In this document: positions 1 to 64,000 of the stretch, piece after piece
Numbering within the stretch: position 1 is the first letter of the stretch
How the letters are laid out: the number at the start of each line of letters is the position of its first letter
DNA from: an uncultured Collinsella sp.
Lineage (GTDB): Bacteria; Actinomycetota; Coriobacteriia; Coriobacteriales; Coriobacteriaceae
Assembly (NCBI GenBank): GCA_900544845.1
Contig: UQWV01000002.1
Coordinates: forward strand, 20,721-84,720
Length of the DNA: 64,000 bases
Direction of reading: 5' to 3'
Position numbers and translations under genes: made by a program
Notes under the pieces: generated by a model
Seen by the model: the letters and a program-made list of their open reading frames with translations, nothing else
Databases searched by the model: none
Told to the model about the DNA's origin: nothing

Positions 1-2
1 TC

Positions 3-233
3 ATGAGCAGCGATAAGGCGCTGCGACAGCTGGGCGGAATTATCGACCGCATGTCGATGGCAATTGTGATCGCCGGTCTGTTTATCGGTTCGTCGGTGGT
101 GTACTACGCACGCATCGAGCCGGTTGTGTTTGGTATCCCGGTTATTGGCTTTATGGGCTACGTGAGCGCGCTGGTGCTGGCGCTGATGCTGGGCCGCGAG
201 ATCTGGCGCAACAGCCACGGCGGCAAGCGTTAA
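3..233 (+). CDS. C-terminal fragment (partial at window edge) of a membrane protein; hydrophobic C-terminal helices, possibly an ABC1/UbiB-family kinase tail
   Basis: ORF runs from the window edge to a stop at 233. The translation ends in two hydrophobic helices (…AIVIAGLFIGSSVVYYARIEPVVFGIPVIGFMGYVSALVLALMLGREIWR). Confidence 0.4.
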   Translation: MSSDKALRQLGGIIDRMSMAIVIAGLFIGSSVVYYARIEPVVFGIPVIGFMGYVSALVLALMLGREIWRNSHGGKR

Positions 234-369
234 TGATTTCCCGGGGTCGGGGAAACGGGTTATTTTGCTCGGCACCCCATCCCCACCCTTTTCTATCGCA
301 AACCATAGCTTTTACCTTGGGCTTCGCCTGTGTGCGGGGCCCTTTTGCGTGCTACCATATCGACAGTAA

Positions 370-565
370 TAATCGATGGCCTAGATGGTGGTGCGGAGAC
401 GCACGAATGCGCGGTTTTCCTGCGCGTTTGGGAGAATCGGGGTGCAAGTCCCCGGCTGTGCCAGTAACCGTAATTCCTCTTGGCCCGGGATGGCCGCGTC
501 GCAGATCGGACGACGCGCCCGGGTCGGTAAGGTTAAGTCGGATCGCCTCCCATCTTGCACGCGGC
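370..565 (+). promoter_or_regulatory. Candidate cobalamin (B12) riboswitch in the 5' leader of the giant surface-protein gene
   Basis: Read directly. GGGAGA-atc-GGGGTGCAAGTCC-ccg-GCTG-tg-CCAGTAACCGTAA at 430-474 matches the RF00174 core GGGAA..GGUGnAAnUCC..GCnG..CCCGCnACUGUAA. GGGATGGC at 487-494 matches the GGGAAGGC element. AAGTCGGATCGCCTCC at 533-548 matches the B12 box AGyCAGGAnACCUGCC. It is on the + strand, ~140 nt upstream of the ATG at 699. Confidence 0.6.
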
Positions 566-698
566 CGCGGCGCATGCCGCCGGTACGCGTTGGGCTCTGG
601 AGGGAAGGGGGACCCCGATGGGGGTACTCGAGCGCAATACGCGCGATGACGTGGGGCAGCCGCTGGGCAATGCTCCAAGTGCAGACAGTAGGAGACAA

Positions 699-3600
699 AT
701 GGATATGTTTGAGGACGAGTGTCAGCGTGCCTCGTGGCGTCGTCATGGGGTGATTGCGCGCGGCGTAGCCAGGCGCGGTCTGGTGGCCTTCCTGGCGTTT
801 GCCATGGCTTTTGGCACCACGCCGGCACAGCTGTGGGCCGAAGGCGCCGAGGGCATTGCCGACGCCGTGACTCAGGCCGCGACGGGCGGCGAGGGCGCGG
901 CGGCCGACGATGGCGCTGCTGCCGATACCGGTGTGAACGGTGCGCCGGCGAGCGCTGCTGCCGATGGCGCCGACGCGGATCAGGGCGCAACTGCGAGTGC
1001 CGCGAATGGCGATGACACCGACACGGGCAACGCGACTGAGTCTGAGAACTCTGCTGCGACGCCTGTCGCTTCGGAGCAGGGCGAGCCGAAGGCCGCTGCC
1101 GCTTCTGCCACGACGCTTTCCAGCGAGGCCAAGGTCTTCATCCAGGACACCAAGGATAAGGACAACTCGTATTCCACGAAGTCGGGGGCGCTCAAGGCTG
1201 GCGAGACGCTTTGGGCAAACATGTACGATGAGGACGAGGATGACCTCTACGGTTCTTCCTACTCCGTCGACAATCCCGGCACCTGGACTTACGCCTGGCT
1301 TGCCGGCACGACCAAGGCCAGCAGCAACGTTGCCGACTACACCGAGGTCGTAGGCAACGAGCAATCGCTCACCGTTACCGATGCCATGGTGGGCAAGTAC
1401 CTCATCTGCAAGGTGACGGCGGATGGCAAGGACTACTACGGCCCCTCGGTTTCGTACGGCTCGGGCATTAACCCCAACTACATCCCCGGCCCCGTGCTGG
1501 ACGCCGGCCAAATGGAGCTTTACAGCGTCAAGCTGAATAGCGACACGCCGAGCATAGGCGATACTCTGACGGCGACTCCGTACAAGGATTGGTCGAGCCC
1601 CGCGGGCTCTGACGCCAAGGTCACCTACACCTGGTCCGCTTCCACCTCTTCCTCCTCGGGCTTTACCAAGATCGAGGGCGAGACGGGCGCTACGCTCGTG
1701 GTGGGCGACGACCTCGAGGGTAAGTACATTAAGGTCGAGGCCACTGCCGGCGTCAACACGGTGAGCAAGACCACTTCCAGTAAGGTCAAACAGGCCGGTG
1801 CGGTCGAGATTTCGGCCGTGTCCATTATCAACACCAAGGACAACACGAGCGTCTTTGCGGTGGGGGATACCGCTAAGGCTCGCGCCAAGGAGAAGGGCGG
1901 TGCGTCCGGCGCGTTCGTCGACGCGAGCAAGCTCAACTATCAGTGGCAGTGCTCTGACACCAAGAGTGGCACGTATACCGACATTGCGGGCGCCACGGGT
2001 GAGACCCTCGAGCTTACCGACGCTTTGGGCGGCAAGTACCTCAAGTGCAAGGTGTCTTCGAAGATCGGCTCTTATAGCTTGACCAACTCGACGGGCGCTC
2101 TCGTTGCGGCTACCGGTTCAATTAATATCACCAAAGTGTCCATGAGCCCCTCCTCGGGCAAAGTCGAGGTTGGTTCCACGATCACGGCGACCGCCACGGC
2201 GGGTTCCACCGACGTTACCACCGATTCGCATGTCACGTGGCAGTGGTATAAGGGCACCTCGAACACCGCAAGCTCGTGCAACACGCCTATCGAGGGTGAG
2301 ACCGGCAACACACTGACAGTGACCGCTGCCCTTAAGGGCTACTACGTCGTGGCCAAGGCCAACGGCGGTTACGGTGAGCAGAGGCCTAACGGCTATTATG
2401 CGGCGGGTCCTGTCTCCATCGCTGGCCAAGTTGAGCTCTATGACGTGCAGTTTGAGGGCTCTCCTGCCACCAACGGCGTGCACGTGGGCGATAAGCTCAA
2501 GACTAAGGTGCGCAAAAAGGACGGTTCGCGCTACAGCTATATCGACCGCACCGATAATGTGACCTACCAGTGGCAGTATGCAAATAGCAGCTCGAGCTCC
2601 GACTCCGCTTACACCGATATCCCCGGTGCCACCGAGGCCGCCTATACCGTTGACGCTGCCTATGCCGGCAAGTATCTGCGCGTGAAGGTGACGAGCGAAA
2701 ACACCGTTTCCAGCACGCAGAAGAAGAGCTCATACGGCCAGACTGTTGCCCCGCTCGGCCCCGTGACGCTTAAGGGTCAGTACAAGCTGGCAGGCATTGA
2801 GCTTGCCGATAAGAACGTTACGCTGAGCGTGGGTTCAAAAATCACGCCGAGTGTGCAGGTGCCGGGCAGCTGGTCGGGCTCGACGGAGGATGTGCCCGAC
2901 GATGCCGAGCTCACCATGGCGTGGTATGCCAAGGGCGAGGGCGATGCCGATTGGACCGAGCTTACCGACGGCATCGATACGACCGATGGCAGCCTGACTA
3001 TTTCAGACGTGCTTGTTGGCAAGCGCATCAAAGTTACGGCGAGCGCCCTCGACAACACCGTTGAGTGGGTTTCGCCCGATAGCGTTACCGCAGCGGGGGA
3101 GTATAACCTGCTGCGCGTGACCACTACGCCGCAGATCAATAGCGATTCGACCCATCTCGTCTCGGGCGATAGCGTTAAGGCGACGGCGCAGGCCAAGCGT
3201 GCCGACGGTTCGACCACCAACGGTATCGACGTCACCGACCGGGCGACTGTTGCCTGGTATGCGGCCGACGACGCGAAGGCTCCCGCGGCCGACTGGACGC
3301 TTCTGCCCGATATGTCGGGCGCCACGGCAACGGTTTCGGCTTCTGCCGCGGGTAAGTATCTGAAGGCTGTCGCCACGAGCGGCAGCTCGACGGTTGAGCT
3401 CGTCTCTGTCAATCCCGTGATCGCCGCAGGCTCGCTTGAGGCCGCAGTCCAAAAGCTCAACGATGCCAATAAGCAGATCGCTGTTGATTACAGCGCCAAG
3501 GGCGGCAACGTCAACGATGTTCTGAAGGCGCAGCTTGCCGATCTGGGATTTACCGATATCGACGTCAAGGTCTCTGAGGGCGGCGTTACCTTTAAGGCCG

Positions 3601-6600
3601 GGGACGCCAAGGCTACGGTCGGTATCTCCGACGCCCAGGATAAGACCAACGGCGATGTGACGTTCTTCTTCATTGACCCCAACGACTACACCGGTTACAA
3701 CATCGACGGTCTGCGTAGCGCCGATGTGGTGTTTGAGCTGTCGCGCGATGGCAAGACCGAGTACTACCAGCCCAACAAGTCGGTGCAGGTTGCTTGGGAC
3801 GAGGCCCGCGTTCAGCAAATGCTCGACGATGCGGCCGAGCAGGTTGCCATCGGTTACGCTGCGGGCGATTCGGCCGAGTCCGTTACGTCTAACCTCACGC
3901 TTCCGTACCGCGCGGGTTCTAAGAACAAGTTCGAGGTTAGCTGGAAGAGCTCCGACGGCGATGTCATTTGGCCGTCCGGTTATGGCTGGGACGACTACAC
4001 CGGTAAGGTGACGCGCGTTTCGAGCGATCGCACCGTAACGCTGACCGCGACGGTTTCGTTTGTGAGCGGTGGCCCGAGCGATGTCGAGGGCTCGCACGAC
4101 TTCGCCGTGACCGTCAAGGGCGACCCCGAGAAGGTCGCTGCCGACAAGAAGGCACTGCAGGAGAAGGTCGATGCGGCCTTTACCTACGACAATATCAAGT
4201 ACTTCGACACCAAAACGGTTGCCAACAAGGACGGCCTGACCGCCGACCTGCAGATGCCGCGCACGAGCACGCTCAATATCGACGGCAAGTACTACAAGGT
4301 CGAGTACTCCGCCAGCACCGATGACATCACGTTTAACGGTTACAAGGGCACGGTCTACCAACCGCTGCCTGGCACCGAGGCAGCGAAGACCAAGGTCACC
4401 CTTACGGTGACCGATAAATCCAACGCCGAGGTCACGGCAAGCAAGACCCTCGACTTTGCGATTGCTCCGCAGGACCAGGACGAGCTCGATGCCGAGCTTT
4501 CTCTTATGGAAAAGGCGAAGACCGGCTATGCTGCCGCCATTCTGAATGGCCAGGACGCTAGTGCCGTTTCGACCGACATGCACGCGTTCCAGAAGGCGTA
4601 TCTTGATGCCGACGGCAACCTTGCCTGGAGCTACAACAAGGCAACGACCGATTCGACGTCCCTTGGCATTGTTCCGGTTGACCTGCCTGGTTATGACGCG
4701 ATGTCCGGTCAGGACTGGCGCCTGTTTAAGTCGAGCAACAGCTCCATTGTTTCTGCCGAGAATCTCAAGGTCACGCAGCCGCAGTACAACACCAGGGTTG
4801 TCGTTTCCTCGCGCCTGACGAGCGAGAAGTACGCTCGCTACGCTGAGCGCTATCCTGGCAACGCTACGTACGCTAAGCTTGCCAACCAGGACGTGTCGGC
4901 AAAAATCACGGTTCTGGGCACGAGCGGCCAAAACAGCCCGGAAGTGACGGCGACGTGCTCCGTCATTGGCATCGATGCCAAGGGCAAACAGCAAACGTGG
5001 GCTGCCGCGACGCAGTACACGCTCAAGAATGGCTCGACGGCCGCCGATCTTTCCGAGGAGCTCTTTAAGCAGGCCGGTCTCAAGGCCGACTACGATCCCA
5101 ACGGCTCTTGGGGTTGGGTGCTCAATTCCATTACGTCGCCTTTCGACGCCGATCGCACCCTTGCATATGACGCTGCTACGGGCGCATATTGGCAGCTATT
5201 CATTAACGGCGTCGCTGCATCGGTGGGTGCCGGCAACTACATCCTCGAGGCGGGCGACTCTGTCGTCTGGGGTTACTCGAAGTACGGTGACGCTGCGCCC
5301 ACCGACCAGCTTTCGGTAAGCTGCGCCGTTATCGGCCAGGACGCTTCGGGTGCTCAGCAAACGTGGGCTCAACCTACGACTGCGTTGGTGGAAGAGGGCG
5401 CAACTGCCGCCGACCTTTCCGAGCAGGTCTTTAAGCAGGCCGGTATTGGCGCCGACGTCCAAACCGGTTCGTATGGTTGGTTCCTCAATTCGCTGACTTC
5501 TCCGTTCAATAAGAGCGTGAAGCTTTCGACCGTACAGGTTAACGAAAGCACCTGGAAGTCCTGGCAGTTCTTCGTTAACGGCAAGATGGCCAATGTCGGC
5601 GCCGGCAACTACACGCTTAAGGCCGGCGACGAGGTTGCCTGGGTCTATGGTTCCAATGGCACCATGCCCGGTCAGGTTTCTGTCTCGATGGAGATCATCG
5701 GCAAAAAGGACGGTAAGGCCCAGCGCTGGACCGATCCTTCGATGCAGGTGTTTGTCGAGGGCACGACGATCAAGGACGCCACTGCCGCCTACTTTGATAC
5801 CTTGGGCATCAAGTCCGAGATGTACGATCAACATGGCTTCTGGGGCGTTCACAGCCTTGTCTCTCCGCTTGACGGCACTAAGTTGGCCGGCGCTTGGTCG
5901 TTCTTTGTTAACGGTGTTCCCGCAAATCAGCTTGACAGTGACTACGTGCTCAAATCGGGCGACACGATTGTCTGGGCTTATGCTCCCGGCGATACGGTGC
6001 CTAATCCCGACGAGGTCGTAGTCGATCCGAGCGCCCCGCGTCCGACCGATTGGAAGTCCGATTGGGATGGCAAGTCCAATGCGGCGGTCGAAAACGTTTC
6101 GACGCCTACGGGTGCGCTAGCGAGCTCCTGGACGTTCGATTGGAAGGCATATTCTGGTTCGGCGTATCCCAACGCGAGTGAACCTATCGTTGTGAACGGC
6201 AACGTGTATCTTGCCGTCAACAAGCGCTTGCTAAAGATTGACGCCGAGTCGGGCAAGGTCCTTGCCGAGTCGAATCTTAAGACTGCGGTCGGTTACACCT
6301 CGCGTCCGATTTATGCGAACGGTTTGGTTATCGTTCCGCTTGACGGCGGTGCGGTCCAGGCCCTGACGGCTGACGCGCTCACAACGGTTTGGGTCACTGA
6401 CTCCGTGAGCAGGACTGCTCAGTCGAATTCTCAGCTGACGGTTGATGGCAATTACCTCTATGTCGGCACCGTTGATGTCGACTATGGAACGAGTACGTAC
6501 AATAACGGTCATCTGACGCGTATTAATATCCTGACCGGCGCTGTTTCTTGGCAGCATGTCAATGCCGACGAGGGTTATTACTGGACGGGCGCGACGGTGG

Positions 6601-7889
6601 GCGATGACTATGTCTTGGTTCCCACCAGTGCCGGTACCGTCGAGATGCTCAGCAAGTCTTCGGGCGATGTGCTTGGAAGTGTTTCGGTTGGTGCTGTTGT
6701 CAACTCAAGCTGTGTGATTTCGGCTGACGGCGGCCATGCCTATCTAATCTCGCGCGACGGCAAGCTGCACGTGTTGGCGATTTCTGATGGCGACTCACGC
6801 GATGCGGATGCCGCTTCGCGTATTACCGAGGAGCGCGTAGTTGACCTTGGCCTTACCGGCTGCGCGTGCGCGCCTACGACGTATGATGGCAAGCTGATTG
6901 TTGGCGGCGAGGTTGCTGGCGGCTCTGCGCTAGCGATTATTGATCCGGCCAGCGACTTTGAAACGACGCTGGTTTCGTCTGCTGATGGCACTGCGCTTCC
7001 CACTGGTGGCATCAAGGGCGCTCCGCTGGTGAGCGTCCAGGGCGAAGACGCGTATGTCTACTTCACGGTTAACTACGGCGAGAGCCCTGATTTCGTTAAC
7101 TACACCTCGGGCGGTGGCGTATATCGTTACAAGTTGGGTGACGCTGGGGCTTCTGGTGTGTTTAGCGCAACAGGCCACAACAACTACTGTGACTCGCCAA
7201 TCGCTTGTGATGCCCAGGGCAACTTGTACTACATCAACGACTCTGGCACGCTGTTCAAGCTGAATGCTGGCGTTAAGGTTTCGTTTAGCGCTGGCGAGGG
7301 GTCCAAGGTCGATTTTCAGACTACGGCCGCCAACGGCTCTATCGCCAAGCCTGCCGATCCGACACGCGAGGGCTATACCTTCGCTGGTTGGTATACCGAC
7401 GAGGCTTGTACGGAGGCGTATGACTTTAGCGCTGCGGTGACGGCTGATATGACGCTGTATGCCAAGTGGGTCAAGAATGCCGTTAACCCTGGTGGTAACG
7501 GCGGCAATGGCGGCTTCAATGGCGGCTCGGGTAATGCCGGTGCTGGTTCTGGCTCCGGTAACGGCACAAACGGCCAGCAGACTGGCGGTGCTGTTGCTCC
7601 GGGCCAAAAGCCGGTGTCCACCACGACCAAGACCGAGACCAAGGACGGCAAGGATTCCAAGAAGGATTCCGACAAGTCCGACAAGAAGGACAGCAAGAAG
7701 TCTGATAAGAAGTCCAGCAAGTCCGGCTCCAAGTCGGATACGGGCGCGGCCGCCACGACTACCGCTAAGAAGTCCGCTGAGGCTCCTGTGCAGCAGTCTG
7801 GCTTCAATCCGCTTGCCATCGTTGGTGTTGCGGCCGGCGTAATCGGCCTTGCCGTCATCGGTGTGTTCGTATTCACCAAGCGTCGGTAG
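699..7889 (+). CDS. Giant (~2,396 aa) C-terminally anchored cell-surface protein with Ig-like repeats, 3x DUF4430-like modules (putative B12 binding), a PQQ-like beta-propeller and a Listeria-Bacteroides repeat
   Basis: Long ORF 555..7889. The start was refined to the ATG at 699 (or 705), preceded by AGGAGA at 690-695. The signal peptide is RRGLVAFLAFAMAFGTTPAQLWA, followed by an acidic low-complexity stretch. Nt 1250-3400 hold ~7 repeats with the signature YxWQ…GATGxTLxLTDAxxGKYLKCKV. Nt 4950-5995 hold three ~115-aa repeats ending …W(Q/S)(L/F)F(I/V)NG…GAGNY.L.AGD.V.W.Y. Nt 6180-7270 hold PQQ-like propeller repeats. The motif GYTFAGWYTDEACTEAYDFSAAVTADMTLYAKW is at 7371-7470. A G/N-rich then K/D/S-rich linker follows, ending in the terminal TM helix LAIVGVAAGVIGLAVIGVFVFTKRR with no LPXTG. 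Confidence 0.85.
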   Translation: MDMFEDECQRASWRRHGVIARGVARRGLVAFLAFAMAFGTTPAQLWAEGAEGIADAVTQAATGGEGAAADDGAAADTGVNGAPASAAADGADADQGATASAANGDDTDTGNATESENSAATPVASEQGEPKAAAASATTLSSEAKVFIQDTKDKDNSYSTKSGALKAGETLWANMYDEDEDDLYGSSYSVDNPGTWTYAWLAGTTKASSNVADYTEVVGNEQSLTVTDAMVGKYLICKVTADGKDYYGPSVSYGSGINPNYIPGPVLDAGQMELYSVKLNSDTPSIGDTLTATPYKDWSSPAGSDAKVTYTWSASTSSSSGFTKIEGETGATLVVGDDLEGKYIKVEATAGVNTVSKTTSSKVKQAGAVEISAVSIINTKDNTSVFAVGDTAKARAKEKGGASGAFVDASKLNYQWQCSDTKSGTYTDIAGATGETLELTDALGGKYLKCKVSSKIGSYSLTNSTGALVAATGSINITKVSMSPSSGKVEVGSTITATATAGSTDVTTDSHVTWQWYKGTSNTASSCNTPIEGETGNTLTVTAALKGYYVVAKANGGYGEQRPNGYYAAGPVSIAGQVELYDVQFEGSPATNGVHVGDKLKTKVRKKDGSRYSYIDRTDNVTYQWQYANSSSSSDSAYTDIPGATEAAYTVDAAYAGKYLRVKVTSENTVSSTQKKSSYGQTVAPLGPVTLKGQYKLAGIELADKNVTLSVGSKITPSVQVPGSWSGSTEDVPDDAELTMAWYAKGEGDADWTELTDGIDTTDGSLTISDVLVGKRIKVTASALDNTVEWVSPDSVTAAGEYNLLRVTTTPQINSDSTHLVSGDSVKATAQAKRADGSTTNGIDVTDRATVAWYAADDAKAPAADWTLLPDMSGATATVSASAAGKYLKAVATSGSSTVELVSVNPVIAAGSLEAAVQKLNDANKQIAVDYSAKGGNVNDVLKAQLADLGFTDIDVKVSEGGVTFKAGDAKATVGISDAQDKTNGDVTFFFIDPNDYTGYNIDGLRSADVVFELSRDGKTEYYQPNKSVQVAWDEARVQQMLDDAAEQVAIGYAAGDSAESVTSNLTLPYRAGSKNKFEVSWKSSDGDVIWPSGYGWDDYTGKVTRVSSDRTVTLTATVSFVSGGPSDVEGSHDFAVTVKGDPEKVAADKKALQEKVDAAFTYDNIKYFDTKTVANKDGLTADLQMPRTSTLNIDGKYYKVEYSASTDDITFNGYKGTVYQPLPGTEAAKTKVTLTVTDKSNAEVTASKTLDFAIAPQDQDELDAELSLMEKAKTGYAAAILNGQDASAVSTDMHAFQKAYLDADGNLAWSYNKATTDSTSLGIVPVDLPGYDAMSGQDWRLFKSSNSSIVSAENLKVTQPQYNTRVVVSSRLTSEKYARYAERYPGNATYAKLANQDVSAKITVLGTSGQNSPEVTATCSVIGIDAKGKQQTWAAATQYTLKNGSTAADLSEELFKQAGLKADYDPNGSWGWVLNSITSPFDADRTLAYDAATGAYWQLFINGVAASVGAGNYILEAGDSVVWGYSKYGDAAPTDQLSVSCAVIGQDASGAQQTWAQPTTALVEEGATAADLSEQVFKQAGIGADVQTGSYGWFLNSLTSPFNKSVKLSTVQVNESTWKSWQFFVNGKMANVGAGNYTLKAGDEVAWVYGSNGTMPGQVSVSMEIIGKKDGKAQRWTDPSMQVFVEGTTIKDATAAYFDTLGIKSEMYDQHGFWGVHSLVSPLDGTKLAGAWSFFVNGVPANQLDSDYVLKSGDTIVWAYAPGDTVPNPDEVVVDPSAPRPTDWKSDWDGKSNAAVENVSTPTGALASSWTFDWKAYSGSAYPNASEPIVVNGNVYLAVNKRLLKIDAESGKVLAESNLKTAVGYTSRPIYANGLVIVPLDGGAVQALTADALTTVWVTDSVSRTAQSNSQLTVDGNYLYVGTVDVDYGTSTYNNGHLTRINILTGAVSWQHVNADEGYYWTGATVGDDYVLVPTSAGTVEMLSKSSGDVLGSVSVGAVVNSSCVISADGGHAYLISRDGKLHVLAISDGDSRDADAASRITEERVVDLGLTGCACAPTTYDGKLIVGGEVAGGSALAIIDPASDFETTLVSSADGTALPTGGIKGAPLVSVQGEDAYVYFTVNYGESPDFVNYTSGGGVYRYKLGDAGASGVFSATGHNNYCDSPIACDAQGNLYYINDSGTLFKLNAGVKVSFSAGEGSKVDFQTTAANGSIAKPADPTREGYTFAGWYTDEACTEAYDFSAAVTADMTLYAKWVKNAVNPGGNGGNGGFNGGSGNAGAGSGSGNGTNGQQTGGAVAPGQKPVSTTTKTETKDGKDSKKDSDKSDKKDSKKSDKKSSKSGSKSDTGAAATTTAKKSAEAPVQQSGFNPLAIVGVAAGVIGLAVIGVFVFTKRR

Positions 7890-8771
7890 GTGAGGGCTGT
7901 GTCCAATAAGCCTCAGGACGCCGAGTCCAAGCAGCCCGACTCGTCGTTCATCCAGCTTGACGATGTAAAGCAAAAGGGCGCCGCTTCGGCGGCGTCCGCC
8001 CCTCGGCGCAAGGCGCTTGTTGGCGCCCTGACGGCCGTCTGTATTGCACTCATCATCGTCTCGTTGGGTTTTATCCATCCCTCTACCAGCGGTGCATGGT
8101 CCATCGACTGGATTGCGCGGGCTGTGACAGGGGAGAGCGTCGTTGCCAAGGATGCGTCGGTTTCCGGCTCGACTACCGCTTCGGGTAAGACTGCGCCCAA
8201 GGACTCCAAATCTTTGGACAATGCGAAGGACGAGTCTGAATCTTCGGACAAGAAGTCTGACAAGGATTCGAAGGAGAAGAAGTCCGAAGGCAAGGGTGGT
8301 AAGAAGTCCAGCAACACGTCTGCCGGACAGGGCTCGGAATCTGCTGGTGGAACGAGCTCTTCTGGCGGATCTTCCACGGGCGGCGGCTCGGTGTCTGGCG
8401 GTGGGTCTGCATCCAACGGCGGCAGCGCCTCTGCTGGCAATCAGGGCGGCTCGCAGCAGCCTGACTATGCCACAGTGACGGTCTCGGTTACGTCGAGCGC
8501 CGTGGGCAATCCTGTGTCTTCTAGTGGTACCTTCACCTTTAACAAGGGCGCTACGGTCTACGATGCCCTGTGCGCCCTAGGGCTTTCCGTGAATGCGCGC
8601 GGCACGTCGTACGGCACGTATGTCGCCGCTATCGGCGGCCTAGCCGAGATGGAGCACGGCGCCAAGAGCGGCTGGATGTACTCCGTTAACGGCACAGCGC
8701 CCATGACGGCCTGCAGTAACTACGTTCTCTCCAATGGCGATAACGTCGTTTGGTATTACGTAACGGGTTAG
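7890..8771 (+). CDS. Membrane-anchored (N-in, single TM) protein with S/G/K/D-rich linker and a C-terminal DUF4430-like domain; translationally coupled to the upstream giant gene
   Basis: A GTG start at 7890 immediately follows the TAG at 7887-7889 of the giant gene. The TM segment is ALVGALTAVCIALIIVSLGF. The C-terminus …GTSYGTYVAAIGGLAEMEHGAKSGWMYSVNGTAPMTACSNYVLSNGDNVVWYYVTG fits the DUF4430 signature. Confidence 0.8.
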   Translation: MRAVSNKPQDAESKQPDSSFIQLDDVKQKGAASAASAPRRKALVGALTAVCIALIIVSLGFIHPSTSGAWSIDWIARAVTGESVVAKDASVSGSTTASGKTAPKDSKSLDNAKDESESSDKKSDKDSKEKKSEGKGGKKSSNTSAGQGSESAGGTSSSGGSSTGGGSVSGGGSASNGGSASAGNQGGSQQPDYATVTVSVTSSAVGNPVSSSGTFTFNKGATVYDALCALGLSVNARGTSYGTYVAAIGGLAEMEHGAKSGWMYSVNGTAPMTACSNYVLSNGDNVVWYYVTG

Positions 8772-8791
8772 AGGTCTCGACATAGCGCGCC

Positions 8792-8832
8792 AAACGGGCG
8801 GTTCGGACAAACATCCGAGCCGCCCGTTTTTC
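8792..8832 (+). terminator. Rho-independent terminator after the DUF4430 gene pair
   Basis: AACGGGCGGtTCGGacaaacaTCCGAgCCGCCCG followed by TTTTT. Confidence 0.65.
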
Positions 8833-8930
8833 ATGCGAATGGGACTGGGTCGCCGGGTCTCTCTGCAAACAGAAAAGCCGGTTGGAACGTGAATTCCAAC
8901 CGGCTGCGAAGCGAGATTATGTTGGGCCGT

Positions 8931-9338
8931 CTACGACTGCGCGCCCTCGAGGAAAAGGCGGCGGCTAAAGTAGTTGTACCAGGTGACCAGGAACGTGGCG
9001 ATGGCCTTCATGGCCTGGTAGCCGATGCTCAAAAACGTGACGCCCACAAACATGTACAGGTCGTTGAGACCCAGGCCAATCACCGACAGGATGGTGAAAA
9101 TCGTGAACTCGCGCTTGCGGCTCATGCCCTCGCGGTGGTCGAACACGTACTTCATGCTGAGCCAGTAGTTGACCACGACGGACGTGATAAACGAGATCGT
9201 GGTGCTCATCAAAAAGTCGAGATGGAACAGCTCGACGAGTGCAATGAGCATGCCCCAGTCGATGCCAAAGGAGATAAGTCCCACGACAGCGAACTTGAGG
9301 AACTGCTTGGTATGAGGTTGTGCCAGTTCCTTGCGCAC
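8931..9338 (-). CDS. GtrA-family membrane protein (polysaccharide/glycosylation-associated flippase-like)
   Basis: 135 aa with 4 TM helices and the GtrA-like motif KFAVVGLISFGIDWGML…. Confidence 0.8.
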   Translation of the reverse strand: MRKELAQPHTKQFLKFAVVGLISFGIDWGMLIALVELFHLDFLMSTTISFITSVVVNYWLSMKYVFDHREGMSRKREFTIFTILSVIGLGLNDLYMFVGVTFLSIGYQAMKAIATFLVTWYNYFSRRLFLEGAQS

Positions 9339-9557
9339 GTAATCACATCCAATGCGTTGACGAATCGAGCAGAGGATACTTTAGAGCTTTTGCAAGGGAA
9401 ACGTAAGGGCTTTGCCAAGAACTATACGAACTCGTCAAATTTGCAAGAGACAATCCGCAAACGTCGTAAATCCTTCCGTAAACGAGCGAGGCCCACGAAC
9501 AACACGGTGCTCGACGCGCGTCATCCGTGGGTCCCGTAGTGCAACGAGGAGGCCGAG

Positions 9558-9955
9558 CTACTTGGTCTCCTCGCCCTCCAGGAAGATCTTTCGGGTCACA
9601 AAGTTGTAGACCATGACCAGTGCGGTGGCGCAAATCTTGGCGATATTGGCCTCGAGCCCCAGGCCGGCGTTGAGCGTCAGCACGATACCGTCGTTGAGAG
9701 CCAGGCCGATCACAGACAGCACGACAAAGATGATGAACTCGCGGCGGCGGCTCATGCCCTCCTTGTGCGCAAACACGTACTTCATGCTCGCGACGTAGTT
9801 AAAGATGAGCGAGACGATAAAGCCGCTGGTGTTGGCGATCAGGATGTTAAGGCCCAGGCCGTAATGGAGCAGATTCATGATGCCAAAGTCGATGACGGTG
9901 GCAATGACGCCGACGACGCCAAACTTCATGATCTGCGCAAGGAGCTTTTGCATGG
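9558..9955 (-). CDS. GtrA-family membrane protein, tandem paralog
   Basis: Start taken as ATG 9955 (MQKLLAQIMKFGVVGVIATVIDFGIMNLL…), giving 132 aa. The ORF track extends to a TTG at 10016. The protein is paralogous to 8931..9338. Confidence 0.7.
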
Positions 9956-10031
9956 TACCTGCCTTAGGGTGGCGCCGGAGCGCCGCGGGGATGACGAACT
10001 CAGCAAGTTTAGCCAATCCCCGCAGGCGGGG

Positions 10032-11948
10032 CTAGGCGCGCTCCTCGATAGCACCGTTTCTATATGCATCGAGCAGTTGGCGTAGGTCCTGGATCTGGCT
10101 GCGGATCTTGGCACCGGTATCGGTGTCGCTCACCATGCGGCGACGGTCGGCCTGGTCAAAACGGTTGGTCTCGCTCTCGATGTCCACGTTGCGCGTGAGC
10201 GCTTCGGCAACCGTTGTAAAGGCCCGGTGTGACTTGAGGCGGCAGCCGCGTGAGCTCGAGATGAGCGTGTAGCCGGCGATGCCCGTCTTGGGATGGTAGG
10301 CGCGGCAGAAGCCGCCATCGATGACCAGCAGCTTGCCCTCGGCGCGGATGGGCTGCTCGCCCTTGGTGGTTTTAACGGGTGTGTGGCCGTTGATGATGTG
10401 GCCGGTCGGCGAACATGCCATGGGGGCAACGCCGAACTCGTGCATGATGTCGTCGCAGACCGAGGGCGACTTGGTAAGCGTAAAGTACGGGTCCATCGGC
10501 TCGACCCAAGTGCTCTTATCAGCGATATAGGCGCGCTCAAAGGTACGCACCAGGCGTCCACTGGCGGGTGAGTTAAAGCCGATCCACAGGTACCACATCC
10601 AGTCGAGGGCGTCGCGGTCGCCCACGCGCCAGGCGCGGCGGGCGATGCGGTCGCAAAAATCGAGATAATCGCGGCCGGCGTGCCAGGCACCCAGGCAGTT
10701 CATGCTGCTAAAGGTGCCGTCTTCGTTGAGCGGCACGCAGCCGTGGAAGAGCAGGTTGCCGTTGGTGACCTTGTACATCGAGCCGTGGGTGTAGAGGAAA
10801 TCGATATGGCGATGCAGGTGATCGGCGGTGACAAACTCGGACACGAGCTTGTCGATGATGTGTTGCTCCTGGGGCGTGAGCGTGTAGGGGTCCGTCGGGT
10901 CGACGGTGGGGAAGTCGTTGGTCGTGAGCGGCCACACGCTGCCGTCGGCGAGCGTGACCGTGCCGGTGTCGTGGTCGATCTTGTCGAGCAGCAGGCGGTC
11001 GGTCATGTCGAACTCGGGGTGACGCTGGATAATCTGGCCCTCGAGTTTAAAGAGCAGCACGTTGATGGCCTTGATCAGCGGGGTGATGGACTCGCCGGCG
11101 GAATAGGTGGCATCGGCAAAGGCGACGAGCTCACGCAGCGAGATGCCGTAGTCGTTCTCGAGGATCTCGTAATTGTCGTAGCGCAGGTTGTTGCGCAGCA
11201 CCGTGGCGATGCAGGCAGGCTCACCGGCAGCGGCGCCCATCCACAGCAGGTCGTGGTTGCCCCACTGAATGTCGAGCGAATGGTAGGTGAGCAGGCGGTC
11301 CATAATCTTGGCCGCACCGCCGCCGCGGTCGAAGATGTCGCCCACCAAGTGCAGGTGGTCGACGGCGAGGCGCTTGATGAGCGAGGCGAGCGACTCGATA
11401 AAGTCGTCGGCGCTGGCGGTCTCCAAGATGGATTCGATAATGCGCTCGTGATAACGCACGCGGTAGTTGTTCTCATCCGGATGCGTGTGCAGCAGCTCGT
11501 CGATGATGTAGGCGTAATCGCGCGGGATGGCCTTACGCACCTTGGAGCGGGTATAGCGGCTCGAAAGCGAGCGGGCAACCACAATGAGTTGGTCGAGCAT
11601 AGTCTTGTACCAGGTGGGCGAGTCCTCGTGCTGGCTGCGGACCAGCTCGATCTTCTCGCGCGGGTAGTAGATGAGCGTGCACAGCTCGCCCTTTTCGTCA
11701 AAGGAGAGCGTGTCGCCAAAGATCTCGTCGACATGTTCGCGCACGACACCCGAGCAGTTGTTGAGGATGTGCATAAAGGCTTCGTACTCGCCGTGCACGT
11801 CGCTCATAAAATGCTCGGTGCCTTTGGGCAGGTTGAGGATGGCCGAGAGGTTGATAATTTCGGTAAATGCGGATTGTTCGGTGGGGAACTGTCTCGACAG
11901 CAGGCGCAGATACTTAAAGTCTTGCGGGTTGCGATCGAATACGACCAT
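10032..11948 (-). CDS. fbp: Fructose-1,6-bisphosphatase class 3 (Firmicutes-type)
   Basis: ~640 aa with the FBPase class 3 signature (…KYLRLLSRQFPTEQSAFTEIINLSAILNLPKGTEHFMSDVHGEY…). ATG at 11948 with GGAAGGTG RBS. The ORF track starts at 11993. Confidence 0.85.
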   Translation of the reverse strand: MVVFDRNPQDFKYLRLLSRQFPTEQSAFTEIINLSAILNLPKGTEHFMSDVHGEYEAFMHILNNCSGVVREHVDEIFGDTLSFDEKGELCTLIYYPREKIELVRSQHEDSPTWYKTMLDQLIVVARSLSSRYTRSKVRKAIPRDYAYIIDELLHTHPDENNYRVRYHERIIESILETASADDFIESLASLIKRLAVDHLHLVGDIFDRGGGAAKIMDRLLTYHSLDIQWGNHDLLWMGAAAGEPACIATVLRNNLRYDNYEILENDYGISLRELVAFADATYSAGESITPLIKAINVLLFKLEGQIIQRHPEFDMTDRLLLDKIDHDTGTVTLADGSVWPLTTNDFPTVDPTDPYTLTPQEQHIIDKLVSEFVTADHLHRHIDFLYTHGSMYKVTNGNLLFHGCVPLNEDGTFSSMNCLGAWHAGRDYLDFCDRIARRAWRVGDRDALDWMWYLWIGFNSPASGRLVRTFERAYIADKSTWVEPMDPYFTLTKSPSVCDDIMHEFGVAPMACSPTGHIINGHTPVKTTKGEQPIRAEGKLLVIDGGFCRAYHPKTGIAGYTLISSSRGCRLKSHRAFTTVAEALTRNVDIESETNRFDQADRRRMVSDTDTGAKIRSQIQDLRQLLDAYRNGAIEERA

Positions 11949-12267
11949 GAAACACCTTCCGATGGGGCTGGTAAAACTGATAAACAGCGTCAAACGTTTA
12001 TCAGTATGCGCCGCTTTTGTTTCGATTTTGCGCCAGCGGCTGAATTGTCGGCTGAATGGTTTGGTAAATCGATTTAGTTGAGGTTGATGTGTCGGTTAAG
12101 TGGAGACGAAGGGGATGATTTTGCCCATGTTGGCCCATGGCTGGGATGGGGATGTTGATGATAAAGATATTCAATGCCAATGGTTCGAATTGGTAAATAG
12201 TGGACATTTGTATCGTATTTAGGCTTGCTGTGCGATAATTTGCGTAGCAATACTTAAGGAGCCTCAT

Positions 12268-13158
12268 ATGAGTGATTTTGTCCTGACCTGTGAATCCGCC
12301 GCCGACCGAACCCGTGAGTTCTTTGCGTCGCGCAATATCCCTGTCGTGTGTTTTCATTACGAGATCGACGAGGTTGTCTATACGGACGATCTGTATCAGT
12401 CGATTGCGCCGGACGAGTTTTTTGCCCAGATTGCCGCGGGCGCCATGCCCAAGACGTCTCAGGTGAGCGTGGGTGAGTACGAGGAGTTTTGGGAGCCGTT
12501 TGTTACCGAGGGTAAAGACGTGCTGCACCTGACGTTGTCGTCGGGTATTTCGGGTACGTATGGTTCGGCTTGCGTTGCGGCACAGATGCTCGCGGATCGC
12601 TATCCCCAGGGCGGCAAGGTGCGTGTCATCGATTCACTGGGGGCGTCTTCGGGCTTTGGCCTATTGCTGGAATATGCCGCCGACGTTCGCGATAGCGGCG
12701 CTTCGCTCGATGAGACGGCCGCTTGGATTGAGGAGCATAAACTCAACCTGCACCACTGGTTCTTCTCGACCGATCTGTCGAGCTACCTGCGTGGCGGTCG
12801 CATTTCGGCCGCGAGCGCGATCATCGGCACGGCGCTTAAGATTTGCCCACTCATGACGGTAGATTGCGAAGGTGGGCTGTCGCCACGTGAGAAGATCCGC
12901 ACCAAGAAGCGCGCGATTTCCGAGATGGCTAAGACCATGATGGCACACGTGCAGGACGGTGCGGATTATTCGGGTAAGTGCGTCTTGTCCCATTCGGCGT
13001 GCCGCGAGGATGCCGAGGCCGTTGCGGCGCTGATTGAGGAACAGATTCCGCAGCTCAAAGGCAAGATTGAAATCAACAATATCGGTGCTCTGATCGGTTC
13101 GCACACCGGACCAGGTACGGTGGCGCTCTTCTTTATGGGCGACAAGCGCGTGGATTAA
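12268..13158 (+). CDS. DegV family fatty-acid-binding protein
   Basis: 296 aa with the DegV fold signature. AAGGAG RBS; a TGcGATAAT extended -10-like element lies ~30 nt upstream. Confidence 0.85.
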   Translation: MSDFVLTCESAADRTREFFASRNIPVVCFHYEIDEVVYTDDLYQSIAPDEFFAQIAAGAMPKTSQVSVGEYEEFWEPFVTEGKDVLHLTLSSGISGTYGSACVAAQMLADRYPQGGKVRVIDSLGASSGFGLLLEYAADVRDSGASLDETAAWIEEHKLNLHHWFFSTDLSSYLRGGRISAASAIIGTALKICPLMTVDCEGGLSPREKIRTKKRAISEMAKTMMAHVQDGADYSGKCVLSHSACREDAEAVAALIEEQIPQLKGKIEINNIGALIGSHTGPGTVALFFMGDKRVD

Positions 13159-13239
13159 TTTGCCTCATCACGTCGCTGCATGATTGCTCAAACGAAAACG
13201 GCCCGCCTCACGTTTGTGGGGCGGGCCTTGCTGTTGCGG

Positions 13240-14331
13240 TTAGCGTTTCTTTCCGCGGAAGAAGAAGCCATGCAGTGACGGCTTGAGTCCACGGTTGGCG
13301 CGATGCTCCTCGACGCGCTCGTGGATCGAAGCGACGCGCTCGATAACCTCGTCGGGAATCGGCACGTCGGGATTCATGTTCTCGACCTGACTGACCTCGG
13401 CGGCGGCAACCTGGTCGATAATGGGCACATCGTCGCGCGAGATGACGGGCGTGGCGTCTTCTTTCATCTTGCGGTAGCGCTGCATCATGTCGGTCTGCAG
13501 CTGCTGGGCCGAAGGCGGCGTCCAGATGATGGCGTTGGCGCCGGCGGCGATGGTCTCGCGGATGCTCTCGGGTGTTTTGCCGCCCGGTGCGATGAGCGGC
13601 AGGTTGGGATAGTGCTCGCGCAGTTCACGTAGGACCTGGGGCGTGTTTTTGCCGGCGGCGATGTTGAGAATCTTGGCTCCGGCGCGTACTTTGGCATGCG
13701 CATCATCGTCGCAACGTACGACTGTGGCGATGACGGGGATGTCGGCGATGTTGGTGATGTGCTCGACCATCTCGGCAGTGGCGGGGGAGTTGACCACGCA
13801 GCCCGCCGCGCCCTGCATCTCGGAGACGGCTGCCATCTGCACGGAGCGCTTACCGGTCGTAGTTCCGCCGCCCACGCCTACAAAGACCGGGCACTCGGCG
13901 ACAGTCAACAGCGCCTGCGTAATGGCAGGCTGTGGCGTGAAGGGGTAAACGGCAAAGACGGCATCGGCGTTGGAGTTGCGGATGACCGCCACGTCGGTGG
14001 TGTAGATAAGCGACTTGATGCGACGGCCGAAGAGCGTAAAGCCGCTGGCCTCCTCGATCTCGTCGGGCATGCGGAGGGCCGCCTTGCGCAGACGTCCGTC
14101 GATGGGCAGCGGCTCCATGGGGAGCAGTCCGTTGGGGGTCACGGCTACCTGGGGCTCGGTGAACTCGTCTGCTAGCTCGACCTCGGAAAAATCGACCGAG
14201 GCGACGATGTCCTCGTGAACCTCGGCGGGAACATCGATGGGGGCCTGGTCGTTCGTCGCGGCAGGCGCGTCGAAGGAACTGGTGCCGACAAAGGCGTCGA
14301 CGCGCTCGTTCAAATCGTTGAGAGTATCCAT
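13240..14331 (-). CDS. Uncharacterized (beta/alpha)8-barrel-like protein with acidic N-terminal region
   Basis: 363 aa. The motifs …FVGVGGGTTTGKR…PVIATVV…LIAPGGKTPESIRETIAAGANAIIW resemble phosphate-binding TIM-barrel families (ThiG/HisA-like end strands). The family was not identified. Confidence 0.6.
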   Translation of the reverse strand: MDTLNDLNERVDAFVGTSSFDAPAATNDQAPIDVPAEVHEDIVASVDFSEVELADEFTEPQVAVTPNGLLPMEPLPIDGRLRKAALRMPDEIEEASGFTLFGRRIKSLIYTTDVAVIRNSNADAVFAVYPFTPQPAITQALLTVAECPVFVGVGGGTTTGKRSVQMAAVSEMQGAAGCVVNSPATAEMVEHITNIADIPVIATVVRCDDDAHAKVRAGAKILNIAAGKNTPQVLRELREHYPNLPLIAPGGKTPESIRETIAAGANAIIWTPPSAQQLQTDMMQRYRKMKEDATPVISRDDVPIIDQVAAAEVSQVENMNPDVPIPDEVIERVASIHERVEEHRANRGLKPSLHGFFFRGKKR

Positions 14332-14520
14332 GGCGGTCCGTTTCTATGTTGCGCGCCCGTCGGCGTACGACCGGCGTTGTGTTTGCTAAATCGTTTGACT
14401 AGTTGATTTTTCCCCGCTGCGCCATCCGTTAGACCGAAGGGTCGGCGAACGTGAAGGAGCTGTGGTGGCGGGGATTGAGGTGCTATCTTGAAAGTCCCGT
14501 TTAAAAGAGAGGTGACGCGG

Positions 14521-14691
14521 TATGGAATTGGCAGCAATGTTTGGCTCGATTGGCCTGTGTGTGGGCGCAATCGTTGCCGCCGCGGTCATCTACTTGGTGG
14601 TCACGGCCATTAAGGGCAAAAGAGCCGAGCGCAAGGAGCGTGAGGCACTTAAGCAGCACCGTGACCAGCAGGACAAGCGCGCACGGAGATA
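14521..14691 (+). CDS. Possible small membrane protein (56 aa), not in the ORF track
   Basis: ATG at 14521 preceded by AGAGAGG. Translation MELAAMFGSIGLCVGAIVAAAVIYLVVTAIKGKRAERKEREALKQHRDQQDKRARR has one TM helix and a basic tail. Confidence 0.35.
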
Positions 14692-14716
14692 GCTTGTTGA
14701 GTTTTGGATCCCTGCG

Positions 14717-15820
14717 CTAGCTGCGTTTTCGGATCAGGGCGATATAGAAGCCCTCAAAGTCGCGGCTGGGCGGAATGGTCAGCGTGCCGGGCATACCGTT
14801 GGCGACGGACGAGACGTGGCCGGCGGCGATAGCCTCGGTGAGGGCGTTGCTCTCGACGCGTGGCTCTTCGCCAGCTTCCTGGGCACGGTGCGTTTCGCTT
14901 TCGCTCGGCGTGCCGTCGAGGGGAATGAGCTCGCAGTCCATATGCTTGTCGAGGGCCTCTTGCAGGGCGTCCTCGTTTTCCTGCGGCAAGATCGAACAAG
15001 TCGAATAGACGAGCGTGCCGCCCGGTTTGAGGGCTCCCATGGCGCGGTCCAGAAGTGCTCGCTGCGAGCGGGCGCACTTGCCAAGCAACTGCTCGGTGAG
15101 GCCGCGCAGGCTCTTTTCGTTGTCGCTGATGACGGTGCCCGTGCCGGTGCAAGGGGCGTCGAGCAGGATGCGGTCAAAGCGGAAGAACTCGTCGAGCTCG
15201 CGTGCGTCGATGCGCATGACGGGCACGTTTTTTGCGCCTTGGCGGTGGAGGTTGGCTTCGAGCTTCTCGGCGCGGGGAATGCTCATCTCGCAGGCTGTGA
15301 GGTGTGCCTGGCCCTGGGTGAGGGCGGCGATCTGCGTCGTCTTGCCACCGGGGGCCGCGCACATGTCCAGGATGTCCTCGCCGGCTTGAGCGCCCAGGAC
15401 CAACGGTGGCATCATGGACGACAGGCTCTGCAAGTAGATCTTGCCGTCGCGGTAGATGTCGAGGTCCCACAGGTCGGAAACCTGGGCCTCGGGCAGGATG
15501 AAGGCATCCCGGTACCAGGTAACGGTTTGGTGCGCGATGCCGGCCTCGTCGAGTGCGGCGGCGATGTCTTCGGCAGTCGCCTTGAGCGTGTTGGCGCGCA
15601 GCGTGACCGGGCGTGTGGCCGCAGCGCCAAAGCCTTCGATCATGAGCTCGGCATCGGAGGGGGCATAAGCACCGGCGACCGTGTCGACCATAAAGCGCGG
15701 CAGGTCGGCGGCGCAGGGAAGGGCGGCAAGCTGGTCGGAAAGCTCGGTAGCGGCAAACTGCCTGAGCTTGAGCTCGGCCTTGACCTGCTTTTTCTGCTTA
15801 TGACGACGCGGCTTGGACAT
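14717..15820 (-). CDS. RsmB/RsmF/NOP2-family rRNA cytosine-C5 methyltransferase
   Basis: Motifs DMCAAPGGKT, DAPCTGTGT and YSTCS. GGAAGGA RBS. Confidence 0.8.
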   Translation of the reverse strand: MSKPRRHKQKKQVKAELKLRQFAATELSDQLAALPCAADLPRFMVDTVAGAYAPSDAELMIEGFGAAATRPVTLRANTLKATAEDIAAALDEAGIAHQTVTWYRDAFILPEAQVSDLWDLDIYRDGKIYLQSLSSMMPPLVLGAQAGEDILDMCAAPGGKTTQIAALTQGQAHLTACEMSIPRAEKLEANLHRQGAKNVPVMRIDARELDEFFRFDRILLDAPCTGTGTVISDNEKSLRGLTEQLLGKCARSQRALLDRAMGALKPGGTLVYSTCSILPQENEDALQEALDKHMDCELIPLDGTPSESETHRAQEAGEEPRVESNALTEAIAAGHVSSVANGMPGTLTIPPSRDFEGFYIALIRKRS

Positions 15821-15988
15821 CCGTCTTTCCTTCCCATTCCATTAAAAGTAGTCAATTTGGGACGGGGCTATTTTAGCTACCCCGTCCATGACTCCCGTCA
15901 CAAAAAGACTGTACTGTGGCGCCCGGGAATGATTTTTTAATCCCCGTCCCAGAATAATCATTCCCGGGCGCGTTGCTACTAGCGTGCT

Positions 15989-18141
15989 TTAGTACTGGCT
16001 CTCGTGCTTGCTGAAGAAGTCGAAGCGCGGGGGCAGCGGCTTCACGCGGTGCTCGCCGGGCTTCTCGCCTAGGCTCTCCACGAACTCGTCCGTGGAGGCA
16101 AAGATGTTATCCCAGCTAAAGAAAGCGACCGGGTCGACGTCGAAGTACTCGCAGATGAGCTCGCAGCCGGCCGGGACGATGCCGTGCATGAGCACGGTCG
16201 CCACGCGCAGCTCGGTAAAGGCGTCGACCAAGGCCTGCGTCATGGCGGCGTTGGCCGGCTCACCCTCGAGCTTGTTGGCGGCCTTGGAGGCGTCGCTCCA
16301 GCGCTTGTTGGCGGCACGCAGGTAGTCGTCGCACACGGCGAGCGCGCGGTGCGTCTCGAACTTGTACATGGCCTGCTCAAAGGCAAGGGCGGCCTGCTCG
16401 GCAGCCTCGACCACGGCGGCAGAGGCGGCACCGGCGGGGATGCAGCCGTTGCGATAGGGGCTCTCGTCGCCCTCCTTGACGGCGACGCCGTAGAAGCAGC
16501 TGCGGGCCAGGCGGTTGAAGACGCCGGTCAAAAGGGCGCTCTCCTTAAGGGCCGGGTCGATAACGCGCTTGTCGTCGCAGGCACGCACCTCGTTGCCGTC
16601 CTTGTCCTTGCCGGTCACGCGCGTGTCGTATGCCTTGGGGCTAAAGCTCACCGGCTTCTCGGATAGGCCGAGCGACAGCCAATGCGCGCGCATCTGCTCG
16701 CAGGTGTAGTGGTTGAGCAGGTCGTCTGCCGGCGGGGGAGGCGTCTGCGAGGACGAGCTGGCCTTTTTGCCCATGTAGAGCAGGTGATAGCAGGCGCTGA
16801 CGGTGCTCTGCGTAAGGTTCCAACCCAGGGCCTCCCACATGGCGGTCTGCGCGATGCAGTAGAAGTAGATGTTGTCCTGACCGATAAACTGGTAGACCTG
16901 AGCGTCGTCAGAGCACCACCAGTCGCGCCAGTCGAGCGAGCTGTGCTGGTAGGTGGGCGCAGGGACCTGCGTGGAATCGGCGGCGGGCTCGCCCATGAGG
17001 GCGGCATCCTGGGCGGCGACGCCCTCGGTCACGCCGGCGGCCTTGGCATCGCGCGCGAGCACGGTGCGCGTATAGCTGATGGGCGCCCATAGGCTCTCGG
17101 GCCAGCACCAGCAGGTGACGTCGGAGACGCCATCGACCTCGGGCGCCGGAACGCCCCAGTCGATGTTGCCGGTGATGCGGAAGGGCACGAGCGCCTTGCC
17201 GCTGCGGAAGCGCACGCCGCCGTTGGCGAGCACCGCGTGGGCGTCGTCGCGCTCCTTCCAGCTGGGGAAGGTGACGGTAAAGCTGCTCTTGTTGCCCTCG
17301 GGCTCCAGCACGGTGTGCTCGGGCAGCTGGTCCTCGACGGCGTCGAAAGCCTCGCGGAACTTGTTCTGGATGTAGAGCTGAGCCGGCAGCAGCCACTCCT
17401 CCATGGTCTTGGAGACCACGGAGCGAACCTGCGGGTTCTGGGCGAGCTTGGCGGTATAGGTCTTCATAAAGTCGAGGTAGGCCGGCAGGTCGAAGTAGAG
17501 GTTGTCGACCGGGCGCAGCTCGGGCACCTCGCCGGTGAGCTGGCTCTTGGGTGCGATGAGCTCCTCGGGCTCAAACTGGTGACCCAGGTCGCACTCGTCG
17601 GCATAGGCCTTCTCGGACTTGCAGCCCTGGATGGGGCAGCGGCCGATCACCTGGCGGCCGTTGAGGAACGTGCCGGCCTTGGCATCGTAGAACTGCAGCG
17701 TGGAGCGTTTGGAGATGGTGCCCTGCTCGTGCAGGCGCTCGATAATCTCGGCGGTAACCTCGTTGTGGATCTGGGCCGCCGGCTCAAGGCCCGAGCCGCC
17801 GTAGATGTCGCAGCTGATGTTGTAGTTGTTGAGGGTCGCGGCCTGGCGGGAGTGGTTGGACTCGACGTACTCGCTAATGGACTTGTCGTAGCCCTCGTTC
17901 TCCTTGAGCTTGCGGTAGCTCTCCATGATGGGCGATCCGTAGCAGTCGGTTCCCGAGGTGAAGATGACATTCTCGCGGCCCAGGCGGTCGCGCAGGAAGC
18001 GGGCGAAGAAGTCGGCCGGGACAAAGACGCCGCCGACGTGGCCAAAGTGAAGGCCCTTGTTGCCGTAGGGCTCGCCGGCGGTAACGATGGCGCGGCGAGG
18101 CCAGCTGGGACGGTCGTTCATGGAGTATCTGGATGCCATGG
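15989..18141 (-). CDS. metG: Methionine--tRNA ligase-like class I aminoacyl-tRNA synthetase with an atypical KMSKS region
   Basis: HIGH region PYGNKGLHFGHVGG. Zn-knuckle region CPIQGCKSEKAYADECDLGHQFEPEELIAPKS aligns with MetRS. WxxSRD.PYFG-like and YQFIGQDNIYFY segments are present. The KMSKS position reads YMGKKASS. Start refined to ATG 18141 (AAGGAG RBS). Confidence 0.7.
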
Positions 18142-18271
18142 GACTCCTTCGCATATAGTAAGGGCGCGGCCGGGCGCAAGGCCTGGCGACGCAGTGGTCA
18201 ATTCGTGCATATCGTTCGACATTATCGCACATGCGGGCGGGTGCGTGACGGGGGCGCTATCCTAAGATGCT

Positions 18272-18838
18272 ATGAATGAGATTTCCAACATACATGCGTT
18301 TGAAGACGAGGATTTTCTGCACGCCTGCTTTGTGTGGGGGATGGCCGTGCTTGGCGCATTTGCCGTGTGCCTGGTGCCGGTGTTTATGCTGCTGGGTGGG
18401 CCCGCGGACTTGGATGCGGCTGACGCGGGCGGTTGGACGGCCGTTTTGGGCTGGATAGTCAGCTTGGCTGCGGTTTCGGCGGCGTCATTTGCCGTGCACG
18501 AGCTGGTGCATGCGGTGTTCTTTAAGCTGTTTGCGCCCGCCGGTGCTCGGGTGACCTTTGGGGCAAATCTCGAAACCTGCATGATTTACGCCTGCGCCGA
18601 GGGCGTGGTGTTTTCGCGCCGGCGGTACATGGTCATTTGCCTGGCGCCGACGGTTGTTGTGACGGCGGCGTTTGCCCTGGGGTTTGCATTCTCGGGCTAT
18701 CCGCTGCTGTGCTATCTGGCGGCCGGCTTGCATTTGTCGGGCTGTGTAGGCGACTGGTATTACGTGCGGACCATCCTGCGCGACCGTCGCATTGTCGCCT
18801 GCGAGGACACATCCTTTGGCGTGCGCTTTTTCGGGTGA
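18272..18838 (+). CDS. DUF3267-family putative zincin peptidase (membrane)
   Basis: HELVH motif and 3-4 TM helices. Confidence 0.65.
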   Translation: MNEISNIHAFEDEDFLHACFVWGMAVLGAFAVCLVPVFMLLGGPADLDAADAGGWTAVLGWIVSLAAVSAASFAVHELVHAVFFKLFAPAGARVTFGANLETCMIYACAEGVVFSRRRYMVICLAPTVVVTAAFALGFAFSGYPLLCYLAAGLHLSGCVGDWYYVRTILRDRRIVACEDTSFGVRFFG

Positions 18839-18842
18839 GGAG

Positions 18843-19424
18843 ATGTCGATGAAGCCGTTGTTGCTGCATGCGTGCTGTGCGCCGTGCTCTCTTGAGCCGG
18901 TCCGCCTGCTGCGCGAGGAAGGGTTTGAGCCCACAATCTGCTGGACAAACCCCAATATTCAGCCGCACGATGAATGGCAGCGGCGTTTGGACGAGCTGCG
19001 CCGGTGGTGTGCCGATGGCGACATCGAGCTTATCGAGGCGGGGGAGGACCGGGAGCGCTGGGAGGCCGGCGTGGCCCCGCTGGGCGCCGATCGAGCCCGT
19101 CGCTGTCGCGCATGCTATGCCCTGCGTCTGGCCGAGGCGTGCCGTGTGGCCCAGGAGCGCGGGTTTGAGTTTGTGGGCACGACGCTCGCCGTCTCGCCGT
19201 ACCAGTTGTTCGAAACTTGCAATGATGTGTTGGAGCGTCTGGCTGCTGCCCGCGGTCTCACTCCGGTGATTCGCGATTTTCGCACGTATTACCCCGAGGC
19301 GACACGTCGTTCGCGCGAGCTGGGCATGTATCGGCAGAACTACTGCGGCTGCCGTTTCTCGGCCGTCGAGGCGGCCATGGACCGCGCCCGCATCCGCGAC
19401 GAGCGCAAAGCGTCCAAAAAGTAG
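18843..19424 (+). CDS. queH: Epoxyqueuosine reductase QueH (DUF208)
   Basis: HACCAPCS and QNYCGCRFS motifs. GGAGA RBS; start 18843 or 18849. Confidence 0.85.
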   Translation: MSMKPLLLHACCAPCSLEPVRLLREEGFEPTICWTNPNIQPHDEWQRRLDELRRWCADGDIELIEAGEDRERWEAGVAPLGADRARRCRACYALRLAEACRVAQERGFEFVGTTLAVSPYQLFETCNDVLERLAAARGLTPVIRDFRTYYPEATRRSRELGMYRQNYCGCRFSAVEAAMDRARIRDERKASKK

Positions 19425-19488
19425 TTCTTTTGGGCTGGCAGCCTGCTAGGATGTAGAGCGGACTTTAGCTATATAAGGAGTATCCGAC

Positions 19489-20706
19489 GTGTCTATGCGT
19501 ACCGATGATTTTGACTACAACCTTCCTGAGGAACTGATCGCCCAGGCTCCAGCTGAGCCGCGCGACTCCTGTCGCCTGCTGGTGGTGGATCGCAAGGGCT
19601 CCCAGGCGGGAACGCCGCTGGAGCACGGCGGTACCGTTGAGCACCGCATCTTCCGTGACATCATCGACTATATCGAGCCGGGCGACGTGCTCGTCATCAA
19701 CCAGACGCGCGTGATGCCGGCCCGCCTGATCGGTCGCAAAGCCGGCTCGGGCGGCGTGGTCGAGACCCTGCTGCTCAAGCGCCGCGAGGACGTGGATCCG
19801 CTGGGCCATGTTTGGGAGTGCTTGGTCAAGCCGGGCAAGCGCCTGAAGCCCGGTGCTCATATTGAGTATCGCGCCGGTGGCGCCCATGCGCCCGAGGGGG
19901 CTCCCGTGGTGCTGACGGCCGAGGTCGTCGACTTTGTCACCGATAGCCGCGGCGGCCGTCTAGTGCGTTTTGAGCCGGCTGGTTGCAACGCCGCCGGCGA
20001 GCCGCGCACGCTCGACGAGGCCATTCACGCCGCCGGTCATGTGCCGTTGCCGCCCTACATTACCGATTACGAGGGCGATCCCGAGAAATATCAGACCGTG
20101 TACGCCATGAAGGAGGAGCACTCGGCTGCCGCTCCTACGGCGGGTCTGCATTTTACTCCTGAGCTCATGGCCGCTATCGAGGCCAAGGGTGCCAAGTTTG
20201 CCGCCGTCGAGCTCGAGGTGGGCATCGATACCTTCCGTTTGGTGGAGGAGGACGACCCTACGCAGCACGTCATGCACACCGAGCGCTACCACGTGTCGCA
20301 GGAGGTTGTCGACGCCGTGCATAAGGCCAAGGCCGAGGGTCATCGCGTGATCGCCGTCGGCACTACCGCGGTGCGCTCGCTCGAGAGCGCGTTTGACACG
20401 GACGCGCCGGTGTCCGATCCGGCCGTGACGGCGCGCTATTTTGAGGGGCGTGAGGACGGGGCCGATACGCTCGGCCGCGGTGACATCGTGGTGCGCGAGA
20501 ACGCTACGACGCAGCTCTACCTCATGCCTGGCTCGACCTATCACGTGGTCGACGCGCTGATCACGAACTTCCACGTGCCGCGCTCTACGCTCATGATGCT
20601 CGTGAGCGCGCTTGCCTCCCGCGACCAGATCATGGATGCCTACGCTGCCGCCATCGAGGAGCGCTACCGCTTCTTCAGCTTTGGCGACGCGATGCTCATT
20701 TGTTAG
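19489..20706 (+). CDS. queA: S-adenosylmethionine:tRNA ribosyltransferase-isomerase
   Basis: 405 aa with full-length QueA similarity (…FDYNLPEELIAQAPAEPRDSCRLLVV…). AAGGAG RBS 8 nt before the GTG. Confidence 0.9.
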   Translation: MSMRTDDFDYNLPEELIAQAPAEPRDSCRLLVVDRKGSQAGTPLEHGGTVEHRIFRDIIDYIEPGDVLVINQTRVMPARLIGRKAGSGGVVETLLLKRREDVDPLGHVWECLVKPGKRLKPGAHIEYRAGGAHAPEGAPVVLTAEVVDFVTDSRGGRLVRFEPAGCNAAGEPRTLDEAIHAAGHVPLPPYITDYEGDPEKYQTVYAMKEEHSAAAPTAGLHFTPELMAAIEAKGAKFAAVELEVGIDTFRLVEEDDPTQHVMHTERYHVSQEVVDAVHKAKAEGHRVIAVGTTAVRSLESAFDTDAPVSDPAVTARYFEGREDGADTLGRGDIVVRENATTQLYLMPGSTYHVVDALITNFHVPRSTLMMLVSALASRDQIMDAYAAAIEERYRFFSFGDAMLIC

Positions 20707-20950
20707 TTACGCGGTTCTACGAACCGCGTAACGGCTCGACGCTGCAAACGCCCCTAAGCGGCAATCTGACGTTCAATCGTCGGGCATGACCAGAAGGTCA
20801 ATGCCCTCCTCTTTCACGTCACCTTGCTCGCTTAGGGGCGTTTTCGCTGACTTCGCCAAAACATTGGCGTTGCCGTGGTTCACTTGGCACTTGGTGGTTG
20901 TCTTTGGGCACGTTCTTAAATGACTAGTCAAAGGGTACCCTCTTGCGGCG
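20707..20950 (+). repeat. Structured ~245-bp intergenic element, copy A (second copy at 24012..24252)
   Basis: It starts right after the queA stop with the perfect hairpin TTACGCGGTTC/GAACCGCGTAA. An outer stem AAACGCCCCTAAGCG/CGCTTAGGGGCGTTTT encloses an inner hairpin with the conserved loop GACCAGAAGGTCA. The blocks GGCGTTGCC and CGTTCTTAAAtGACTA are shared with copy B. Confidence 0.6.
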
Positions 20951-21002
20951 CTTGGCACTTGACTATTGGTTGGTTACTTTCTTGTTCGACTTGTCTTTTA
21001 AT

Positions 21003-21122
21003 AACGCCCCCAACGACTACCTTGCATCAATCTAGATAAGTTGCGGTGAGATAGTTCTTGAATTGGCCTTTTTGAAGGCTAAATAGGAACTATCTCACCG
21101 CAACTGCGTTGGGGCGTTTTTT
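21003..21122. repeat. Nested perfect palindrome (REP-like); probable bidirectional terminator between queA-side and the convergent minus-strand gene
   Basis: Outer stem AACGCCCCCAACG/CGTTGGGGCGTT, inner stem AAGTTGCGGTGAGATAGTTC/GAACTATCTCACCGCAACT, then TTTTTT. The inner motif recurs at 29806 and 26532. Confidence 0.6.
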
Positions 21123-21132
21123 GGCAACCGGC

Positions 21133-22920
21133 TTACTTGCTCATGAACAGCCAGATTGCGATGATCACCAGGATTGCGGCGATGATGCAGGCGATGGCTC
21201 CGGTGAATTTGATGCGTGAGTCGCGGGTTCGCTTGCGCACGTCGTCTTCGGCGGCTTCGAGTTGGGCAACTTCGCGCTCGGTCTCGGTATGCTCGGCCTT
21301 GTCGCGTGCCAAGGACCCGGCGAGCGATTCGGTGATCTCGGGATGGTCGTGCACCTCGGTCGCCTGCTCGATAATCGACTGCGCATGCGCGGCATCTGCC
21401 CGGGCGTTTGCGATGGCCTGCTCTTGCTCGCGGCGTGCCTTGTCCTGTGTGGCGATCTTTTCGCGCAGCTCGCGCTGGCGCGTCGCGGCGGCAGTTTTTG
21501 CGGACTGCAACTCGTCGCGCGCGGCATCTGCCTCAGCCGTTACGGCCTGGTGCGCTCGTTTAGCGTCGGCGATGGGGGCCTGTGCCTGCTCGACGGCCTG
21601 CTCGGCGGCGGCGAGTGAATGCTCAAGATCGGCGGTCACGCGCGGAATATCTTCCTCGGCCTTGCGGAGGGCGTCGGCAGCGTCGGAGATTTGCATAGAC
21701 AACTCGCTGGTGCGCACGGTGTAATTGGCGGGATTTGCCGAAGGGTTGCGCTGCAGCTCGGCATACTCGCGACGCAAGGTCTCGAGCTGTGCGCGCGTAG
21801 CATCGGCAGTTTGTCGTGCGGCGGCGATACCGGCATCGCGCTCGGCCTTCACTTTGTCGCGGATGCGCTTGGAATCCTCAAGGCGACGAACGAGGCGGTT
21901 GCCGGTCTCGCGCGAGCTCGCCTCGCGGGCTTCCACGGCGTCGAGTGCAGCCTTCAGGCGGAGCTCGGTCGCATCGTCCTCTGCCTTCATTTGCTCGAGT
22001 TGGCCCTTGAGCTCCGTCGCTTTGGCGGCATGGGCATCACGGTTAATTTCAGCTGCCGCAGCGGTCTTCTGTGCCGTGGCGATTGCCTGGCGCTGGTCGG
22101 CGATGATCTGATCGTAGCGGCCTGCGATATCCCGGCGCGTCTCGAGCTCCTCTGCCTGGTCGGCGATGCGCTGCTCAAGCTCGGCTAAATGGGCGCGGGC
22201 ATCGGCGAGTGCCTTCTTGGCGGCGTTCATCTCGCGCATGGCCGACGCGCCCTGGGCGATAAAAGTGCCCACGGCGTTAGCGGTGTTCGAGACGGCGCTC
22301 CCCAGGTCGAGGCTCGTGGCGGGAGCATGCGGGGTGGTCGGGTGCGCGGCCTCGGCGGCATTCGTGTCGGCAGTCTGCGGCGCGGCGATATTGCCGGTGC
22401 CGCCTTCGATCACGGAAAAGCCCGCTGCGTGCGGGTCGACCGCATCGGCGCCGATCGTGGGGTGCTCGAGTTGCAGGAACGAGGGCATGGTGCTGCCCTG
22501 GTCGGCAACCGGGGTCTCGCCGGGCACAAACGTCGAGGCAGCCTCGGCGGCTTCCTCCTCCTCGGCGTCGACATCGGCATCGGCGACAGCGTCCTTCATC
22601 GCTTTGACGGCATCCATCATGGAGTCCATGACGGCGTCGAGCTCTTCTTCCGAAGACACCTCGATGGGGCCCGCTACTTGCGGAGCGTTCTCGGCCTTGG
22701 GCTCAGTGTCGCTCGGGTCCGGCTGCTCTAGCTGCTCTTCTTTGTCTTGCCCTGCGGCGACATTAGCGTCTGCGGCCTCGTCTGCGGCGGCAGGAGCCTC
22801 CCCGACAGCGGCATCAATGCCGCCATCGCTGCTGGTAGAAGTATCGCAGTCGTCAATGGTGTCTGCGGAATCATCAATATGCTGTTGAGTCTGGGGGTCC
22901 AGCTCGTCTGTCATAGGCAT
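21133..22920 (-). CDS. Tail-anchored coiled-coil protein (acidic N-terminus, Ala/Glu/Arg-rich coiled coil, C-terminal TM helix)
   Basis: ~595 aa. Compositional bias is visible, and the protein ends AIACIIAAILVIIAIWLFMSK. ATG at 22920/22914 after GAGGAG. Confidence 0.55.
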   Translation of the reverse strand: MPMTDELDPQTQQHIDDSADTIDDCDTSTSSDGGIDAAVGEAPAAADEAADANVAAGQDKEEQLEQPDPSDTEPKAENAPQVAGPIEVSSEEELDAVMDSMMDAVKAMKDAVADADVDAEEEEAAEAASTFVPGETPVADQGSTMPSFLQLEHPTIGADAVDPHAAGFSVIEGGTGNIAAPQTADTNAAEAAHPTTPHAPATSLDLGSAVSNTANAVGTFIAQGASAMREMNAAKKALADARAHLAELEQRIADQAEELETRRDIAGRYDQIIADQRQAIATAQKTAAAAEINRDAHAAKATELKGQLEQMKAEDDATELRLKAALDAVEAREASSRETGNRLVRRLEDSKRIRDKVKAERDAGIAAARQTADATRAQLETLRREYAELQRNPSANPANYTVRTSELSMQISDAADALRKAEEDIPRVTADLEHSLAAAEQAVEQAQAPIADAKRAHQAVTAEADAARDELQSAKTAAATRQRELREKIATQDKARREQEQAIANARADAAHAQSIIEQATEVHDHPEITESLAGSLARDKAEHTETEREVAQLEAAEDDVRKRTRDSRIKFTGAIACIIAAILVIIAIWLFMSK

Positions 22921-23208
22921 GTGCTCCTCATCGTTGTTTGTCACCCTATGATAAAGTCTCGCGCCGACATCCCGCGCCCCGCAGCAAAGTTTCAAAACGT
23001 GTTCGATGGCTCGCGCCGATAGCAAAAACTCGGCCGCTCTACCCAGTTTGTACTTGACAATCCCTTCGCCGAAAAACGTTATGCCGTTCGCCTACCACGG
23101 GCTTTATTTTTCACTCGAACCCGCTAAAGTTGCATTTCAGCTTTTGGCGCGTGAAGTTGGATGCGCGCAGTCGGCGGGCGTGCCCGTCGCGATTCGAAAG
23201 GACTTTGT

Positions 23209-24009
23209 ATGGGACTTTTCACTGGTAAGACCGTGATCGTCACCGGCGGCGGCAAGGCCACGCTCAAGGACGGCTCCGCTGGCTCCATCGGCTACGGTAT
23301 CGATATCGCTTTTGCCAAGGAGGGCGCGAACCTCGTTATCACCGGTCGTAACGTCGCCAAGCTCGAAGCTGCCAAGGAGTCTCTTGAGGCTGAGTACGGC
23401 GTCAAGGTTCTGCCTGTCCAGGCCGATGTCTCCGCCGGCCAGGACAACGAGGCCGTCGTGCAGAACGTTATCGACAAGGCGATTGAGGAGTTCGGTCGCA
23501 TCGACGCCGTCGTCAACAACGCTCAGGCCAGCGCCTCGGGTGTGACCATCGCCGACCACACTATGGACCAGTTTAACCTGGCCATTTACTCTGGCCTGTA
23601 TGCCACCTACCTGTACATGCAGAAGGCCTATCCGCACCTGAAGGAGACCAAGGGCTCCGTGGTCAACTTTGCTTCGGGCGCCGGCCTGTTTGGCAACTAC
23701 GGCCAGTGCAGCTACGCCGCTGCCAAGGAGGGCATCCGCGGCCTGACCCGCGTCGCCGCCAACGAGTGGGGCAAGGACGGCATCAACGTCAATATCGTGT
23801 GCCCGCTTGCCTGGACTGCTGCGCTCGAGAACTTCCAGGACGCCTATCCCGAGGCGTTCAAGGCCAACGTTCACATGCCGCCGGCGGGCCATTACGGCGA
23901 CGTCGAGAAGGAGATCGGCCGCGTGGTCGTTCAGCTCTGCGGCCCCGACTTTAAGTATATGAACGGCGAGACCGTCACCCTCGAGGGTGGCATGGGCCAG
24001 CGGCCTTAG
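23209..24009 (+). CDS. Short-chain dehydrogenase/reductase (SDR) family oxidoreductase
   Basis: TGGGKATLKDGSAGSIGYG Rossmann motif, NNAQ, and a YxxxK catalytic motif (YAAAK). AAGGA RBS. Confidence 0.85.
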   Translation: MGLFTGKTVIVTGGGKATLKDGSAGSIGYGIDIAFAKEGANLVITGRNVAKLEAAKESLEAEYGVKVLPVQADVSAGQDNEAVVQNVIDKAIEEFGRIDAVVNNAQASASGVTIADHTMDQFNLAIYSGLYATYLYMQKAYPHLKETKGSVVNFASGAGLFGNYGQCSYAAAKEGIRGLTRVAANEWGKDGINVNIVCPLAWTAALENFQDAYPEAFKANVHMPPAGHYGDVEKEIGRVVVQLCGPDFKYMNGETVTLEGGMGQRP

Positions 24010-24011
24010 GG

Positions 24012-24252
24012 GTTACGGCGTTTTACCAAACGCCGTAACGGGCCGACGCTGCGCGGTCACCAGAGCGACAACTTGTCATTCAAAGAGGGCGGCATGACCA
24101 GAAGGTCTATGCCGCCCTCTTTTCATGCCAATTTGTTCGCTCTGGCGACCGCTCGCTGACGTTGCTAGAACATCGGCGTTGCCTTGGCTGTTGGAGATGA
24201 TCCCAGATATAGTCGTTGGGGGGCGTTCTTAAACGACTATGACCCCTTTGCG
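24012..24252 (+). repeat. Structured ~245-bp intergenic element, copy B
   Basis: It starts right after the SDR stop with the hairpin GTTACGGCGTTT/AAACGCCGTAAC. Outer stem GCGGTCACCAGAGCGACAA/TTGTTCGCTCTGGCGACCGC. Inner stem is the perfect 14-bp AAAGAGGGCGGCAT/ATGCCGCCCTCTTT with loop GACCAGAAGGTCT. Confidence 0.6.
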
Positions 24253-24334
24253 CCAGTTTCTGTCGAGTCGGTGCTCCTTGCGGGTTGCCCGTATAATGGT
24301 TTGCGTATGAACCGCAACCAAGGAGTTCCAGTTT

Positions 24335-25474
<1,140 letters not shown>

Positions 25475-25623
25475 GGGCGACAGACACGCTTGCAGAGCGT
25501 GAGCAACGGCAAAGGTTGAGTGGCAGCCGCTCGTCACATTCGCTGACGCCGGCTGCGCGACCGCTGACCGATAGCTTGCAAGTGCTTGATGCATCGTGGG
25601 TACCATACCGAATAGTTGATGCT

Positions 25624-25671
25624 CGGGCGGGTGTTTGACGCATGGCGTCGACCCCGCCCGTTTTTCTTTTT
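25624..25671 (+). terminator. Rho-independent terminator after tgt
   Basis: CGGGCGGG…CCCCGCCCG stem followed by TTTTTCTTTTT. Confidence 0.65.
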
Positions 25672-25687
25672 CTCGATAGGAGTACCC

Positions 25688-26446
25688 ATGATTAAGAATG
25701 AGAACGTCGAGGGCGAGCCCGCCTACGACGAGACGTACCGCCGCGGTCCCGTGGTCATGCGCGGCCCCATGATTCCTAAGGACAACACCTACGCCAACCT
25801 GCTGGCGCCCGAGGAGTCGACCGATTGGTTGCACGCCGACCCGTGGCGTGTGCTGCGCATTCAAGCCGAGTTTGTCGATGGCTTTGGCGCGCTTGCCGAG
25901 CTCGGGCCTGCGGTGACCATCTTCGGTAGCGCCCGCACGCCCAAGACCGATCCGCTCTACAAGGCGGCGCGCACGGTCGGTCGCAAGATTGCCCAGCGCG
26001 GCGTGGCGGTTATCACCGGTGGCGGCCCTGGCGTTATGGAGGCGGCCAACAGGGGAGCGGCGAGCGCCAACGGCAAGTCAGTCGGCCTGGGTATCGAGCT
26101 TCCGCACGAGCAGGGGCTCAACAAATACGTGAACCTCGGTATGGACTTCCGCTACTTCTTTGTGCGCAAAACCATGTTCGTTAAGTACAGCTCGGGCGCC
26201 ATCGTATTTCCCGGCGGTTTTGGCACGCTCGACGAGATGTTCGAGGTGCTCACGCTGGTGCAGACGCACAAGGTCAAGCGCATGCCGCTCGTTCTGGTGG
26301 GCAGCGAGTACTGGCAGGGCCTGTTCGACTGGCTCAACGGCCCGGTGATGAGCGCCGGTATGATCAGCCCGCTCGATCCGGATCTGGTACACATTACTGA
26401 CGACCTCAACGAGGCCGTCGACATCGCCCTGAGCGGGCTGATATAG
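25688..26446 (+). CDS. LOG family protein (cytokinin riboside 5'-monophosphate phosphoribohydrolase-like, TIGR00730)
   Basis: Motifs GGGPGVMEA and PGGFGTLDE. TAGGAG RBS. Confidence 0.85.
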   Translation: MIKNENVEGEPAYDETYRRGPVVMRGPMIPKDNTYANLLAPEESTDWLHADPWRVLRIQAEFVDGFGALAELGPAVTIFGSARTPKTDPLYKAARTVGRKIAQRGVAVITGGGPGVMEAANRGAASANGKSVGLGIELPHEQGLNKYVNLGMDFRYFFVRKTMFVKYSSGAIVFPGGFGTLDEMFEVLTLVQTHKVKRMPLVLVGSEYWQGLFDWLNGPVMSAGMISPLDPDLVHITDDLNEAVDIALSGLI

Positions 26447-26458
26447 GGTAGGTAAAAT

Positions 26459-26604
26459 GGGACGGGGCTAAAAAGACTGGTCTGAAACGTTTGATACCAG
26501 TCTTTTTAGCCCCGTCCCAAATGAACTGCTTCTAAGTTGTGGTGGAATAGGGATTGATTTGCGGCTGATAAGCCAAAAACAGTCCCTATTTCACCGCAAG
26601 CGGT
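26459..26604. repeat. Two adjacent perfect palindromes (REP-like) between convergent genes
   Basis: GGGACGGGGCTAAAAAGACTGGT/ACCAGTCTTTTTAGCCCCGTCCC at 26459-26518. CTAAGTTGTGGTGGAATAGGGA…TCCCTATTTCACCGCAAG at 26532-26604. Both belong to families seen elsewhere in the window. Confidence 0.6.
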
Positions 26605-26614
26605 AAAGGTGCCC

Positions 26615-27477
26615 CTAGTGGATGGGCTGGTAGCGGGGGCAGTAGCTGATGGCGATGGCGTCGACGCCTACATGGGTGGCGATGGTGCAGCCGATGGGGC
26701 CGGTGCCGGCGTCTACATAGTCTTGGCCTGCGAGCGCTTGGCTGACGAGCTCCTGCTCCTCGGCGGCGCCGGTCGTGAGCACGCGCACGCTGGAGCCCGG
26801 ATGCTCGGCCAAAAATGCGAGGCAATCGGCCATGGTGTTGGCAACGATGCGCTTGGCACCGCGGCCCTTTTTGATGGCCTTGATCTCGCCCGATTTCCAC
26901 TCCGGCGAAACGGCCAGGCGAATGTTGAGCATTTGCGTGAGCTGGCCGGCGAGCTTGGGCGCGCGGCCGTTCTTAACGAGGTTCTCGAGCGTGCGGGGAA
27001 TCAGCAGCAGGTGGGCGTCGGGCAGGGTTGCGCGGATCTGTGTCTCGGTCTCGTCCAGGCTGCGATCATCCTCGCGCATGGCAAGCGCGTACTCCACCAG
27101 CAGGCCCTCGGCGCCCGAGCCGGTGCGCGAATCGATGCAGCGCACGTCGAGCTCGTGGGTCTCGGCGACCAGGCATGCGTTGGAATAGCAGGCGGACCAT
27201 TCGCTGCACAGCGAGATAAAGATCGCGCTGTCGTGGCCGTCAGCACGCACGCGGTCAAAGAGTGCCTTGAACTCGCCGGCACTCGGCTGCGAGGTGTGCG
27301 GCAGCTGCTCGGAGTCGGCCATGCGGGCGACGTACTCCTGGGCGGTAATCTGTACCTGATCGAGCAGGTCCTCGCCCTCGATAATCACATGCAGCGGAAT
27401 CACGTAAATGCCGAGCTCTTGGGCGCGGGCGGGGGAGATGTCCGACGTGGAGTCGGTTATGATGGCAAAAGACATAA
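26615..27477 (-). CDS. DegV family protein (second paralog)
   Basis: MSFAIITDSTSDISPARAQELGIYVIPLHVI…. AAAGGTG RBS; ATG at 27477. Confidence 0.85.
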
Positions 27478-27631
27478 TTGCACCTTTCGTTGGGGCGCGA
27501 CGGCGCCGCCTTCTGAGAGCAAAGTGCGACAAGTATAGTGGAGTTGCTCTACATTGCTAGGTTCAATTGTTGAATAGTCAACAGTTTGAAGTGTCGGTGT
27601 GGAAATCATCAACTGGGGAAGAGGGGTGCCG

Positions 27632-28294
27632 ATGGCGGCGCTGGAGATATGCAAGCGGTCGGTTGTGCTGTTCGATTTTGACGGCACGGTGGCAGATACG
27701 GGTCGGGCGGTGATGACCTCGACGCGCAAGACACTGGCCGCGCGCGGGTTTTCGGAGGCGCAGATGGGTGACCTGCGCCGCATGATCGGGCCGCCCCTGT
27801 GGAAGAGCTTTCACGACTTTTATGGCTTCTCCCGCGAGGAGTCGCTTGTGGTGGCTGACGAGTACCGTGCCTTTTTTGATGAGCTGGGACCGGAAGAGTA
27901 TCCCGTGTTCGATGGAATCCCCGAGCTGCTCGATGGCCTTGTCGCGCAGGGGCATCGCTTGGCCGTGGCGACGTCACGCATGGAGGCAAAGTGCATTGAC
28001 ATGGTGGGCGAGCTCGGGCTTTCTCAGTTTGAGGCGGTGGTTGGCATGAATCCGCCGCAGGGACGCGAGACCAAGGCCGATTCGGTTCGCGATGCCCTGG
28101 CGGCGCTCGGCGCAACGGCCGACGATGCCGTGATGATCGGCGATCGCTTTAACGATGTGGAGGGCGCACACGCGATGGGCGTGCCGTGCATCGGCATCTA
28201 TTCGGGCGCGGCAGCGCCGGGGGAGCACGAGGCCGCGGGCGCCGATGCGGTGGTGCACTCGGTGGCCGAGCTTGCTAAACTTTTCGCTATCTAA
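27632..28294 (+). CDS. HAD-superfamily hydrolase (phosphoglycolate phosphatase-like, subfamily IA)
   Basis: Motif I is FDFDGT. Motifs TSR and GD…ND…A are also present. Confidence 0.8.
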   Translation: MAALEICKRSVVLFDFDGTVADTGRAVMTSTRKTLAARGFSEAQMGDLRRMIGPPLWKSFHDFYGFSREESLVVADEYRAFFDELGPEEYPVFDGIPELLDGLVAQGHRLAVATSRMEAKCIDMVGELGLSQFEAVVGMNPPQGRETKADSVRDALAALGATADDAVMIGDRFNDVEGAHAMGVPCIGIYSGAAAPGEHEAAGADAVVHSVAELAKLFAI

Positions 28295-28349
28295 TAGACA
28301 TAATGTGAGGGGCGGGCGTACCCGTCGCTCATTGGTAAGGAGGTCGTCC

Positions 28350-29786
28350 ATGAATCAGGTGGAGCAGAGCGTCGCTGAGTATGTCGACGAGGTCTGGGAG
28401 GATGTCGTCGCTGATATCGAGCAGCTGGTGAGTTATCCTTCCGTGGCAGTTTCTGCCGATGCGGAGCCCGGCGTGCCGTTTGGCCGCCCGGTCCGTGACG
28501 CGCTCGATTGCGCGCTCGGCATCGCGCAGAAGCTCGGCTATCAGACGAGCGACGACGAGGGCTATGTGGGAATCGCCGATATCCCGGGCCGCGGCGACAA
28601 GCAGCTCGCGACTATCTGCCACGTGGACGTGGTTCCCGCCGGCCCTGGCTGGAACACCGATCCGTTCGCGATGGAGCGTCGCGAGGGCTGGTTGCTCGGT
28701 CGCGGCGTGATCGACGACAAGGGCCCGGCAGTGCTGTCGCTTTATGCCGGCGCGTACCTGCTCAAGCACGGCATTGTTCCGCGCTACACCTTCCGCGCGC
28801 TGCTGGGCTGCGATGAGGAAGTGGGCATGTCCGACGTTCACCATTATCTGGAGAACCACGCAGACCCCGACTTTTTGTTTACGCCCGATGCCGAGTTCCC
28901 GGTCTGCAATGCCGAGAAGGGCCAGCTTGGGGCGACGTTCGTGAGTCCCAAGATCGACGGCGGGCGCATCGTGTCGTGGAGCGGCGCCGAGGCGAGCAAT
29001 GCCATTCCGTCGCAGTCCATCTGCGAGCTCGCGATTGCCGCCGATGAGCTGCCGGCGCCGGTCGAGAATGCTGACCGCCTGGAGATCACGGCTCTCGACA
29101 ATGGTCATGTGCAGATTTTCGCCCACGGTATTGGCGGTCACGCCTCGATGCCCGAGGGGACGATCAATGCCGTCGGCCTGATCGTGTCGTATCTGCGCGA
29201 GGCCGAGGACGCGTTTGGTGCCCGCGGCGAGCGCCTGCTGACGCCTGCCGAGCACGAGTTTGTCAAGTTTTTGGCCTTTGTGCATGCGGACGCCTATGGT
29301 CGCGGCCTGGGTATCGACGCGACGAGCCCGGCGTTTGGCCCGCTCACCTGCAACCCCGGCGTCATCCGCGTGGTGGATGGCCATATCGAGCAGGTCATCG
29401 ACGTGCGTTTCCCTGATAGCACGAGCGCCGATACCATCCGCGAGCAGCTCGAGCCGCTCGTGGGGCGCTTTGACGTGACGTGTCGCCTGGGTCATGCAAA
29501 GGTGCCGTTCTCGGTGTCTGCCGACGATCCGGCCGTGAAGGCGCTTATCGATACCTATAACGAGTTTACGGGCAAGCACGCCGAGCCTTTTGCCATGGGC
29601 GGCGGCACGTACGCGCGCAACTTTGCCCGCGCCGTGTCGTTTGGCCCCGAGGAGACCGGTCTGGAGCTGCCCGCATGGGGCGGCCAGATGCACGGCCCCA
29701 ACGAGTGCGCCAACGAGGAACAGCTCAAACAAGCGCTTAAAATCTACATCGTGGCCATCCTGCGCCTCAACGAACTCGAACTTTAA
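28350..29786 (+). CDS. M20-family dipeptidase (PepV/Sapep-like)
   Basis: HVDVVP and GRGVIDDKG motifs. AAGGAGG RBS at 28337. Confidence 0.8.
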   Translation: MNQVEQSVAEYVDEVWEDVVADIEQLVSYPSVAVSADAEPGVPFGRPVRDALDCALGIAQKLGYQTSDDEGYVGIADIPGRGDKQLATICHVDVVPAGPGWNTDPFAMERREGWLLGRGVIDDKGPAVLSLYAGAYLLKHGIVPRYTFRALLGCDEEVGMSDVHHYLENHADPDFLFTPDAEFPVCNAEKGQLGATFVSPKIDGGRIVSWSGAEASNAIPSQSICELAIAADELPAPVENADRLEITALDNGHVQIFAHGIGGHASMPEGTINAVGLIVSYLREAEDAFGARGERLLTPAEHEFVKFLAFVHADAYGRGLGIDATSPAFGPLTCNPGVIRVVDGHIEQVIDVRFPDSTSADTIREQLEPLVGRFDVTCRLGHAKVPFSVSADDPAVKALIDTYNEFTGKHAEPFAMGGGTYARNFARAVSFGPEETGLELPAWGGQMHGPNECANEEQLKQALKIYIVAILRLNELEL

Positions 29787-29805
29787 GGTCTCGCGGTTTC
29801 CCAAT

Positions 29806-29886
29806 CTAAGTTGCGGTGGAATAGTTCCTAGAATGGGCCATTTGATGGCCAAGCAGGAACTATTTCACCGCAACTTTGTTTTTATT
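29806..29886. repeat. Perfect palindrome of the AAGTTGCGGTGgAATAGTTCC family, plus T-tract (REP-like terminator)
   Basis: AAGTTGCGGTGGAATAGTTCCT…AGGAACTATTTCACCGCAACTT, then TTGTTTTTATT. Confidence 0.6.
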
Positions 29887-30080
29887 GGTGTAAAAGGCGG
29901 GTCATGCTTGGTGGCGGGTTTGTTATCCGTTTGTAAAGGCTGGGCCGGGCTTGCGGTAAGGGTCTATCAAATGCCCGTAAGAAACCGCAGATAACGCGGT
30001 TGTCGCCTGATCGGGGCCGTATCTTTCCAAACAGCAAAGCGGGCAGGGTGCCCGCGAATCGCATGTATGAAAGGAAGATC

Positions 30081-31019
30081 ATGCTCGATCAGGCTTATTC
30101 TCGTCGTCAGTTCCTCGGCCTCGCTGGTGGTCTTGCCAGCATCGTCGGTCTCGGTCTCGTTGGGTGCGGCGGCTCCGGCGCATCCGATGCCGCCGACAAG
30201 GGTAGCGCCGCTGCTGCCGAGTCCGTCTCCGGCGAGGTGACCTACGACGGTGCCTCTTCGTTCCAGGCTCTCGTCGAGGCCGCTGCCGAGAAGTTCATGG
30301 ACGCCAACCCCGATGTCTCCGTCTCCGGCTCGGGTAACGGTTCGGGCAAGGGCCTGACCGCTGTCGCCGCCGGCACCGTCACCATCGGCAACTCCGACGT
30401 CTTCGCCGAGACCAAGCTTGAGGCCGATCAAGTCAAGAACCTCGTCGACCACGAGGTCGCCGTCGTGGGCATGGGCCCCGTCGTCTCCAAGAACGTGACG
30501 GTCGACGACCTGTCCCTCGAGCAGCTCAAGGGTATCTTCTCCGGTCAGATTACCAACTGGAAGGAGGTCGGCGGCGACGACGCTGCCATCGTCGTGCTCA
30601 ACCGCAAGGCCGGCTCCGGTACCCGCGCCACCTTCGAGGCCGCCGTCTTTGGCGACGAGACCGTCGACTTTAAGGGCGACGCCGAGCTCGACAAGTCCGG
30701 CGACGTCCAGACTCAGATGGGCAGCACCGACAACGCCATCTCCTACCTCGATTTCTCGCACTTTGATGACTCCAAGTTCAACGCCATCAAGGTCGAGGGC
30801 GTCGAGCCCAAGAGCAAGAATGTCACCGACGACTCCTTCAAGATCTGGGCTACCGAGCACATGTACTGCGCTAAGGATGCCGACGAGGCCACCAAGGCCT
30901 TCCTGGAGTTCATGCTTTCCGATGACGTCCAGGGCAAGCTCGTCGAGGAGCAGGGCTTTATCCCCGTCTCTGCCATGAAGGTCGTCAAGGACGCCAGCGG
31001 CAAGGTCTCCGCTAAATAA
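30081..31019 (+). CDS. pstS: Phosphate ABC transporter substrate-binding lipoprotein
   Basis: SRRQFLG Tat-like signal plus LVGC lipobox, and PstS-family similarity. AAAGGAAG RBS. Confidence 0.85.
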   Translation: MLDQAYSRRQFLGLAGGLASIVGLGLVGCGGSGASDAADKGSAAAAESVSGEVTYDGASSFQALVEAAAEKFMDANPDVSVSGSGNGSGKGLTAVAAGTVTIGNSDVFAETKLEADQVKNLVDHEVAVVGMGPVVSKNVTVDDLSLEQLKGIFSGQITNWKEVGGDDAAIVVLNRKAGSGTRATFEAAVFGDETVDFKGDAELDKSGDVQTQMGSTDNAISYLDFSHFDDSKFNAIKVEGVEPKSKNVTDDSFKIWATEHMYCAKDADEATKAFLEFMLSDDVQGKLVEEQGFIPVSAMKVVKDASGKVSAK

Positions 31020-31043
31020 GTAATCGCCCCGGAAAGGTTTGCA

Positions 31044-31952
31044 ATGGCAAAACAGCTGCCAAAGCGCGACCTTGAGAACGTGGGCCTGGGCGTCACGGGC
31101 GCGTGCGTTGCGCTCGTGACGCTTGTCGTTGCCGCGCTCATCTTTATGGTCGCCCAAAAGGGCCTCTCGGCTTTTGTCAAGGACGGCGTCTCGGTCGTCG
31201 AGTTTTTCACCGGCACCAAGTGGGACCTGGCCAACACGGCCAAAAACGGCCTGCCCTACACCGGCGCCCTGCCCCTGATCGTCACCTCGTTTGCGGTCAT
31301 GGCGCTCTCCACGCTTATCGCGCTGCCCATCGCTATCGGCTCTGCCATCTTTGCGGTTGAGATCCAGCCTAAGTTTGGTTCCAAGGTCTTTCAGCCGCTT
31401 ATTGAGCTTTTGACTGGTATTCCTTCGGTCGTCTTTGGTCTGATCGGTTTTCACGTGGTCGTCGGCCTTATGAAGAGCGTTTTCCACGTAAGCACGGGCT
31501 TGGGCATCTTGCCCGGCGCCATCGTGCTGGCCGTCATGATCCTGCCGACGATGACCACGCTTTCGGTCGATGGCCTGCGCGCCGTGCCCGACAGCTACCG
31601 CCAGGGCTCGCTCGCGCTGGGCTACACCCGCTGGCAGACCATCTGGCACGTGGTGCTCAAGTCCGCCATGCCGTCGCTCATGACTGCGGTCATTCTGGGT
31701 ATGACCCGCGCCTTTGGCGAGACGCTCGCCGTGCGCATGGTCATCGGCGGTATCGAGGCCATGCCGACGTCGCTGCTGTCGCCGGCCTCGACCATCACCA
31801 CCACGCTCACCACGTCCATGGCGGTCTATGCCGAGGGCTCGGCCCAGGACGATGTTCTGTGGGCGCTCGGTCTGCTGCTGATGGGCATGAGCCTCATCTT
31901 CATCCTGATCATCCATCTCATTGGCCGCAAGGGGGCGAAGGCTCGTGGCTAG
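31044..31952 (+). CDS. pstC: Phosphate ABC transporter permease PstC
   Basis: 6 TM helices and the EAA-like motif of the PstC family. Confidence 0.9.
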   Translation: MAKQLPKRDLENVGLGVTGACVALVTLVVAALIFMVAQKGLSAFVKDGVSVVEFFTGTKWDLANTAKNGLPYTGALPLIVTSFAVMALSTLIALPIAIGSAIFAVEIQPKFGSKVFQPLIELLTGIPSVVFGLIGFHVVVGLMKSVFHVSTGLGILPGAIVLAVMILPTMTTLSVDGLRAVPDSYRQGSLALGYTRWQTIWHVVLKSAMPSLMTAVILGMTRAFGETLAVRMVIGGIEAMPTSLLSPASTITTTLTTSMAVYAEGSAQDDVLWALGLLLMGMSLIFILIIHLIGRKGAKARG

Positions 31953-32867
31953 CACGCGCATCCACATTGACGAGGCGAGACTCGGGCGCGTCCAAAAGCA
32001 GGACCGCATCGCCACGGGCGTGCTGACGGCGATCGTCGCCATCGTCATGCTCATCGTCGTCTCCATGGTGGCCTATATCCTGTTTGAGGGCGTCTCGACG
32101 CTGTTCCAGCCGGGATTTCTCACGCAGCCCGCGCGCGCCAACGGAACCCAGGGCGGCGTGCTCTACCAGCTGTTCGACTCGTTCTACCTGCTGCTGATCA
32201 CTCTGGTCATCTCGGTGCCCATCAGTCTGGGCGGCGCGGTCTTTCTGGTTGAGTACGCGCCGAATGGGCCCATCCGCGACATCGCCTCCACCGCCATCGA
32301 GACGCTGTCCTCACTGCCCTCCATCGTTGTCGGCATGTTCGGTTTCCTGGTGTTCTCGGTGCAGCTGGGCTGGAAGTATTCCATCATCTCCGGCGCCGTC
32401 GCGCTCACCATGTTCAACATCCCCATCCTAGTGCGCGTGATTCAGCAGGCGCTCGAGGACGTGCCACAGGCCCAGCGCGATGCATGCCTGGCCATGGGCC
32501 TTACCCGCTGGGAGGCCACGCTGCACATCCTGATTCCCGAGGCCATGCCCGCCATCGTGACCGGCATCGTGCTTTCGGCCGGCCGTGTGTTTGGCGAGGC
32601 CGCAGCACTGCTCTTTACCTCGGGCATGAGCTCGCCGGTGCGTCTGAACTTCTTGAGCTTTAACCTGTCGAGTCCCACCTGCGCCTGGAACGTGTTCCGC
32701 CCCGGCGAGTCGCTCGCCGTGCACATCTACAAGATCTATGGCGAGGGCAGCCCCGAGGCTCAGCAGATCGTTTGGGGCACCGCGGCGCTGCTGATGATTT
32801 GCGTACTGCTGTTTAACGTAGCCGCCCGTATTGTGGGCAAGCAACTGGCAAGGAAGATGACGGCCGA

Positions 32868-32871
<4 letters not shown>
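31921..32871 (+). CDS. pstA: Phosphate ABC transporter permease PstA
   Basis: PstA-family similarity. The start is uncertain: the ORF-track ATG at 31921 overlaps pstC, and an in-frame GTG at 31945 overlaps the pstC stop. Confidence 0.8.
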
Positions 32872-33740
<869 letters not shown>

Positions 33741-33796
33741 TCCGGGGCATGCTTGAGGCCCGCGGCGGCCACGGTTGCTACGGGACTGATTGGAGA

Positions 33797-33836
33797 GGCG
33801 GGTCATCTCTTTTGGGAGATGGCCCGCCTTTTTGTG
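33797..33836 (+). terminator. Rho-independent terminator after pstB (no phoU follows)
   Basis: GGCGGGtCATCTCttttgGGAGATGgCCCGCC then TTTTTGTG. Confidence 0.65.
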
Positions 33837-33903
33837 TCGTGTGCGGCCCGCCTTTTCGCTGCTATCATGGACAACGTTGAATTTCTACGAAGGAGCAGGG
33901 CAT

Positions 33904-35763
33904 ATGGCGATTCTTTTGGGATGCGATTCCGTCAGCCTAGAGTTTCCCACCAAGCATATTTTCGATAGCGTGACGCTCGGCGTGGGCGAGGGCGACCGCA
34001 TTGGTATTGTCGGTAAAAACGGCGACGGCAAGTCGACGCTGCTGAGCGTGCTCGCCGGCACGCTGGAGCCCGACGACGGCCGCGTGACGCACCGCCGCGG
34101 CACCACGATCGGCCTGCTCGGCCAAAAGGACCAGCTGGCCGATACTGATACCGTGCATCATGCCGTCGTGGGCGACACGCCCGAGTACGAGTGGGCGTCG
34201 AGTCCGCGTACGCGCCAGATCCTCGCCGGCCTCATCAGCGACGTGCCCTGGGAGGGCACGGTGGGCGAGCTTTCGGGCGGTCAGCGCCGCCGCGTGGACC
34301 TCGCGCGCCTGCTGATCGGCGACTACGACGTGCTCATGCTCGACGAGCCCACCAACCACCTGGACATGCGCGCCATCAACTGGCTCGCGCGTCACTTAAA
34401 GGCCCGCTGGCAGCGCGGTCAGGGCGCCATGCTCGTGGTCACGCACGATCGCTGGTTCTTGGACGAGGTCTGCACCAGCATGTGGGAGGTCCACGACGGC
34501 CAGGTCGACCCCTTCGAGGGCGGCTACTCGGCATATATCCTTCAGCGCGTAGAGCGCGACCGCATGGCCGCCGTCACCGAGGAGCGCCGCCGCAACATGG
34601 CGCGCAAGGAGCTCGCGTGGCTGAGCCGCGGCGCCCAGGCTCGTTCCACCAAGCCCAAGTTTCGCGTTGAGGCTGCTCGCGAGCTGATCGCCGACGTGCC
34701 GCCCGTGCGCGACGAGCTGGAGCTCAAGCGCCTCGCCGTGAGCCGCCTAGGCAAGCAGGTCATCGACGTGATCGACGTTGATACCGGCTATGCGGATACC
34801 GACGGCGCGCCCAAGCAGGTGCTCTCCGACGTGACCTGGCTTATCGGCGCGGGCGACCGCTATGGTCTTTTGGGCGAGAACGGCGCCGGCAAGTCGACCT
34901 TGCTCGATGTGATTCAGGGCAAGATTGCGCCCACGCGCGGCCGCGTGAAGATTGGCCAGACAGTGCGCTTTGGCGTGCTGTCGCAGCAGCTCGAGGAGCT
35001 CGAGCCCTACATGGGCGACACGATCCGCGAGGTGCTGAGCAACTATAAGAAGTATTACGTCATCGACGGCAAGGAGACCTCTCCCGAGAAGCTTTGCGAG
35101 CGCCTGGGCTTTACGACGCAGCAGCTCTGGAGCCGCATCGGCGACCTTTCGGGCGGCCAGCGCCGTCGCCTGTCGCTGCTGCTGACAATCCTGGACGAGC
35201 CCAACGTGCTTATCCTGGACGAGCCGGGCAACGACCTGGATACCGATATGCTCGCGATTGTCGAGGACCTGCTCGATGGCTGGCCCGGCACGTTGATTCT
35301 GGTGACGCACGACCGCTTTTTGATGGAGCGCGTGACCGACCAGCAGTGGGCACTGCTCGATGGCCATCTGACGCATATGCCCGGCGGCGTCGACCAGTAC
35401 CTGCGCCTGTGCAACGCCACCGCCGAGGGCGAGCCCGTGGGCGCGCCGAGTGCCAAGACCGGCACGTTCGACACCGGTGCCGCGGCAGCTGCGGCCGAAA
35501 AGCCCAAGTCGAGCGGTCAGCCCAACGGCCTGTCCAACGCCGAGCGCCAGAAGCTCCGCCGCGAGGTGAGTTCGCTCGAGCGCAAGATGGAGACGCAGCG
35601 CGCCCGCGTTGAGGAGGCCGAGGCAGCAATGGCCCAAGTCGATCCCACCAACTACACGGCGCTCGGCGAGCAGCAGGCAAAGATCGACGAGGCTCACGCC
35701 GCCATGGACGAGCTGGAGATGGCGTGGCTCGAGGCGAGCGAAAAGCTCGAGGGCGAGGAGTAG
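33904..35763 (+). CDS. ABC-F family ATPase (two ABC domains, C-terminal coiled coil; translation-factor-type)
   Basis: Two Walker A motifs (GKNGDGKST, GENGAGKST) and two LSGGQRRR signatures. No TM domains. Confidence 0.85.
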   Translation: MAILLGCDSVSLEFPTKHIFDSVTLGVGEGDRIGIVGKNGDGKSTLLSVLAGTLEPDDGRVTHRRGTTIGLLGQKDQLADTDTVHHAVVGDTPEYEWASSPRTRQILAGLISDVPWEGTVGELSGGQRRRVDLARLLIGDYDVLMLDEPTNHLDMRAINWLARHLKARWQRGQGAMLVVTHDRWFLDEVCTSMWEVHDGQVDPFEGGYSAYILQRVERDRMAAVTEERRRNMARKELAWLSRGAQARSTKPKFRVEAARELIADVPPVRDELELKRLAVSRLGKQVIDVIDVDTGYADTDGAPKQVLSDVTWLIGAGDRYGLLGENGAGKSTLLDVIQGKIAPTRGRVKIGQTVRFGVLSQQLEELEPYMGDTIREVLSNYKKYYVIDGKETSPEKLCERLGFTTQQLWSRIGDLSGGQRRRLSLLLTILDEPNVLILDEPGNDLDTDMLAIVEDLLDGWPGTLILVTHDRFLMERVTDQQWALLDGHLTHMPGGVDQYLRLCNATAEGEPVGAPSAKTGTFDTGAAAAAAEKPKSSGQPNGLSNAERQKLRREVSSLERKMETQRARVEEAEAAMAQVDPTNYTALGEQQAKIDEAHAAMDELEMAWLEASEKLEGEE

Positions 35764-35769
35764 ACGAGG

Positions 35770-36540
35770 ATGATCAAAGCCGCGTTTTTCGATATCGACG
35801 GCACGCTGCTGAGCTTTAAGACCCACCGGATTCCGGCGTCGGCGCAGCAGGTGCTCGACAGCTTTCACGAGCAGGGGATCGCATGCGTGATCGCCACGGG
35901 TCGCCCGACCTACCAGATGCCGGACTGGCTGTTCGACCTGGGCTGGGATGCGTACATTACGCTCTCGGGTCAGCACTGTTTTGATGCCGAGGGGGTTTAC
36001 CGCAGCTGTCCGATCGATCCGGACGACGTTGCGGTGATTGTGGACCAGGTGGCGCAGGGGCGCTATGACTCGCTGTGCATGCAGGGCGAGAACTCGTTTG
36101 TGAACCGCCTGTCCGAGCGCGTGGTGACGGCTGGCAGCAACGCGGGAATCGTCTACCACGAGGAGCCGTTTGAGCACGCCTTTGAAGCACCGGTCTACCA
36201 GTTCTGCGCCTTTGTGGACCCGGCCGACGAACATATCGTGACCGACGCCGTGTCGCATTCGCTCACCACGCGCTGGTGCGACCTGTTCTGCGACATTATT
36301 CCCGCTAACGGCGGCAAGGACCTGGGTGTGGCGGCGACGCTGGAGCGTCTGGATATCGACGCGAGCGAGGCGATCGCCTTTGGCGACGGCGAGAACGACC
36401 TATCGATGTATTCCGCCGTGGGCACGAGCGTGGCCATGGGTAACGCACAGGACACGGTGAAAGCTGCGGCGACCTATGTGACGACCGCCGTGGACGACGA
36501 CGGAATCTACAACGCCGCGAAGCACTTTGGACTGTTATAA
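35770..36540 (+). CDS. Cof-type HAD-IIB hydrolase
   Basis: FFDIDGTLL motif I and GDGENDLSM motif. Confidence 0.85.
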   Translation: MIKAAFFDIDGTLLSFKTHRIPASAQQVLDSFHEQGIACVIATGRPTYQMPDWLFDLGWDAYITLSGQHCFDAEGVYRSCPIDPDDVAVIVDQVAQGRYDSLCMQGENSFVNRLSERVVTAGSNAGIVYHEEPFEHAFEAPVYQFCAFVDPADEHIVTDAVSHSLTTRWCDLFCDIIPANGGKDLGVAATLERLDIDASEAIAFGDGENDLSMYSAVGTSVAMGNAQDTVKAAATYVTTAVDDDGIYNAAKHFGLL

Positions 36541-36584
36541 CTGCGGCTCGGCACTTAGGGATGCTCCTTTTCTGCCGGCAGCTG

Positions 36585-36620
36585 GGGGACACTCCTTGCG
36601 GGGCGTCCCCATTTTGTTTT
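36585..36620 (+). terminator. Terminator after the Cof hydrolase gene
   Basis: GGGGACactccttgcggggcGTCCCC followed by ATTTTGTTTT. Confidence 0.55.
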
Positions 36621-36640
36621 CGTCCCGCACGTTTTGTGAA

Positions 36641-36727
36641 ACACGGCTAACTTTTAGACAAAGTAGTAAGACATGGGCAACTTTTGCGGTAAAGTTAGCC
36701 GTGGAAAGTATCCAAAGGCTAACTAGC
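36641..36727. promoter_or_regulatory. Candidate DtxR/MntR-family operator half-sites upstream of the regulator gene
   Basis: Inverted repeat CACGGCTAACTTT…AAAGTTAGCCGTG plus a third GGCTAACT. It resembles the TTAGGTTAGCCTAACCTAA class of boxes. Confidence 0.35.
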
Positions 36728-36749
36728 AATCATCGCGAAAGGCGGCCCA

Positions 36750-37138
36750 TGGCCCTACGTGAATCCGGAGAAGACTATCTCGAATCGATCTACGTTCTGT
36801 CGGAACGTCAGGGCGTCGTGCGCTCGATCGACGTTGCGGAGTACCTCGGTGTAACTAAGGCGAGCGTTTCCAAGGCCATGGCGACGTTGGAAAGCAACGG
36901 CTATGTCGAAATGGGCAAGCGAGATGTTCATCTGACGGAGCGTGGCCTGGAGGTCGCTCGTCAAATGTGGGAGCGTCACTGCTTTTTCGTGGGGCTGCTA
37001 GAGGATGCGGGTGTTTCGGCTGAGGTCGCGTCGCAAGAGGGCTGCCACATGGAGCACTGCCTGAGCGAGGAAAGCTTCGAGAAACTGAGGGCGATGCTGA
37101 ACCGGGGCGAGGCGACGGGCCAAGCGGCGGAATCCTAA
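36750..37138 (+). CDS. DtxR/MntR-family metal-dependent transcriptional regulator (no SH3 domain)
   Basis: 129 aa. The N-terminal HTH (…EDYLESIYVL…SIDVAEYLGVTKASVSKAM…) and metal-site residues are typical of the family. Confidence 0.8.
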
Positions 37139-37269
37139 CGAACCCCCAGTAGCGCGGAGTTCGCGCAAAGCGCGAAGCAGCGACCGGGACCAGCGGCCCT
37201 TTCGGCCAAGTCCATTTCAGCAAAGGAGCCCCGCCAGCAAGCGATGCCCAAGAACTGCCAGCTACGTCA

Positions 37270-37402
37270 CCGCAGGCCGGGACCGGGCTTGGTTTTGAAA
37301 ACATTCCACAGCGCGAGGCCCGCCTTTCCGTTGCTCCGCAGGAGCAGGAAAGACGGGCCTCATGCGCGAGGACGTTTTCAAAACCAAGCCCGGTCCCGGC
37401 CG
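37270..37402. repeat. Large nested hairpin between convergent genes (bidirectional terminator / REP-like)
   Basis: Outer stem is the 26-bp CCGGGACCGGGCTTGGTTTTGAAAAC/GTTTTCAAAACCAAGCCCGGTCCCGG. Inner stem is GAGGCCCGCCTTTCC/GGAAAGACGGGCCTC. Confidence 0.55.
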
Positions 37403-37417
37403 GACAGCCCACGAACG

Positions 37418-39370
37418 CTACAGGTTCTTGACACCCATCGCGCGCATGGCATTCAGGATGGCGATAATCGCCACGCCTACGTCGCCGAACACGGCAAGCC
37501 ACATATTGGCGATGCCCAGCGCCGCGAGCACCAGAATCAGCAGCTTAATGCCCAGCGCAAAGATGATGTTCTGCCAAACAATCGTCATGGTCTTGCGTGC
37601 CACGCGGATCGCGCGGGAAATGTTGGACGGCTTGTCGTCCATGAGCACGACATCGGCGGCCTCGATCGCAGCGTCAGAACCCATAGCGCCCATGGCAATG
37701 CCCACATCGGCGCGCGTAAGCACGGGCGCATCGTTGATGCCGTCGCCCACAAAGGCGAGCTTGCCCTTGCCACTCTCGGTTGCAAGCAGCGCCTCGACGC
37801 GCTCGACCTTATCGCCCGGCAGCAGCTGCGCGTGGAACTCGTCGAGACTGAGTTGCTTGGCCACAGACGCCGCAACCTCCTCGCGGTCGCCCGTGAGCAT
37901 GACGGTGCGCTTGACACCGGCGGCGTGCAGGTCGCGAATCGTTTGCTCAGCATCGGCCTTGACGGTGTCTGCAATCACGATGTGGCCGGCGTACACGCCA
38001 TCAACGAGCACATGCAGAATCGTTCCGATGACCTCGCAATCGGGCGCTTCGACTCCGGCCGCGGCGAGCATCTTTGCGTTGCCAACGACGACGTGCTTGC
38101 CGTCGATGGTTGCCGTCACGCCATGGCCCGCGTCGTTGGTGGAGTCGCTTACGCGCTTGGGGTCGACCTCGCCCTGGTAGGCGACACGTACGGACTGCGC
38201 GATGGGGTGATCGGAGAACGACTCAGCAAGGGCTGCGACTTCGAGCAACGACTGCTCGGTATAGCCGGCCTCGGGGTGTACCGCGACCACCGAGAACGTG
38301 CCGTTGGTGAGGGTGCCCGTCTTGTCAAAGACGACGGTGTCCACGTCGGCGAGCGTCTCGAGGTAGTTAGAACCCTTGATGAGAACGCCCAGCTTGGACG
38401 CGCCGCCGATGCCGCCAAAGAAGCTCAACGGTACGCTGATTACGAGCGCGCACGGGCAGCTGACGACCAAGAAGGTCAGGCCGCGCAGAATCCAGTCGGA
38501 CCAGGCACCGGTGACCAGGCCACCGCCGAGCGCGAGCACCGCGGCAGCGCCGGTGACGGCGGGCGTGTAGATGCGGGCAAAGCGCGTGATGAAGTTCTCG
38601 GTGCGTGCCTTCTTTTCGCTGGCATTCTCCACGAGTTCCAGGACGCGTGCGACGGTGGACTCGCCAAAGGGCTTGGTGGTGCGCACGTGGATGAGCCCCG
38701 TCATGTTGATGCAGCCGCTGATGATATCGTCTCCGGTTTTGGCCGGGCGGGGGACCGACTCACCGGTAAGGGCGGCGGTGTCGAGCTGGGTTTCGCCCTC
38801 GACGATGACGCCGTCGATAGGCACGCGCTCACCGGGCTTGACCACGATCACGGTGCCGACGGCGATGTCATCGGGGAAGACCTGCTCGAGTGTGCCGTCG
38901 GGGTGCTCGACGTTAGCGTAGTCGGGCGCGATGTCCATCATGGCACTGATCGACTTGCGGCTCTTGCCCACGGCGTACGCCTGAAACAGCTCGCCGACCT
39001 GGTAGAACAGCATGACGGCGGCGCCTTCGGCCATGTGCGGGTCGGTATCGGGGAAGAGCACCATGGCAAACGCGCCGATGGTCGCGACGGCCATGAGGAA
39101 GCTCTCGTCGAAGGCCTTGCCGCGGCGGATGTTATTGAATGCCTTTTGCAGTACGTCGTAGCCGGCAATCAAAAACGGCACGAGGAACAGCACAAAGCTG
39201 GCGTAGATGTCGCCCGGGGTGCCGAATGCGGCAGTGAGGGTGCCGAGCTCATCGAGGGCGTACACCACGGCAAAAATGCCCAGCGCTACCAGGATGCGGT
39301 TGCGCTTATGCTCGAGTGATTCTTTTTTCTTGCGCTTCTTCTTTTTCTTTTTGGGGTCGGCGGTGGCCAT
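37418..39370 (-). CDS. Heavy-metal (Cd/Zn/Pb-type) translocating P1B-type ATPase lacking an N-terminal HMA domain
   Basis: CPC motif (SCPCALVISVP), DKTGTLT, and GDGINDAP. The N-terminus is lysine-rich (KKKKKKRKKK). Start at ATG 39370 after GGGAGGA. Confidence 0.85.
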   Translation of the reverse strand: MATADPKKKKKKRKKKESLEHKRNRILVALGIFAVVYALDELGTLTAAFGTPGDIYASFVLFLVPFLIAGYDVLQKAFNNIRRGKAFDESFLMAVATIGAFAMVLFPDTDPHMAEGAAVMLFYQVGELFQAYAVGKSRKSISAMMDIAPDYANVEHPDGTLEQVFPDDIAVGTVIVVKPGERVPIDGVIVEGETQLDTAALTGESVPRPAKTGDDIISGCINMTGLIHVRTTKPFGESTVARVLELVENASEKKARTENFITRFARIYTPAVTGAAAVLALGGGLVTGAWSDWILRGLTFLVVSCPCALVISVPLSFFGGIGGASKLGVLIKGSNYLETLADVDTVVFDKTGTLTNGTFSVVAVHPEAGYTEQSLLEVAALAESFSDHPIAQSVRVAYQGEVDPKRVSDSTNDAGHGVTATIDGKHVVVGNAKMLAAAGVEAPDCEVIGTILHVLVDGVYAGHIVIADTVKADAEQTIRDLHAAGVKRTVMLTGDREEVAASVAKQLSLDEFHAQLLPGDKVERVEALLATESGKGKLAFVGDGINDAPVLTRADVGIAMGAMGSDAAIEAADVVLMDDKPSNISRAIRVARKTMTIVWQNIIFALGIKLLILVLAALGIANMWLAVFGDVGVAIIAILNAMRAMGVKNL

Positions 39371-39386
39371 GACTCGTATCCTCCCA

Positions 39387-39420
39387 TTTGAATGTATGAA
39401 CATTCGCTCATATAATTTCG
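39387..39420. promoter_or_regulatory. Single-arm copy of the same operator motif directly upstream of the P-type ATPase RBS
   Basis: On the minus strand this reads ATTATATGAGCGAATGTTCATACATTC. That nearly matches the right arm at 40164-40187. Confidence 0.45.
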
Positions 39421-39470
39421 CGAGCAAAGGCCGCAGCAAGCGCGGCCTTGCAGGTTGGCGTAAACCTTGG

Positions 39471-39689
39471 CTAGAGAATGATCTCGCAGTCCGGCTCGGC
39501 GTCGGCGGTGAACTCCACAACGCGGTCGAGGACCTCGTCGAACTCGGCGTCATCGGCCTCGAGCGTCAACTTCTGGGTCATAAAGTTGACCGAAACGGAT
39601 TTGACGCCCTCGAGCTTGGCCAACTCGTCCTGAAGCTCGCGCGCACAGTTGGCGCAATCGATCTCATCGAGCTTGTACTGCTTTTTCAT
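39471..39689 (-). CDS. Stand-alone heavy-metal-associated (HMA) domain protein, CadA-type metal site
   Basis: 72 aa. The DCANCA motif resembles the CadA N-terminal FTCANCA. GGGAAAGGA RBS. Confidence 0.7.
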   Translation of the reverse strand: MKKQYKLDEIDCANCARELQDELAKLEGVKSVSVNFMTQKLTLEADDAEFDEVLDRVVEFTADAEPDCEIIL

Positions 39690-39751
39690 GGTGGGTTCCT
39701 TTCCCGTTTTTGCGGCTTGGGTGCAGGCCGCGCTGGTACCGTGGTTGGTTG

Positions 39752-40117
39752 CTATTCGCAGATATGGCTCATGCCCTGGTTGAGCATGGTGTAGACGTGG
39801 TCGTCGGCGAGCGAGTATAGGATATTGCGCCCGTCGCGCCGGAATTTAACCAGGTGCGACTGCTTGAGTGTGCGCAGCTGGTGCGACACCGCGGACTGCG
39901 AGGTTTCGGTCGCTTCGGCGATGTCTGCCACGCAGAGCTCGCGGCCCATGAGGGCGTAAAGGATCTTGATGCGCGTGGTGTCGCTGAAGACCTTGAACAG
40001 GTCGGCGAGGTCGTAGAGAAGCTCCTCGTCGGGAAGGTCCTCGGGCGAGCAGGTGGTCGGGATCGCGGGTTCGGTGGCCTCGATGTCGAGTTTCGTTTCA
40101 TCAACGCGGATGCTCAT
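39752..40117 (-). CDS. ArsR/SmtB-family metalloregulator (CadC/CzrA-like)
   Basis: The HTH …RIKILYALMGRELCVADIAEATETSQSAVSHQLRTLK… and an N-terminal Cys. AAAGGA RBS. Confidence 0.8.
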   Translation of the reverse strand: MSIRVDETKLDIEATEPAIPTTCSPEDLPDEELLYDLADLFKVFSDTTRIKILYALMGRELCVADIAEATETSQSAVSHQLRTLKQSHLVKFRRDGRNILYSLADDHVYTMLNQGMSHICE

Positions 40118-40130
40118 TGCAATATCCTTT

Positions 40131-40187
40131 CATATGAACATGCGCTCATATAATTTACTTTCGATTATATGAGTGCATGTTCATATG
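40131..40187. promoter_or_regulatory. Putative ArsR/SmtB operator: 24-bp imperfect inverted repeat overlapping a TATAAT -10 upstream of the regulator gene
   Basis: CATATGAACATGCGCTCATATAAT-9nt-ATTATATGAGTGCATGTTCATATG. It contains the TGAACA…TGTTCA core known from CzrA/SmtB-type operators. Confidence 0.55.
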
Positions 40188-40536
40188 TCAATGACGTTCA
40201 GGTAATTCGTTGTACAAAATGATGGGGAATAGTGGACGAGATCCCGGACTGAGCGTTTTTTGATAGTCGATGCCAAGGTGGGTACCCTCGTGCCGTGCAA
40301 AAAATGGAGTATTCTGCAACTATAGGGGTCCGCTAATTTATTGCAGGTCATATAATGCAGTTCAAGAGTTATCTTAGGGTGTTAATCCGATGAGTTCTTC
40401 CTCAAATGTTGCCTAACGCTCTCACGCAAGAGTGATTTCGCTCCACATTTGGATCCACTCGAGGGTGATAGACACCCGACCCTGCTGAATACTCGCAATT
40501 TTGCACGTCGCTAGGGTACCCACCTTGTTAGCCGGC

Positions 40537-41727
40537 CTAGTCTCCGGCCCCGAAGACCCTGCCCTCGGGCGCGAGGCTGCTTGTTTGGGCAAATGATGGG
40601 CTGTCGGATTCGACTGTCTGCATGTCATCGATTGCTGTAACTTCATTAATTGTCGGGTCATCCAGCGTGATGCCTTCGAGTGTTGCTTTTTCGAGGTCGA
40701 TTCGTTGGCGCTCTTCGGAATCCTGGCGAAGCTGCTTCTGAATTCGCCTTTTCTCTTCTATAAACCTTCTGAGCACAAACTGTCTCAGGTCCTCTTGCAT
40801 GATTTGAAAGTCTTTTGGTAGACGCGAGGGGCGTACGCCCTCTTTCCGCTGGATTGCTTCCATGACCCTAACGAAAGAGCTGGCATGCATAAAGGAATAA
40901 CGGCTGACGGTGATGATTCCGTATCCCATGGACGCAAGCGCATTCTTGCGTTCCTCATCGATGGCGCGGTCTTCTTCCGCGTCATGATAAAAACCGTTGT
41001 ATTCAATGTCTGTGCGAGATTTCTTTAGATACGCATCCATAAAGAACTTTTTGCGTCTCGTGAGATTCTTTGCGGCGGCGGTGACCTGCACCTCGTAATC
41101 GGTCTCAATTCCCTTAATACCAAGCCCTCCTTCGCTTTTGGGCAGCGTTAGCATCATGACAAATGCCGTTTCCATGGGAGACCGGCATCCGTCGCGTACA
41201 CATTGGATCGCCTTTCGGGCAAGGGCCAAACCGTCGCATCTGGTAATGGAATTAAAGAACTGCTTTAACCTCTCGGTCGAGGTGAGCGCGAAACGCTCGT
41301 TATAAGAGGTGGAAGAGCCGGTTCCAAGGGAGTAAGCGCTGCACAATTCAAAGTAGTACTCCACCAGTTCGCGAAAAGGGAGATAGGTGGCGGCTTGAAG
41401 TGCGCAAAGCTCAACGCCAACAATGAAGATGCCATCTTTGAGCTCGATGAAGCGTGAGCTCGAGAATCGTTTTGAAGACATGTGGCATTGACAGTTCATT
41501 GCATAGCGCGCATTCCTGCGATCAAACACCATCACCTCGAGGGAATCATTTGCGCCGAGGGAAACATCATGTTTGGTGAGCCATTCTGCGGCTGCGTCAA
41601 GGAGCGTTCCGGTGGGACATGATCCGTAAATCGCGGCAGGGTTACAGGACTCGATGCCTTTCGCAGACACCGAATGCACGGCCTGGTAGACCGCTTTTGC
41701 AGTGGTATGTGACAATACGATACTCAT
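40537..41727 (-). CDS. Hypothetical protein with C-terminal DUF559 (Vsr-like PD-(D/E)xK) domain; lies in a low-GC patch
   Basis: 396 aa. The C-terminal segment RTDIEYNGFYHDAEEDRAIDEERKNALASMGYGIITVSRYSF fits the DUF559 pattern. Local GC is visibly lower than the flanks. It is a paralog of 49913..50962. Confidence 0.5.
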   Translation of the reverse strand: MSIVLSHTTAKAVYQAVHSVSAKGIESCNPAAIYGSCPTGTLLDAAAEWLTKHDVSLGANDSLEVMVFDRRNARYAMNCQCHMSSKRFSSSRFIELKDGIFIVGVELCALQAATYLPFRELVEYYFELCSAYSLGTGSSTSYNERFALTSTERLKQFFNSITRCDGLALARKAIQCVRDGCRSPMETAFVMMLTLPKSEGGLGIKGIETDYEVQVTAAAKNLTRRKKFFMDAYLKKSRTDIEYNGFYHDAEEDRAIDEERKNALASMGYGIITVSRYSFMHASSFVRVMEAIQRKEGVRPSRLPKDFQIMQEDLRQFVLRRFIEEKRRIQKQLRQDSEERQRIDLEKATLEGITLDDPTINEVTAIDDMQTVESDSPSFAQTSSLAPEGRVFGAGD

Positions 41728-42078
41728 GGTATATATCGTGTCAGCTAATGCCGTGTTGATGGCGCTGAGTGAAAAAGTCGTTTTAGAGGTCTAACCAAAT
41801 GCTGTCCAAAAGCTTGACGCAATTATGAGTTGGTATGCCCTAAATAAAAGTTTTCGCAGCTTAGCTATAGCATATAACTACTCAATTGCTGCACATTTGA
41901 TTGTGATGCATCACCATTCGACAACGAATTACGTGTCGGGAATTGGCCAAAATCGTTCAAAATGAGGGTTCAGAATTTGTGATGGCAGATCTATCTGTGG
42001 AATGTAGGGCGGCCCCGCTGCGGGGTTTTCCGCTGCGAGGCCGCTCGTGATCTACGCCGGAGTTTGTCGTAGACGTTT

Positions 42079-43047
42079 CTACTTGGCAAACAGGTTCTTG
42101 AGGTTGAACTCGGCTTGGACGGTGCGGAGCATGAGGTCGGTGTCGTCCAGACCCAGATGCTGCTCGTTGGCATCGGCGGCGAGGGTGCCACGGCGGCGCG
42201 CCCAGTTCTCGAGCGCGGCGGGCGCGGACTCGCGGGGGAGCGAGCGCACGTCGGCGTCCAAGCTGCGGCAGATCTGGCGCGAGTCGATGACGATAATCTT
42301 ACCCGCGCGGCGTGCCTCGGCGTAGCCGTCCAGGTGGATCTTGAACCAGCTGTCCTCAAAGGCGGCGTTGTGTGCCATGTACGGGTACTTCTTCATAAGC
42401 TTGAGCAGCTGCTTCTGCAGTTCCTTGTTCTCGCGGAATGGCTTTTTGCCGTCGATGTCGTCCCAGGTGATGTGGTGGATATTCGACAACGGCACATCCT
42501 CGCCGCGGTAGATGTCGGGCAGGCCGCAGTAGTGTGCCTCGGCGTCGTGCGGGACGGCGTCGCTGGTGAGCTCCATGATCTCCCAGCCCACGTTGATGAT
42601 GTAGCCGCGCTCGGGTGCACGGCCGGTGGTCTCGATGTCGATACCGAGCACGGTGCCCTGGATGGGCTTGCGGGCGTAGGCCACGCCGAGCGCGTCGCGG
42701 TCGCCGCGGATCTCGCGCATGACCGACGCGGCGGTGCGCTTTTGCATCTTACCGATGGCCGCGCAGGTGTCGGCATCGGACAGGCCGCGCGAAAGCGTCG
42801 CGGGCGTCACGTTGCGTAGGCGTGCCTCGCCAATCTGGTCGCACAGGTCGCGGTTGCGGTCAGCCAGGTCGCGCACGGTGGCAAAGTCGAAGCTGGGGTC
42901 GCCCTCGGCGGTAAAGTATTCGGTTTCGAGCACCTTAAGGGCCTCCTCGCCCTTCTGGCGCTCGGACTCCATGGCGCCGTGATCGCCATAGATAAACATG
43001 GGAATAAACGGCTGGCGCTCGTATTCGAGTGCTTGTGAAACGTTCAT
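42079..43047 (-). CDS. DnaQ-like (DEDDh) 3'-5' exonuclease domain protein
   Basis: Exo motifs LGIDIETTG, YMAHNAAFE and H…D. AAGGAG RBS. Confidence 0.7.
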   Translation of the reverse strand: MNVSQALEYERQPFIPMFIYGDHGAMESERQKGEEALKVLETEYFTAEGDPSFDFATVRDLADRNRDLCDQIGEARLRNVTPATLSRGLSDADTCAAIGKMQKRTAASVMREIRGDRDALGVAYARKPIQGTVLGIDIETTGRAPERGYIINVGWEIMELTSDAVPHDAEAHYCGLPDIYRGEDVPLSNIHHITWDDIDGKKPFRENKELQKQLLKLMKKYPYMAHNAAFEDSWFKIHLDGYAEARRAGKIIVIDSRQICRSLDADVRSLPRESAPAALENWARRRGTLAADANEQHLGLDDTDLMLRTVQAEFNLKNLFAK

Positions 43048-43219
43048 ATAACTGCTCCTTGGATGGGCCGCGTCGTGCGGCTCAGGGTCATTAAGATGTG
43101 GCGAGATGATAGTTTACCATGGGCAACTATTGGCATCGCGCCTAGGACAACTACAATACCCTAGTTGACCGCTAGGACTTTTACAATGCTGCCGAAAGAC
43201 ACGAAAGGTTCCATCCGTC

Positions 43220-44308
43220 ATGGATTTGCTGATTGATATTCTGCTCGACGCCGGCAAGGACACGCTCTCGCTGCTGCCGTTCTTGTTGGTGACGTATCTG
43301 GCCCTCGAGACCTTGGAGCACGTCGCGGGCGACCGCGTTAACGGGGCCATCAAGCGCGCCGGCGCCGCGGGTCCCGTGGTTGGCTCGTTGCTGGGTATGG
43401 TGCCGCAGTGCGGCTTTTCGGCCATGGCGGCAACGCTGTACGCCGGTCGCGTCGTGACCTTGGGCACGTTGGTGGCGGTGTTCCTTTCGACCTCCGACGA
43501 GATGCTGCCGCTGCTACTTGCCGAGCAGGTTCCCGTGCAGACTATGGCGATGCTTTTGGCTTCGAAAGCGCTGATCGCACTGGTCACGGGCTTTATCGTA
43601 GATGCCGCCATTCGCGGTCTGCGCCGCAACGCTCGCGCGCATGCGGCGATTCGCCGTACCGTGCTGGGAACCGCGGCCAACCCGGCCCACGTGAACTGCG
43701 CGCACGACGACCACACTGGCGGTGACATCATCGACGAGGTGGCCGAGGCGGGCGTGAGCGCCGACCACATCCACGAGTTGTGCGAGCGCGACCATTGCGG
43801 CTGCGATGATGATGAAGATGAACACGAGCGCGACCACGGACACAGCCATGACCACGGTCACACGGGCGAGCATGAGCACCACCACGACCACGGTCACTCC
43901 CACGAAGGGACGCCTGTCCTGTCGATCATCCGCAGCGCGATCTCGCACACCGTCCAGGTCTCGGTATTCATTTTTCTGGTGACGCTGATTCTGGTCGCCG
44001 TGCTCGAGACGTTCGGCGAGTCCGCAATCGAGCAGTTCCTGCGCGGCAACGAGACGCTCGCCGTCCTGGGTTCGGCGCTTGTCGGCCTGATCCCCAACTG
44101 CTCGGCGAGCGTGGTCATTACGCAGCTGTACCTGGAGGGCGCGCTACAGCTGGCGCCGATGCTCGCCGGCACGCTCATTTCCGCCGGCGTGGGCTACCTG
44201 GTCCTGTTCCGCACCAACCGCAGCGCCCGCGAAAATGCCGTGTTCCTGATCATGATGTACGTCATCGGCGCTGGCTGGGGACTCATCCTCTCCGCCGTTG
44301 GCCTTTAA
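43220..44308 (+). CDS. Two-repeat membrane permease with a long His/Asp/Glu-rich cytoplasmic loop (putative metal-ion transporter, DUF318/ArsP-like)
   Basis: Two homologous halves carry PQCGFS and PNCSAS. The loop is HELCERDHCGCDDDEDEHERDHGHSHDHGHTGEHEHHHDHGHSHEG. Confidence 0.6.
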   Translation: MDLLIDILLDAGKDTLSLLPFLLVTYLALETLEHVAGDRVNGAIKRAGAAGPVVGSLLGMVPQCGFSAMAATLYAGRVVTLGTLVAVFLSTSDEMLPLLLAEQVPVQTMAMLLASKALIALVTGFIVDAAIRGLRRNARAHAAIRRTVLGTAANPAHVNCAHDDHTGGDIIDEVAEAGVSADHIHELCERDHCGCDDDEDEHERDHGHSHDHGHTGEHEHHHDHGHSHEGTPVLSIIRSAISHTVQVSVFIFLVTLILVAVLETFGESAIEQFLRGNETLAVLGSALVGLIPNCSASVVITQLYLEGALQLAPMLAGTLISAGVGYLVLFRTNRSARENAVFLIMMYVIGAGWGLILSAVGL

Positions 44309-44309
44309 G

Positions 44310-44414
44310 TAGATTATTGGGACATGTCTTACGATCTACCCCTGTGACCAGGGCATTCCCCGCTGCCAAAACAAAAAGGTAGATTTTTAGGCATGTCCCA
44401 AAAATCTACCTTGG
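44310..44414. repeat. Nested palindrome between convergent genes
   Basis: GTAGATTATTGGGACATG…CATGTCCCAAAAATCTAC with an inner GATCTACC/GGTAGAT pair. Confidence 0.45.
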
Positions 44415-44897
44415 TTAGTGCAGCAGCTCAGTGAGGTTGCGTTTAAAGCGGGCGCGATCTTCGCTGGTAAATGCTGCCGGACCGCGAGTGCGTCCGCCGG
44501 CGCGGCGTACCTTCTTTTCCTCGTGGCGAATAAACAGCTGCATGTCGATAGTCGCCTTGTCGTACACGCGCCCGCGCACACCGATGGCGGCGGCATCGCG
44601 CCCGAGCACCATGCTCGCCAAGCCAATGTCCTGCGTCACGACCACGTCGCCCGCCTGCAGGCGTTCGACAATGGCAAAGTCGGCGCTGTCGGCGCCCACG
44701 CTCACATCGAGCGTCGTGACCCAAAATCCGCGTCGCGCGTGCTCGGCATCGCGCGGGTCGTCGCGGCGAATGTGCCGTTCCAGGTTTTGCGTGCTGTTGC
44801 CGGCGATAACAACGGCGACGCCCGCCCGCCGCGCGCAATCAATCGACTCGCGCGTGACCGGGCAGGCGTCGGCATCAATAAAGAGCGTTCGCGGCAT
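44415..44897 (-). CDS. YaiI/YqgV family protein (UPF0178/DUF188)
   Basis: MPRTLFIDADACPV…. The ATG directly abuts the upstream gene's TAG (tagatg). Confidence 0.8.
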   Translation of the reverse strand: MPRTLFIDADACPVTRESIDCARRAGVAVVIAGNSTQNLERHIRRDDPRDAEHARRGFWVTTLDVSVGADSADFAIVERLQAGDVVVTQDIGLASMVLGRDAAAIGVRGRVYDKATIDMQLFIRHEEKKVRRAGGRTRGPAAFTSEDRARFKRNLTELLH

Positions 44898-45500
44898 CTA
44901 GTGCACCAGTTTGCCAAATTGAATAGCGCGAACAATCAGCGTTACGCCAAACACCAGCAGTGCGGCGCCGCTAAAGATGACGAGCATCTTGGCCGACCAC
45001 AGCGGATAGATAAACACGAACATGCCGGCGATGATGGAGAGCGCGCCGCTCAGGATGGCGAGGGCACGGTTGGACGAAAGCTCGGACTCCAGAATGGACA
45101 TGACACCTTCGACGATCCAGCCAAAGCCGGCCACGATAACCACCATCGTGGTGAGCGTCGCGGTCGAGAAGGCCTGGTTGCGCAGGATTATGACGCCGCC
45201 CAAGATAATGAGTAGGTTGGAGATGATGCTCGTCACGCGCCAGCCGGTGGGCAGCAGTGGCTCGAAAACAGCGGTAAACAGCCTGATCGCGGCCGTGATC
45301 ACAAAGTAGAAGCCCAAGACGGTCGTTAAGAAGACGAGGGACTTGGCGGGCGCAAACAGCAGTGCGATGCCGGCGACGAGCGCCAAGACGCCCGTGATGG
45401 CGTAAATCCAGCGCACGGCCTTGACGGCCTTGCCTGCCATGCTTTTCTCGTCAAATCCAAACTGGCTCGATTTTTGGTCATCGTTCTTAAAGATGCCCAT
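44898..45500 (-). CDS. HdeD-family (DUF308) acid-resistance membrane protein
   Basis: 200 aa with 6 TM helices and an HdeD-like repeat. GGAAAGGAGG RBS. Confidence 0.75.
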   Translation of the reverse strand: MGIFKNDDQKSSQFGFDEKSMAGKAVKAVRWIYAITGVLALVAGIALLFAPAKSLVFLTTVLGFYFVITAAIRLFTAVFEPLLPTGWRVTSIISNLLIILGGVIILRNQAFSTATLTTMVVIVAGFGWIVEGVMSILESELSSNRALAILSGALSIIAGMFVFIYPLWSAKMLVIFSGAALLVFGVTLIVRAIQFGKLVH

Positions 45501-45735
45501 AATGCCTCCTTTCCGTGCGGCGTAAGCCTTGATTGTTACAACCAGTATCGCCTAAAGGCGCTGGCGTATGGGTCGGGGAGGGCGAAACGTAACCCAAAGG
45601 CCCCGAATTGTTTCCGTTGTTCCCCACGTCGCGATTTTCTATTCAACAGGTGTAGAACATTGCAGCCCTGTTCGTTATTGCCTACGTTTTAGGTTAGATT
45701 TTCCTAAGGACAATTGGCTTGTATTGGGGGTCCCT

Positions 45736-46407
45736 ATGAACGAAGCAGTTCCCGAGGCGCCGGTAAGCGCTGAGTCGATGGCGAAGCAAGGTTGCGAAAA
45801 GCTCGGCCTGGACACGTTTGACGCGCTGGTCCGCCGCGCCCGCACGTGCCGTCGCTTTGACGAGTCCATGCGCGTGCCGCGCGAGTTTTTGCTCGAGCTG
45901 GCGGAACTGGCGCACCTGGCTCCGTGTGGTGCCAATGCTCAGCGTCTTCGTTTTCATGTGGTGAGCGGTTCCGAGGATTGCGCGCGTGTATTTGACGAGC
46001 TCGCATGGGCCGGCGCACTTAAGGATTGGCCGGGTCCTGCCGAGGGCGAGCGCCCGACCGGCTACATCGCGATTCTGGCTGAGCGCGCCGTTCCGGGCAA
46101 GCCCACCGCTCCCATTACCGAGGTCGACACGGGTATTGCCGCGCAGACGATGATGCTCGCCGCCCGCAGCGCCACGCCCGAGGTGGCAGCCTGCATGTTC
46201 AAGGCCTTTACGCCCCACGCGATCGATGCCATGGGGCTCGATAACGACAAGTATGAGCTCAAGCTGATCATGGCTTTTGGCGTTCCGGCCGAGACGCAGG
46301 TGATCGATGCGATCGATTCCAACCCCGACGGCTCCATCAATTATTGGCGCGACGAGGCGCGGGTGCACCACGTACCCAAGCGTCCGCTTGCCGACGTGCT
46401 GCTGTAG
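45736..46407 (+). CDS. Nitroreductase-family protein
   Basis: RRSxRxF motif (ARTCRRFDE) and a nitroreductase fold signature. ATG at 45736. Confidence 0.8.
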   Translation: MNEAVPEAPVSAESMAKQGCEKLGLDTFDALVRRARTCRRFDESMRVPREFLLELAELAHLAPCGANAQRLRFHVVSGSEDCARVFDELAWAGALKDWPGPAEGERPTGYIAILAERAVPGKPTAPITEVDTGIAAQTMMLAARSATPEVAACMFKAFTPHAIDAMGLDNDKYELKLIMAFGVPAETQVIDAIDSNPDGSINYWRDEARVHHVPKRPLADVLL

Positions 46408-46442
46408 TTGTGCGTCGTTGCGGTGCAATCCGGCGGCAAAAT

Positions 46443-46474
46443 CACCACAAAGGCTCCTGTCCCCTTTGTGGTGG
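46443..46474. repeat. CCACCACAAAGG-loop-CCTTTGTGGTGG hairpin (copy 1 of 3) just upstream of the phosphatase RBS
   Basis: CACCACAAAGGctcctgtccCCTTTGTGGTGG. Copies at 62080 and 63037 are identical or reverse-complemented. Confidence 0.6.
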
Positions 46475-46490
46475 TACGAGGGGAGGGTGT

Positions 46491-47033
46491 GTGGCAGATC
46501 TGTATTTGGTGCGGCATGGGCAGACTGAGCTCAATGTGCAGAGCATTTTGCAGGGCTGGCACGATTCGCCGCTTACGGCGCGCGGGCGCGAGCAGGCGCT
46601 GACGGCGCGTACGGCGTTTGCGGCGCGTGGCGTGGCCTTTGATCATGTGTATTCCTCGCCGTTGGGCCGGGCGCGGCATACGGCCGAGCTTATCGTTGGC
46701 GAGGGCCGTTCCATTGAGCTGGTCGATGACCTGCGTGAGTGGCATTTTGGCTCGCTGGAGGGCACATCAAATCGCGAGATGCCGCCGCAGCCCTGGGGCG
46801 ATTATCCGGTGGCCTTTGGCGGTGAGTCGGAAGTGCAGCTTCAGTCGCGCATGGTCGCGGTGCTGTCCCGCATCATGGCCAGGCCGCAGCACGACTGCGT
46901 GCTGGCGGTTTCCCACGGCTCAGCCTGCCAGGAGTTTCTTGAGTATGTGACTGGCAGGGGAGAGCTACCCGACAACGGTGCCGTGCTTCATTTTGGCTAT
47001 TGCGACGGGGCGTTTTCGCTCCTTGATTGGTAA
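46491..47033 (+). CDS. Histidine phosphatase family (phosphoglycerate mutase-like) protein
   Basis: GTG start after GGGGAGGG. LYLVRHGQTELN motif with catalytic His. Confidence 0.8.
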   Translation: MADLYLVRHGQTELNVQSILQGWHDSPLTARGREQALTARTAFAARGVAFDHVYSSPLGRARHTAELIVGEGRSIELVDDLREWHFGSLEGTSNREMPPQPWGDYPVAFGGESEVQLQSRMVAVLSRIMARPQHDCVLAVSHGSACQEFLEYVTGRGELPDNGAVLHFGYCDGAFSLLDW

Positions 47034-47050
47034 CGAACGAAAGGACCCCT

Positions 47051-47686
47051 ATGAATAAAGACCTGTATCTGGTTCGCCATGGACAGACGATATTCAACCT
47101 TAAGCGCATTATTCAGGGTTGGAGTGACTCGCCGCTCACGCAGTTGGGCTGCGACCAGGCGGCGCGCGCCGGCATGTTTTTGCGTGCGCGCGGCATTGAG
47201 CCCGACCACGCCTACACCTCGACGCTGCACCGCACCGAGCAGACCATCGCCAACCTGTGGCCGGGTCTTACCTACGAGCGCCTAGACGGTCTGCGCGAGT
47301 GGTTCTTTGGCGATTTTGAGGCTGAGCGCGTGGTGCTCATGCCCGAGCGCCCGTGGCGCGATTTCTATCGTCAATTTGGCGGCGAGGGGCAGATGCAGGT
47401 GCGCCAGCGCATGGTGGCGACGTTGACCGATCTTATGCGTCGCCCGGACCACGAGTGCGTGCTCGCGGTGAGTCACGGCTCGGCCATCAAGGAGTTCATG
47501 GACCATACCAAGGGCGCGGCGGCCGATGAACGCGATCGCGTTCCGGGCAACTGCTCGGTGCTACACTTTGCGTTTGACGACGAATCCGACACGTTTGAGC
47601 TGGTCGAAGTCTTTACGCAGGAAGACTACGCGCGCGAGTTGGGGCTTGAACCGCTCGTGGCTACTGCGGGTCCGCAGCGCGGATAA
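47051..47686 (+). CDS. Histidine phosphatase family protein (tandem paralog)
   Basis: LYLVRHGQTIFN and AAAGGA RBS. ~40% identical to the preceding gene. Confidence 0.85.
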   Translation: MNKDLYLVRHGQTIFNLKRIIQGWSDSPLTQLGCDQAARAGMFLRARGIEPDHAYTSTLHRTEQTIANLWPGLTYERLDGLREWFFGDFEAERVVLMPERPWRDFYRQFGGEGQMQVRQRMVATLTDLMRRPDHECVLAVSHGSAIKEFMDHTKGAAADERDRVPGNCSVLHFAFDDESDTFELVEVFTQEDYARELGLEPLVATAGPQRG

Positions 47687-47732
47687 CGTGAGCGCGGCGG
47701 CACGGGTCGCCGGCTAACTTCTCGACGCAAAA

Positions 47733-47789
47733 GGGGCGGAGATGCATGTACCTGCCGCATCTCCGCCCCCTGTTTGTTGAGCTGCCGAT
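47733..47789 (+). terminator. Rho-independent terminator
   Basis: GGGGCGGAGATGC…GCATCTCCGCCCC then CTGTTTGTTG. Confidence 0.6.
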
Positions 47790-47814
47790 TTTTGTGCTGG
47801 GCGGTCTGGTCTTG

Positions 47815-48498
47815 CTAGAACCGCGCGACCTGGTGCGTGAGCAGGCCTGTCGGAACCTGCGGCGCGGCGCCGCTGACCTGCGCGGCGGGGAAGAGCACGG
47901 CAACGGTAAAGTTGAACGGCTCCTTGCCGGTGTACGTTCCGGCGGCACGGGTCTCATCGGCCAGCAGCTGCGACGCCCCGGTCAGAGCGGCGGCGTAGGC
48001 GGGGTCGTCGGCCAGTGCCGGCTCCGGTGCTTGGTCGAGCATAGCGCGGATGGCCCCGACGGCGTCCTCGCGCTTGACCTCCCACGCGCGGTGCGTAATG
48101 CCCGCGGGGTCGGTAACGGCGTAGAGCGACGCGCCCTCTTTGGCGGCGCCCAGGATGATATCCATGACGGGCGAGGCCTCGTAGGCGAGCGACACGGGGC
48201 GCGGCTGCACCTTGAGCTCGGCGATCGCGCGCGCAGCGGCGGCCACGTCAGCGCTGGCATCGCCCTTGTCGCCCGCAAGTACACTCGTCGGGCAGATCGC
48301 CACGACACCCGTCACGCGTCCCGGCTCGCCCGAGCATTCGTACACGTAATACGCCGCACCCGGGTCCTTGAGCATCAGACCATCGGCAATGGCTCCGCGC
48401 AGAGCATCGTTGCCGCTCAGGATGCTGCCCATTGCAGGCAGCGCCTCGAGCACGCGGTCCTGAGCCGGGCGGATGCAGGGAAACGGAAGTGCTTTCAT
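47815..48498 (-). CDS. Hypothetical protein (short, possibly DUF1015-like)
   Basis: 227 aa, MKALPFPCIRPAQDRVLEAL…. Family assignment is weak. Confidence 0.45.
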   Translation of the reverse strand: MKALPFPCIRPAQDRVLEALPAMGSILSGNDALRGAIADGLMLKDPGAAYYVYECSGEPGRVTGVVAICPTSVLAGDKGDASADVAAAARAIAELKVQPRPVSLAYEASPVMDIILGAAKEGASLYAVTDPAGITHRAWEVKREDAVGAIRAMLDQAPEPALADDPAYAAALTGASQLLADETRAAGTYTGKEPFNFTVAVLFPAAQVSGAAPQVPTGLLTHQVARF

Positions 48499-48537
48499 GG
48501 GCGGTCCTAACGCACGAGTCGGTTTGTTCGCGGCTTA

Positions 48538-49758
48538 TTATGCCCCAACTTGGCCGCTCGCGTCCCAGAGCACGTTATCGACGAGCGCGATTAGCACCTG
48601 CTGACAACGAACGATATCGGCGTGGGGCACATATTCGTTGGGCTTGTGCGCGAGCGCGAGCGACCCGGGACCGTAGCTCATGCAATTGCGGTTACCTGTC
48701 TTGCCGGCAATGACGGCGGTGTCGGTGTAGCCGGTAAAGAAGCCGACGGTCGTGTCCGCGTCCGTCACGTCATCGGCGGCACGCTTGAGCACTGCTAGAA
48801 GGGGAGAGTTCGGGTCGCGCTCGATGGCGGGGCGGTCGCCCGTCACGGTGTAGCTGCCATGGCAACCGGGAACGGCGGCTTCGGCGACGGCGATGGCCTG
48901 CTCTACCATGCGCGTCGCGGCGGCCGTATCGGTCGGCGGGGTCAGACGCATGTCGACCCAGACTTTGGCGCGGTCGGGCACGACATAGGGGCGATATCCG
49001 CCCTCGATTTGGCCAAACGTGATGGTCGAAGGCCCCAGCTCATCGTGCGCGGGCAGCGCCACAAACGCGCGACGGAGCGAACACACGACCTCGGCCATGG
49101 CGGCGACGGCATCCGCGCCCTTCCACGGCTGGCTCGCATGCGCCGTTACGCCAGCCATTTCAATCTCGAACCACGTGCGCCCCTTGTGCGCCACCTGGAT
49201 CTGTCCGTCGGTGGGTTCGGTGTCCAGCACCCAATCACGCGAGCCGACCCAGCCGGCATCGATCGCGGCCTCTGAGCCGCGCATAAAGTCCTCCTCGTCG
49301 ACCGAGCAAATGAGTGAGAATCCACGGCGGGGCAGCTCGCCTTCTGCCGCCACGCGCTCGAGCGTATGGACCAGTGCGGCAATGGCGCAGGCCAGGCCAC
49401 CCTTCATATCGCAGGCACCGCGGCCATAGAGTTTATCGTTGCGCACGATCGCTCCGAGCGGCGGAATGTCCGCGTCCCAGTCATCGCCCAGCGTAACGGT
49501 ATCCATATGGCAGATATAGACGAGCCGTGGCTCGTCGCTCAGTCCCGGCACGGTGACCATAAGGTTGCGGCGCCCTGGCAGCACCTCGAGTTCCTCAATC
49601 CGTATGGCATCGAGTGTCGGGTAGTTCAACCGTGCCAGCCGTTCCTCAACCAGCGCTTTGATATACCGCTCAATTTCATTCTCATACGCGCCCGGGTCTG
49701 AGCTGTCGATCCGCACAAGCTCCTGCGCAAGCCGCCAGGCAAAGTCCTCATCAACCAT
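48538..49758 (-). CDS. M20-family metallopeptidase (ArgE/DapE/acetylornithine deacetylase-like)
   Basis: HMDTV and GRGACDMKGG motifs. ATG at 49758. Confidence 0.8.
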   Translation of the reverse strand: MVDEDFAWRLAQELVRIDSSDPGAYENEIERYIKALVEERLARLNYPTLDAIRIEELEVLPGRRNLMVTVPGLSDEPRLVYICHMDTVTLGDDWDADIPPLGAIVRNDKLYGRGACDMKGGLACAIAALVHTLERVAAEGELPRRGFSLICSVDEEDFMRGSEAAIDAGWVGSRDWVLDTEPTDGQIQVAHKGRTWFEIEMAGVTAHASQPWKGADAVAAMAEVVCSLRRAFVALPAHDELGPSTITFGQIEGGYRPYVVPDRAKVWVDMRLTPPTDTAAATRMVEQAIAVAEAAVPGCHGSYTVTGDRPAIERDPNSPLLAVLKRAADDVTDADTTVGFFTGYTDTAVIAGKTGNRNCMSYGPGSLALAHKPNEYVPHADIVRCQQVLIALVDNVLWDASGQVGA

Positions 49759-49912
49759 ATGCAACCTCACAATCAGTCTGCTTTCCAAACCGATTGTAAG
49801 CCTCCTGAGAGATTCGCGACGCGCGCGCAGCAGCATTTACCGTTCGCAGGCCGAGCCATCGCACTCGCCGTCTGAGCGGGTTCACAAACGATGCAGTGGG
49901 TACGTACACTTC

Positions 49913-50962
49913 ATGGACGACATACTGTGCGACATATCTGCCTTTCGGTATCACCGGATACCCCCACAGGTCTTGGCGATAATGCCGGACCTGCCCGATT
50001 CTGCGGACGACCAGCGCAGGGAGCGTCTTTGCGAGCACCCGCTCGTCAAGCATTTCCTGGGCACCCCGTTACACGTGTTGGCACAGGGCAGCTGCGGACG
50101 TAAGGGCGATCGCATTGTCAGGCATGTTTGGAACGGGGAGAGGCCGTTTGACTCCGTGCGGCAGACAGAGTTTGGCCTCGATGTCGCGTCACCGCTCTTT
50201 ACCCTGCTGACCCTGGCTTCTTCGGTCTCAAACGAGCGCCTGATCATGTGCATGTATGAGATGTGCGGTACCTTTGCCGTGTGCAAGATCGCGCCTCAGG
50301 TAAAGACGGCACTTGAGCAGGCATACGGGGACCGGTGGGGCGACGCGCGGCTGGGCTGGGAAAACGTAAAGGATGCCTCGGGGGATTCAACGGACTTGTG
50401 GAAACGACCTCCCTTGATCGAGCTCTCTGACCTTTCAGAGTACGTCGATAAGATCCGGGGGCTTCGCGGTGCTAAATCGTTCACACGTGCCGCAAAATGC
50501 ATTACGGGGGTCGCGGCATCGCCGCTCGAGGTCCAGGCTTCGATGCTGTTTAGCCTTTCGAGGTTGCGCGGCGGCGAAGGGCTGCGCCTTACCAATAACG
50601 TTGAGATTCGTATGACGTGCAGCGCCCGTCTGATTTCGGGGCTTGATAGGCGCTATGCCGATATTTTGCTGGCAAATAAGGACGGCAGCCGAGAGTGTCT
50701 GGTTGAATGCCAAGGTAAAGCCATTCATGGATCCATAGAATCCAAGATTTCGGACTCCGACCGAACGACGGCGCTGCAAGCGATGGGATATCCCGTCGTT
50801 TTGATGACCTATGGTCAGCTGGCCGACTCCGATGCCTTCCGCGTGGTGATGGAGCTCATCATGTCCTATCTCGATGTGCCGCTGAAAGACAAGACGCCGC
50901 GACAGCAGGAGCTCGAACGGCGGCTTCGTGAGGAGATTTTTATCGATTGGGCAGGAATGTAG
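49913..50962 (+). CDS. Hypothetical protein with C-terminal DUF559 (Vsr-like) domain; paralog of 40537..41727
   Basis: C-terminal ECQGKAIHGSIESKISDSDRTTALQAMGYPVVLMTYGQL. The N-terminal half aligns with the paralog (…LIMCMYEMCGTF vs …LVEYYFELCSAY). The start is approximate: the ORF track begins at a TTG at 49658, and I could not reconcile the frame exactly around 49860. Confidence 0.45.
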   Translation: MDDILCDISAFRYHRIPPQVLAIMPDLPDSADDQRRERLCEHPLVKHFLGTPLHVLAQGSCGRKGDRIVRHVWNGERPFDSVRQTEFGLDVASPLFTLLTLASSVSNERLIMCMYEMCGTFAVCKIAPQVKTALEQAYGDRWGDARLGWENVKDASGDSTDLWKRPPLIELSDLSEYVDKIRGLRGAKSFTRAAKCITGVAASPLEVQASMLFSLSRLRGGEGLRLTNNVEIRMTCSARLISGLDRRYADILLANKDGSRECLVECQGKAIHGSIESKISDSDRTTALQAMGYPVVLMTYGQLADSDAFRVVMELIMSYLDVPLKDKTPRQQELERRLREEIFIDWAGM

Positions 50963-51232
50963 CCGCGCGGGTGGAAAACGGTCGCGCGGACTAGAGTTTT
51001 GGTCGCAAAAAAGGCTTCGATTTTGCCTTGGAGGGGCCTTAAAAATGCTATCTAGAATAAGTTGTTTCGGAAAATCGACAGTCAACTTACATTCGGCACA
51101 TAGAGATCGATTTGTACCTATTAAAGTCCCTGATAAAGCTGTTTATCAAAGCGGGTGTGCTTAGCGACTTGAGCCTCACTATCGATTATCTGAAAAAACT
51201 TGTTCTGGGTATCATTTTAAAGTCGTCCGGAG

Positions 51233-51280
51233 CAACAAAATCGGCCCCCGTTTCGTGAAAACGGGGGCCGAATGGGCTTC
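51233..51280 (-). terminator. Rho-independent terminator of serA
   Basis: Minus strand CGGCCCCCGTTTTCACGAAACGGGGGCCG then ATTTTGTTG. Confidence 0.6.
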
Positions 51281-51310
51281 ATGGCCTGCCTGGCAGGCTT
51301 GGCACCGGCG

Positions 51311-52474
51311 CTATTTGATCACGCGCACGCGATACATCGACGGAATCTGCTTGAGCGTCTCGATGGTGCTGCTGTCCAGGTGTTCGTCGGTGTCGAACAT
51401 GGTGTAGGCGTTCTCGCCGGCGGACTCGTTGGTCATACGCTGCACGTTGGCGTTGTCCTTGGCGAGAATGGCCGTGATCTGGCCGATCATGTTGGGCACG
51501 TTGGCGTGCAGGCAGGCGATGCGGCTTGCGGCGCGCGCCTTGCCCATGCTGCAGGCGGGGTAGTTGACGCTATGTGCGATGTTGCCGTTCTCCAGGTAAT
51601 CCTTGAGCTCGCTGATGGCCATATCGGCGCAGTTGGCCTCGGCCTCGCCAGTGCCGGCGCCCGAGTGCGTGGTGATAAACGTGTTGGGCATCTTGACGGT
51701 CTTGGGCGTGGCAAAGTCGCAGCTAAACCAGCTCAGCTTGCCCTCGCGCAGGGCAGCGTCGACGGCGTCCTCGTCAATGATGGTCTCGCGTGCGTAGTTG
51801 ATGAGCACGGCGTCGGGTGCCAGCAGGTTAATCTGCTCGGTGCTGATCATGCCGATGGTGTCGGCCTTGCTGGGCACGTGTACGGTGAGGTAGTCGCAGC
51901 CGCGGCAGAGATCCTCGAGCGTGCCCACACGCTGCACCTCGCGGCTCAGCACCCACGCGTGCTCGACGGAAATGAACGGGTCGTAGCCGTAAACGTCCAT
52001 GCCCAGGTCGACGCAGGCGTTGGCGACCTTGGAGCCCACGTTGCCCAGGCCGATGACGCCGATGCGCTTGCCCTTGAGCTCGCGGCCCACAAAGGCCTTC
52101 TTGGCCTTCTCGGCATCGACCTGAATCTCGGGGTCGTCGGCGTTGTCGCGCACCCAGTTCATCGATTGCACCACGCCGCGGCTCGAGAGCACCAGCATGC
52201 CTAGGACGAGCTCCTTGACGGCGTTGCTGTTGGCGCCGGGGGAGTTGAAGACGACGACGCCCTTCTTGGCGTACTCCTCGACGGGGATGTTGTTGACGCC
52301 GGCGCCGCAGCGGGCGATGGCGCGGATGCCCTCGGGCAGCTCGTAGCCGTGCAGGTCGGTCGAGCGCATCAGGATCGCGTCGGCCTCCTCGGCGGTGCTC
52401 ACAAACTCGTAGCCCTCGCCAAACTCGACTTTGCCATCCTTGGTAATGTCGTCGATGGTCTTAATCTTGCGCAT
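51311..52474 (-). CDS. serA: D-3-phosphoglycerate dehydrogenase (2-hydroxyacid dehydrogenase family, short form)
   Basis: NAD motif GVIGLGNVG and catalytic RCD/H. AAGGAG RBS. It lies downstream of serC. Confidence 0.8.
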   Translation of the reverse strand: MRKIKTIDDITKDGKVEFGEGYEFVSTAEEADAILMRSTDLHGYELPEGIRAIARCGAGVNNIPVEEYAKKGVVVFNSPGANSNAVKELVLGMLVLSSRGVVQSMNWVRDNADDPEIQVDAEKAKKAFVGRELKGKRIGVIGLGNVGSKVANACVDLGMDVYGYDPFISVEHAWVLSREVQRVGTLEDLCRGCDYLTVHVPSKADTIGMISTEQINLLAPDAVLINYARETIIDEDAVDAALREGKLSWFSCDFATPKTVKMPNTFITTHSGAGTGEAEANCADMAISELKDYLENGNIAHSVNYPACSMGKARAASRIACLHANVPNMIGQITAILAKDNANVQRMTNESAGENAYTMFDTDEHLDSSTIETLKQIPSMYRVRVIK

Positions 52475-52543
52475 GAAAAACTCCTTAGCGGGTTTGTTTA
52501 AAACAAGTGGTTTGAAGTGGCTGGTCGGCCCGCGTGCTGCGGG

Positions 52544-53668
52544 CTAGTTAGATCGCGGGCTCAAACTACGCTGCGCTTCGAAGTCCTTCATGTACGAGGC
52601 CAGTGCCTGCACGTCTTCCATGGTTACGGCGTTGTAGACGCTGGCGCGCATGCCGCCCACCAGGCGATGGCCCTTGACGTTTTGAATCTGATGCTCGGCC
52701 GCGCCTGCGACAAAGGCGGCGTCGAGGTCGGCATCGCCGGTGCGGAAGGTGACGTTGGCGATGGAGCGGCTGTCCTCCTGCGTGGTGCCGTGGAACAGCT
52801 CGCTGTTCTCGAGCAGGTTGTAGAGCAGGTTGGCCTTGGCCCAGTTGCGCTCGGCCATGGCGGCAAGTCCGCCGGTCTCCTCGACCCACCGGAACACCTT
52901 GCCGCACACGTAGATGCCAAAGGTGTTGGGCGTGTTGAGCATGGAGCCCTTGGCGGCCTGGGTCTTAAGGTCTATGTACTGCGGCGTCTGCGCAAAGGCG
53001 GGGCCGTCGGCGATGAGGTCGTCGCGCACGATAACCACGGTCACGCCCGCGGCGCCGGCGTTTTTCTGCGCGCCGGCGTAGATGAGCCCGTAGCGCTCAA
53101 CATCGAGCGGCTGCGACAGAAAGCAGCTCGAGACATCTGCGACCAGCGGTACGTCGCCGCAAGCGGGCAGCTCGTGGTACATGGTGCCAAAGATGGTGTT
53201 GTTCTGGCAGATGTAGACGTAGTCGAGCCCGTCGCCTGCGGCCTCGGTGGCAATGCGCGCGTTGATGTCGGCCATGTCGGGGATGCGGTCGAAGTTGGTG
53301 TCCTCGGAGCTCGCGAGCAGCACGGCCTCACCGTACTTGGCGGCCTCCTTGTACGCCTTATTGGCAAAGTTGCCGGTCACGACGTAGCCGGCGCGGCCGC
53401 GGCGCATGAGGTTCATGGGGATGCCCGCAAACTGCAGCGTGGCGCCGCCCTGCAAAAACAGGACGCGGTAGTTGTCGGGGATGCTCAGCAGGCGGCGCAG
53501 GGTCGCCTCAGCGTCGTCGATGATCTGCTGGTACATGCTAGATCGATGGCTCATCTCGAGCACGGACATGCCGCAACCGCGGTAGTCCATCATCTCGTCG
53601 GCGATCTCGGCGAGCACGCTTGTGGGCAGCGCGGCCGGGCCAGCTGAGAAGTTGTGCACACGTGCCAT
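52544..53668 (-). CDS. serC: Phosphoserine aminotransferase
   Basis: MARVHNFSAGPAALP… shows class-V aminotransferase SerC similarity throughout. Confidence 0.9.
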   Translation of the reverse strand: MARVHNFSAGPAALPTSVLAEIADEMMDYRGCGMSVLEMSHRSSMYQQIIDDAEATLRRLLSIPDNYRVLFLQGGATLQFAGIPMNLMRRGRAGYVVTGNFANKAYKEAAKYGEAVLLASSEDTNFDRIPDMADINARIATEAAGDGLDYVYICQNNTIFGTMYHELPACGDVPLVADVSSCFLSQPLDVERYGLIYAGAQKNAGAAGVTVVIVRDDLIADGPAFAQTPQYIDLKTQAAKGSMLNTPNTFGIYVCGKVFRWVEETGGLAAMAERNWAKANLLYNLLENSELFHGTTQEDSRSIANVTFRTGDADLDAAFVAGAAEHQIQNVKGHRLVGGMRASVYNAVTMEDVQALASYMKDFEAQRSLSPRSN

Positions 53669-53894
53669 CTTCTAGTTCCCCTCGTAGTCGTTTGAACGTT
53701 CGGGATACTTTAGCACAGTGGAGCGCCAGGCGCGACCGCATCACGGTAAAACTCGACTACGCCGCTATGATTTACAGGATAGTTACATGGGGGAGGGGTG
53801 CTTTACTCCTCAGGCAAATCCAAATCAGCGAGCGAAGGCATGAGGTTCTCTAGGCGCTCGATCTCTTCGTCGCAAATTGGCTACCTCCTGGTCA

Positions 53895-55496
53895 CTACGA
53901 CGCCAGTGTGGCGATGACGGCTTCGTCGCCGGCGTATATTAGGGTGTTGCCATCGGGGATGATCGTTTGGCCGTCGCGCTTGAGCATCACCACAATAAAC
54001 GGATGCTTGCCTTGCGGCACATCGCGCAGACGCTGGCCGGCCAGGCGACCGTGGGGAGTCACGGTGACCTCGCGCAGCGTAACCTCGGCACGTTCTTCAA
54101 ACGTCGGCGCTGCCATGACCAGAAGGTCGCCTTCCTCGATGACGGTATCGCCGTTGGGCAGCACCGGGTGCGCGCCGTCGCGCAGCACCAGGACCACGAG
54201 CATATCTGTGGCGCTGCCAATGTCCGCGAGCGAGCGTCCGGCAAACGGATGTCCAGCGCCCACCTTGAGCTTTACAAACGACATGCCGTCCTCGTCGCGG
54301 TAGTCGTTAAAGGTGCGGCGCACGTCGCCGGTCGCATCGATCATATCGAGCTTCTTCGCCACCGCCGGCAGAAGCGAGCCCTGCACCACAATGCTCGACA
54401 CGGCAATCACAAACACCAGGTCAAATAGGTCGTGTCCGCCGGGAACGCCGGCCACCACGGCAAAGAGACTAAAGACGACCGAAGCTGCTCCGCGCAGACC
54501 CGCCCAGCTTACGAGCGCAACCTGGCGAGGGTTCGTCCTAAACGGCGCCAGCAGCATGCCTACGGCGATGGGGCGGCTCGCAAAGAGCATAAACGCCATG
54601 AGTGCCAGGCCCGGTAGCAGCATTTGCGGCAGGCGTGCGGGTGTAACGAGCAGGCCCAGCAAAAAGAAGATGGTCATCTCTGCCATCTCGGTGAGGGTGT
54701 CAAAGAAGTGCGCCATCTCGACTTTGCCGGTGATGTCGCTGGCACCCAGCACAATGCCGGCCAGGTATACAGCCAAAAAGCCGTTGCCGCCCAGGTAGCT
54801 CGGCAGCGCGTAGGCGACGATGGCCACGGCGAACAAAAAGATGGTCTGCGCGTCCTTGGCCGTTGCGTGCGCGCGTTCAATCAGGCGGCCCGCCGCCCAG
54901 CCGATGGCAAGGCCCAGGCCCACGCCCAGGATAATCTGCTTGGCCAGCAGTGCGGGAATGTTGATGTCGCCGCCGGCCGCGAGTGTAGCGAGCACAGCGG
55001 TGAGCATGTAGGCGACGGGGTCGTTGGAGCCCGATTCGACCTCGAGCAGCGAGTCGGTGCCGCCCCTCAGCGAAAGGCTGTGCTCGCGCAGAACGCTAAA
55101 GACGCTGGCCGCGTCGGTGGACGCCACGACCGATCCCAGCAGCAGGCCGCCGATCCAGTCGAAACCCAGCACAAAGTGGGCGAATACGCCGGTGATGCCG
55201 GCAGTGATGACGACGCCGAGCGTGCTCAGCAGCACCGCGGGCACGGCGACGGGCTTGGCGCGGTCGATATTGGTGTTAAAGCCGCCATAGAACATGATGA
55301 ACAGCAGCGCCGTGCTGCAGACGGTTTCGGTGAGCGCGTAGTCGCTAAAGTCGATGTGCGCCGGGCCGTTGACGCCCAACAGCATGCCGAGCGCGATAAA
55401 GATGAGCAGGGTGGGGAAGGGGAGTTTTTTGCCGACGGGTTTGATGGTCAGGCACAAAATGATGACGAGGCCGATAAAGAGAAGGATCTGGTTCAT
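53895..55496 (-). CDS. K+/H+ (monovalent cation:proton) antiporter, CPA1/NhaP2 type with C-terminal TrkA-C domain
   Basis: ~12 TM helices followed by a TrkA_C-like segment (…GDLLVMAAPTFEERA…). Confidence 0.85.
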   Translation of the reverse strand: MNQILLFIGLVIILCLTIKPVGKKLPFPTLLIFIALGMLLGVNGPAHIDFSDYALTETVCSTALLFIMFYGGFNTNIDRAKPVAVPAVLLSTLGVVITAGITGVFAHFVLGFDWIGGLLLGSVVASTDAASVFSVLREHSLSLRGGTDSLLEVESGSNDPVAYMLTAVLATLAAGGDINIPALLAKQIILGVGLGLAIGWAAGRLIERAHATAKDAQTIFLFAVAIVAYALPSYLGGNGFLAVYLAGIVLGASDITGKVEMAHFFDTLTEMAEMTIFFLLGLLVTPARLPQMLLPGLALMAFMLFASRPIAVGMLLAPFRTNPRQVALVSWAGLRGAASVVFSLFAVVAGVPGGHDLFDLVFVIAVSSIVVQGSLLPAVAKKLDMIDATGDVRRTFNDYRDEDGMSFVKLKVGAGHPFAGRSLADIGSATDMLVVLVLRDGAHPVLPNGDTVIEEGDLLVMAAPTFEERAEVTLREVTVTPHGRLAGQRLRDVPQGKHPFIVVMLKRDGQTIIPDGNTLIYAGDEAVIATLAS

Positions 55497-55749
55497 GGAT
55501 GGTGTCCGCTCCTGGGTGGTTGGCGTGGCACGGTCAGTTGCCTGCGGTTATTTGTACCCAAAGATGGTGGGTTTATGGGGTTGGATTGCGGGCGTGCGCG
55601 ATATCGTCATAGACGGCTGCCGTCTTTGCCTCTGCTCGGAAACCCTTTCCAGCTTTATTGCAACGGAGTACAATGGGTAACGTTTAAGTTCAACTTGAAG
55701 TTTTAGTTGCGGCACCGGGCTTCGGCCGCAATGCAAGGAGAGGCGTACC

Positions 55750-56589
55750 ATGGCGATCTATGTGACATCTGATGCTCACGGGCACGTGCGTGCGCTTGAC
55801 GAGGCCCTGTCTAAGATCTCGTTGACTTCCGACGACACGCTGTACGTGCTGGGCGACATGATCGATCGCGGGCCCGATCCGGTCGGCGTTATTAAGCTCG
55901 TGCGCTCGCTGCCCAACGCCCGCGTGCTCAAGGGTAATCACGAGCAGATCATGCTCGATGCCATCGTTGGCCAGGATCCGCTCGATGCCGAGACCTGGGA
56001 TATCAACGGTGGCTGGACGACGCGCGAGCAGCTCAACGACATGGAATATGAGGCATACGAGGAACTCGTGCGATGGATGGCCGCGCTGCCGCTCTACGCG
56101 GTGGTCGAGACCGAGGAGCGCCCGTATCTGCTGGTACATGCTGGAATCGAGATGAAGGCGGCGCGCGCGTTTTTGCTTGAGCATGGCGTCGATTGTGCCG
56201 ATGGCGTCGGAGCGGTGGATGCCGATCGCGAGCTGCTGCAGCAGATGCTCGCGGTGCAGTCGTCCGATGACCTGCTATGGATTCGTCACGGCTATTGGGA
56301 TGTGCCGACCGGGCTGCTTTCTGCCGAGGGCAAGGGCCCGGTCGTGGTGAGCGGCCACACGCCCACGGTATCGCTTGGGCGCTATTGCGAGGTCGGTGGT
56401 CTGGCGGGGCTCGATGAGGAATCGGGACGCGGGCAGATCGTGCGCTTGGGCGGCGAGGACACTGCCGGTGTGCCCGATCGCATCGACATCGACTGCGCCG
56501 CCGCCACCGGCTCCGAGTTCGGCCGCGTGGGCATCCTGCGCCTGGACGACGGGGCGGAGTTCTACGCGAACATCAACCCGGGCGAATAA
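55750..56589 (+). CDS. Metallophosphoesterase (PPP-family Ser/Thr phosphatase / ApaH-like)
   Basis: Motifs GDMIDRGPD and GNHE. AAGGAGAGG RBS. Confidence 0.8.
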   Translation: MAIYVTSDAHGHVRALDEALSKISLTSDDTLYVLGDMIDRGPDPVGVIKLVRSLPNARVLKGNHEQIMLDAIVGQDPLDAETWDINGGWTTREQLNDMEYEAYEELVRWMAALPLYAVVETEERPYLLVHAGIEMKAARAFLLEHGVDCADGVGAVDADRELLQQMLAVQSSDDLLWIRHGYWDVPTGLLSAEGKGPVVVSGHTPTVSLGRYCEVGGLAGLDEESGRGQIVRLGGEDTAGVPDRIDIDCAAATGSEFGRVGILRLDDGAEFYANINPGE

Positions 56590-56784
56590 CCTTGTTCCGC
56601 CGTTCTACCGAACGGCGGTCACGTTGACGCTGCGCAGCCCCGAAGCACCCCATCTTGTCGCTCAAACCGTCGCTCGCGTACAGAAGTACGCGTCGCTCCT
56701 CTTTCGCGCCAACCTGGGGCACTTCGAGGCTGCTCGCTGTCGATGCCAAAACATCGACGTTTCTTTTCTTCAAATTGATTCGAA

Positions 56785-58359
56785 TTAGACGCCGTACGGA
56801 TTCCGGTCCCTCTCTATGCGTTGGCGGATGTGGGCGTACTCGATAATCAGTAGCACCAGGAGTAGGACCATGATGGCTAGGTAGCTCACCACAGCGCCCA
56901 TCAGACCCAGCAACTTAATCAGGATCACCGGCAGTACCACGCTCGCGGCAAAACAAATCAGGTAGATCTTGGTGACGTCTCCAGCGTGGCGCAGCACCGT
57001 GATAATGGCGTAGATAAAATCGATGGCCGCGGTTACGCCGCCGGCGACGACCATCAGCAGCGCCAATGTGCGGTAGCGCTCAAAGTTGAGGCCGTACATA
57101 AAGCTCATGAGGGGAATGCCGGGGCCTGCCATAAATGCGGCGCACACGCCGGTGATGACCACGATCAGCGCCATAACGGCAACAATAATCAGGTCAAAGC
57201 GACGACGCTTGCGAGGATTAGCCCAAATGCTCGACAAGCGCAGGAGCTGCGGTTTATAGACAAATCCAATGCTCAACAGAATAGCCTGAGCTGGAAAAAA
57301 GAGGGCATTAAAGTACAGCTGGTATTTGTAGGCCAGTGTGCCTTCCATCACAAACTTGGGCATGCTCTCGATAAGGTTGAACAGGAATAGCGCGCCAAAG
57401 AGTGGAGCGCACTGGACAAACAGGTGGCCGACCTCGCGCAGGCTCACGCGGCGCGATTTTTCGGTCTCGAGCAGGGCAAGCGGCGCGGTGACCAGCACGA
57501 GCGAGGCGATCGCGGTGACGCCCATGGCCATGGCCGCGATGGGCATGCTGCGCGTGAGGAGCAGCGCCACGCTGAAGACCGCGATGACGCCGACGGAGCG
57601 CAGCGTTTGGCTCATGCCAGCCAAGTAGAGCTTGTCGGCCTGCTGCAGGCGGCCTTCGTACACGTCGGCGACGCCGTCTATCACCTTATACAGGTAGACG
57701 CCCAGGCCGATCGTCGCCATCTGCGCGTCATAGCCGCGGGCGCTGCTGTACATGAGGCCGCAGCCTAGGGCGAGCGCTCCGCAAAGCCAGCGGTTGAGCT
57801 GGTAGGAGGCAAAGGACGTCGTTTCGTCGATGTCCGAGACCTGAAAATTGCGCACGCCATAGTTGCACGCGATCATGATGAGCGTGCCGGTGACAAAGGC
57901 GATGGAGAATTTGCCTGCTTCTTCTGCTCCCACGAGCTGCGTAGACACGATGGTGAGCAGCGGAAACGCCAAGCCCCACACGGCGGTGCCGAGGGTGTTC
58001 CAAAGATAGTCGCGACTGGTGGCGTGCTCCTCGTATTCAGCCTCTTGCGTGGAGAAGCCGCCGCCGTAGACGGCGCCGAGCAGACGGTTCCACCAAGCGT
58101 TGACCATGCGGCGAACGGGGCCGGGCTCCCGATCGCGTTCGCGCCGACGACGTGTGGCTTGGCTGCTATCGGGCCCGCCGGCGTTGCGCTGGCTCAGCTC
58201 CTGGATGCGAGCGAGCTCCTCGGCGGTGTGCGAGGCCGGGAACAGGCCGTTCTCGATGCGACCGCCCTGGCTGGGTGCCCCGCCCGATACGGTGGGGTCG
58301 GAGACGCCGTTGTGACGGGCGATGGCGCGGCGGATGCTATCGAGGGGCGTGATACTCAA
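56785..58359 (-). CDS. Polysaccharide biosynthesis/flippase-like MOP-superfamily membrane protein with cytoplasmic N-terminal extension
   Basis: ~12-14 TM helices with Wzx/PST-like topology. Possible TTG start at 58359 after GAAAGGA. Confidence 0.55.
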   Translation of the reverse strand: MSITPLDSIRRAIARHNGVSDPTVSGGAPSQGGRIENGLFPASHTAEELARIQELSQRNAGGPDSSQATRRRRERDREPGPVRRMVNAWWNRLLGAVYGGGFSTQEAEYEEHATSRDYLWNTLGTAVWGLAFPLLTIVSTQLVGAEEAGKFSIAFVTGTLIMIACNYGVRNFQVSDIDETTSFASYQLNRWLCGALALGCGLMYSSARGYDAQMATIGLGVYLYKVIDGVADVYEGRLQQADKLYLAGMSQTLRSVGVIAVFSVALLLTRSMPIAAMAMGVTAIASLVLVTAPLALLETEKSRRVSLREVGHLFVQCAPLFGALFLFNLIESMPKFVMEGTLAYKYQLYFNALFFPAQAILLSIGFVYKPQLLRLSSIWANPRKRRRFDLIIVAVMALIVVITGVCAAFMAGPGIPLMSFMYGLNFERYRTLALLMVVAGGVTAAIDFIYAIITVLRHAGDVTKIYLICFAASVVLPVILIKLLGLMGAVVSYLAIMVLLLVLLIIEYAHIRQRIERDRNPYGV

Positions 58360-58539
58360 AGCGGAGTCCTTTCTATTGCTGCGCTTTAGTATAGACGCGA
58401 CGGTGTTCGCTCGTGTTTTTGAACGGATTGTTCAATAATTTCGGCGGGCGGCTGTAATTTGTCGGTAAACGTGCGGTATCCTGTTGAAGTTTTGTGACAC
58501 CCCCGATGCCGCCCACGCGGTACCAAGGAGCTTCTACCT

Positions 58540-60111
58540 ATGGACGTCGCCGCATTCTTACTGGCTCTTGTGCCGATTATTTGGCTGGTCGTGATGCTGC
58601 TGTGCTTTAAATGGCCAGCTTGGAAGGCCGCTATCGGATCGTTTGTCCTTTCGTGCTTGCTTGCCTTCGCATGGTGGCACCTGCCGGCAGCTCAGATCGC
58701 GACCGCCTCGCTCGAAGGTTTTTTGATGGCTCTGTGGCCCATCGTCCTGGTGATCATCGCCGCGGTGTTCACGTATAACCTGTGCGTTCGTACGGGCGCC
58801 ATGGACGTGATCGGCAGCATGATCACCTCCATCAGCAGCGACCGCCGTCTGCTGGCGCTGCTCGTGGCTTGGTGCTTCGGTGGCTTTATGGAGGGCATGG
58901 CCGGCTTCGGTACCGCTGTCGCCATTCCCGCCGGCATGCTCGCGGGCCTGGGCTTTGAGGCCGTGCCTGCCGTGCTCATCTGCCTGCTGGCCAACGGCGT
59001 GCCCACGCCCTACGGCTCCATCGGCATCCCCACGGTGTCCGTTGCCGACCTGGTGGGTTTGGATTCCCTTCACCTAGCGACCGTTCAGCTGGTGCAGCTC
59101 GCACCGTTCTTTGTGGTGATGCCGCTATTTATTGTGCTGGTTGCGGGCCGTGTTGCCGATGACCAGGGCAATGCCGCGAGTGTGGGCGAGCGTCTGCACG
59201 GTGTTGCCGGCGTGGCGTTGCTCTCCGGCGTGTCGTTTGTCGGCGCGGCTCTGGTCGTTGCCATGTTTGTGGGCCCCGAGCTGGCCGTGGTCGTAGGATC
59301 CATCGTTTCGCTCGCGCTGACAGCTGCGCTTGCCATGCGTGCCGAGAAGTCGGGGCATCTGGACGCACGCTTCCATATGAATATCGAGGCCGGCGAACAG
59401 CTCACCGTTAAATCGGCGCTTTCGGCCTGGTCGTGCTTCATTCTGATTTTTGTACTGCTGCTGGGTACGTCCAACCTGGTGCCCGCCGTGCATGCCGCGC
59501 TTGCGCCCTTTGCAAGCCACGTGCAGGTGTATTGCGGCGAGAACCCCGGTACGCTTACGTTTTCGTGGAGTAACACGCCGGGTGTTTGGATCTTCCTGGC
59601 CGCGTTTGTCGGCGGTGCCATTCAGGGCGCTTCGCCGCGCATGATGGGCGAGGTGCTGGTCGCGACTGTGAAGCAGATGACGCCGACGGTGATCACGATG
59701 CTTTCGGTACTGGGCTGCGCCAAGGTGATGGGCTATGCCGGCATGATTTCGTCGATCAGTGCGTTTTGCATTGCGGTCGCCGGCGGTCTCTACCCGATTC
59801 TGGCTCCGTGGATCGGCGCAGTCGGTGCGTTCGTGACCGGCTCGGGCACGTCCTCGGGCATGCTGTTTGGTCCCATTCAGAGCCAGGCCGCCACTGCGCT
59901 GGGTGTGAGCGACTACTGGATGGTCGCATTGAACGCCCTGGGCGTCGCCGCTGGTAAGATGATCTCGCCGCAGACCCTCGCCATTGGTCTTGCCGCCGTG
60001 CACGTGCGCGGTAAGGATGCCGAACTCCTGGGCGCGGTGCTGCCCTACGCTGCCGGCATGCTGGTCCTGATGAGCGCCATAGCCATGCTCGGCCAAAACC
60101 TGCCGCTGTAG
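58540..60111 (+). CDS. L-lactate permease (LctP family)
   Basis: Full-length LctP-family similarity. AAGGAG RBS. Confidence 0.85.
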   Translation: MDVAAFLLALVPIIWLVVMLLCFKWPAWKAAIGSFVLSCLLAFAWWHLPAAQIATASLEGFLMALWPIVLVIIAAVFTYNLCVRTGAMDVIGSMITSISSDRRLLALLVAWCFGGFMEGMAGFGTAVAIPAGMLAGLGFEAVPAVLICLLANGVPTPYGSIGIPTVSVADLVGLDSLHLATVQLVQLAPFFVVMPLFIVLVAGRVADDQGNAASVGERLHGVAGVALLSGVSFVGAALVVAMFVGPELAVVVGSIVSLALTAALAMRAEKSGHLDARFHMNIEAGEQLTVKSALSAWSCFILIFVLLLGTSNLVPAVHAALAPFASHVQVYCGENPGTLTFSWSNTPGVWIFLAAFVGGAIQGASPRMMGEVLVATVKQMTPTVITMLSVLGCAKVMGYAGMISSISAFCIAVAGGLYPILAPWIGAVGAFVTGSGTSSGMLFGPIQSQAATALGVSDYWMVALNALGVAAGKMISPQTLAIGLAAVHVRGKDAELLGAVLPYAAGMLVLMSAIAMLGQNLPL

Positions 60112-60112
60112 T

Positions 60113-60170
60113 CGGCACTTAGGGACGTTCCTTATGTGCCGGCACTTTGGGAACGTCCCTAAGTGCCGGC
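60113..60170. repeat. Perfect 18-bp-stem palindrome immediately after the lactate permease stop (REP-like terminator)
   Basis: GGCACTTAGGGACGTTCC…GGAACGTCCCTAAGTGCC. The 13-mer CGGCACTTAGGGA also occurs at 36549. Confidence 0.6.
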
Positions 60171-60389
60171 ATCCGGGGGCGCTCCTTGAATGTTGCCTGT
60201 TCAAGAGTGTTCCCAATGACTAGGCGTTTAAAAACGTCCCCAATGACTAGGCCGCTTGCCTGCGATTTTTGACCGTTGGGCGGGCTTGCCGCCCTTGCCG
60301 CAAAAACGTTTTTGCATATCGGGTACAACGGGCTTTACGTGAGTAAAGTGCGCGTCGCGTCAACGTGTCGCGTTTTTAAAGGAGGCCCC

Positions 60390-62060
60390 ATGCCTGGTGT
60401 TACCCCTGCAGAAGTTCTGTCCAACTTTGGTATTACGCTCGTTGAAGATCCCGCCGAGAATCAACCCCGTCTGCTGGTGGACCTGCCGGCGGCAGAGCTT
60501 GTCGAGCACGCTATTCGTCGCAAAGAGGGCCGTATGGCTTCTAATGGCGCGCTCGTGATCGAGACGGGGGAGCGCACTGGTCGTTCGCCCAACGATCGTT
60601 TTATCGTTGACACCCCCGATGTTCACGACAAGATCGCCTGGGGTGCGGTCAACCGCCCACTGTCCGTCGAGAGCTATGAGGCCATCAAGGCCGGCATCGT
60701 CGACTATCTCAACGAGCGCGACGTGTTCGTCACGCGCGGCATGGCGGGCGCTGACCGCAACCACACGCGTCGCCTGCTTGTTGCCTGCGAGCGTGCCAGC
60801 CAGGCACTCTTCATTAAGCAAATGCTCGCCCGTCCGCTCGCCCGCGAAATCGCGCGCACCGGCGAGCCCGACTTCTGCGTGCTCGCAGCGCCCGGTTACC
60901 AGTGCGATCCTGCCATCAAGGGCCTCAACTCCAGCGCCGCCGTGGTCATCAACTTCCAGGAGCGCGTGATTCTGGTCGCCGGCACCGGCTACTCCGGCGA
61001 GATTAAAAAGTCGATCTTTAGCGTCATGAACTATCTGCTGCCCGTCGAGGACGACGTGCTGCCCATGCATTGCTCGGCCAGCATGGATCCCGTCACGCAC
61101 GAGACCGCCGTGTTCTTTGGCCTGTCCGGCACCGGCAAGACCACGCTTTCGGCCAATCCCACGCGCCTGCTGATCGGCGACGACGAGCACGGTTGGTCCG
61201 ACATGGGCATCTTCAACATCGAGGGCGGCTGCTACGCCAAATGCGAGGGCCTGGACGCCTTCCACGAGCCCGAGATCTTCAACGCCGTCCGTTTTGGCGC
61301 CATTTGCGAAAACGTGGTGCTCGACGAGAACCGCAAGCCCAACTACGACGACATCTCGATCACGCACAACACGCGCGTGGCCTATCCCGTGGAGCACATT
61401 CCTAACGCGTGGACTAAGGGCATGGGCACCACTCCGAGTGTCGTGCTGTTCCTGACTTGCGACGCTTTTGGCGTGCTGCCGCCCATCTCGCGCCTGACGG
61501 CCGACGCCGCCATGTACCACTTTGTGACGGGCTTTACGGCTAAGATTCCCGGCACCGAGGTCGGCGTCACCGAGCCCACGCCCACGTTCTCTTCGCTGTT
61601 CGGCGAGCCGTTTATGCCGCTCGACCCCATGGTTTACGCCAAGATGCTTGGCGAGCGCATTGCCGACGGCCGCACGCGCGTGTACCTGGTCAACACCGGC
61701 TGGATCGGCGGCGGCTACGGCGTGGGTCATCGCATCGAGCTGGCCTACACGCGCTCGCTGGTCGCGCGCGCCCTCGACGGCACCATTGAGGACAGCGAGT
61801 TCGTGCACGACGACATCTTTAACGTCGACATTCCCACGACGTGCCACGGCGTGCCCGATGGCATCCTGGTGCCGCGCCAATACTGGCAGAACACCGCGCG
61901 CTACGACGAGGCCGCGCACAACCTGGCGGTGATGTTCGAGGAGAACTTCGAGAAGAAGTACTCGCACCTGCCCGAGTCCGTCAAAGCCGCCGGCCCGCAC
62001 GCCCAGGTGTCCGCCGAGGCCCGTCATCGCGGCCGCGGCCTGCTGGGACTCCGCCACTAG
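60390..62060 (+). CDS. pckA: Phosphoenolpyruvate carboxykinase (ATP)
   Basis: FFGLSGTGKTTLSANPTRLLIGDDEHGW kinase-1a/Walker motifs. AAAGGAGG RBS. Confidence 0.9.
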   Translation: MPGVTPAEVLSNFGITLVEDPAENQPRLLVDLPAAELVEHAIRRKEGRMASNGALVIETGERTGRSPNDRFIVDTPDVHDKIAWGAVNRPLSVESYEAIKAGIVDYLNERDVFVTRGMAGADRNHTRRLLVACERASQALFIKQMLARPLAREIARTGEPDFCVLAAPGYQCDPAIKGLNSSAAVVINFQERVILVAGTGYSGEIKKSIFSVMNYLLPVEDDVLPMHCSASMDPVTHETAVFFGLSGTGKTTLSANPTRLLIGDDEHGWSDMGIFNIEGGCYAKCEGLDAFHEPEIFNAVRFGAICENVVLDENRKPNYDDISITHNTRVAYPVEHIPNAWTKGMGTTPSVVLFLTCDAFGVLPPISRLTADAAMYHFVTGFTAKIPGTEVGVTEPTPTFSSLFGEPFMPLDPMVYAKMLGERIADGRTRVYLVNTGWIGGGYGVGHRIELAYTRSLVARALDGTIEDSEFVHDDIFNVDIPTTCHGVPDGILVPRQYWQNTARYDEAAHNLAVMFEENFEKKYSHLPESVKAAGPHAQVSAEARHRGRGLLGLRH

Positions 62061-62079
62061 CTTCGCCGTGAGTCCATAT

Positions 62080-62117
62080 CCACCACAAAGGGGACAGGCA
62101 CCTTTGTGGTGGTTTTG
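62080..62117 (+). terminator. Terminator of pckA; copy 2 of the CCACCACAAAGG hairpin
   Basis: CCACCACAAAGGggacaggcaCCTTTGTGGTGG then TTTTG. Confidence 0.65.
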
Positions 62118-62285
62118 CTCACGTGGATGACTCGGGTTACAATACGCCTGACATATCGTCCCCTTCTCCGGATGGGGACAGCGTAAGCGTTCTTGTGACG
62201 GCACCGTAGGACTTTGAAGGTGGTCGTTGTAAGGGCGCTTTTTGTTTAGGCGCTCGCGTTGGCGCGAATCGTGAAGGGAGCATGT

Positions 62286-63005
62286 GTGAAGAGCTTTATT
62301 GCCGAGGATTCATTTTGGGAGCTGTTTCCGCAGGCAGCGGTCGGTGTTGTAGTCGTTGAGGGCATGAAACCCGCGGCGCAGATTCCTCAAGAGGACGTGG
62401 ACGCGATTGCGGCGCTGCTCGATCGCGCCAATATCGACGCGGAGCGTCATCTGACCAGCGACACTATCAGCGAGAACGCACCGGTCAAGGCATGGCGCGA
62501 GGCGTATCGTCTGTTCAAGACTAAGAAGGGTGCGCGTTGTTCGATTGAGAACCTGCTTAAGCGCGTGCTCAAGGGCAAGCCGGTCGGTCATATCACGCCG
62601 GCGGTGGATATTTACAACACGGTGTCGCTGACCTACGCGCTGCCCGTGGGAGGCGAGGATCTGCATGCGATCGAGGGAGACCTTCGCCTGAAGGTGACCG
62701 ACGGTGGCGACGCGTTCTTGCCGCTTGGCGAGGAGGCGGACGATCCGACGCTGCCCTGCGAGCTGGCCTATATCGATGATGCGGGCGCCGTGTGCCGCTG
62801 CTGGAACTGGCGCGACGGCGTTCGAACGGCTCTGTCCGATGATTCGGCCGATGCGTTCCTGGCGATTGAGTGCGTGAAGCCCGAGCGAATGAAGGACTGC
62901 CAGGCCGCGATCGATCGCCTCGCTGAGTTGCTCGAGCGTTATCTGGGAGCGACGGTTGTCGTTAAGACGCTTGTGACTCGCGACAATCCCTGCGTGGAGC
63001 TGTAG
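62286..63005 (+). CDS. B3/B4 tRNA-binding domain protein (PheT B3/4-like)
   Basis: In-frame GTG at 62286 after GAAGGGAG. B3/4-domain-like sequence (…LPVGGEDLHAIEGDLRL…). Confidence 0.7.
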   Translation: MKSFIAEDSFWELFPQAAVGVVVVEGMKPAAQIPQEDVDAIAALLDRANIDAERHLTSDTISENAPVKAWREAYRLFKTKKGARCSIENLLKRVLKGKPVGHITPAVDIYNTVSLTYALPVGGEDLHAIEGDLRLKVTDGGDAFLPLGEEADDPTLPCELAYIDDAGAVCRCWNWRDGVRTALSDDSADAFLAIECVKPERMKDCQAAIDRLAELLERYLGATVVVKTLVTRDNPCVEL

Positions 63006-63036
63006 CGAAGTCTGCGGATCAAACTCGACGGTCAAA

Positions 63037-63074
63037 ACCACCACAATGGTGCCTGTCCCCTTTGTGGTGGTTTT
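63037..63074 (+). terminator. Terminator; copy 3 of the CCACCACAAAGG hairpin, in inverted orientation relative to copy 2
   Basis: CCACCACAAtGGtgcctgtccCCTTTGTGGTGG then TTTTT. The loop is the reverse complement of the loop at 62092. Confidence 0.65.
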
Positions 63075-63178
63075 TATGTTGATGGGTTAACAAATAGGGT
63101 GCGCAGGGCTGGCGGCCGATAAGTACGGTTAAGATGTTTACCCGTTAGCATTATGCAAGCGAAAGGCGGTCGTCTCCC

Positions 63179-63628
63179 ATGCAGCAGAACGACGAGACAC
63201 GTTTCGAGGACTTTGTCGGACTGATCAGCGGGCTCTACAAGGAGATCCAGCGCATTAAGACATCCGAGGGCGCAAGGCTGGGCCTCAAGGGCTCCGACGT
63301 TATGTGCCTGTACTATCTTGAGCGCAGCAAGGACGGCCTGACTGGCGCCGACCTCGCTCGCATGGCAGGCGTGACCCGCGCCGCCGTCTCGCGCACGCTC
63401 GCGCATCTGGAGGAGGGCGGCTACGTCGAGGTCGATGATTCGGGCGATGCCGCCGTTAAGTATCGTGCTCCGGTGCGCCTGACCGCTCTGGGCGGCGAGA
63501 GTATGAGCGAGGCGGACCGCATCATTCGCGAGGTGCTCGATACCACCGGTAAGGCTATGGGTGTGGAGCAGCGCGAGCAGATGTATGCGTCGCTACGCAC
63601 GATTCTCAACACCCTGCGCGAGATCTAA
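63179..63628 (+). CDS. MarR-family transcriptional regulator
   Basis: Winged-HTH …LTGADLARMAGVTRAAVSRTLAHLEEGGYV…. Confidence 0.8.
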   Translation: MQQNDETRFEDFVGLISGLYKEIQRIKTSEGARLGLKGSDVMCLYYLERSKDGLTGADLARMAGVTRAAVSRTLAHLEEGGYVEVDDSGDAAVKYRAPVRLTALGGESMSEADRIIREVLDTTGKAMGVEQREQMYASLRTILNTLREI

Positions 63629-63736
63629 GGCCGCCAAGGCATTTGCTTCCAATTAACAACTGCATAGTCCCGTTTGAGCGCGTATGCCGTGCCGGGGCTT
63701 GCTGTCAAAATTCCCTGCGCGGGACCTGCGCAAGAA

Positions 63737-64000
63737 AGGATTCGCTATGTCCGTCCGTATTATTACCGATTCCGCAAGCGATATGTCACCGGCCGAGCAC
63801 CCAGCATTGGCCGTTTTGCCACTGTCCGTCACCTTTGGCACCGATGTGTACATGGATGGCGTCGACATCGATCACCAGCGCTTTTACGAGATGCTCGTGG
63901 AGCGCGATGAGCTGCCTAAGACCGGCCAGGTCAACCCGTACGCGTTTTCGCAGGCTATTGCCGAGGTGCGTGAGGCCGGCGATGAGGCAGTGATTATTAC
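63737..64000 (+). CDS. DegV family protein (third paralog), 5' partial at window end
   Basis: MSVRIITDSASDMSPAEHPALAVLPLSVTFGTDVYMDGVDIDHQRFYEML…. AAAGGA RBS. It runs off the window. Confidence 0.75.

What the first reader, a model, noticed from the sequence alone, without database searches (positions are those of the whole stretch)
4950..5995. Three tandem ~115-aa DUF4430-like modules inside the giant protein
Each module ends in a near-invariant …(S/F)WG(W/V)…NS(I/L)(T/V)SP…W(Q/S)(L/F)F(I/V)NG….GAGNY.L(E/K)(A/S)GD.V.W.Y motif. Each module also begins with a conserved C…IG.D…G.QQTWA…T…DL(S)E..FKQAG(L/I) block. Tandem triplication of a putative ligand-binding module implies multivalent capture.
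Basis: partly seen in the sequence, partly recalled or inferred. Interest (0 to 1): 0.65.

Follow-up and report, generated by a model that had tools for sequence, protein, structure and literature searches.

The report
Triple transcobalamin-like B12-binding modules, Collinsella
A giant cell-surface protein of the gut bacterium Collinsella carries three tandem copies of the domain that animal vitamin-B12 carriers use to grip the vitamin, behind a probable B12-sensing RNA switch, so it is most likely a B12-scavenging device of a kind predicted in 2007 but never tested.

Summary
Window 4938-5996 (+), inside one 2423-aa gene (618-7889), encodes three tandem modules of about 110-120 aa. Each passes Pfam DUF4430 on its own. 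They are 52% (M1-M2) and 32-34% (M3) identical to each other.

- **Fold:** an AlphaFold model (pLDDT 87.6) superposes module by module on the beta domains of haptocorrin, intrinsic factor and transcobalamin. A 20-sequence profile of the modules finds those same PDB chains by sequence.
- **Context supporting vitamin B12:**
  - The 5' leader (384-554) is a sub-threshold AdoCbl-II cobalamin riboswitch. Its core nearly matches an above-threshold riboswitch in a related metagenome locus.
  - The next gene (7890-8771) is a membrane-anchored single-DUF4430 protein.
  - A Neobacillus homologue has the same large-plus-small DUF4430 gene pair, an ECF transporter and a canonical cobalamin riboswitch.
- **Not shown:** ligand binding, multivalency, hand-off between proteins and the identity of the transporter. 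No B12 transporter lies in this window.
- **Prior art:** Burroughs et al. described this class computationally in 2007 as transcobalamin-like SLBB surface proteins. Arrays of 2-10 modules occur elsewhere.

Verdict: a new member of a known but experimentally untested kind, of moderate interest.

The parts
384..554 (+). Probable cobalamin riboswitch aptamer (AdoCbl-II-like). P1 is 384-388 paired with 550-554. The core is GGGAGAAUCGGGGUGCAAGUCCCCGGCUGUGCCAGUAACCGUAA. A 65-nt extension hairpin sits in P6. The B12-box-like sequence is AAGUCGGAUCGCCUCCCAUC.
   Evidence: - Rfam RF01689 at 431-547: 27.7 bits against a gathering score of 36.5; E 2.8e-4 locally and 0.029 for the whole window, where it is the only bacterial cis-regulatory hit.
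- The core is near-identical to an above-threshold AdoCbl-II riboswitch in L089 (40.3 bits), with two compensatory pairs in P4.
- Across 56 distinct Collinsella leaders, 99.2% of cells are paired and 3 pairs show double compensatory changes.
559..617 (+). Expression platform. It holds a conserved hairpin (559-563 paired with 586-590, plus an inner stem) and a purine-rich SD-like run GGAGGGAAGGGGG (599-611) before ATG 618. The 3' strand of the aptamer (CGCCUCCCAUCU, 544-555) can alternatively pair with the SD-like run.
   Evidence: RNAalifold consensus and pair counts: the pair 560:589 is CG in 32 sequences and UA in 21. ATG 618 is conserved in every locus. The direction of the switch was not determined.
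618..7889 (+). Giant surface-protein gene of 2423 aa from ATG 618. ATG 699 (MDMFEDE...) is an alternative start, used by NCBI for relatives.
   Evidence: ORF list and translation. The exact product is called on 4 contigs. Pfam finds 3x DUF4430, aBig_2, a PQQ-like propeller and Flg_new.
699..839 (+). N-terminal signal peptide region: a positively charged n-region with RR, the hydrophobic stretch GLVAFLAFAMAF, and ...AQLWA/EG.
   Evidence: Read directly from the translation. The same N-terminus is conserved in relatives P0035 and P0027. No signal-peptide predictor was run.
1122..4934 (+). Variable distal stalk of Ig-like repeats, including aBig_2 at 3825-4118 and weak ZirU-like repeats. It is absent or shorter in other Collinsella alleles.
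   Evidence: Pfam aBig_2 at 48 bits. NCBIfam ZirU_fam at 57.7 bits, below its cutoff. Three size classes of about 2400, 2020 and 1160-1290 aa sit behind the same leader.
4938..5294 (+). DUF4430 / transcobalamin-beta-like module 1
   Evidence: PF14478 at 48.3 bits. The model shows a beta-grasp with a hairpin insert after the helix. Foldseek hits to haptocorrin, intrinsic factor and transcobalamin.
5295..5663 (+). DUF4430 / transcobalamin-beta-like module 2
   Evidence: PF14478 at 47.2 bits. 52% identical to module 1.
5664..5996 (+). DUF4430 / transcobalamin-beta-like module 3, the divergent copy. It has a shorter hairpin and 'LDSDY' in place of 'GAGNY'.
   Evidence: PF14478 at 32.2 bits. 32-34% identical to modules 1 and 2. 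It is the least conserved module among orthologues.
5997..7274 (+). Beta-propeller of the PQQ/BamB/YxaL type
   Evidence: AlphaFold model with pLDDT 89.9 and pTM 0.90. Top Foldseek hits are BamB, YxaL, tetrathionate hydrolase and PQQ dehydrogenases; BtuG is not among the top 50. A homologous propeller gene heads a DUF4430 + ECF operon in L089.
7275..7466 (+). Flg_new (Listeria-Bacteroides repeat) domain
   Evidence: PF09479 at 68.8 bits.
7467..7886 (+). Low-complexity G/N- and K/S/D-rich spacer followed by a C-terminal transmembrane helix (7812-7874) and a KRR tail. There is no LPXTG motif.
   Evidence: Read directly from the translation. There is no Gram_pos_anchor hit.
7890..8771 (+). Second, small DUF4430 gene. 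It has an N-terminal membrane anchor (8013-8075), a low-complexity linker and a C-terminal DUF4430 (8547-8762). It starts directly after the stop codon of the giant gene.
   Evidence: PF14478 at 67.9 bits. Translation. The same large-plus-small pair is conserved in Collinsella and in Neobacillus.

Best explanation
The three modules are homologues of the beta (C-terminal, beta-grasp or 'SLBB') domain of transcobalamin, intrinsic factor and haptocorrin. In those carriers, this domain makes the most favourable contacts with cobalamin.

**Architecture.** The modules sit in a Collinsella cell-surface protein. From the membrane outward it reads: C-terminal transmembrane helix, disordered wall-spanning spacer, Flg_new domain, beta-propeller, three DUF4430 modules, and an optional Ig-like stalk.

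**Operon.** The operon is the giant gene plus a small membrane-anchored single-DUF4430 protein. It is preceded by a divergent AdoCbl-II-type cobalamin riboswitch.

**Proposed mechanism.**
1. When corrinoid is scarce, the operon is expressed.
2. Each module binds one cobalamin or cobamide through the conserved hairpin (S-W/Y-G-W...LNS.TSP) and the W.(L/F)F.NG / GD.V.W.Y core.
3. This concentrates the vitamin at the wall.
4. The ligand passes to the membrane-proximal small DUF4430 protein.
5. It then passes to a transporter encoded elsewhere, of the ECF or BtuFCD type.

**Shown here:** homology, fold, domain order, operon pairing, leader conservation and structure, and the B12-regulated context of homologues.

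**Inferred:** ligand identity, one ligand per module, hand-off, the sense of regulation, and the role of the propeller.
For: **Domain identity**
- PF14478 scores 100.8 bits over 3 stretches, and each module is above the gathering score.
- The model has pLDDT 87.6 and a strand-strand-helix-hairpin-strand-strand topology.
- Foldseek gives haptocorrin 4kki at rmsd 2.6 A and 23% identity, intrinsic factor at 2.7 A, and the transcobalamin beta domain at TM 0.67-0.71.
- The module profile finds 5no0 at E 4.5e-5, 4kki at 2.1e-4 and 2bb5 at 7.5e-4.

**The beta domain alone binds corrinoids**
- Isolated transcobalamin beta domain retains cobalamin through purification and was crystallised with cyanocobalamin and with cobinamide (PMC5599065).
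- The cobalamin/beta-domain interface ranks as the most favourable, at about 560 A2 (PMC11107200).
- Aromatic residues of modules 1-3 align with haptocorrin's corrinoid-contacting Trp359 position. Only module 2 (Phe) is aromatic at the Tyr362 position (PMC4350170).

**Regulation**
- The leader matches AdoCbl-II at 27.7 bits.
- Its core nearly equals a 40.3-bit riboswitch in L089, with compensatory P4 pairs.
- The leader is 88.6-100% identical in all but two of the Collinsella loci in the BLAST table (two of the 80 loci retrieved gave no hit), although the encoded modules fall to 64%.
- Its structure is supported by covariation.

**Context in homologues**
- Neobacillus L087 has a canonical cobalamin riboswitch (119.7 bits), then a large DUF4430 surface protein, a small DUF4430 protein and ECF T, A-A and S genes.
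- L089 has a homologous propeller, then a small transmembrane DUF4430 protein and ECF genes, next to a corrinoid methyltransferase operon.

**Physiology and prior prediction**
- C. aerofaciens is reported to require B12 for growth (PMC6593275).
- The same function was predicted for this clade in 2007 (PMC1796856).
Against: - No binding data exist for any bacterial DUF4430 domain.
- The alpha/alpha-toroid partner domain that completes the pocket in transcobalamin, intrinsic factor and haptocorrin is absent. Affinity per module may therefore be modest.
- The riboswitch hit is below Rfam's gathering score, and its regulatory direction is unresolved. The RNAalifold minimum-energy fold pairs the aptamer 3' strand with the SD-like run, which would fit either polarity.
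- No ECF or Btu transporter is in the operon or anywhere in the 64-kb window.
- The only experimental paper on a homologous system (L. sakei lsa1836-1840) argues for heme uptake.
- Module 3 is divergent and could be structural.
- Contact residues were mapped by low-identity alignment, not by superposition.
Confidence: 0.7

Rival explanations
1. The modules bind heme or another tetrapyrrole rather than cobamides, and the protein serves iron or heme acquisition.
For: In L. sakei, an operon encoding a transcobalamin-beta-like protein (Lsa1839), an alpha-like protein (Lsa1840) and an ECF transporter was reported to contribute to heme uptake. Heme was docked between the two proteins (bioRxiv 10.1101/864751). 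The fold is a general soluble-ligand-binding beta-grasp (PMC1796856).
Against: - The leader here is cobalamin-riboswitch-like.
- The Neobacillus homologue operon has a 119.7-bit cobalamin riboswitch.
- The L089 homologue sits beside corrinoid-dependent methyltransferase genes.
- The heme claim for L. sakei rests on docking and mutant phenotypes, not on binding assays with the proteins.
- No iron- or heme-responsive element was seen next to this operon. The DtxR-like repressor gene at 36527-37138 is 28 kb away.
Confidence: 0.1
2. The modules are structural or adhesive beta-grasp spacers in a giant adhesin. They would bind cell-wall or host glycans or act only as stalk elements, with no role in micronutrient capture.
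For: - The protein is mostly Ig-like repeats, a propeller and Flg_new, all typical of adhesins.
- Other SLBB clades (polysaccharide export proteins, ComEA) are thought to bind sugars.
- Two GtrA-like genes lie just downstream on the other strand.
- The N-terminal stalk is hypervariable between strains.
Against: - The modules belong to the transcobalamin-like clade (hairpin insert after the helix), not the Nqo1/polysaccharide clade.
- The most conserved residues lie in the ligand-contacting hairpin and core motif.
- The array-plus-propeller core is kept in every allele, while the stalk is dispensable.
- The riboswitch-like leader and the ECF-linked homologues point to a small-molecule uptake role.
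Confidence: 0.12
3. The three modules are not redundant copies giving multivalency. They are specialised binders for different corrinoids (complete cobamides with different lower ligands, or cobinamide), or only one or two of them are active.
For: - The residues aligned to the Trp359/Tyr362 specificity positions of haptocorrin and transcobalamin differ between modules: S-W-G-W-V, S-Y-G-W-F and F-W-G with a deletion (PMC4350170).
- The modules are old paralogues at 32-52% identity.
- Each module is conserved as its own orthologous group.
- Module 3 lacks GAGNY.
Against: Nothing tested here distinguishes specialisation from simple multivalency. Other family members carry 1-10 copies, which argues that copy number is flexible.
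Confidence: 0.25

Closest known systems
Beta (C-terminal) domain of transcobalamin, intrinsic factor and haptocorrin (PDB 2bb5, 5no0/5np4, 2pmv, 4kki; Pfam PF14478)
   Same: Same Pfam family and same beta-grasp-with-hairpin fold (rmsd 2.6-4.3 A). It shares the signature W..L/F..(N)G...G.G.Y....GD....W/Y, with aromatic residues at the corrinoid-contacting hairpin.
   Different: The animal proteins have one beta domain fused to an alpha6/alpha6 toroid that closes over the ligand. Here there are three beta-like modules in tandem with no toroid, and a beta-propeller follows instead. Sequence identity is only 13-23%.
Bacterial transcobalamin-like SLBB surface proteins, predicted to scavenge B12 (Burroughs, Balaji, Iyer and Aravind 2007, PMC1796856). 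An example is the Neobacillus niacini operon in L087.
   Same: - Secreted, surface-anchored multidomain proteins with Ig-like or beta-propeller fusions.
- A second paralogous SLBB gene in the same operon.
- A cobalamin riboswitch upstream.
- A predicted role in B12 scavenging.
   Different: - The Firmicute versions pair DUF4430 with a prenyltransferase-like toroid, use LPXTG or SLH anchors, and are followed by ECF T, A and S genes.
- The Collinsella version has a PQQ-like propeller, a C-terminal transmembrane anchor and no transporter genes in the operon.
- Its riboswitch is divergent and is missed at Rfam's threshold.
L. sakei Lsa1839/Lsa1840 + ECF (lsa1836-1840)
   Same: An extracellular transcobalamin-beta-like protein associated with an uptake system in a Gram-positive bacterium.
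   Different: It has a single beta-like protein plus a separate alpha-like protein. It was reported as a heme importer, and it has no tandem array.
Bacteroides surface B12-binding lipoproteins BtuG, BtuH, BtuJ and BtuK
   Same: The proposed working is the same: riboswitch-controlled, surface-exposed binders that capture cobamides and relay them to a transporter.
   Different: They are not homologous. BtuH's binding domain has 'no known structural homologs'. BtuJ is DUF4465. BtuG is a PF16819 propeller, whereas the propeller here is BamB/YxaL-like. They also work in a Gram-negative outer-membrane context with BtuB.
Tandem NEAT-domain heme receptors of Gram-positive bacteria (IsdH/IsdB to IsdA to IsdC to IsdE); named from my own knowledge, not tested here
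   Same: The concept is shared: several copies of a small ligand-binding domain on wall-spanning proteins, with a membrane-proximal paralogue passing the ligand inward.
   Different: The fold is unrelated, the ligand is heme, and the proteins are sortase-anchored.
RUMGNA_00854 of Ruminococcus gnavus (PDB 3u7z), a single-domain DUF4430 protein
   Same: It is the only solved bacterial DUF4430 structure. It matches single modules at TM 0.65-0.67.
   Different: It is a stand-alone 100-aa protein deposited as a 'putative metal binding protein' of unknown function.

Membership tests
Pfam PF14478 (DUF4430; transcobalamin-like C-terminal / SLBB transcobalamin-like clade) | HMM match above the curated gathering score of 23.8 bits | tested here: met
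   Modules score 48.3, 47.2 and 32.2 bits individually. The whole protein scores 100.8 bits over 3 stretches.
Pfam PF14478 (DUF4430; transcobalamin-like C-terminal / SLBB transcobalamin-like clade) | Beta-grasp core with a beta-hairpin inserted after the helix (Burroughs 2007 definition of the clade) | tested here: met
   The model has strands 3-13 and 19-31, helix 36-47, hairpin 50-57/60-67, and strands 84-90 and 109-115. The same pattern occurs in modules 2 and 3. Superposition on transcobalamin, intrinsic factor and haptocorrin beta domains gives rmsd 2.6-4.3 A.
Pfam PF14478 (DUF4430; transcobalamin-like C-terminal / SLBB transcobalamin-like clade) | Binds a corrinoid | not testable with these tools
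   Only alignment-level conservation of the contact hairpin and aromatic positions could be examined.
Eukaryotic-type cobalamin carrier (transcobalamin / intrinsic factor / haptocorrin architecture) | N-terminal alpha6/alpha6 toroid (PF01122, or a prenyltransferase-like domain) paired with the beta domain | tested here: not met
   The 2444-aa translation has no PF01122 or PF00432 hit at E<=0.01. Firmicute relatives do have the toroid.
Cobalamin riboswitch (Rfam clan CL00101; RF01689 AdoCbl-II) | Covariance-model score at or above the gathering score of 36.5 bits | tested here: not met
   The score is 27.7 bits at 431-547. E is 2.8e-4 in 601 nt and 0.029 in the whole window.
Cobalamin riboswitch (Rfam clan CL00101; RF01689 AdoCbl-II) | Conserved core (GGGA(G)AA junction, P4 with a GUGxAAxU loop, GC, P5, ACCGUAA, B12-box 3' strand) and helices supported by covariation | tested here: met
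   - The core aligns to model positions 17-72 with a 65-nt insertion in P6.
- It is near-identical to a 40.3-bit riboswitch in L089, with two compensatory P4 pairs.
- In 56 Collinsella sequences 99.2% of cells are paired, and there are 3 double-compensated pairs, 2 in the P6 extension and 1 in the platform hairpin.
Cobalamin riboswitch (Rfam clan CL00101; RF01689 AdoCbl-II) | Ligand-dependent structural switch controlling expression | not testable with these tools
   Alternative pairing of the aptamer 3' strand with the SD-like run is predicted. The polarity is unknown.
DUF4430-ECF corrinoid uptake operon (Firmicute type; Burroughs 2007) | A large multidomain SLBB protein plus a second paralogous SLBB protein in one operon | tested here: met
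   Genes 618-7889 and 7890-8771 are adjacent on the same strand with no gap.
DUF4430-ECF corrinoid uptake operon (Firmicute type; Burroughs 2007) | Adjacent ECF transporter genes (CbiQ-like T, CbiO-like A, S component) | tested here: not met
   Downstream lie two GtrA-like genes on the opposite strand, then FBPase and DegV. The only ABC importer found in the window is PstSCAB. ECF genes are present in the L087 and L089 homologue loci.
BtuG-type B12-binding beta-propeller (PF16819) | Sequence or fold match of the propeller to BtuG | tested here: not met
   There is no PF16819 hit. The top 50 Foldseek hits are BamB, YxaL, tetrathionate hydrolase and PQQ dehydrogenases.

The most novel reading that the evidence does not exclude
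The [DUF4430]x3-propeller unit could be a Gram-positive counterpart of the Bacteroides BtuG/H/J relay. In this reading the three old, non-identical modules are tuned to different corrinoids (complete cobamides with different lower ligands, and cobinamide). The BamB-like propeller would replace the transcobalamin alpha domain as the lid or as the docking platform for hand-off. The strain-variable N-terminal stalk could let some strains take B12 from host carriers or from neighbouring cells. All of this would be under a divergent class-II cobalamin riboswitch that current Rfam thresholds miss.
Probability: 0.2. Interest if true: 0.7.

Novelty: new member of a known kind. Interest (0 to 1): 0.4.

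Why it matters
Competition for vitamin B12 and its analogues shapes the gut community. The surface capture machinery is well studied only in Bacteroides. For Gram-positive and actinobacterial gut species there is a 2007 computational prediction and no biochemistry.

This Collinsella locus offers a compact test case with three separable transcobalamin-like modules, a membrane-anchored paralogue and a candidate riboswitch. C. aerofaciens is a prevalent human gut species reported to need B12. The locus also shows that the gene's outer stalk is swapped between strains while the B12-like core is kept. In addition, it flags a cobalamin riboswitch variant that standard annotation misses.

Tried and rejected
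1. I recalled that Bacteroides BtuH carries DUF4430. The paper says its binding domain has no known structural homologues and never mentions DUF4430. Dropped.
2. A 3-sequence profile against PDB sequences gave only spurious DsbA hits at E about 0.02. A 20-sequence profile was needed to reach transcobalamin and haptocorrin.
3. The top-ranked Foldseek hits of the triple model (tri-ubiquitin, USP7 UBL strings) have rmsd above 13 A. They only reflect strings of beta-grasp domains and are not meaningful.
4. I tested whether the propeller is BtuG-like. It is BamB/YxaL/PQQ-like.
5. I looked for a B12 transporter or a cobamide salvage cluster in the window.
   - The nitroreductase gene plus two His_Phos_1 genes at 45568-47686 looked like BluB/CobC, but they score far below the CobC cutoff (92.5 and 64.9 against 162.9).
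   - The ABC operon at 30000-33740 is PstSCAB.
6. A whole-window Rfam scan at gathering thresholds found nothing. The other sub-threshold hits are eukaryotic miRNA or snoRNA models matching simple hairpins.
7. I tried to obtain residue-level cobalamin contacts from Wuerges et al. 2006, but the paper is not held. Contact mapping therefore rests on alignment to the haptocorrin/transcobalamin motif described in PMC4350170.
8. L090, a distant propeller homologue, has no DUF4430, ECF or riboswitch context and is uninformative.
9. ORF 8889-9539 (+) is spurious. The real genes there are GtrA-like genes on the minus strand.
Full report
**Observation.** The window holds one very long ORF on the + strand (555..7889 from the first TTG; ATG at 618; a further ATG at 699). 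It translates into three consecutive segments with the quoted motifs.
- A three-way alignment gives 53% (M1-M2) and 32% (M1-M3) identity with 26 invariant columns.
- BLASTP E-values are 8e-36 for M1-M2 and 8e-15 for M1-M3 and M2-M3. DNA identity is 61-66%.
- An exhaustive HMM scan finds exactly three copies, at residues 1441-1559, 1560-1680 and 1682-1792 counted from ATG 618.
The nucleotide range is right.

**Domain identity.** Pfam finds DUF4430 (PF14478) three times, at 100.8 bits against a gathering score of 23.8. It also finds aBig_2, a weak PQQ-type propeller and Flg_new. Each module alone passes the threshold, at 48.3, 47.2 and 32.2 bits.
- **Fold.** An AlphaFold2 model of the 353-aa region, built with 32 homologues, has mean pLDDT 87.6. 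It shows the same strand-strand-helix-hairpin-strand-strand pattern three times.
- **Structure search.** Foldseek against the PDB gives module-sized matches:
  - haptocorrin 4kki (rmsd 2.6 A, 23% identity);
  - intrinsic factor 2pmv and 3kq4 (2.7 A);
  - many transcobalamin entries;
  - the isolated transcobalamin beta domain 5no0/5np4 (TM 0.67-0.71);
  - the R. gnavus DUF4430 protein 3u7z.
  - The nominally top hits (tri-ubiquitin, USP7) have rmsd above 13 A and only reflect strings of beta-grasp domains.
- **Sequence search.** A 3-sequence profile found nothing real in the PDB. A 20-sequence profile of bacterial modules (A4) hits the transcobalamin beta domain (E 4.5e-5), haptocorrin (2.1e-4) and transcobalamin (7.5e-4). 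Intrinsic factor and 3u7z follow further down.

**Organism and population variation.** All 80 best genome loci are Collinsella or Collinsella-like uncultured-bacterium records, including C. aerofaciens ATCC 25986. The exact protein is on four gut-metagenome contigs.
- Behind one conserved leader and ATG, the gene occurs in three size classes:
  - about 2400 aa, with three modules at about residue 1440;
  - about 2020 aa, with four modules at about residue 900;
  - about 1160-1290 aa, with three or four modules at about residue 172.
- The constant core is [DUF4430]3-4, propeller, Flg_new, spacer and transmembrane anchor. The N-terminal Ig-like stalk is optional.
- The C-terminus is a hydrophobic helix plus KRR with no LPXTG. 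The modules therefore lie between the membrane-proximal propeller and the distal stalk.

**Operon partner.** Immediately after the stop codon, gene 7890-8771 encodes a protein with an N-terminal membrane anchor, a low-complexity linker and one C-terminal DUF4430 (67.9 bits). The pair is syntenic in other Collinsella. Two GtrA-like genes on the minus strand, FBPase and DegV follow. No transporter is present.

**Leader RNA.** Reading 380-560 by eye suggested a B12 riboswitch core.
- **Rfam scores.** At gathering thresholds Rfam reports nothing. A permissive scan gives AdoCbl-II (RF01689) at 431-547, scoring 27.7 bits against 36.5. E is 2.8e-4 locally and 0.029 for the whole window. It is the only bacterial cis-regulatory hit there.
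- **Conservation.** The leader is 88.6-100% identical in all but two of the Collinsella loci in the BLAST table (two of the 80 loci retrieved gave no hit), even where the modules are only 64% identical.
- **Covariation.** I tested a cobalamin-type structure on 56 distinct sequences (window coordinate = alignment column + 375). It comprises P1, a hairpin, the GG:CC junction helix, P4 with loop UGCAAGU, P5, P6 with a 65-nt extension, and a platform hairpin.
  - 99.2% of cells are paired.
  - Three pairs carry double compensatory changes: 110:147 (UA 25, CG 24, UG 7), 123:139, and 185:214 (CG 32, UA 21).
  - The structure was derived from these sequences, so the slid control is not independent.
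- **Independent support.** In a related metagenome locus (L089), an AdoCbl-II riboswitch above threshold (40.3 bits) has almost the same core.
  - L089 reads GCUAUACCAGUAACCGUAA...AAGUCGGAAUGCCUCUUCAUC. The window reads GCUGUGCCAGUAACCGUAA...AAGUCGGAUCGCCUCCCAUC.
  - P4 differs by two compensatory pairs.
  - The window element mainly differs by a longer P6 insertion, which explains the lower score.
- I rate it about 85% likely to be a cobalamin riboswitch. Its polarity is undetermined. RNAalifold pairs the aptamer 3' strand with the SD-like run before ATG 618.

**Context of homologues.**
- **Neobacillus niacini (L087).** A canonical cobalamin riboswitch (119.7 bits) precedes five genes: a DUF4430x2 + prenyltransferase-like + LPXTG protein, a small DUF4430 protein, and ECF T, A-A and S genes.
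- **L089.** A propeller protein 46% identical to the window's propeller is followed by a small transmembrane DUF4430 protein (62.9 bits) and ECF T, A-A and S genes. They sit next to a riboswitch-controlled corrinoid methyltransferase operon.
- **Family size.** In 1.84 billion representative proteins, the module profile finds 772 proteins (99 at E<=1e-30). Many are 800-3176 aa long with 2-5 stretches, and one has 10.
- **Two architectures appear:**
  - DUF4430(n) + PQQ-like propeller, sometimes with Flg_new, as in the window;
  - DUF4430(5-10) + alpha/alpha toroid + SLH.

**The propeller.** The model (pLDDT 89.9, pTM 0.90) is a BamB/YxaL/PQQ-type beta-propeller. BtuG is not among the top 50 hits. 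Its recurrent linkage with DUF4430 and ECF genes suggests a partner role, but nothing shows that it binds B12.

**Literature.**
- The isolated transcobalamin beta domain binds cobalamin and cobinamide (PMC5599065), and its interface with cobalamin is the most favourable one (PMC11107200).
- Burroughs et al. 2007 (PMC1796856) already defined the transcobalamin-like SLBB clade.
  - They noted bacterial surface proteins with Ig, beta-propeller or toroid fusions.
  - They noted a second paralogous SLBB gene in the operon and CbiO/CbiQ neighbours.
  - They noted that such organisms usually lack key B12 biosynthetic enzymes, and predicted B12 scavenging.
- A L. sakei preprint assigns heme uptake to a related operon.
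- C. aerofaciens is listed among B12-requiring gut strains (PMC6593275).
- The Bacteroides BtuG, BtuH and BtuJ proteins are functional analogues, not homologues.

**Residue-level hint.** In the profile-to-haptocorrin alignment, haptocorrin's corrinoid-contacting R357-S-W359-G-P-Y362 aligns with S-W-G-W-V in M1, S-Y-G-W-F in M2 and F-W-G (with a 2-residue deletion) in M3.
- This hairpin and the W.(L/F)F.NG / GD.V.W.Y core are the most conserved parts among Collinsella orthologues of M1 and M2.
- M3 is more variable.
- This rests on alignment at 13-23% identity and is a lead, not a proof.

**Conclusion.** The finding is real and the DUF4430 reading is right.
- **Best explanation (confidence about 0.7):** a B12-riboswitch-controlled surface corrinoid-capture array that works with a membrane-anchored paralogue and a transporter encoded elsewhere.
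- **Rivals:** heme binding, adhesion or structural roles, or specialised rather than multivalent modules.
- **Novelty:** the kind was predicted computationally in 2007, and arrays of up to ten modules exist. This is a new member of a known but experimentally untested kind.
- **What is added here:**
  - the Coriobacteriia architecture, with a propeller instead of a toroid, a transmembrane anchor and no linked ECF genes;
  - the strain-variable stalk;
  - the missed riboswitch variant.
- **Interest:** 0.4.

Noticed in passing
window 384-617: A divergent AdoCbl-II-type cobalamin riboswitch candidate lies in the 5' leader of the giant gene. Rfam misses it at gathering thresholds (27.7 against 36.5 bits). 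It is 88.6-100% identical in all but two of the Collinsella loci in the BLAST table, and near-identical in its core to a 40.3-bit riboswitch in L089.
   Followed up: yes
window 618-4934, compared with loci L007-L086: The gene is length-polymorphic between Collinsella genomes, at about 2400, 2020 and 1160-1290 aa. The N-terminal Ig-like stalk is gained, lost or swapped, while the leader, signal peptide, DUF4430 array and propeller are kept. Many assemblies break contigs at this locus.
   Followed up: partly
window 1122-3600: A long run of Ig-like repeats about 90 aa each carries a recurring Y.W......Y..I.GAT...Y.....D.GK.(I/L).(V/C).V motif. It matches the NCBIfam ZirU family weakly (57.7 bits, cutoff 100). 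Its function is unknown.
   Followed up: no
L089 1-15642: A metagenome relative has an operon of a PQQ-like propeller protein, a small transmembrane DUF4430 protein and ECF T, A-A and S genes. It is divergent from a riboswitch-controlled corrinoid methyltransferase cluster (three URO-D-like genes, cobW, a B12-binding protein and RACo). This links the propeller type to corrinoid uptake.
   Followed up: partly
window 8931-9338 and 9558-10016 (minus strand): Two small GtrA-like membrane protein genes lie immediately downstream of the DUF4430 operon and are syntenic in other Collinsella. ORF 8889-9539 on the + strand is spurious. A strong hairpin at 8876-8905 may act as a bidirectional terminator.
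   Followed up: partly
window 45568-47686: A nitroreductase-family gene is followed by two histidine-phosphatase genes whose best NCBIfam match is alpha-ribazole phosphatase CobC. The scores are far below the cutoff (92.5 and 64.9 against 162.9). This is not convincing as a cobamide lower-ligand cluster.
   Followed up: partly
window 19489-20706 and 24335-25474: The queuosine genes queA and tgt are present. A paper read here notes that queuosine synthesis is rare in Actinobacteria, apart from two Coriobacteria species.
   Followed up: no
window 30000-33740; 36527-37138: There is a phosphate ABC transporter (PstS-like binding protein, two permeases and an ATPase). A DtxR-type iron-dependent repressor gene lies further on.
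   Followed up: no
window 21039-21105, 26463-26515, 40130-40188: Strong simple hairpins in intergenic positions match eukaryotic miRNA models far below threshold. They are probably terminators or other stem-loops.
   Followed up: no
window 237-255 and 319-342: Two terminator-like hairpins follow the upstream UbiB/ABC1-like gene, which ends at 233. An AT-rich TAATAAT box at 367-373 lies just before the riboswitch P1 and could be the -10 element of the operon promoter.
   Followed up: no

What the first reader, a model, noticed from the sequence alone, without database searches (positions are those of the whole stretch)
20707..24252. Two copies of a ~245-bp structured element with compensatory stem changes around a conserved loop, each beginning exactly at a gene's stop codon
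Copy A (20707-20950) and copy B (24012-24252) share three features. First, a perfect hairpin starts at the stop codon, with different sequence but the same shape (TTACGCGGTTC/GAACCGCGTAA versus GTTACGGCGTTT/AAACGCCGTAAC). Second, a long outer stem is again different in sequence but paired in both (AAACGCCCCTAAGCG/CGCTTAGGGGCGTTT versus GCGGTCACCAGAGCGACAA/TTGTTCGCTCTGGCGACCGC). Third, an inner stem of different length closes the same palindromic loop GACCAGAAGGTC(A/T). Conserved sequence blocks follow (GGCGTTGCC, CGTTCTTAAAyGACTA). Covariation that preserves structure is the signature of a functional RNA (3'-UTR-derived sRNA, or a protein-binding or RNA-stability element) rather than a decaying MITE.
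Basis: seen in the sequence. Interest (0 to 1): 0.6.

Follow-up and report, generated by a model that had tools for sequence, protein, structure and literature searches.

The report
Collinsella stop-codon-adjacent mosaic hairpin repeat
The two "structured elements" are real, but they are two of three local copies of a roughly 175-base repeat found on the order of a hundred times per genome across the gut genus Collinsella, so this is an apparently undescribed repeat family rather than a unique regulatory RNA.

Summary
Both copies start at a stop codon (queA; a short-chain dehydrogenase, SDR), fold far better than shuffled sequence, and differ in their stems by paired changes.

- **More copies than reported.** A third copy lies at 56594-56766. 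A 20-base pattern hit more than 120 genome contigs, nearly all labelled Collinsella or Coriobacteriaceae. Density is about one copy per 20 kb.
- **The "245-bp element" is composite.** The core is about 175 nt: hairpin H1, GACGCTGC, a roughly 107-nt long hairpin, then a conserved tail (TCGCTG...AACATCGGCGTT). The CGTTCTTAAAyGACTA block belongs to a different small repeat.
- **Pairing is strongly maintained.** 96.9% of cells pair, and 30 of 50 pairs show changes on both sides. The variation comes as about seven discrete hairpin types that recombine with independent H1 and tail types.
- **Rapid turnover.** At the queA site the element diverges faster than synonymous positions.
- **Not a MITE.** There are no terminal inverted repeats or target-site duplications.
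- **RNA function is unproven.** G-U pairs are equally frequent on both strands. Placement next to the stop codon is the only strand-specific evidence.
- **An IS110-family insertion sequence targets the invariant TCGCTG motif**, as IS621 does with E. coli REP.

Closest analogues are REP/BIME and the mycobacterial TRIT motif.

The parts
20706..20732 (+). Copy A, module H1: a perfect 12-bp hairpin that shares its first G with the queA stop codon TAG (20704-20706).
20738..20745 (+). Copy A, invariant linker motif GACGCTGC. Its GC(U)G pairs with CGC of TCGCTG to close the long hairpin.
20741..20847 (+). Copy A, long hairpin of type AAACGCCCCTAAGCGG. It has an outer, middle and inner stem, conserved internal loops (CAATCTG/CACCTTG and TTCAA/TTTCA), and the apex GACC-AGAA-GGTC at 20788-20799.
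20844..20876 (+). Copy A, conserved tail TCGCTG...GCCAAAACATTGGCGTTGCC. It is conserved in sequence but has no consistently supported pairing. TCGCTG is the IS110 target in related loci.
24012..24039 (+). Copy B, module H1 (variant GTTACGGCG), starting 2 nt after the SDR stop codon TAG (24007-24009).
24045..24156 (+). Copy B, GACGCTGC (24045-24052) plus the long hairpin of type GCGGTCACCAGAGCGA. The apex is at 24096-24107.
24153..24185 (+). Copy B, conserved tail TCGCTGACGTTGCTAGAACATCGGCGTTGCC.
56594..56766 (+). H1 (GTTCCGCCG variant, 56594-56622) starts 4 nt after the TAA of ORF 55750-56589. GACGCTGC is at 56626-56633. The long hairpin is of type GCAGCCCCGAAG with apex GTAC-AGAA-GTAC at 56678-56689. 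The tail runs 56734-56766 and here forms GTCGATG/CATCGAC followed by a U-rich run.
20898..20926 (+). It is not part of the core.
24210..24239 (+). Module X copy downstream of copy B (TAGTCGTTGGGGGGCGTTCTTAAACGACTA).

Best explanation
**What it is.** These are members of a high-copy, Collinsella-restricted, modular palindromic intergenic repeat. I could find no prior description of it.

Each unit has three parts:
- a 12-bp hairpin (H1) placed from a 1-nt overlap to about 7 nt after the stop codon of a co-oriented gene;
- a roughly 107-nt long hairpin with conserved internal loops, closed by the invariant GACGCTGC and TCGCTG motifs;
- a conserved, unpaired tail of about 30 nt.

**Shown.**
- The family is dispersed at about one copy per 20 kb.
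- Hairpin complementarity is strictly maintained across about seven discrete hairpin types.
- H1, hairpin and tail types reassort by recombination at the conserved linkers.
- Copies at the same orthologous site are replaced, nested, internally deleted or lost between closely related strains.
- Recombination between copies A and B can delete the 3.3 kb between them.
- An IS110-family insertion sequence uses the invariant TCG-CT-GTC motif as its insertion site.

**Inferred (about 45% likely).** Nearly every copy lies where it would be transcribed in sense as the start of the upstream gene's 3' UTR, with H1 inside the footprint of the terminating ribosome. I therefore infer that the family is tolerated or selected as an RNA-level 3'-end module. 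In this role the stacked hairpins would block 3'-to-5' exonucleases and/or help end or insulate the transcription unit, and the conserved loops and tail might bind a protein. The spread and homogenisation of copies would be a DNA-level recombination process.
For: **Family size and taxonomy**
Nearly all are labelled Collinsella or Coriobacteriaceae. The rest are unnamed "uncultured bacterium" bins plus two bins with Firmicutes/Oscillospiraceae labels.
- An nhmmer profile of the core found 164 hits in 965 kb, 3 of them in the 64-kb window.
- At least 23 of 80 metagenome contigs carrying queA end inside the element, which is the usual sign of an assembly break at a repeat.

**Structure**
- Folding z-scores are -6 to -10.
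- 96.9% of cells pair and 30 of 50 pairs change on both sides. None of 500 shuffles reached this, and slid controls pair at 33-41%.
- Left and right arm types match perfectly in 203 copies, while H1 and tail types assort freely with hairpin type.
- The asymmetric internal loops TTCAA/TTTCA and CAAYYTG/CAMYTTG are conserved across all hairpin types.

**Placement**
- In 106 of 135 copies, an ORF of at least 80 codons ends between a 1-nt overlap and 7 nt before H1.
- About 22 of 25 independent sites obey this rule once nested copies are resolved.
- The tail end lies a median of 141-160 nt from the next gene.

**Turnover**
- At the queA site there are 55 distinct sequences in the 80 queA loci. Over the 64 loci that could be compared, element identity is 68% against 84.6% at queA third codon positions, with r=-0.04 between the two.
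- Occupied and empty orthologous sites exist, and in one pair (L069 versus L075) the element replaces a canonical bidirectional terminator.
- L124 carries an A/B hybrid copy.

**IS110 targeting**
- The insertion lies at the same nucleotide in 10 loci, in two different genomic copies and at least 4 hairpin types.

**Precedent**
- The mycobacterial TRIT motif has 147 copies, is a conserved palindrome, and has a narrow position around the stop codon (PMC3152330).
Against: - No transcript data are available.
- G-U pairs are equally frequent on both strands (220 against 226), and the reverse strand folds better in 102 of 105 copies. The stems therefore behave like DNA palindromes as much as like an RNA.
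- Changes on one side of a pair (about 24 cells) are rare compared with changes on both sides (180 cells). This fits swapping of whole alleles rather than stepwise RNA compensation.
- H1 has no U-tract. Canonical U-tract terminators exist elsewhere in the window, and one sits downstream of copy A at 21002-21125. The element is therefore not a canonical terminator.
- In M. tuberculosis, predicted TRITs barely overlap mapped 3' ends (bioRxiv 10.1101/2022.06.01.494293).
- Three sites break the stop-codon rule. In two of them the element is antisense between tandem genes.
- The copy-number estimate rests on held fragments, not on a closed genome.
Confidence: 0.6

Rival explanations
1. The element is a purely DNA-level selfish repeat, like a REPIN or a palindrome-associated element. 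The hairpins would be single-stranded DNA structures recognised by an unidentified recombinase or transposase (for example an HUH/RAYT-like enzyme) that also sets the insertion site and orientation. Any RNA folding would be incidental.
For: - G-U pairs are symmetric between strands, and the reverse strand folds better.
- Hairpin alleles are discrete, with both arms swapped as blocks.
- Turnover is fast, and presence/absence, nesting and internal deletions all occur.
- New copies join at the apex of older hairpins (GACC^...) in three independent junctions.
- The conserved asymmetric loops could mark one DNA strand, as extrahelical bases do in integron attC sites (my own knowledge).
- The IS110 targeting resembles that of REP.
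Against: - No candidate mobilising enzyme was seen in the held sequence.
- There are no terminal repeats or target duplications.
- A replication-strand-directed process would not place H1 within 8 nt of a co-oriented stop codon in about 22 of 25 sites.
- The element is essentially absent from viral contigs.
Confidence: 0.25
2. The element is a non-canonical (U-tract-poor) transcription terminator family, functionally equivalent to what was proposed for the mycobacterial TRIT motif.
For: - Its position at gene ends.
- It replaces a canonical bidirectional terminator in L069 relative to L075.
- Some hairpin types end in GGGCGUUUU or GGGCUUU, and copy C's tail forms a 7-bp stem followed by a U-rich run.
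- 54 of 125 evaluable copies (43%) face a convergent gene.
Against: - H1 and several hairpin types lack any U-tract.
- The organism has ordinary U-tract terminators.
- Copy A is followed by a separate canonical bidirectional terminator at 21002-21125.
- The consensus scan flags only a weak 5-bp site inside copy A.
- TRIT predictions overlap few mapped 3' ends in M. tuberculosis.
Confidence: 0.15
3. This is the first reader's reading: a discrete functional RNA gene (a 3'-UTR-derived sRNA or a specific cis-regulator) present in two copies and conserved by compensatory evolution.
For: Stable folds and paired changes.
Against: - There are hundreds of copies after unrelated genes.
- The sequence at one orthologous site is replaced among strains whose QueA is 98-99% identical.
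- No Rfam family matches.
- No trans-acting seed region is conserved apart from motifs shared by every copy.
Confidence: 0.05
4. The element is a MITE, or copies A and B arose from a local segmental duplication of the queA-tgt spacer.
For: - The copies are direct repeats flanking a 3.3-kb segment between genes that are usually adjacent.
- Strain L124 has a single hybrid copy.
Against: - The two ends are not inverted repeats (5' GTTACGCGG against 3' CGGCGTTGCC).
- No target duplication appears at three occupied/empty comparisons.
- The same family occurs at about 25 unrelated sites.
- A and B carry different H1 and hairpin types.
Confidence: 0.03

Closest known systems
REP / BIME (REPIN) elements of Enterobacteria and Pseudomonas
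   Same: - High-copy extragenic palindromes at gene 3' ends.
- Stems kept by paired changes.
- Mosaic combination with other short motifs.
- Recombination between copies causes rearrangements.
- Used as the insertion site by an IS110-family element. IS621 in E. coli REP is from my own knowledge; the Collinsella case is.
   Different: - No 5' GTAG head.
- The unit is about 175 nt with three modules, rather than 20-40 nt.
- Orientation is tied to the upstream gene, and the element abuts its stop codon.
- No RAYT gene was identified.
- The host is an actinobacterial genus.
TRIT (Tuberculosis Rho-independent terminator motif), Mycobacterium (Gardner et al. 2011, PMC3152330)
   Same: - Found in an actinobacterium and restricted to one genus.
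- About 150 copies.
- A palindrome conserved in both sequence and structure.
- A very narrow position relative to the stop codon.
   Different: - TRIT is a single short, largely bidirectional hairpin that overlaps the coding end (around -8).
- The Collinsella unit starts at -1 to +7, is directional, and carries a second 107-nt hairpin plus a tail.
- No sequence relationship was tested, because no TRIT model is available here.
BOX elements of Streptococcus pneumoniae, and ERIC and Correia elements
   Same: Modular or palindromic intergenic repeats that are co-transcribed with neighbouring genes and fold as RNA (my own knowledge).
   Different: - Those occur in both orientations.
- Correia and ERIC have terminal inverted repeats and TA duplications.
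- There is no stop-codon adjacency.
SMAG repeats of Stenotrophomonas maltophilia
   Same: A large family of palindromes, a fraction of which lie within 20 bp of stop codons. They were proposed to act as RNA stabilisers or terminators (my own knowledge).
   Different: - They are REP-type elements with a GTAG head.
- They are short.
- Only a minority are adjacent to stop codons.
Rfam Collinsella-1 motif (Weinberg et al. 2010, PMC2864571)
   Same: A candidate structured RNA from Collinsella and the human gut, with stem-loops.
   Different: cmscan of 20600-24400 at E<=10 gave no hit to it or to any relevant family.

Membership tests
MITE | Terminal inverted repeats | tested here: not met
   The 5' end is GTTACGCGG... 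and the 3' end is ...AACATCGGCGTTGCC. These are not complementary.
MITE | Target-site duplication flanking the insertion | tested here: not met
   Three occupied/empty comparisons (L090/L087 against L099, L069 against L075, L115 against L086) show replacement of the spacer and no duplication.
REP/BIME (REPIN) | High-copy extragenic imperfect palindrome | tested here: met
REP/BIME (REPIN) | Conserved GTAG tetranucleotide at the 5' end of a 20-40-nt palindrome | tested here: not met
   The bases before H1 vary (TAG, TAA, TAGG, TAACTT and others) and reflect the host gene's stop codon. Genome-wide stop-codon usage is TAG 51%, TAA 42%, TGA 7%.
REP/BIME (REPIN) | Cognate RAYT (tnpA-REP) gene flanked by the repeats | not testable with these tools
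   No whole Collinsella genome could be scanned; only 8-11-kb fragments are held.
Intrinsic (Rho-independent) terminator | GC-rich hairpin followed immediately by a 7-9-nt U-tract | tested here: not met
   H1 is followed by GGCTCGACG. The long hairpin is followed by 0-4 U depending on type. Only copy C's tail has a stem plus a U-rich run.
TRIT | Conserved palindrome with a narrow position at the stop codon, about 150 copies, genus-restricted | tested here: met
   The properties are analogous. This is a functional resemblance only.
TRIT | Match to the TRIT covariance model or sequence, in Mycobacterium | not tested
   No TRIT model is available. The host is Collinsella, so membership is not claimed.
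Any Rfam family (including Collinsella-1) | Covariance-model score at or near the gathering threshold | tested here: not met
   There were 0 hits at gathering threshold in the whole window. Only chance miRNA/snoRNA-like hits to a different hairpin appeared at E<=10.
Integron attC site | R''/L''-L'/R' core sites (RYYYAAC...GTTRRRY) in clustered cassette arrays next to intI | tested here: not met
   GTTACGC and GCGTAAC do not fit the consensus. Copies are dispersed after housekeeping genes at conserved positions.
Functional structured RNA (generic) | Strand-specific signal, i.e. an excess of G-U over A-C in stems | tested here: not met
   There are 220 G-U pairs in + strand folds and 226 in - strand folds of 105 distinct copies.

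The most novel reading that the evidence does not exclude
The family is an RNA device coupled to translation termination. H1 sits inside the mRNA channel of the ribosome that is decoding the stop codon. Ribosome arrival and release would therefore gate the folding of a conserved three-module 3'-UTR structure, whose invariant loops and tail would be read by a dedicated Collinsella protein. The outcome would set mRNA 3'-end formation or lifetime for about 100 genes. This would be a more elaborate, directional counterpart of the unexplained mycobacterial TRIT motif.
Probability: 0.15. Interest if true: 0.7.

Novelty: new member of a known kind. Interest (0 to 1): 0.4.

Why it matters
- **Abundance.** Collinsella is an abundant and very diverse human-gut genus. 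A repeat present about 100 times per genome shapes its genome in several ways. It breaks metagenomic assemblies: at least 23 of 80 queA contigs end inside it. It mediates deletions between copies. It also provides a safe-harbour target for an IS110-family (bridge-RNA type) recombinase.
- **Open question.** Its strict placement at stop codons, shared only with the unexplained TRIT motif, gives a second and structurally richer system in which to ask what stop-codon-adjacent conserved hairpins do in Actinobacteria.
- **Annotation.** These sites should be masked as repeats. They should not be called as sRNA genes.

Tried and rejected
- **Rfam.** No relevant hit at gathering threshold or at E<=10. 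Collinsella-1 is excluded.
- **Stop-codon bias.** TAG/TAA accounts for 112 of 113 stops next to the element, which looked like evidence that the element carries its own stop. It turned out to be the genome background, where TGA is only 7%.
- **Strand test.** G-U counts and the + against - MFE comparison gave no RNA-specific signal.
- **Hairpin 3 in the tail.** Pairing is inconsistent across variants and RNAalifold does not predict it (plus manual inspection). I treat the tail as a sequence motif.
- **Small ORFs.** None is conserved across hairpin types on either strand of the element (read).
- **Alternative pairing.** The 3' arm of H1 could pair with the tail (CGGCGTT), but only for one H1 variant, and the tail does not covary with H1 type.
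- **Integron attC, PYLIS/SECIS-like recoding.** Rejected on consensus and context. The ORFs end at the same residue in occupied and empty sites.
- **Viral origin.** 0 and 1 hits in IMG/VR.
- **Literature.** Searches for a described Collinsella repeat found nothing.
- **Failed scripts.** One regex bug was fixed. One search did nothing.


Full report

Yes. queA (19489-20706; Pfam Queuosine_synth) ends in TAG at 20704-20706, and its G is the first base of a perfect 12-bp hairpin at 20706-20732. The short-chain dehydrogenase ORF (SDR, 23161-24009) ends in TAG at 24007-24009. After a GG spacer the second hairpin runs 24012-24039.

Both regions fold far better than dinucleotide shuffles. Copy A gives -111.3 kcal/mol (z -6.96) and copy B gives -128.1 kcal/mol (z -9.85). 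The 23-mer GGCATGACCAGAAGGTCWATGCC occurs twice against 0 expected. A and B are 69% identical over 231 nt, and their outer and inner stems differ in sequence yet pair in both copies.

**2.

A sensitive blastn of A and B against the window found a third copy at 56594-56766. It again starts just after a stop codon, the TAA of ORF 55750-56589. It folds the same way (z -5.98), but its apex is GTAC-AGAA-GTAC. The "conserved loop" is therefore really a conserved AGAA on a covarying stem.

Aligning the three copies gives the true core of about 175 nt:
- hairpin H1;
- an invariant GACGCTGC;
- a long hairpin of about 107 nt;
- an invariant TCGCTG;
- a conserved tail, ...GCCAAAACATCGGCGTT(GCC).

The block CGTTCTTAAAyGACTA belongs to a separate small repeat, module X (TAGTCRTTGGGGACGTTCTTAAAYGACTA). 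Module X follows many copies in either orientation, alongside other small repeats.

**3. It is a genus-wide dispersed repeat**

Nearly all are labelled Collinsella or Coriobacteriaceae. The rest are unnamed "uncultured bacterium" bins plus two bins with Firmicutes/Oscillospiraceae labels.

A profile of the core finds 164 copies in 965 kb of held sequence, 3 of them in the 64-kb window. That is about one copy per 20 kb, or on the order of 100 per 2.4-Mb genome. This is a rough figure because no closed genome could be scanned.

The copies fall into about 25 independent genomic sites after unrelated genes. In an independent set of 80 human-gut metagenome contigs carrying QueA at 98-99% identity, every contig has the element after queA. 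At least 23 of those contigs end inside a copy, which is the classic signature of an assembly break at a repeat. The element is essentially absent from viral contigs. Rfam has no matching family even at E<=10, which excludes the Collinsella-1 motif. I found no description of it in the literature.

**4. Anatomy and constraint**

On 24 representative copies, RNAalifold predicts H1 plus one long three-part hairpin closed by GC(U)G of GACGCTGC pairing with CGC of TCGCTG. The pair counts are:

| Measure | Value |
|---|---|
| Cells forming a standard pair | 96.9% |
| Pairs with changes on both sides | 30 of 50 (180 cells) |
| Shuffles reaching these values | 0 of 500 |
| Paired cells when partners are slid by 1-3 columns | 33-41% |

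Between the variable helices sit conserved, asymmetric internal loops: CAAYYTG opposite CAMYTTG, and TTCAA opposite TTTCA. They are identical in all hairpin types. Simple arm-to-arm homogenisation would erase such loops, so a specific shape appears to be selected.

The tail is conserved as sequence. Its putative third hairpin is not consistently supported.

**5. How the variation is organised**

Typing 203 full copies shows about seven discrete long-hairpin alleles. Their left and right arms are in perfect association, with counts of 65/0, 45/0, 34/0, 27/1 and 10/0. H1 variants and tail variants assort freely with hairpin type. A few chimeras carry the outer stem of one type around the inner stem of another, with both arms swapped together.

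The simplest reading is gene conversion or recombination among copies, with end points in the shared linkers and loops.

At the single queA site there are 55 distinct element sequences in the 80 queA loci. Over the 64 loci that could be compared:
- mean element identity is 68%, against 84.6% at queA third codon positions;
- element divergence is uncorrelated with flank divergence (r=-0.04).

The last queA codon and the stop codon also vary along with the H1 variant.

Other structural changes include:
- tandem H1 modules;
- new copies joined at the apex of an older long hairpin (GACC^TTTGTAG..., GACC^TAGGTG...);
- precise loss of the long hairpin.

Occupied and empty orthologous sites exist. 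They show replacement of the spacer with no target duplication. In L069 the element stands where L075 has a canonical bidirectional terminator. In strain L124 a single hybrid copy (H1 and hairpin as in A, tail as in B) replaces the whole 3.3 kb between A and B, so copies recombine with each other. In L161 and L162 the SDR gene plus copy B are absent.

**6. Placement**

In 106 of 135 copies, a co-oriented ORF of at least 80 codons ends between a 1-nt overlap and 7 nt before H1. Most of the remainder are second copies nested behind a first one. Three sites are true exceptions, and two of those are antisense between tandem genes. The tail end lies a median of 141-160 nt from the next gene, and the space is usually filled with other small repeats.

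The TAG/TAA excess is just the genome's stop-codon usage, where TGA is 7%. In occupied and empty orthologues the protein ends at the same residue, so the element does not supply the stop codon.

**7. RNA or DNA?**

The stems give no RNA-specific signal:
- G-U pairs number 220 in + strand folds and 226 in - strand folds.
- The reverse strand is predicted to be more stable in 102 of 105 copies, because the + strand loops are pyrimidine-rich (CCUCCUCUUUC).
- Single-sided changes are rare next to changes on both sides.

Covariation among paralogous palindromic repeats can arise from allele swapping. It is therefore not, by itself, evidence for an RNA gene.

What does argue for a transcription-linked role is the asymmetric placement of H1, tight against the stop codon of a co-oriented gene. 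That puts H1 inside the footprint of the terminating ribosome and puts the whole unit at the start of the 3' UTR.

It is not a canonical terminator:
- H1 has no U-tract.
- The organism has ordinary U-tract terminators.
- One such terminator lies downstream of copy A at 21002-21125.
- The consensus scan sees only a weak site inside copy A.

**8. An IS110-family element targets the repeat**

In 10 of the related loci, a 1.5-kb insertion is present. It encodes a 372-aa protein with Pfam domains DEDD_Tnp_IS110 and Transposase_20. The insertion sits at exactly TCG-CT^GTC of the invariant TCGCTG motif, with CT present at both junctions. It occurs in both the queA copy and the SDR copy, and in at least four hairpin types. 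This mirrors the insertion of IS621 into E. coli REP sequences (my own knowledge) and reinforces the REP-like nature of the family.

**9. Comparison with known systems**

It works like REP/BIME elements. It is a high-copy extragenic palindrome, it combines in mosaics with other motifs, it is a substrate for recombination, and it is an IS110 target. In position it works like the mycobacterial TRIT motif, which has 147 copies, is a conserved palindrome, has a very narrow position around the stop codon, and is restricted to one genus (PMC3152330).

It is not a member of either family:
- It has no GTAG head.
- No RAYT gene is known.
- It has a different and larger three-module architecture.
- It is directional rather than bidirectional.
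- The host is different.

It fails both defining tests for a MITE, namely inverted terminal repeats and target duplications. The proposed terminator function of TRIT is itself doubtful, because predicted TRITs overlap few Term-seq 3' ends. I therefore hold the terminator reading loosely.

**10. Verdict**

My best explanation, at confidence about 0.6 overall, is a previously undescribed Collinsella family of stop-codon-abutting mosaic palindromic repeats. The classification itself is about 0.85 likely. The RNA-level role as a 3'-UTR protection or termination module is about 0.45 likely. A purely DNA-level selfish repeat is the main rival, at about 0.25.

Novelty: a new member of a known kind, with unusual directionality and stop-codon adjacency. 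Interest: 0.4.

Noticed in passing
L124:6362-7880 (also L122, L145, L148, L156, L163, L172, L180, L199, L035): An IS110-family insertion sequence encodes a 372-aa protein with Pfam PF01548 and PF02371. It is inserted at exactly TCG-CT^GTC of the repeat's invariant TCGCTG motif, with CT at both junctions and ends ATGACCCAATCCG / CGGATTGGGTCAT. It is found in two different genomic copies and in several hairpin types, so the repeat is its specific target.
   Followed up: yes
window 21038-21106 and 29808-29876: Module Z is a 70-nt near-perfect hairpin repeat (AAGTTGCGGTGAGATAGTTC...GAACTATCTCACCGCAACT). It also appears in related loci downstream of the element. It gave spurious miRNA-like Rfam hits.
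   Followed up: partly
window 36550-36580, 60114-60167: Module Y is a hairpin repeat (GGCACTTAGGGACGTTCCTT..GTGCCGGCA) placed 1-8 nt after stop codons of other genes (ORFs ending at 36540 and 60111). Stop-codon-adjacent repeats therefore seem to be a general habit of this genome.
   Followed up: partly
window 46442-46474, 62080-62112, 63038-63070: This is another palindromic repeat family (CCACCACAAAGG...CCTTTGTGGTGG) found downstream of genes, partly with a U-tract.
   Followed up: no
window 20991-21019 (-), 60221-60249 (-): These are further copies of module X (TAGTCRTTGGGGACGTT.TTAAA.G.CTA) in reverse orientation. Pairs of X in opposite orientation form larger palindromes in related loci.
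   Followed up: partly
window 23108-24291: The SDR gene together with copy B and module X is a 1.18-kb presence/absence polymorphism. In L161 and L162, window position 23107 joins directly to 24292, with TAT microhomology at the junction.
   Followed up: partly
window 21133-23025 (-): A 630-aa ORF with no Pfam domain sits, together with the SDR gene, between queA and tgt, which are usually adjacent. The whole 3.3 kb is missing in L124.
   Followed up: no
window 20701-20706 and L121-L200 at the queA stop: The last queA codon is hypervariable among strains whose QueA is 98-99% identical (TGT, CAG, TTG, CTT). It changes together with the stop codon and the H1 variant, which suggests that recombination tracts reach into the end of the gene.
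   Followed up: partly
window 537-7889 (+): A very large ORF of about 2450 aa contains internal tandem repeats of about 330-370 nt (repeat finder families D4, D6, D12, D19).
   Followed up: no
window 21002-21125: An outer stem AACGCCCCCAACG / CGTTGGGGCGTT encloses module Z and is followed by TTTTTT. It looks like the canonical bidirectional terminator shared by queA and the convergent 630-aa gene.
   Followed up: no
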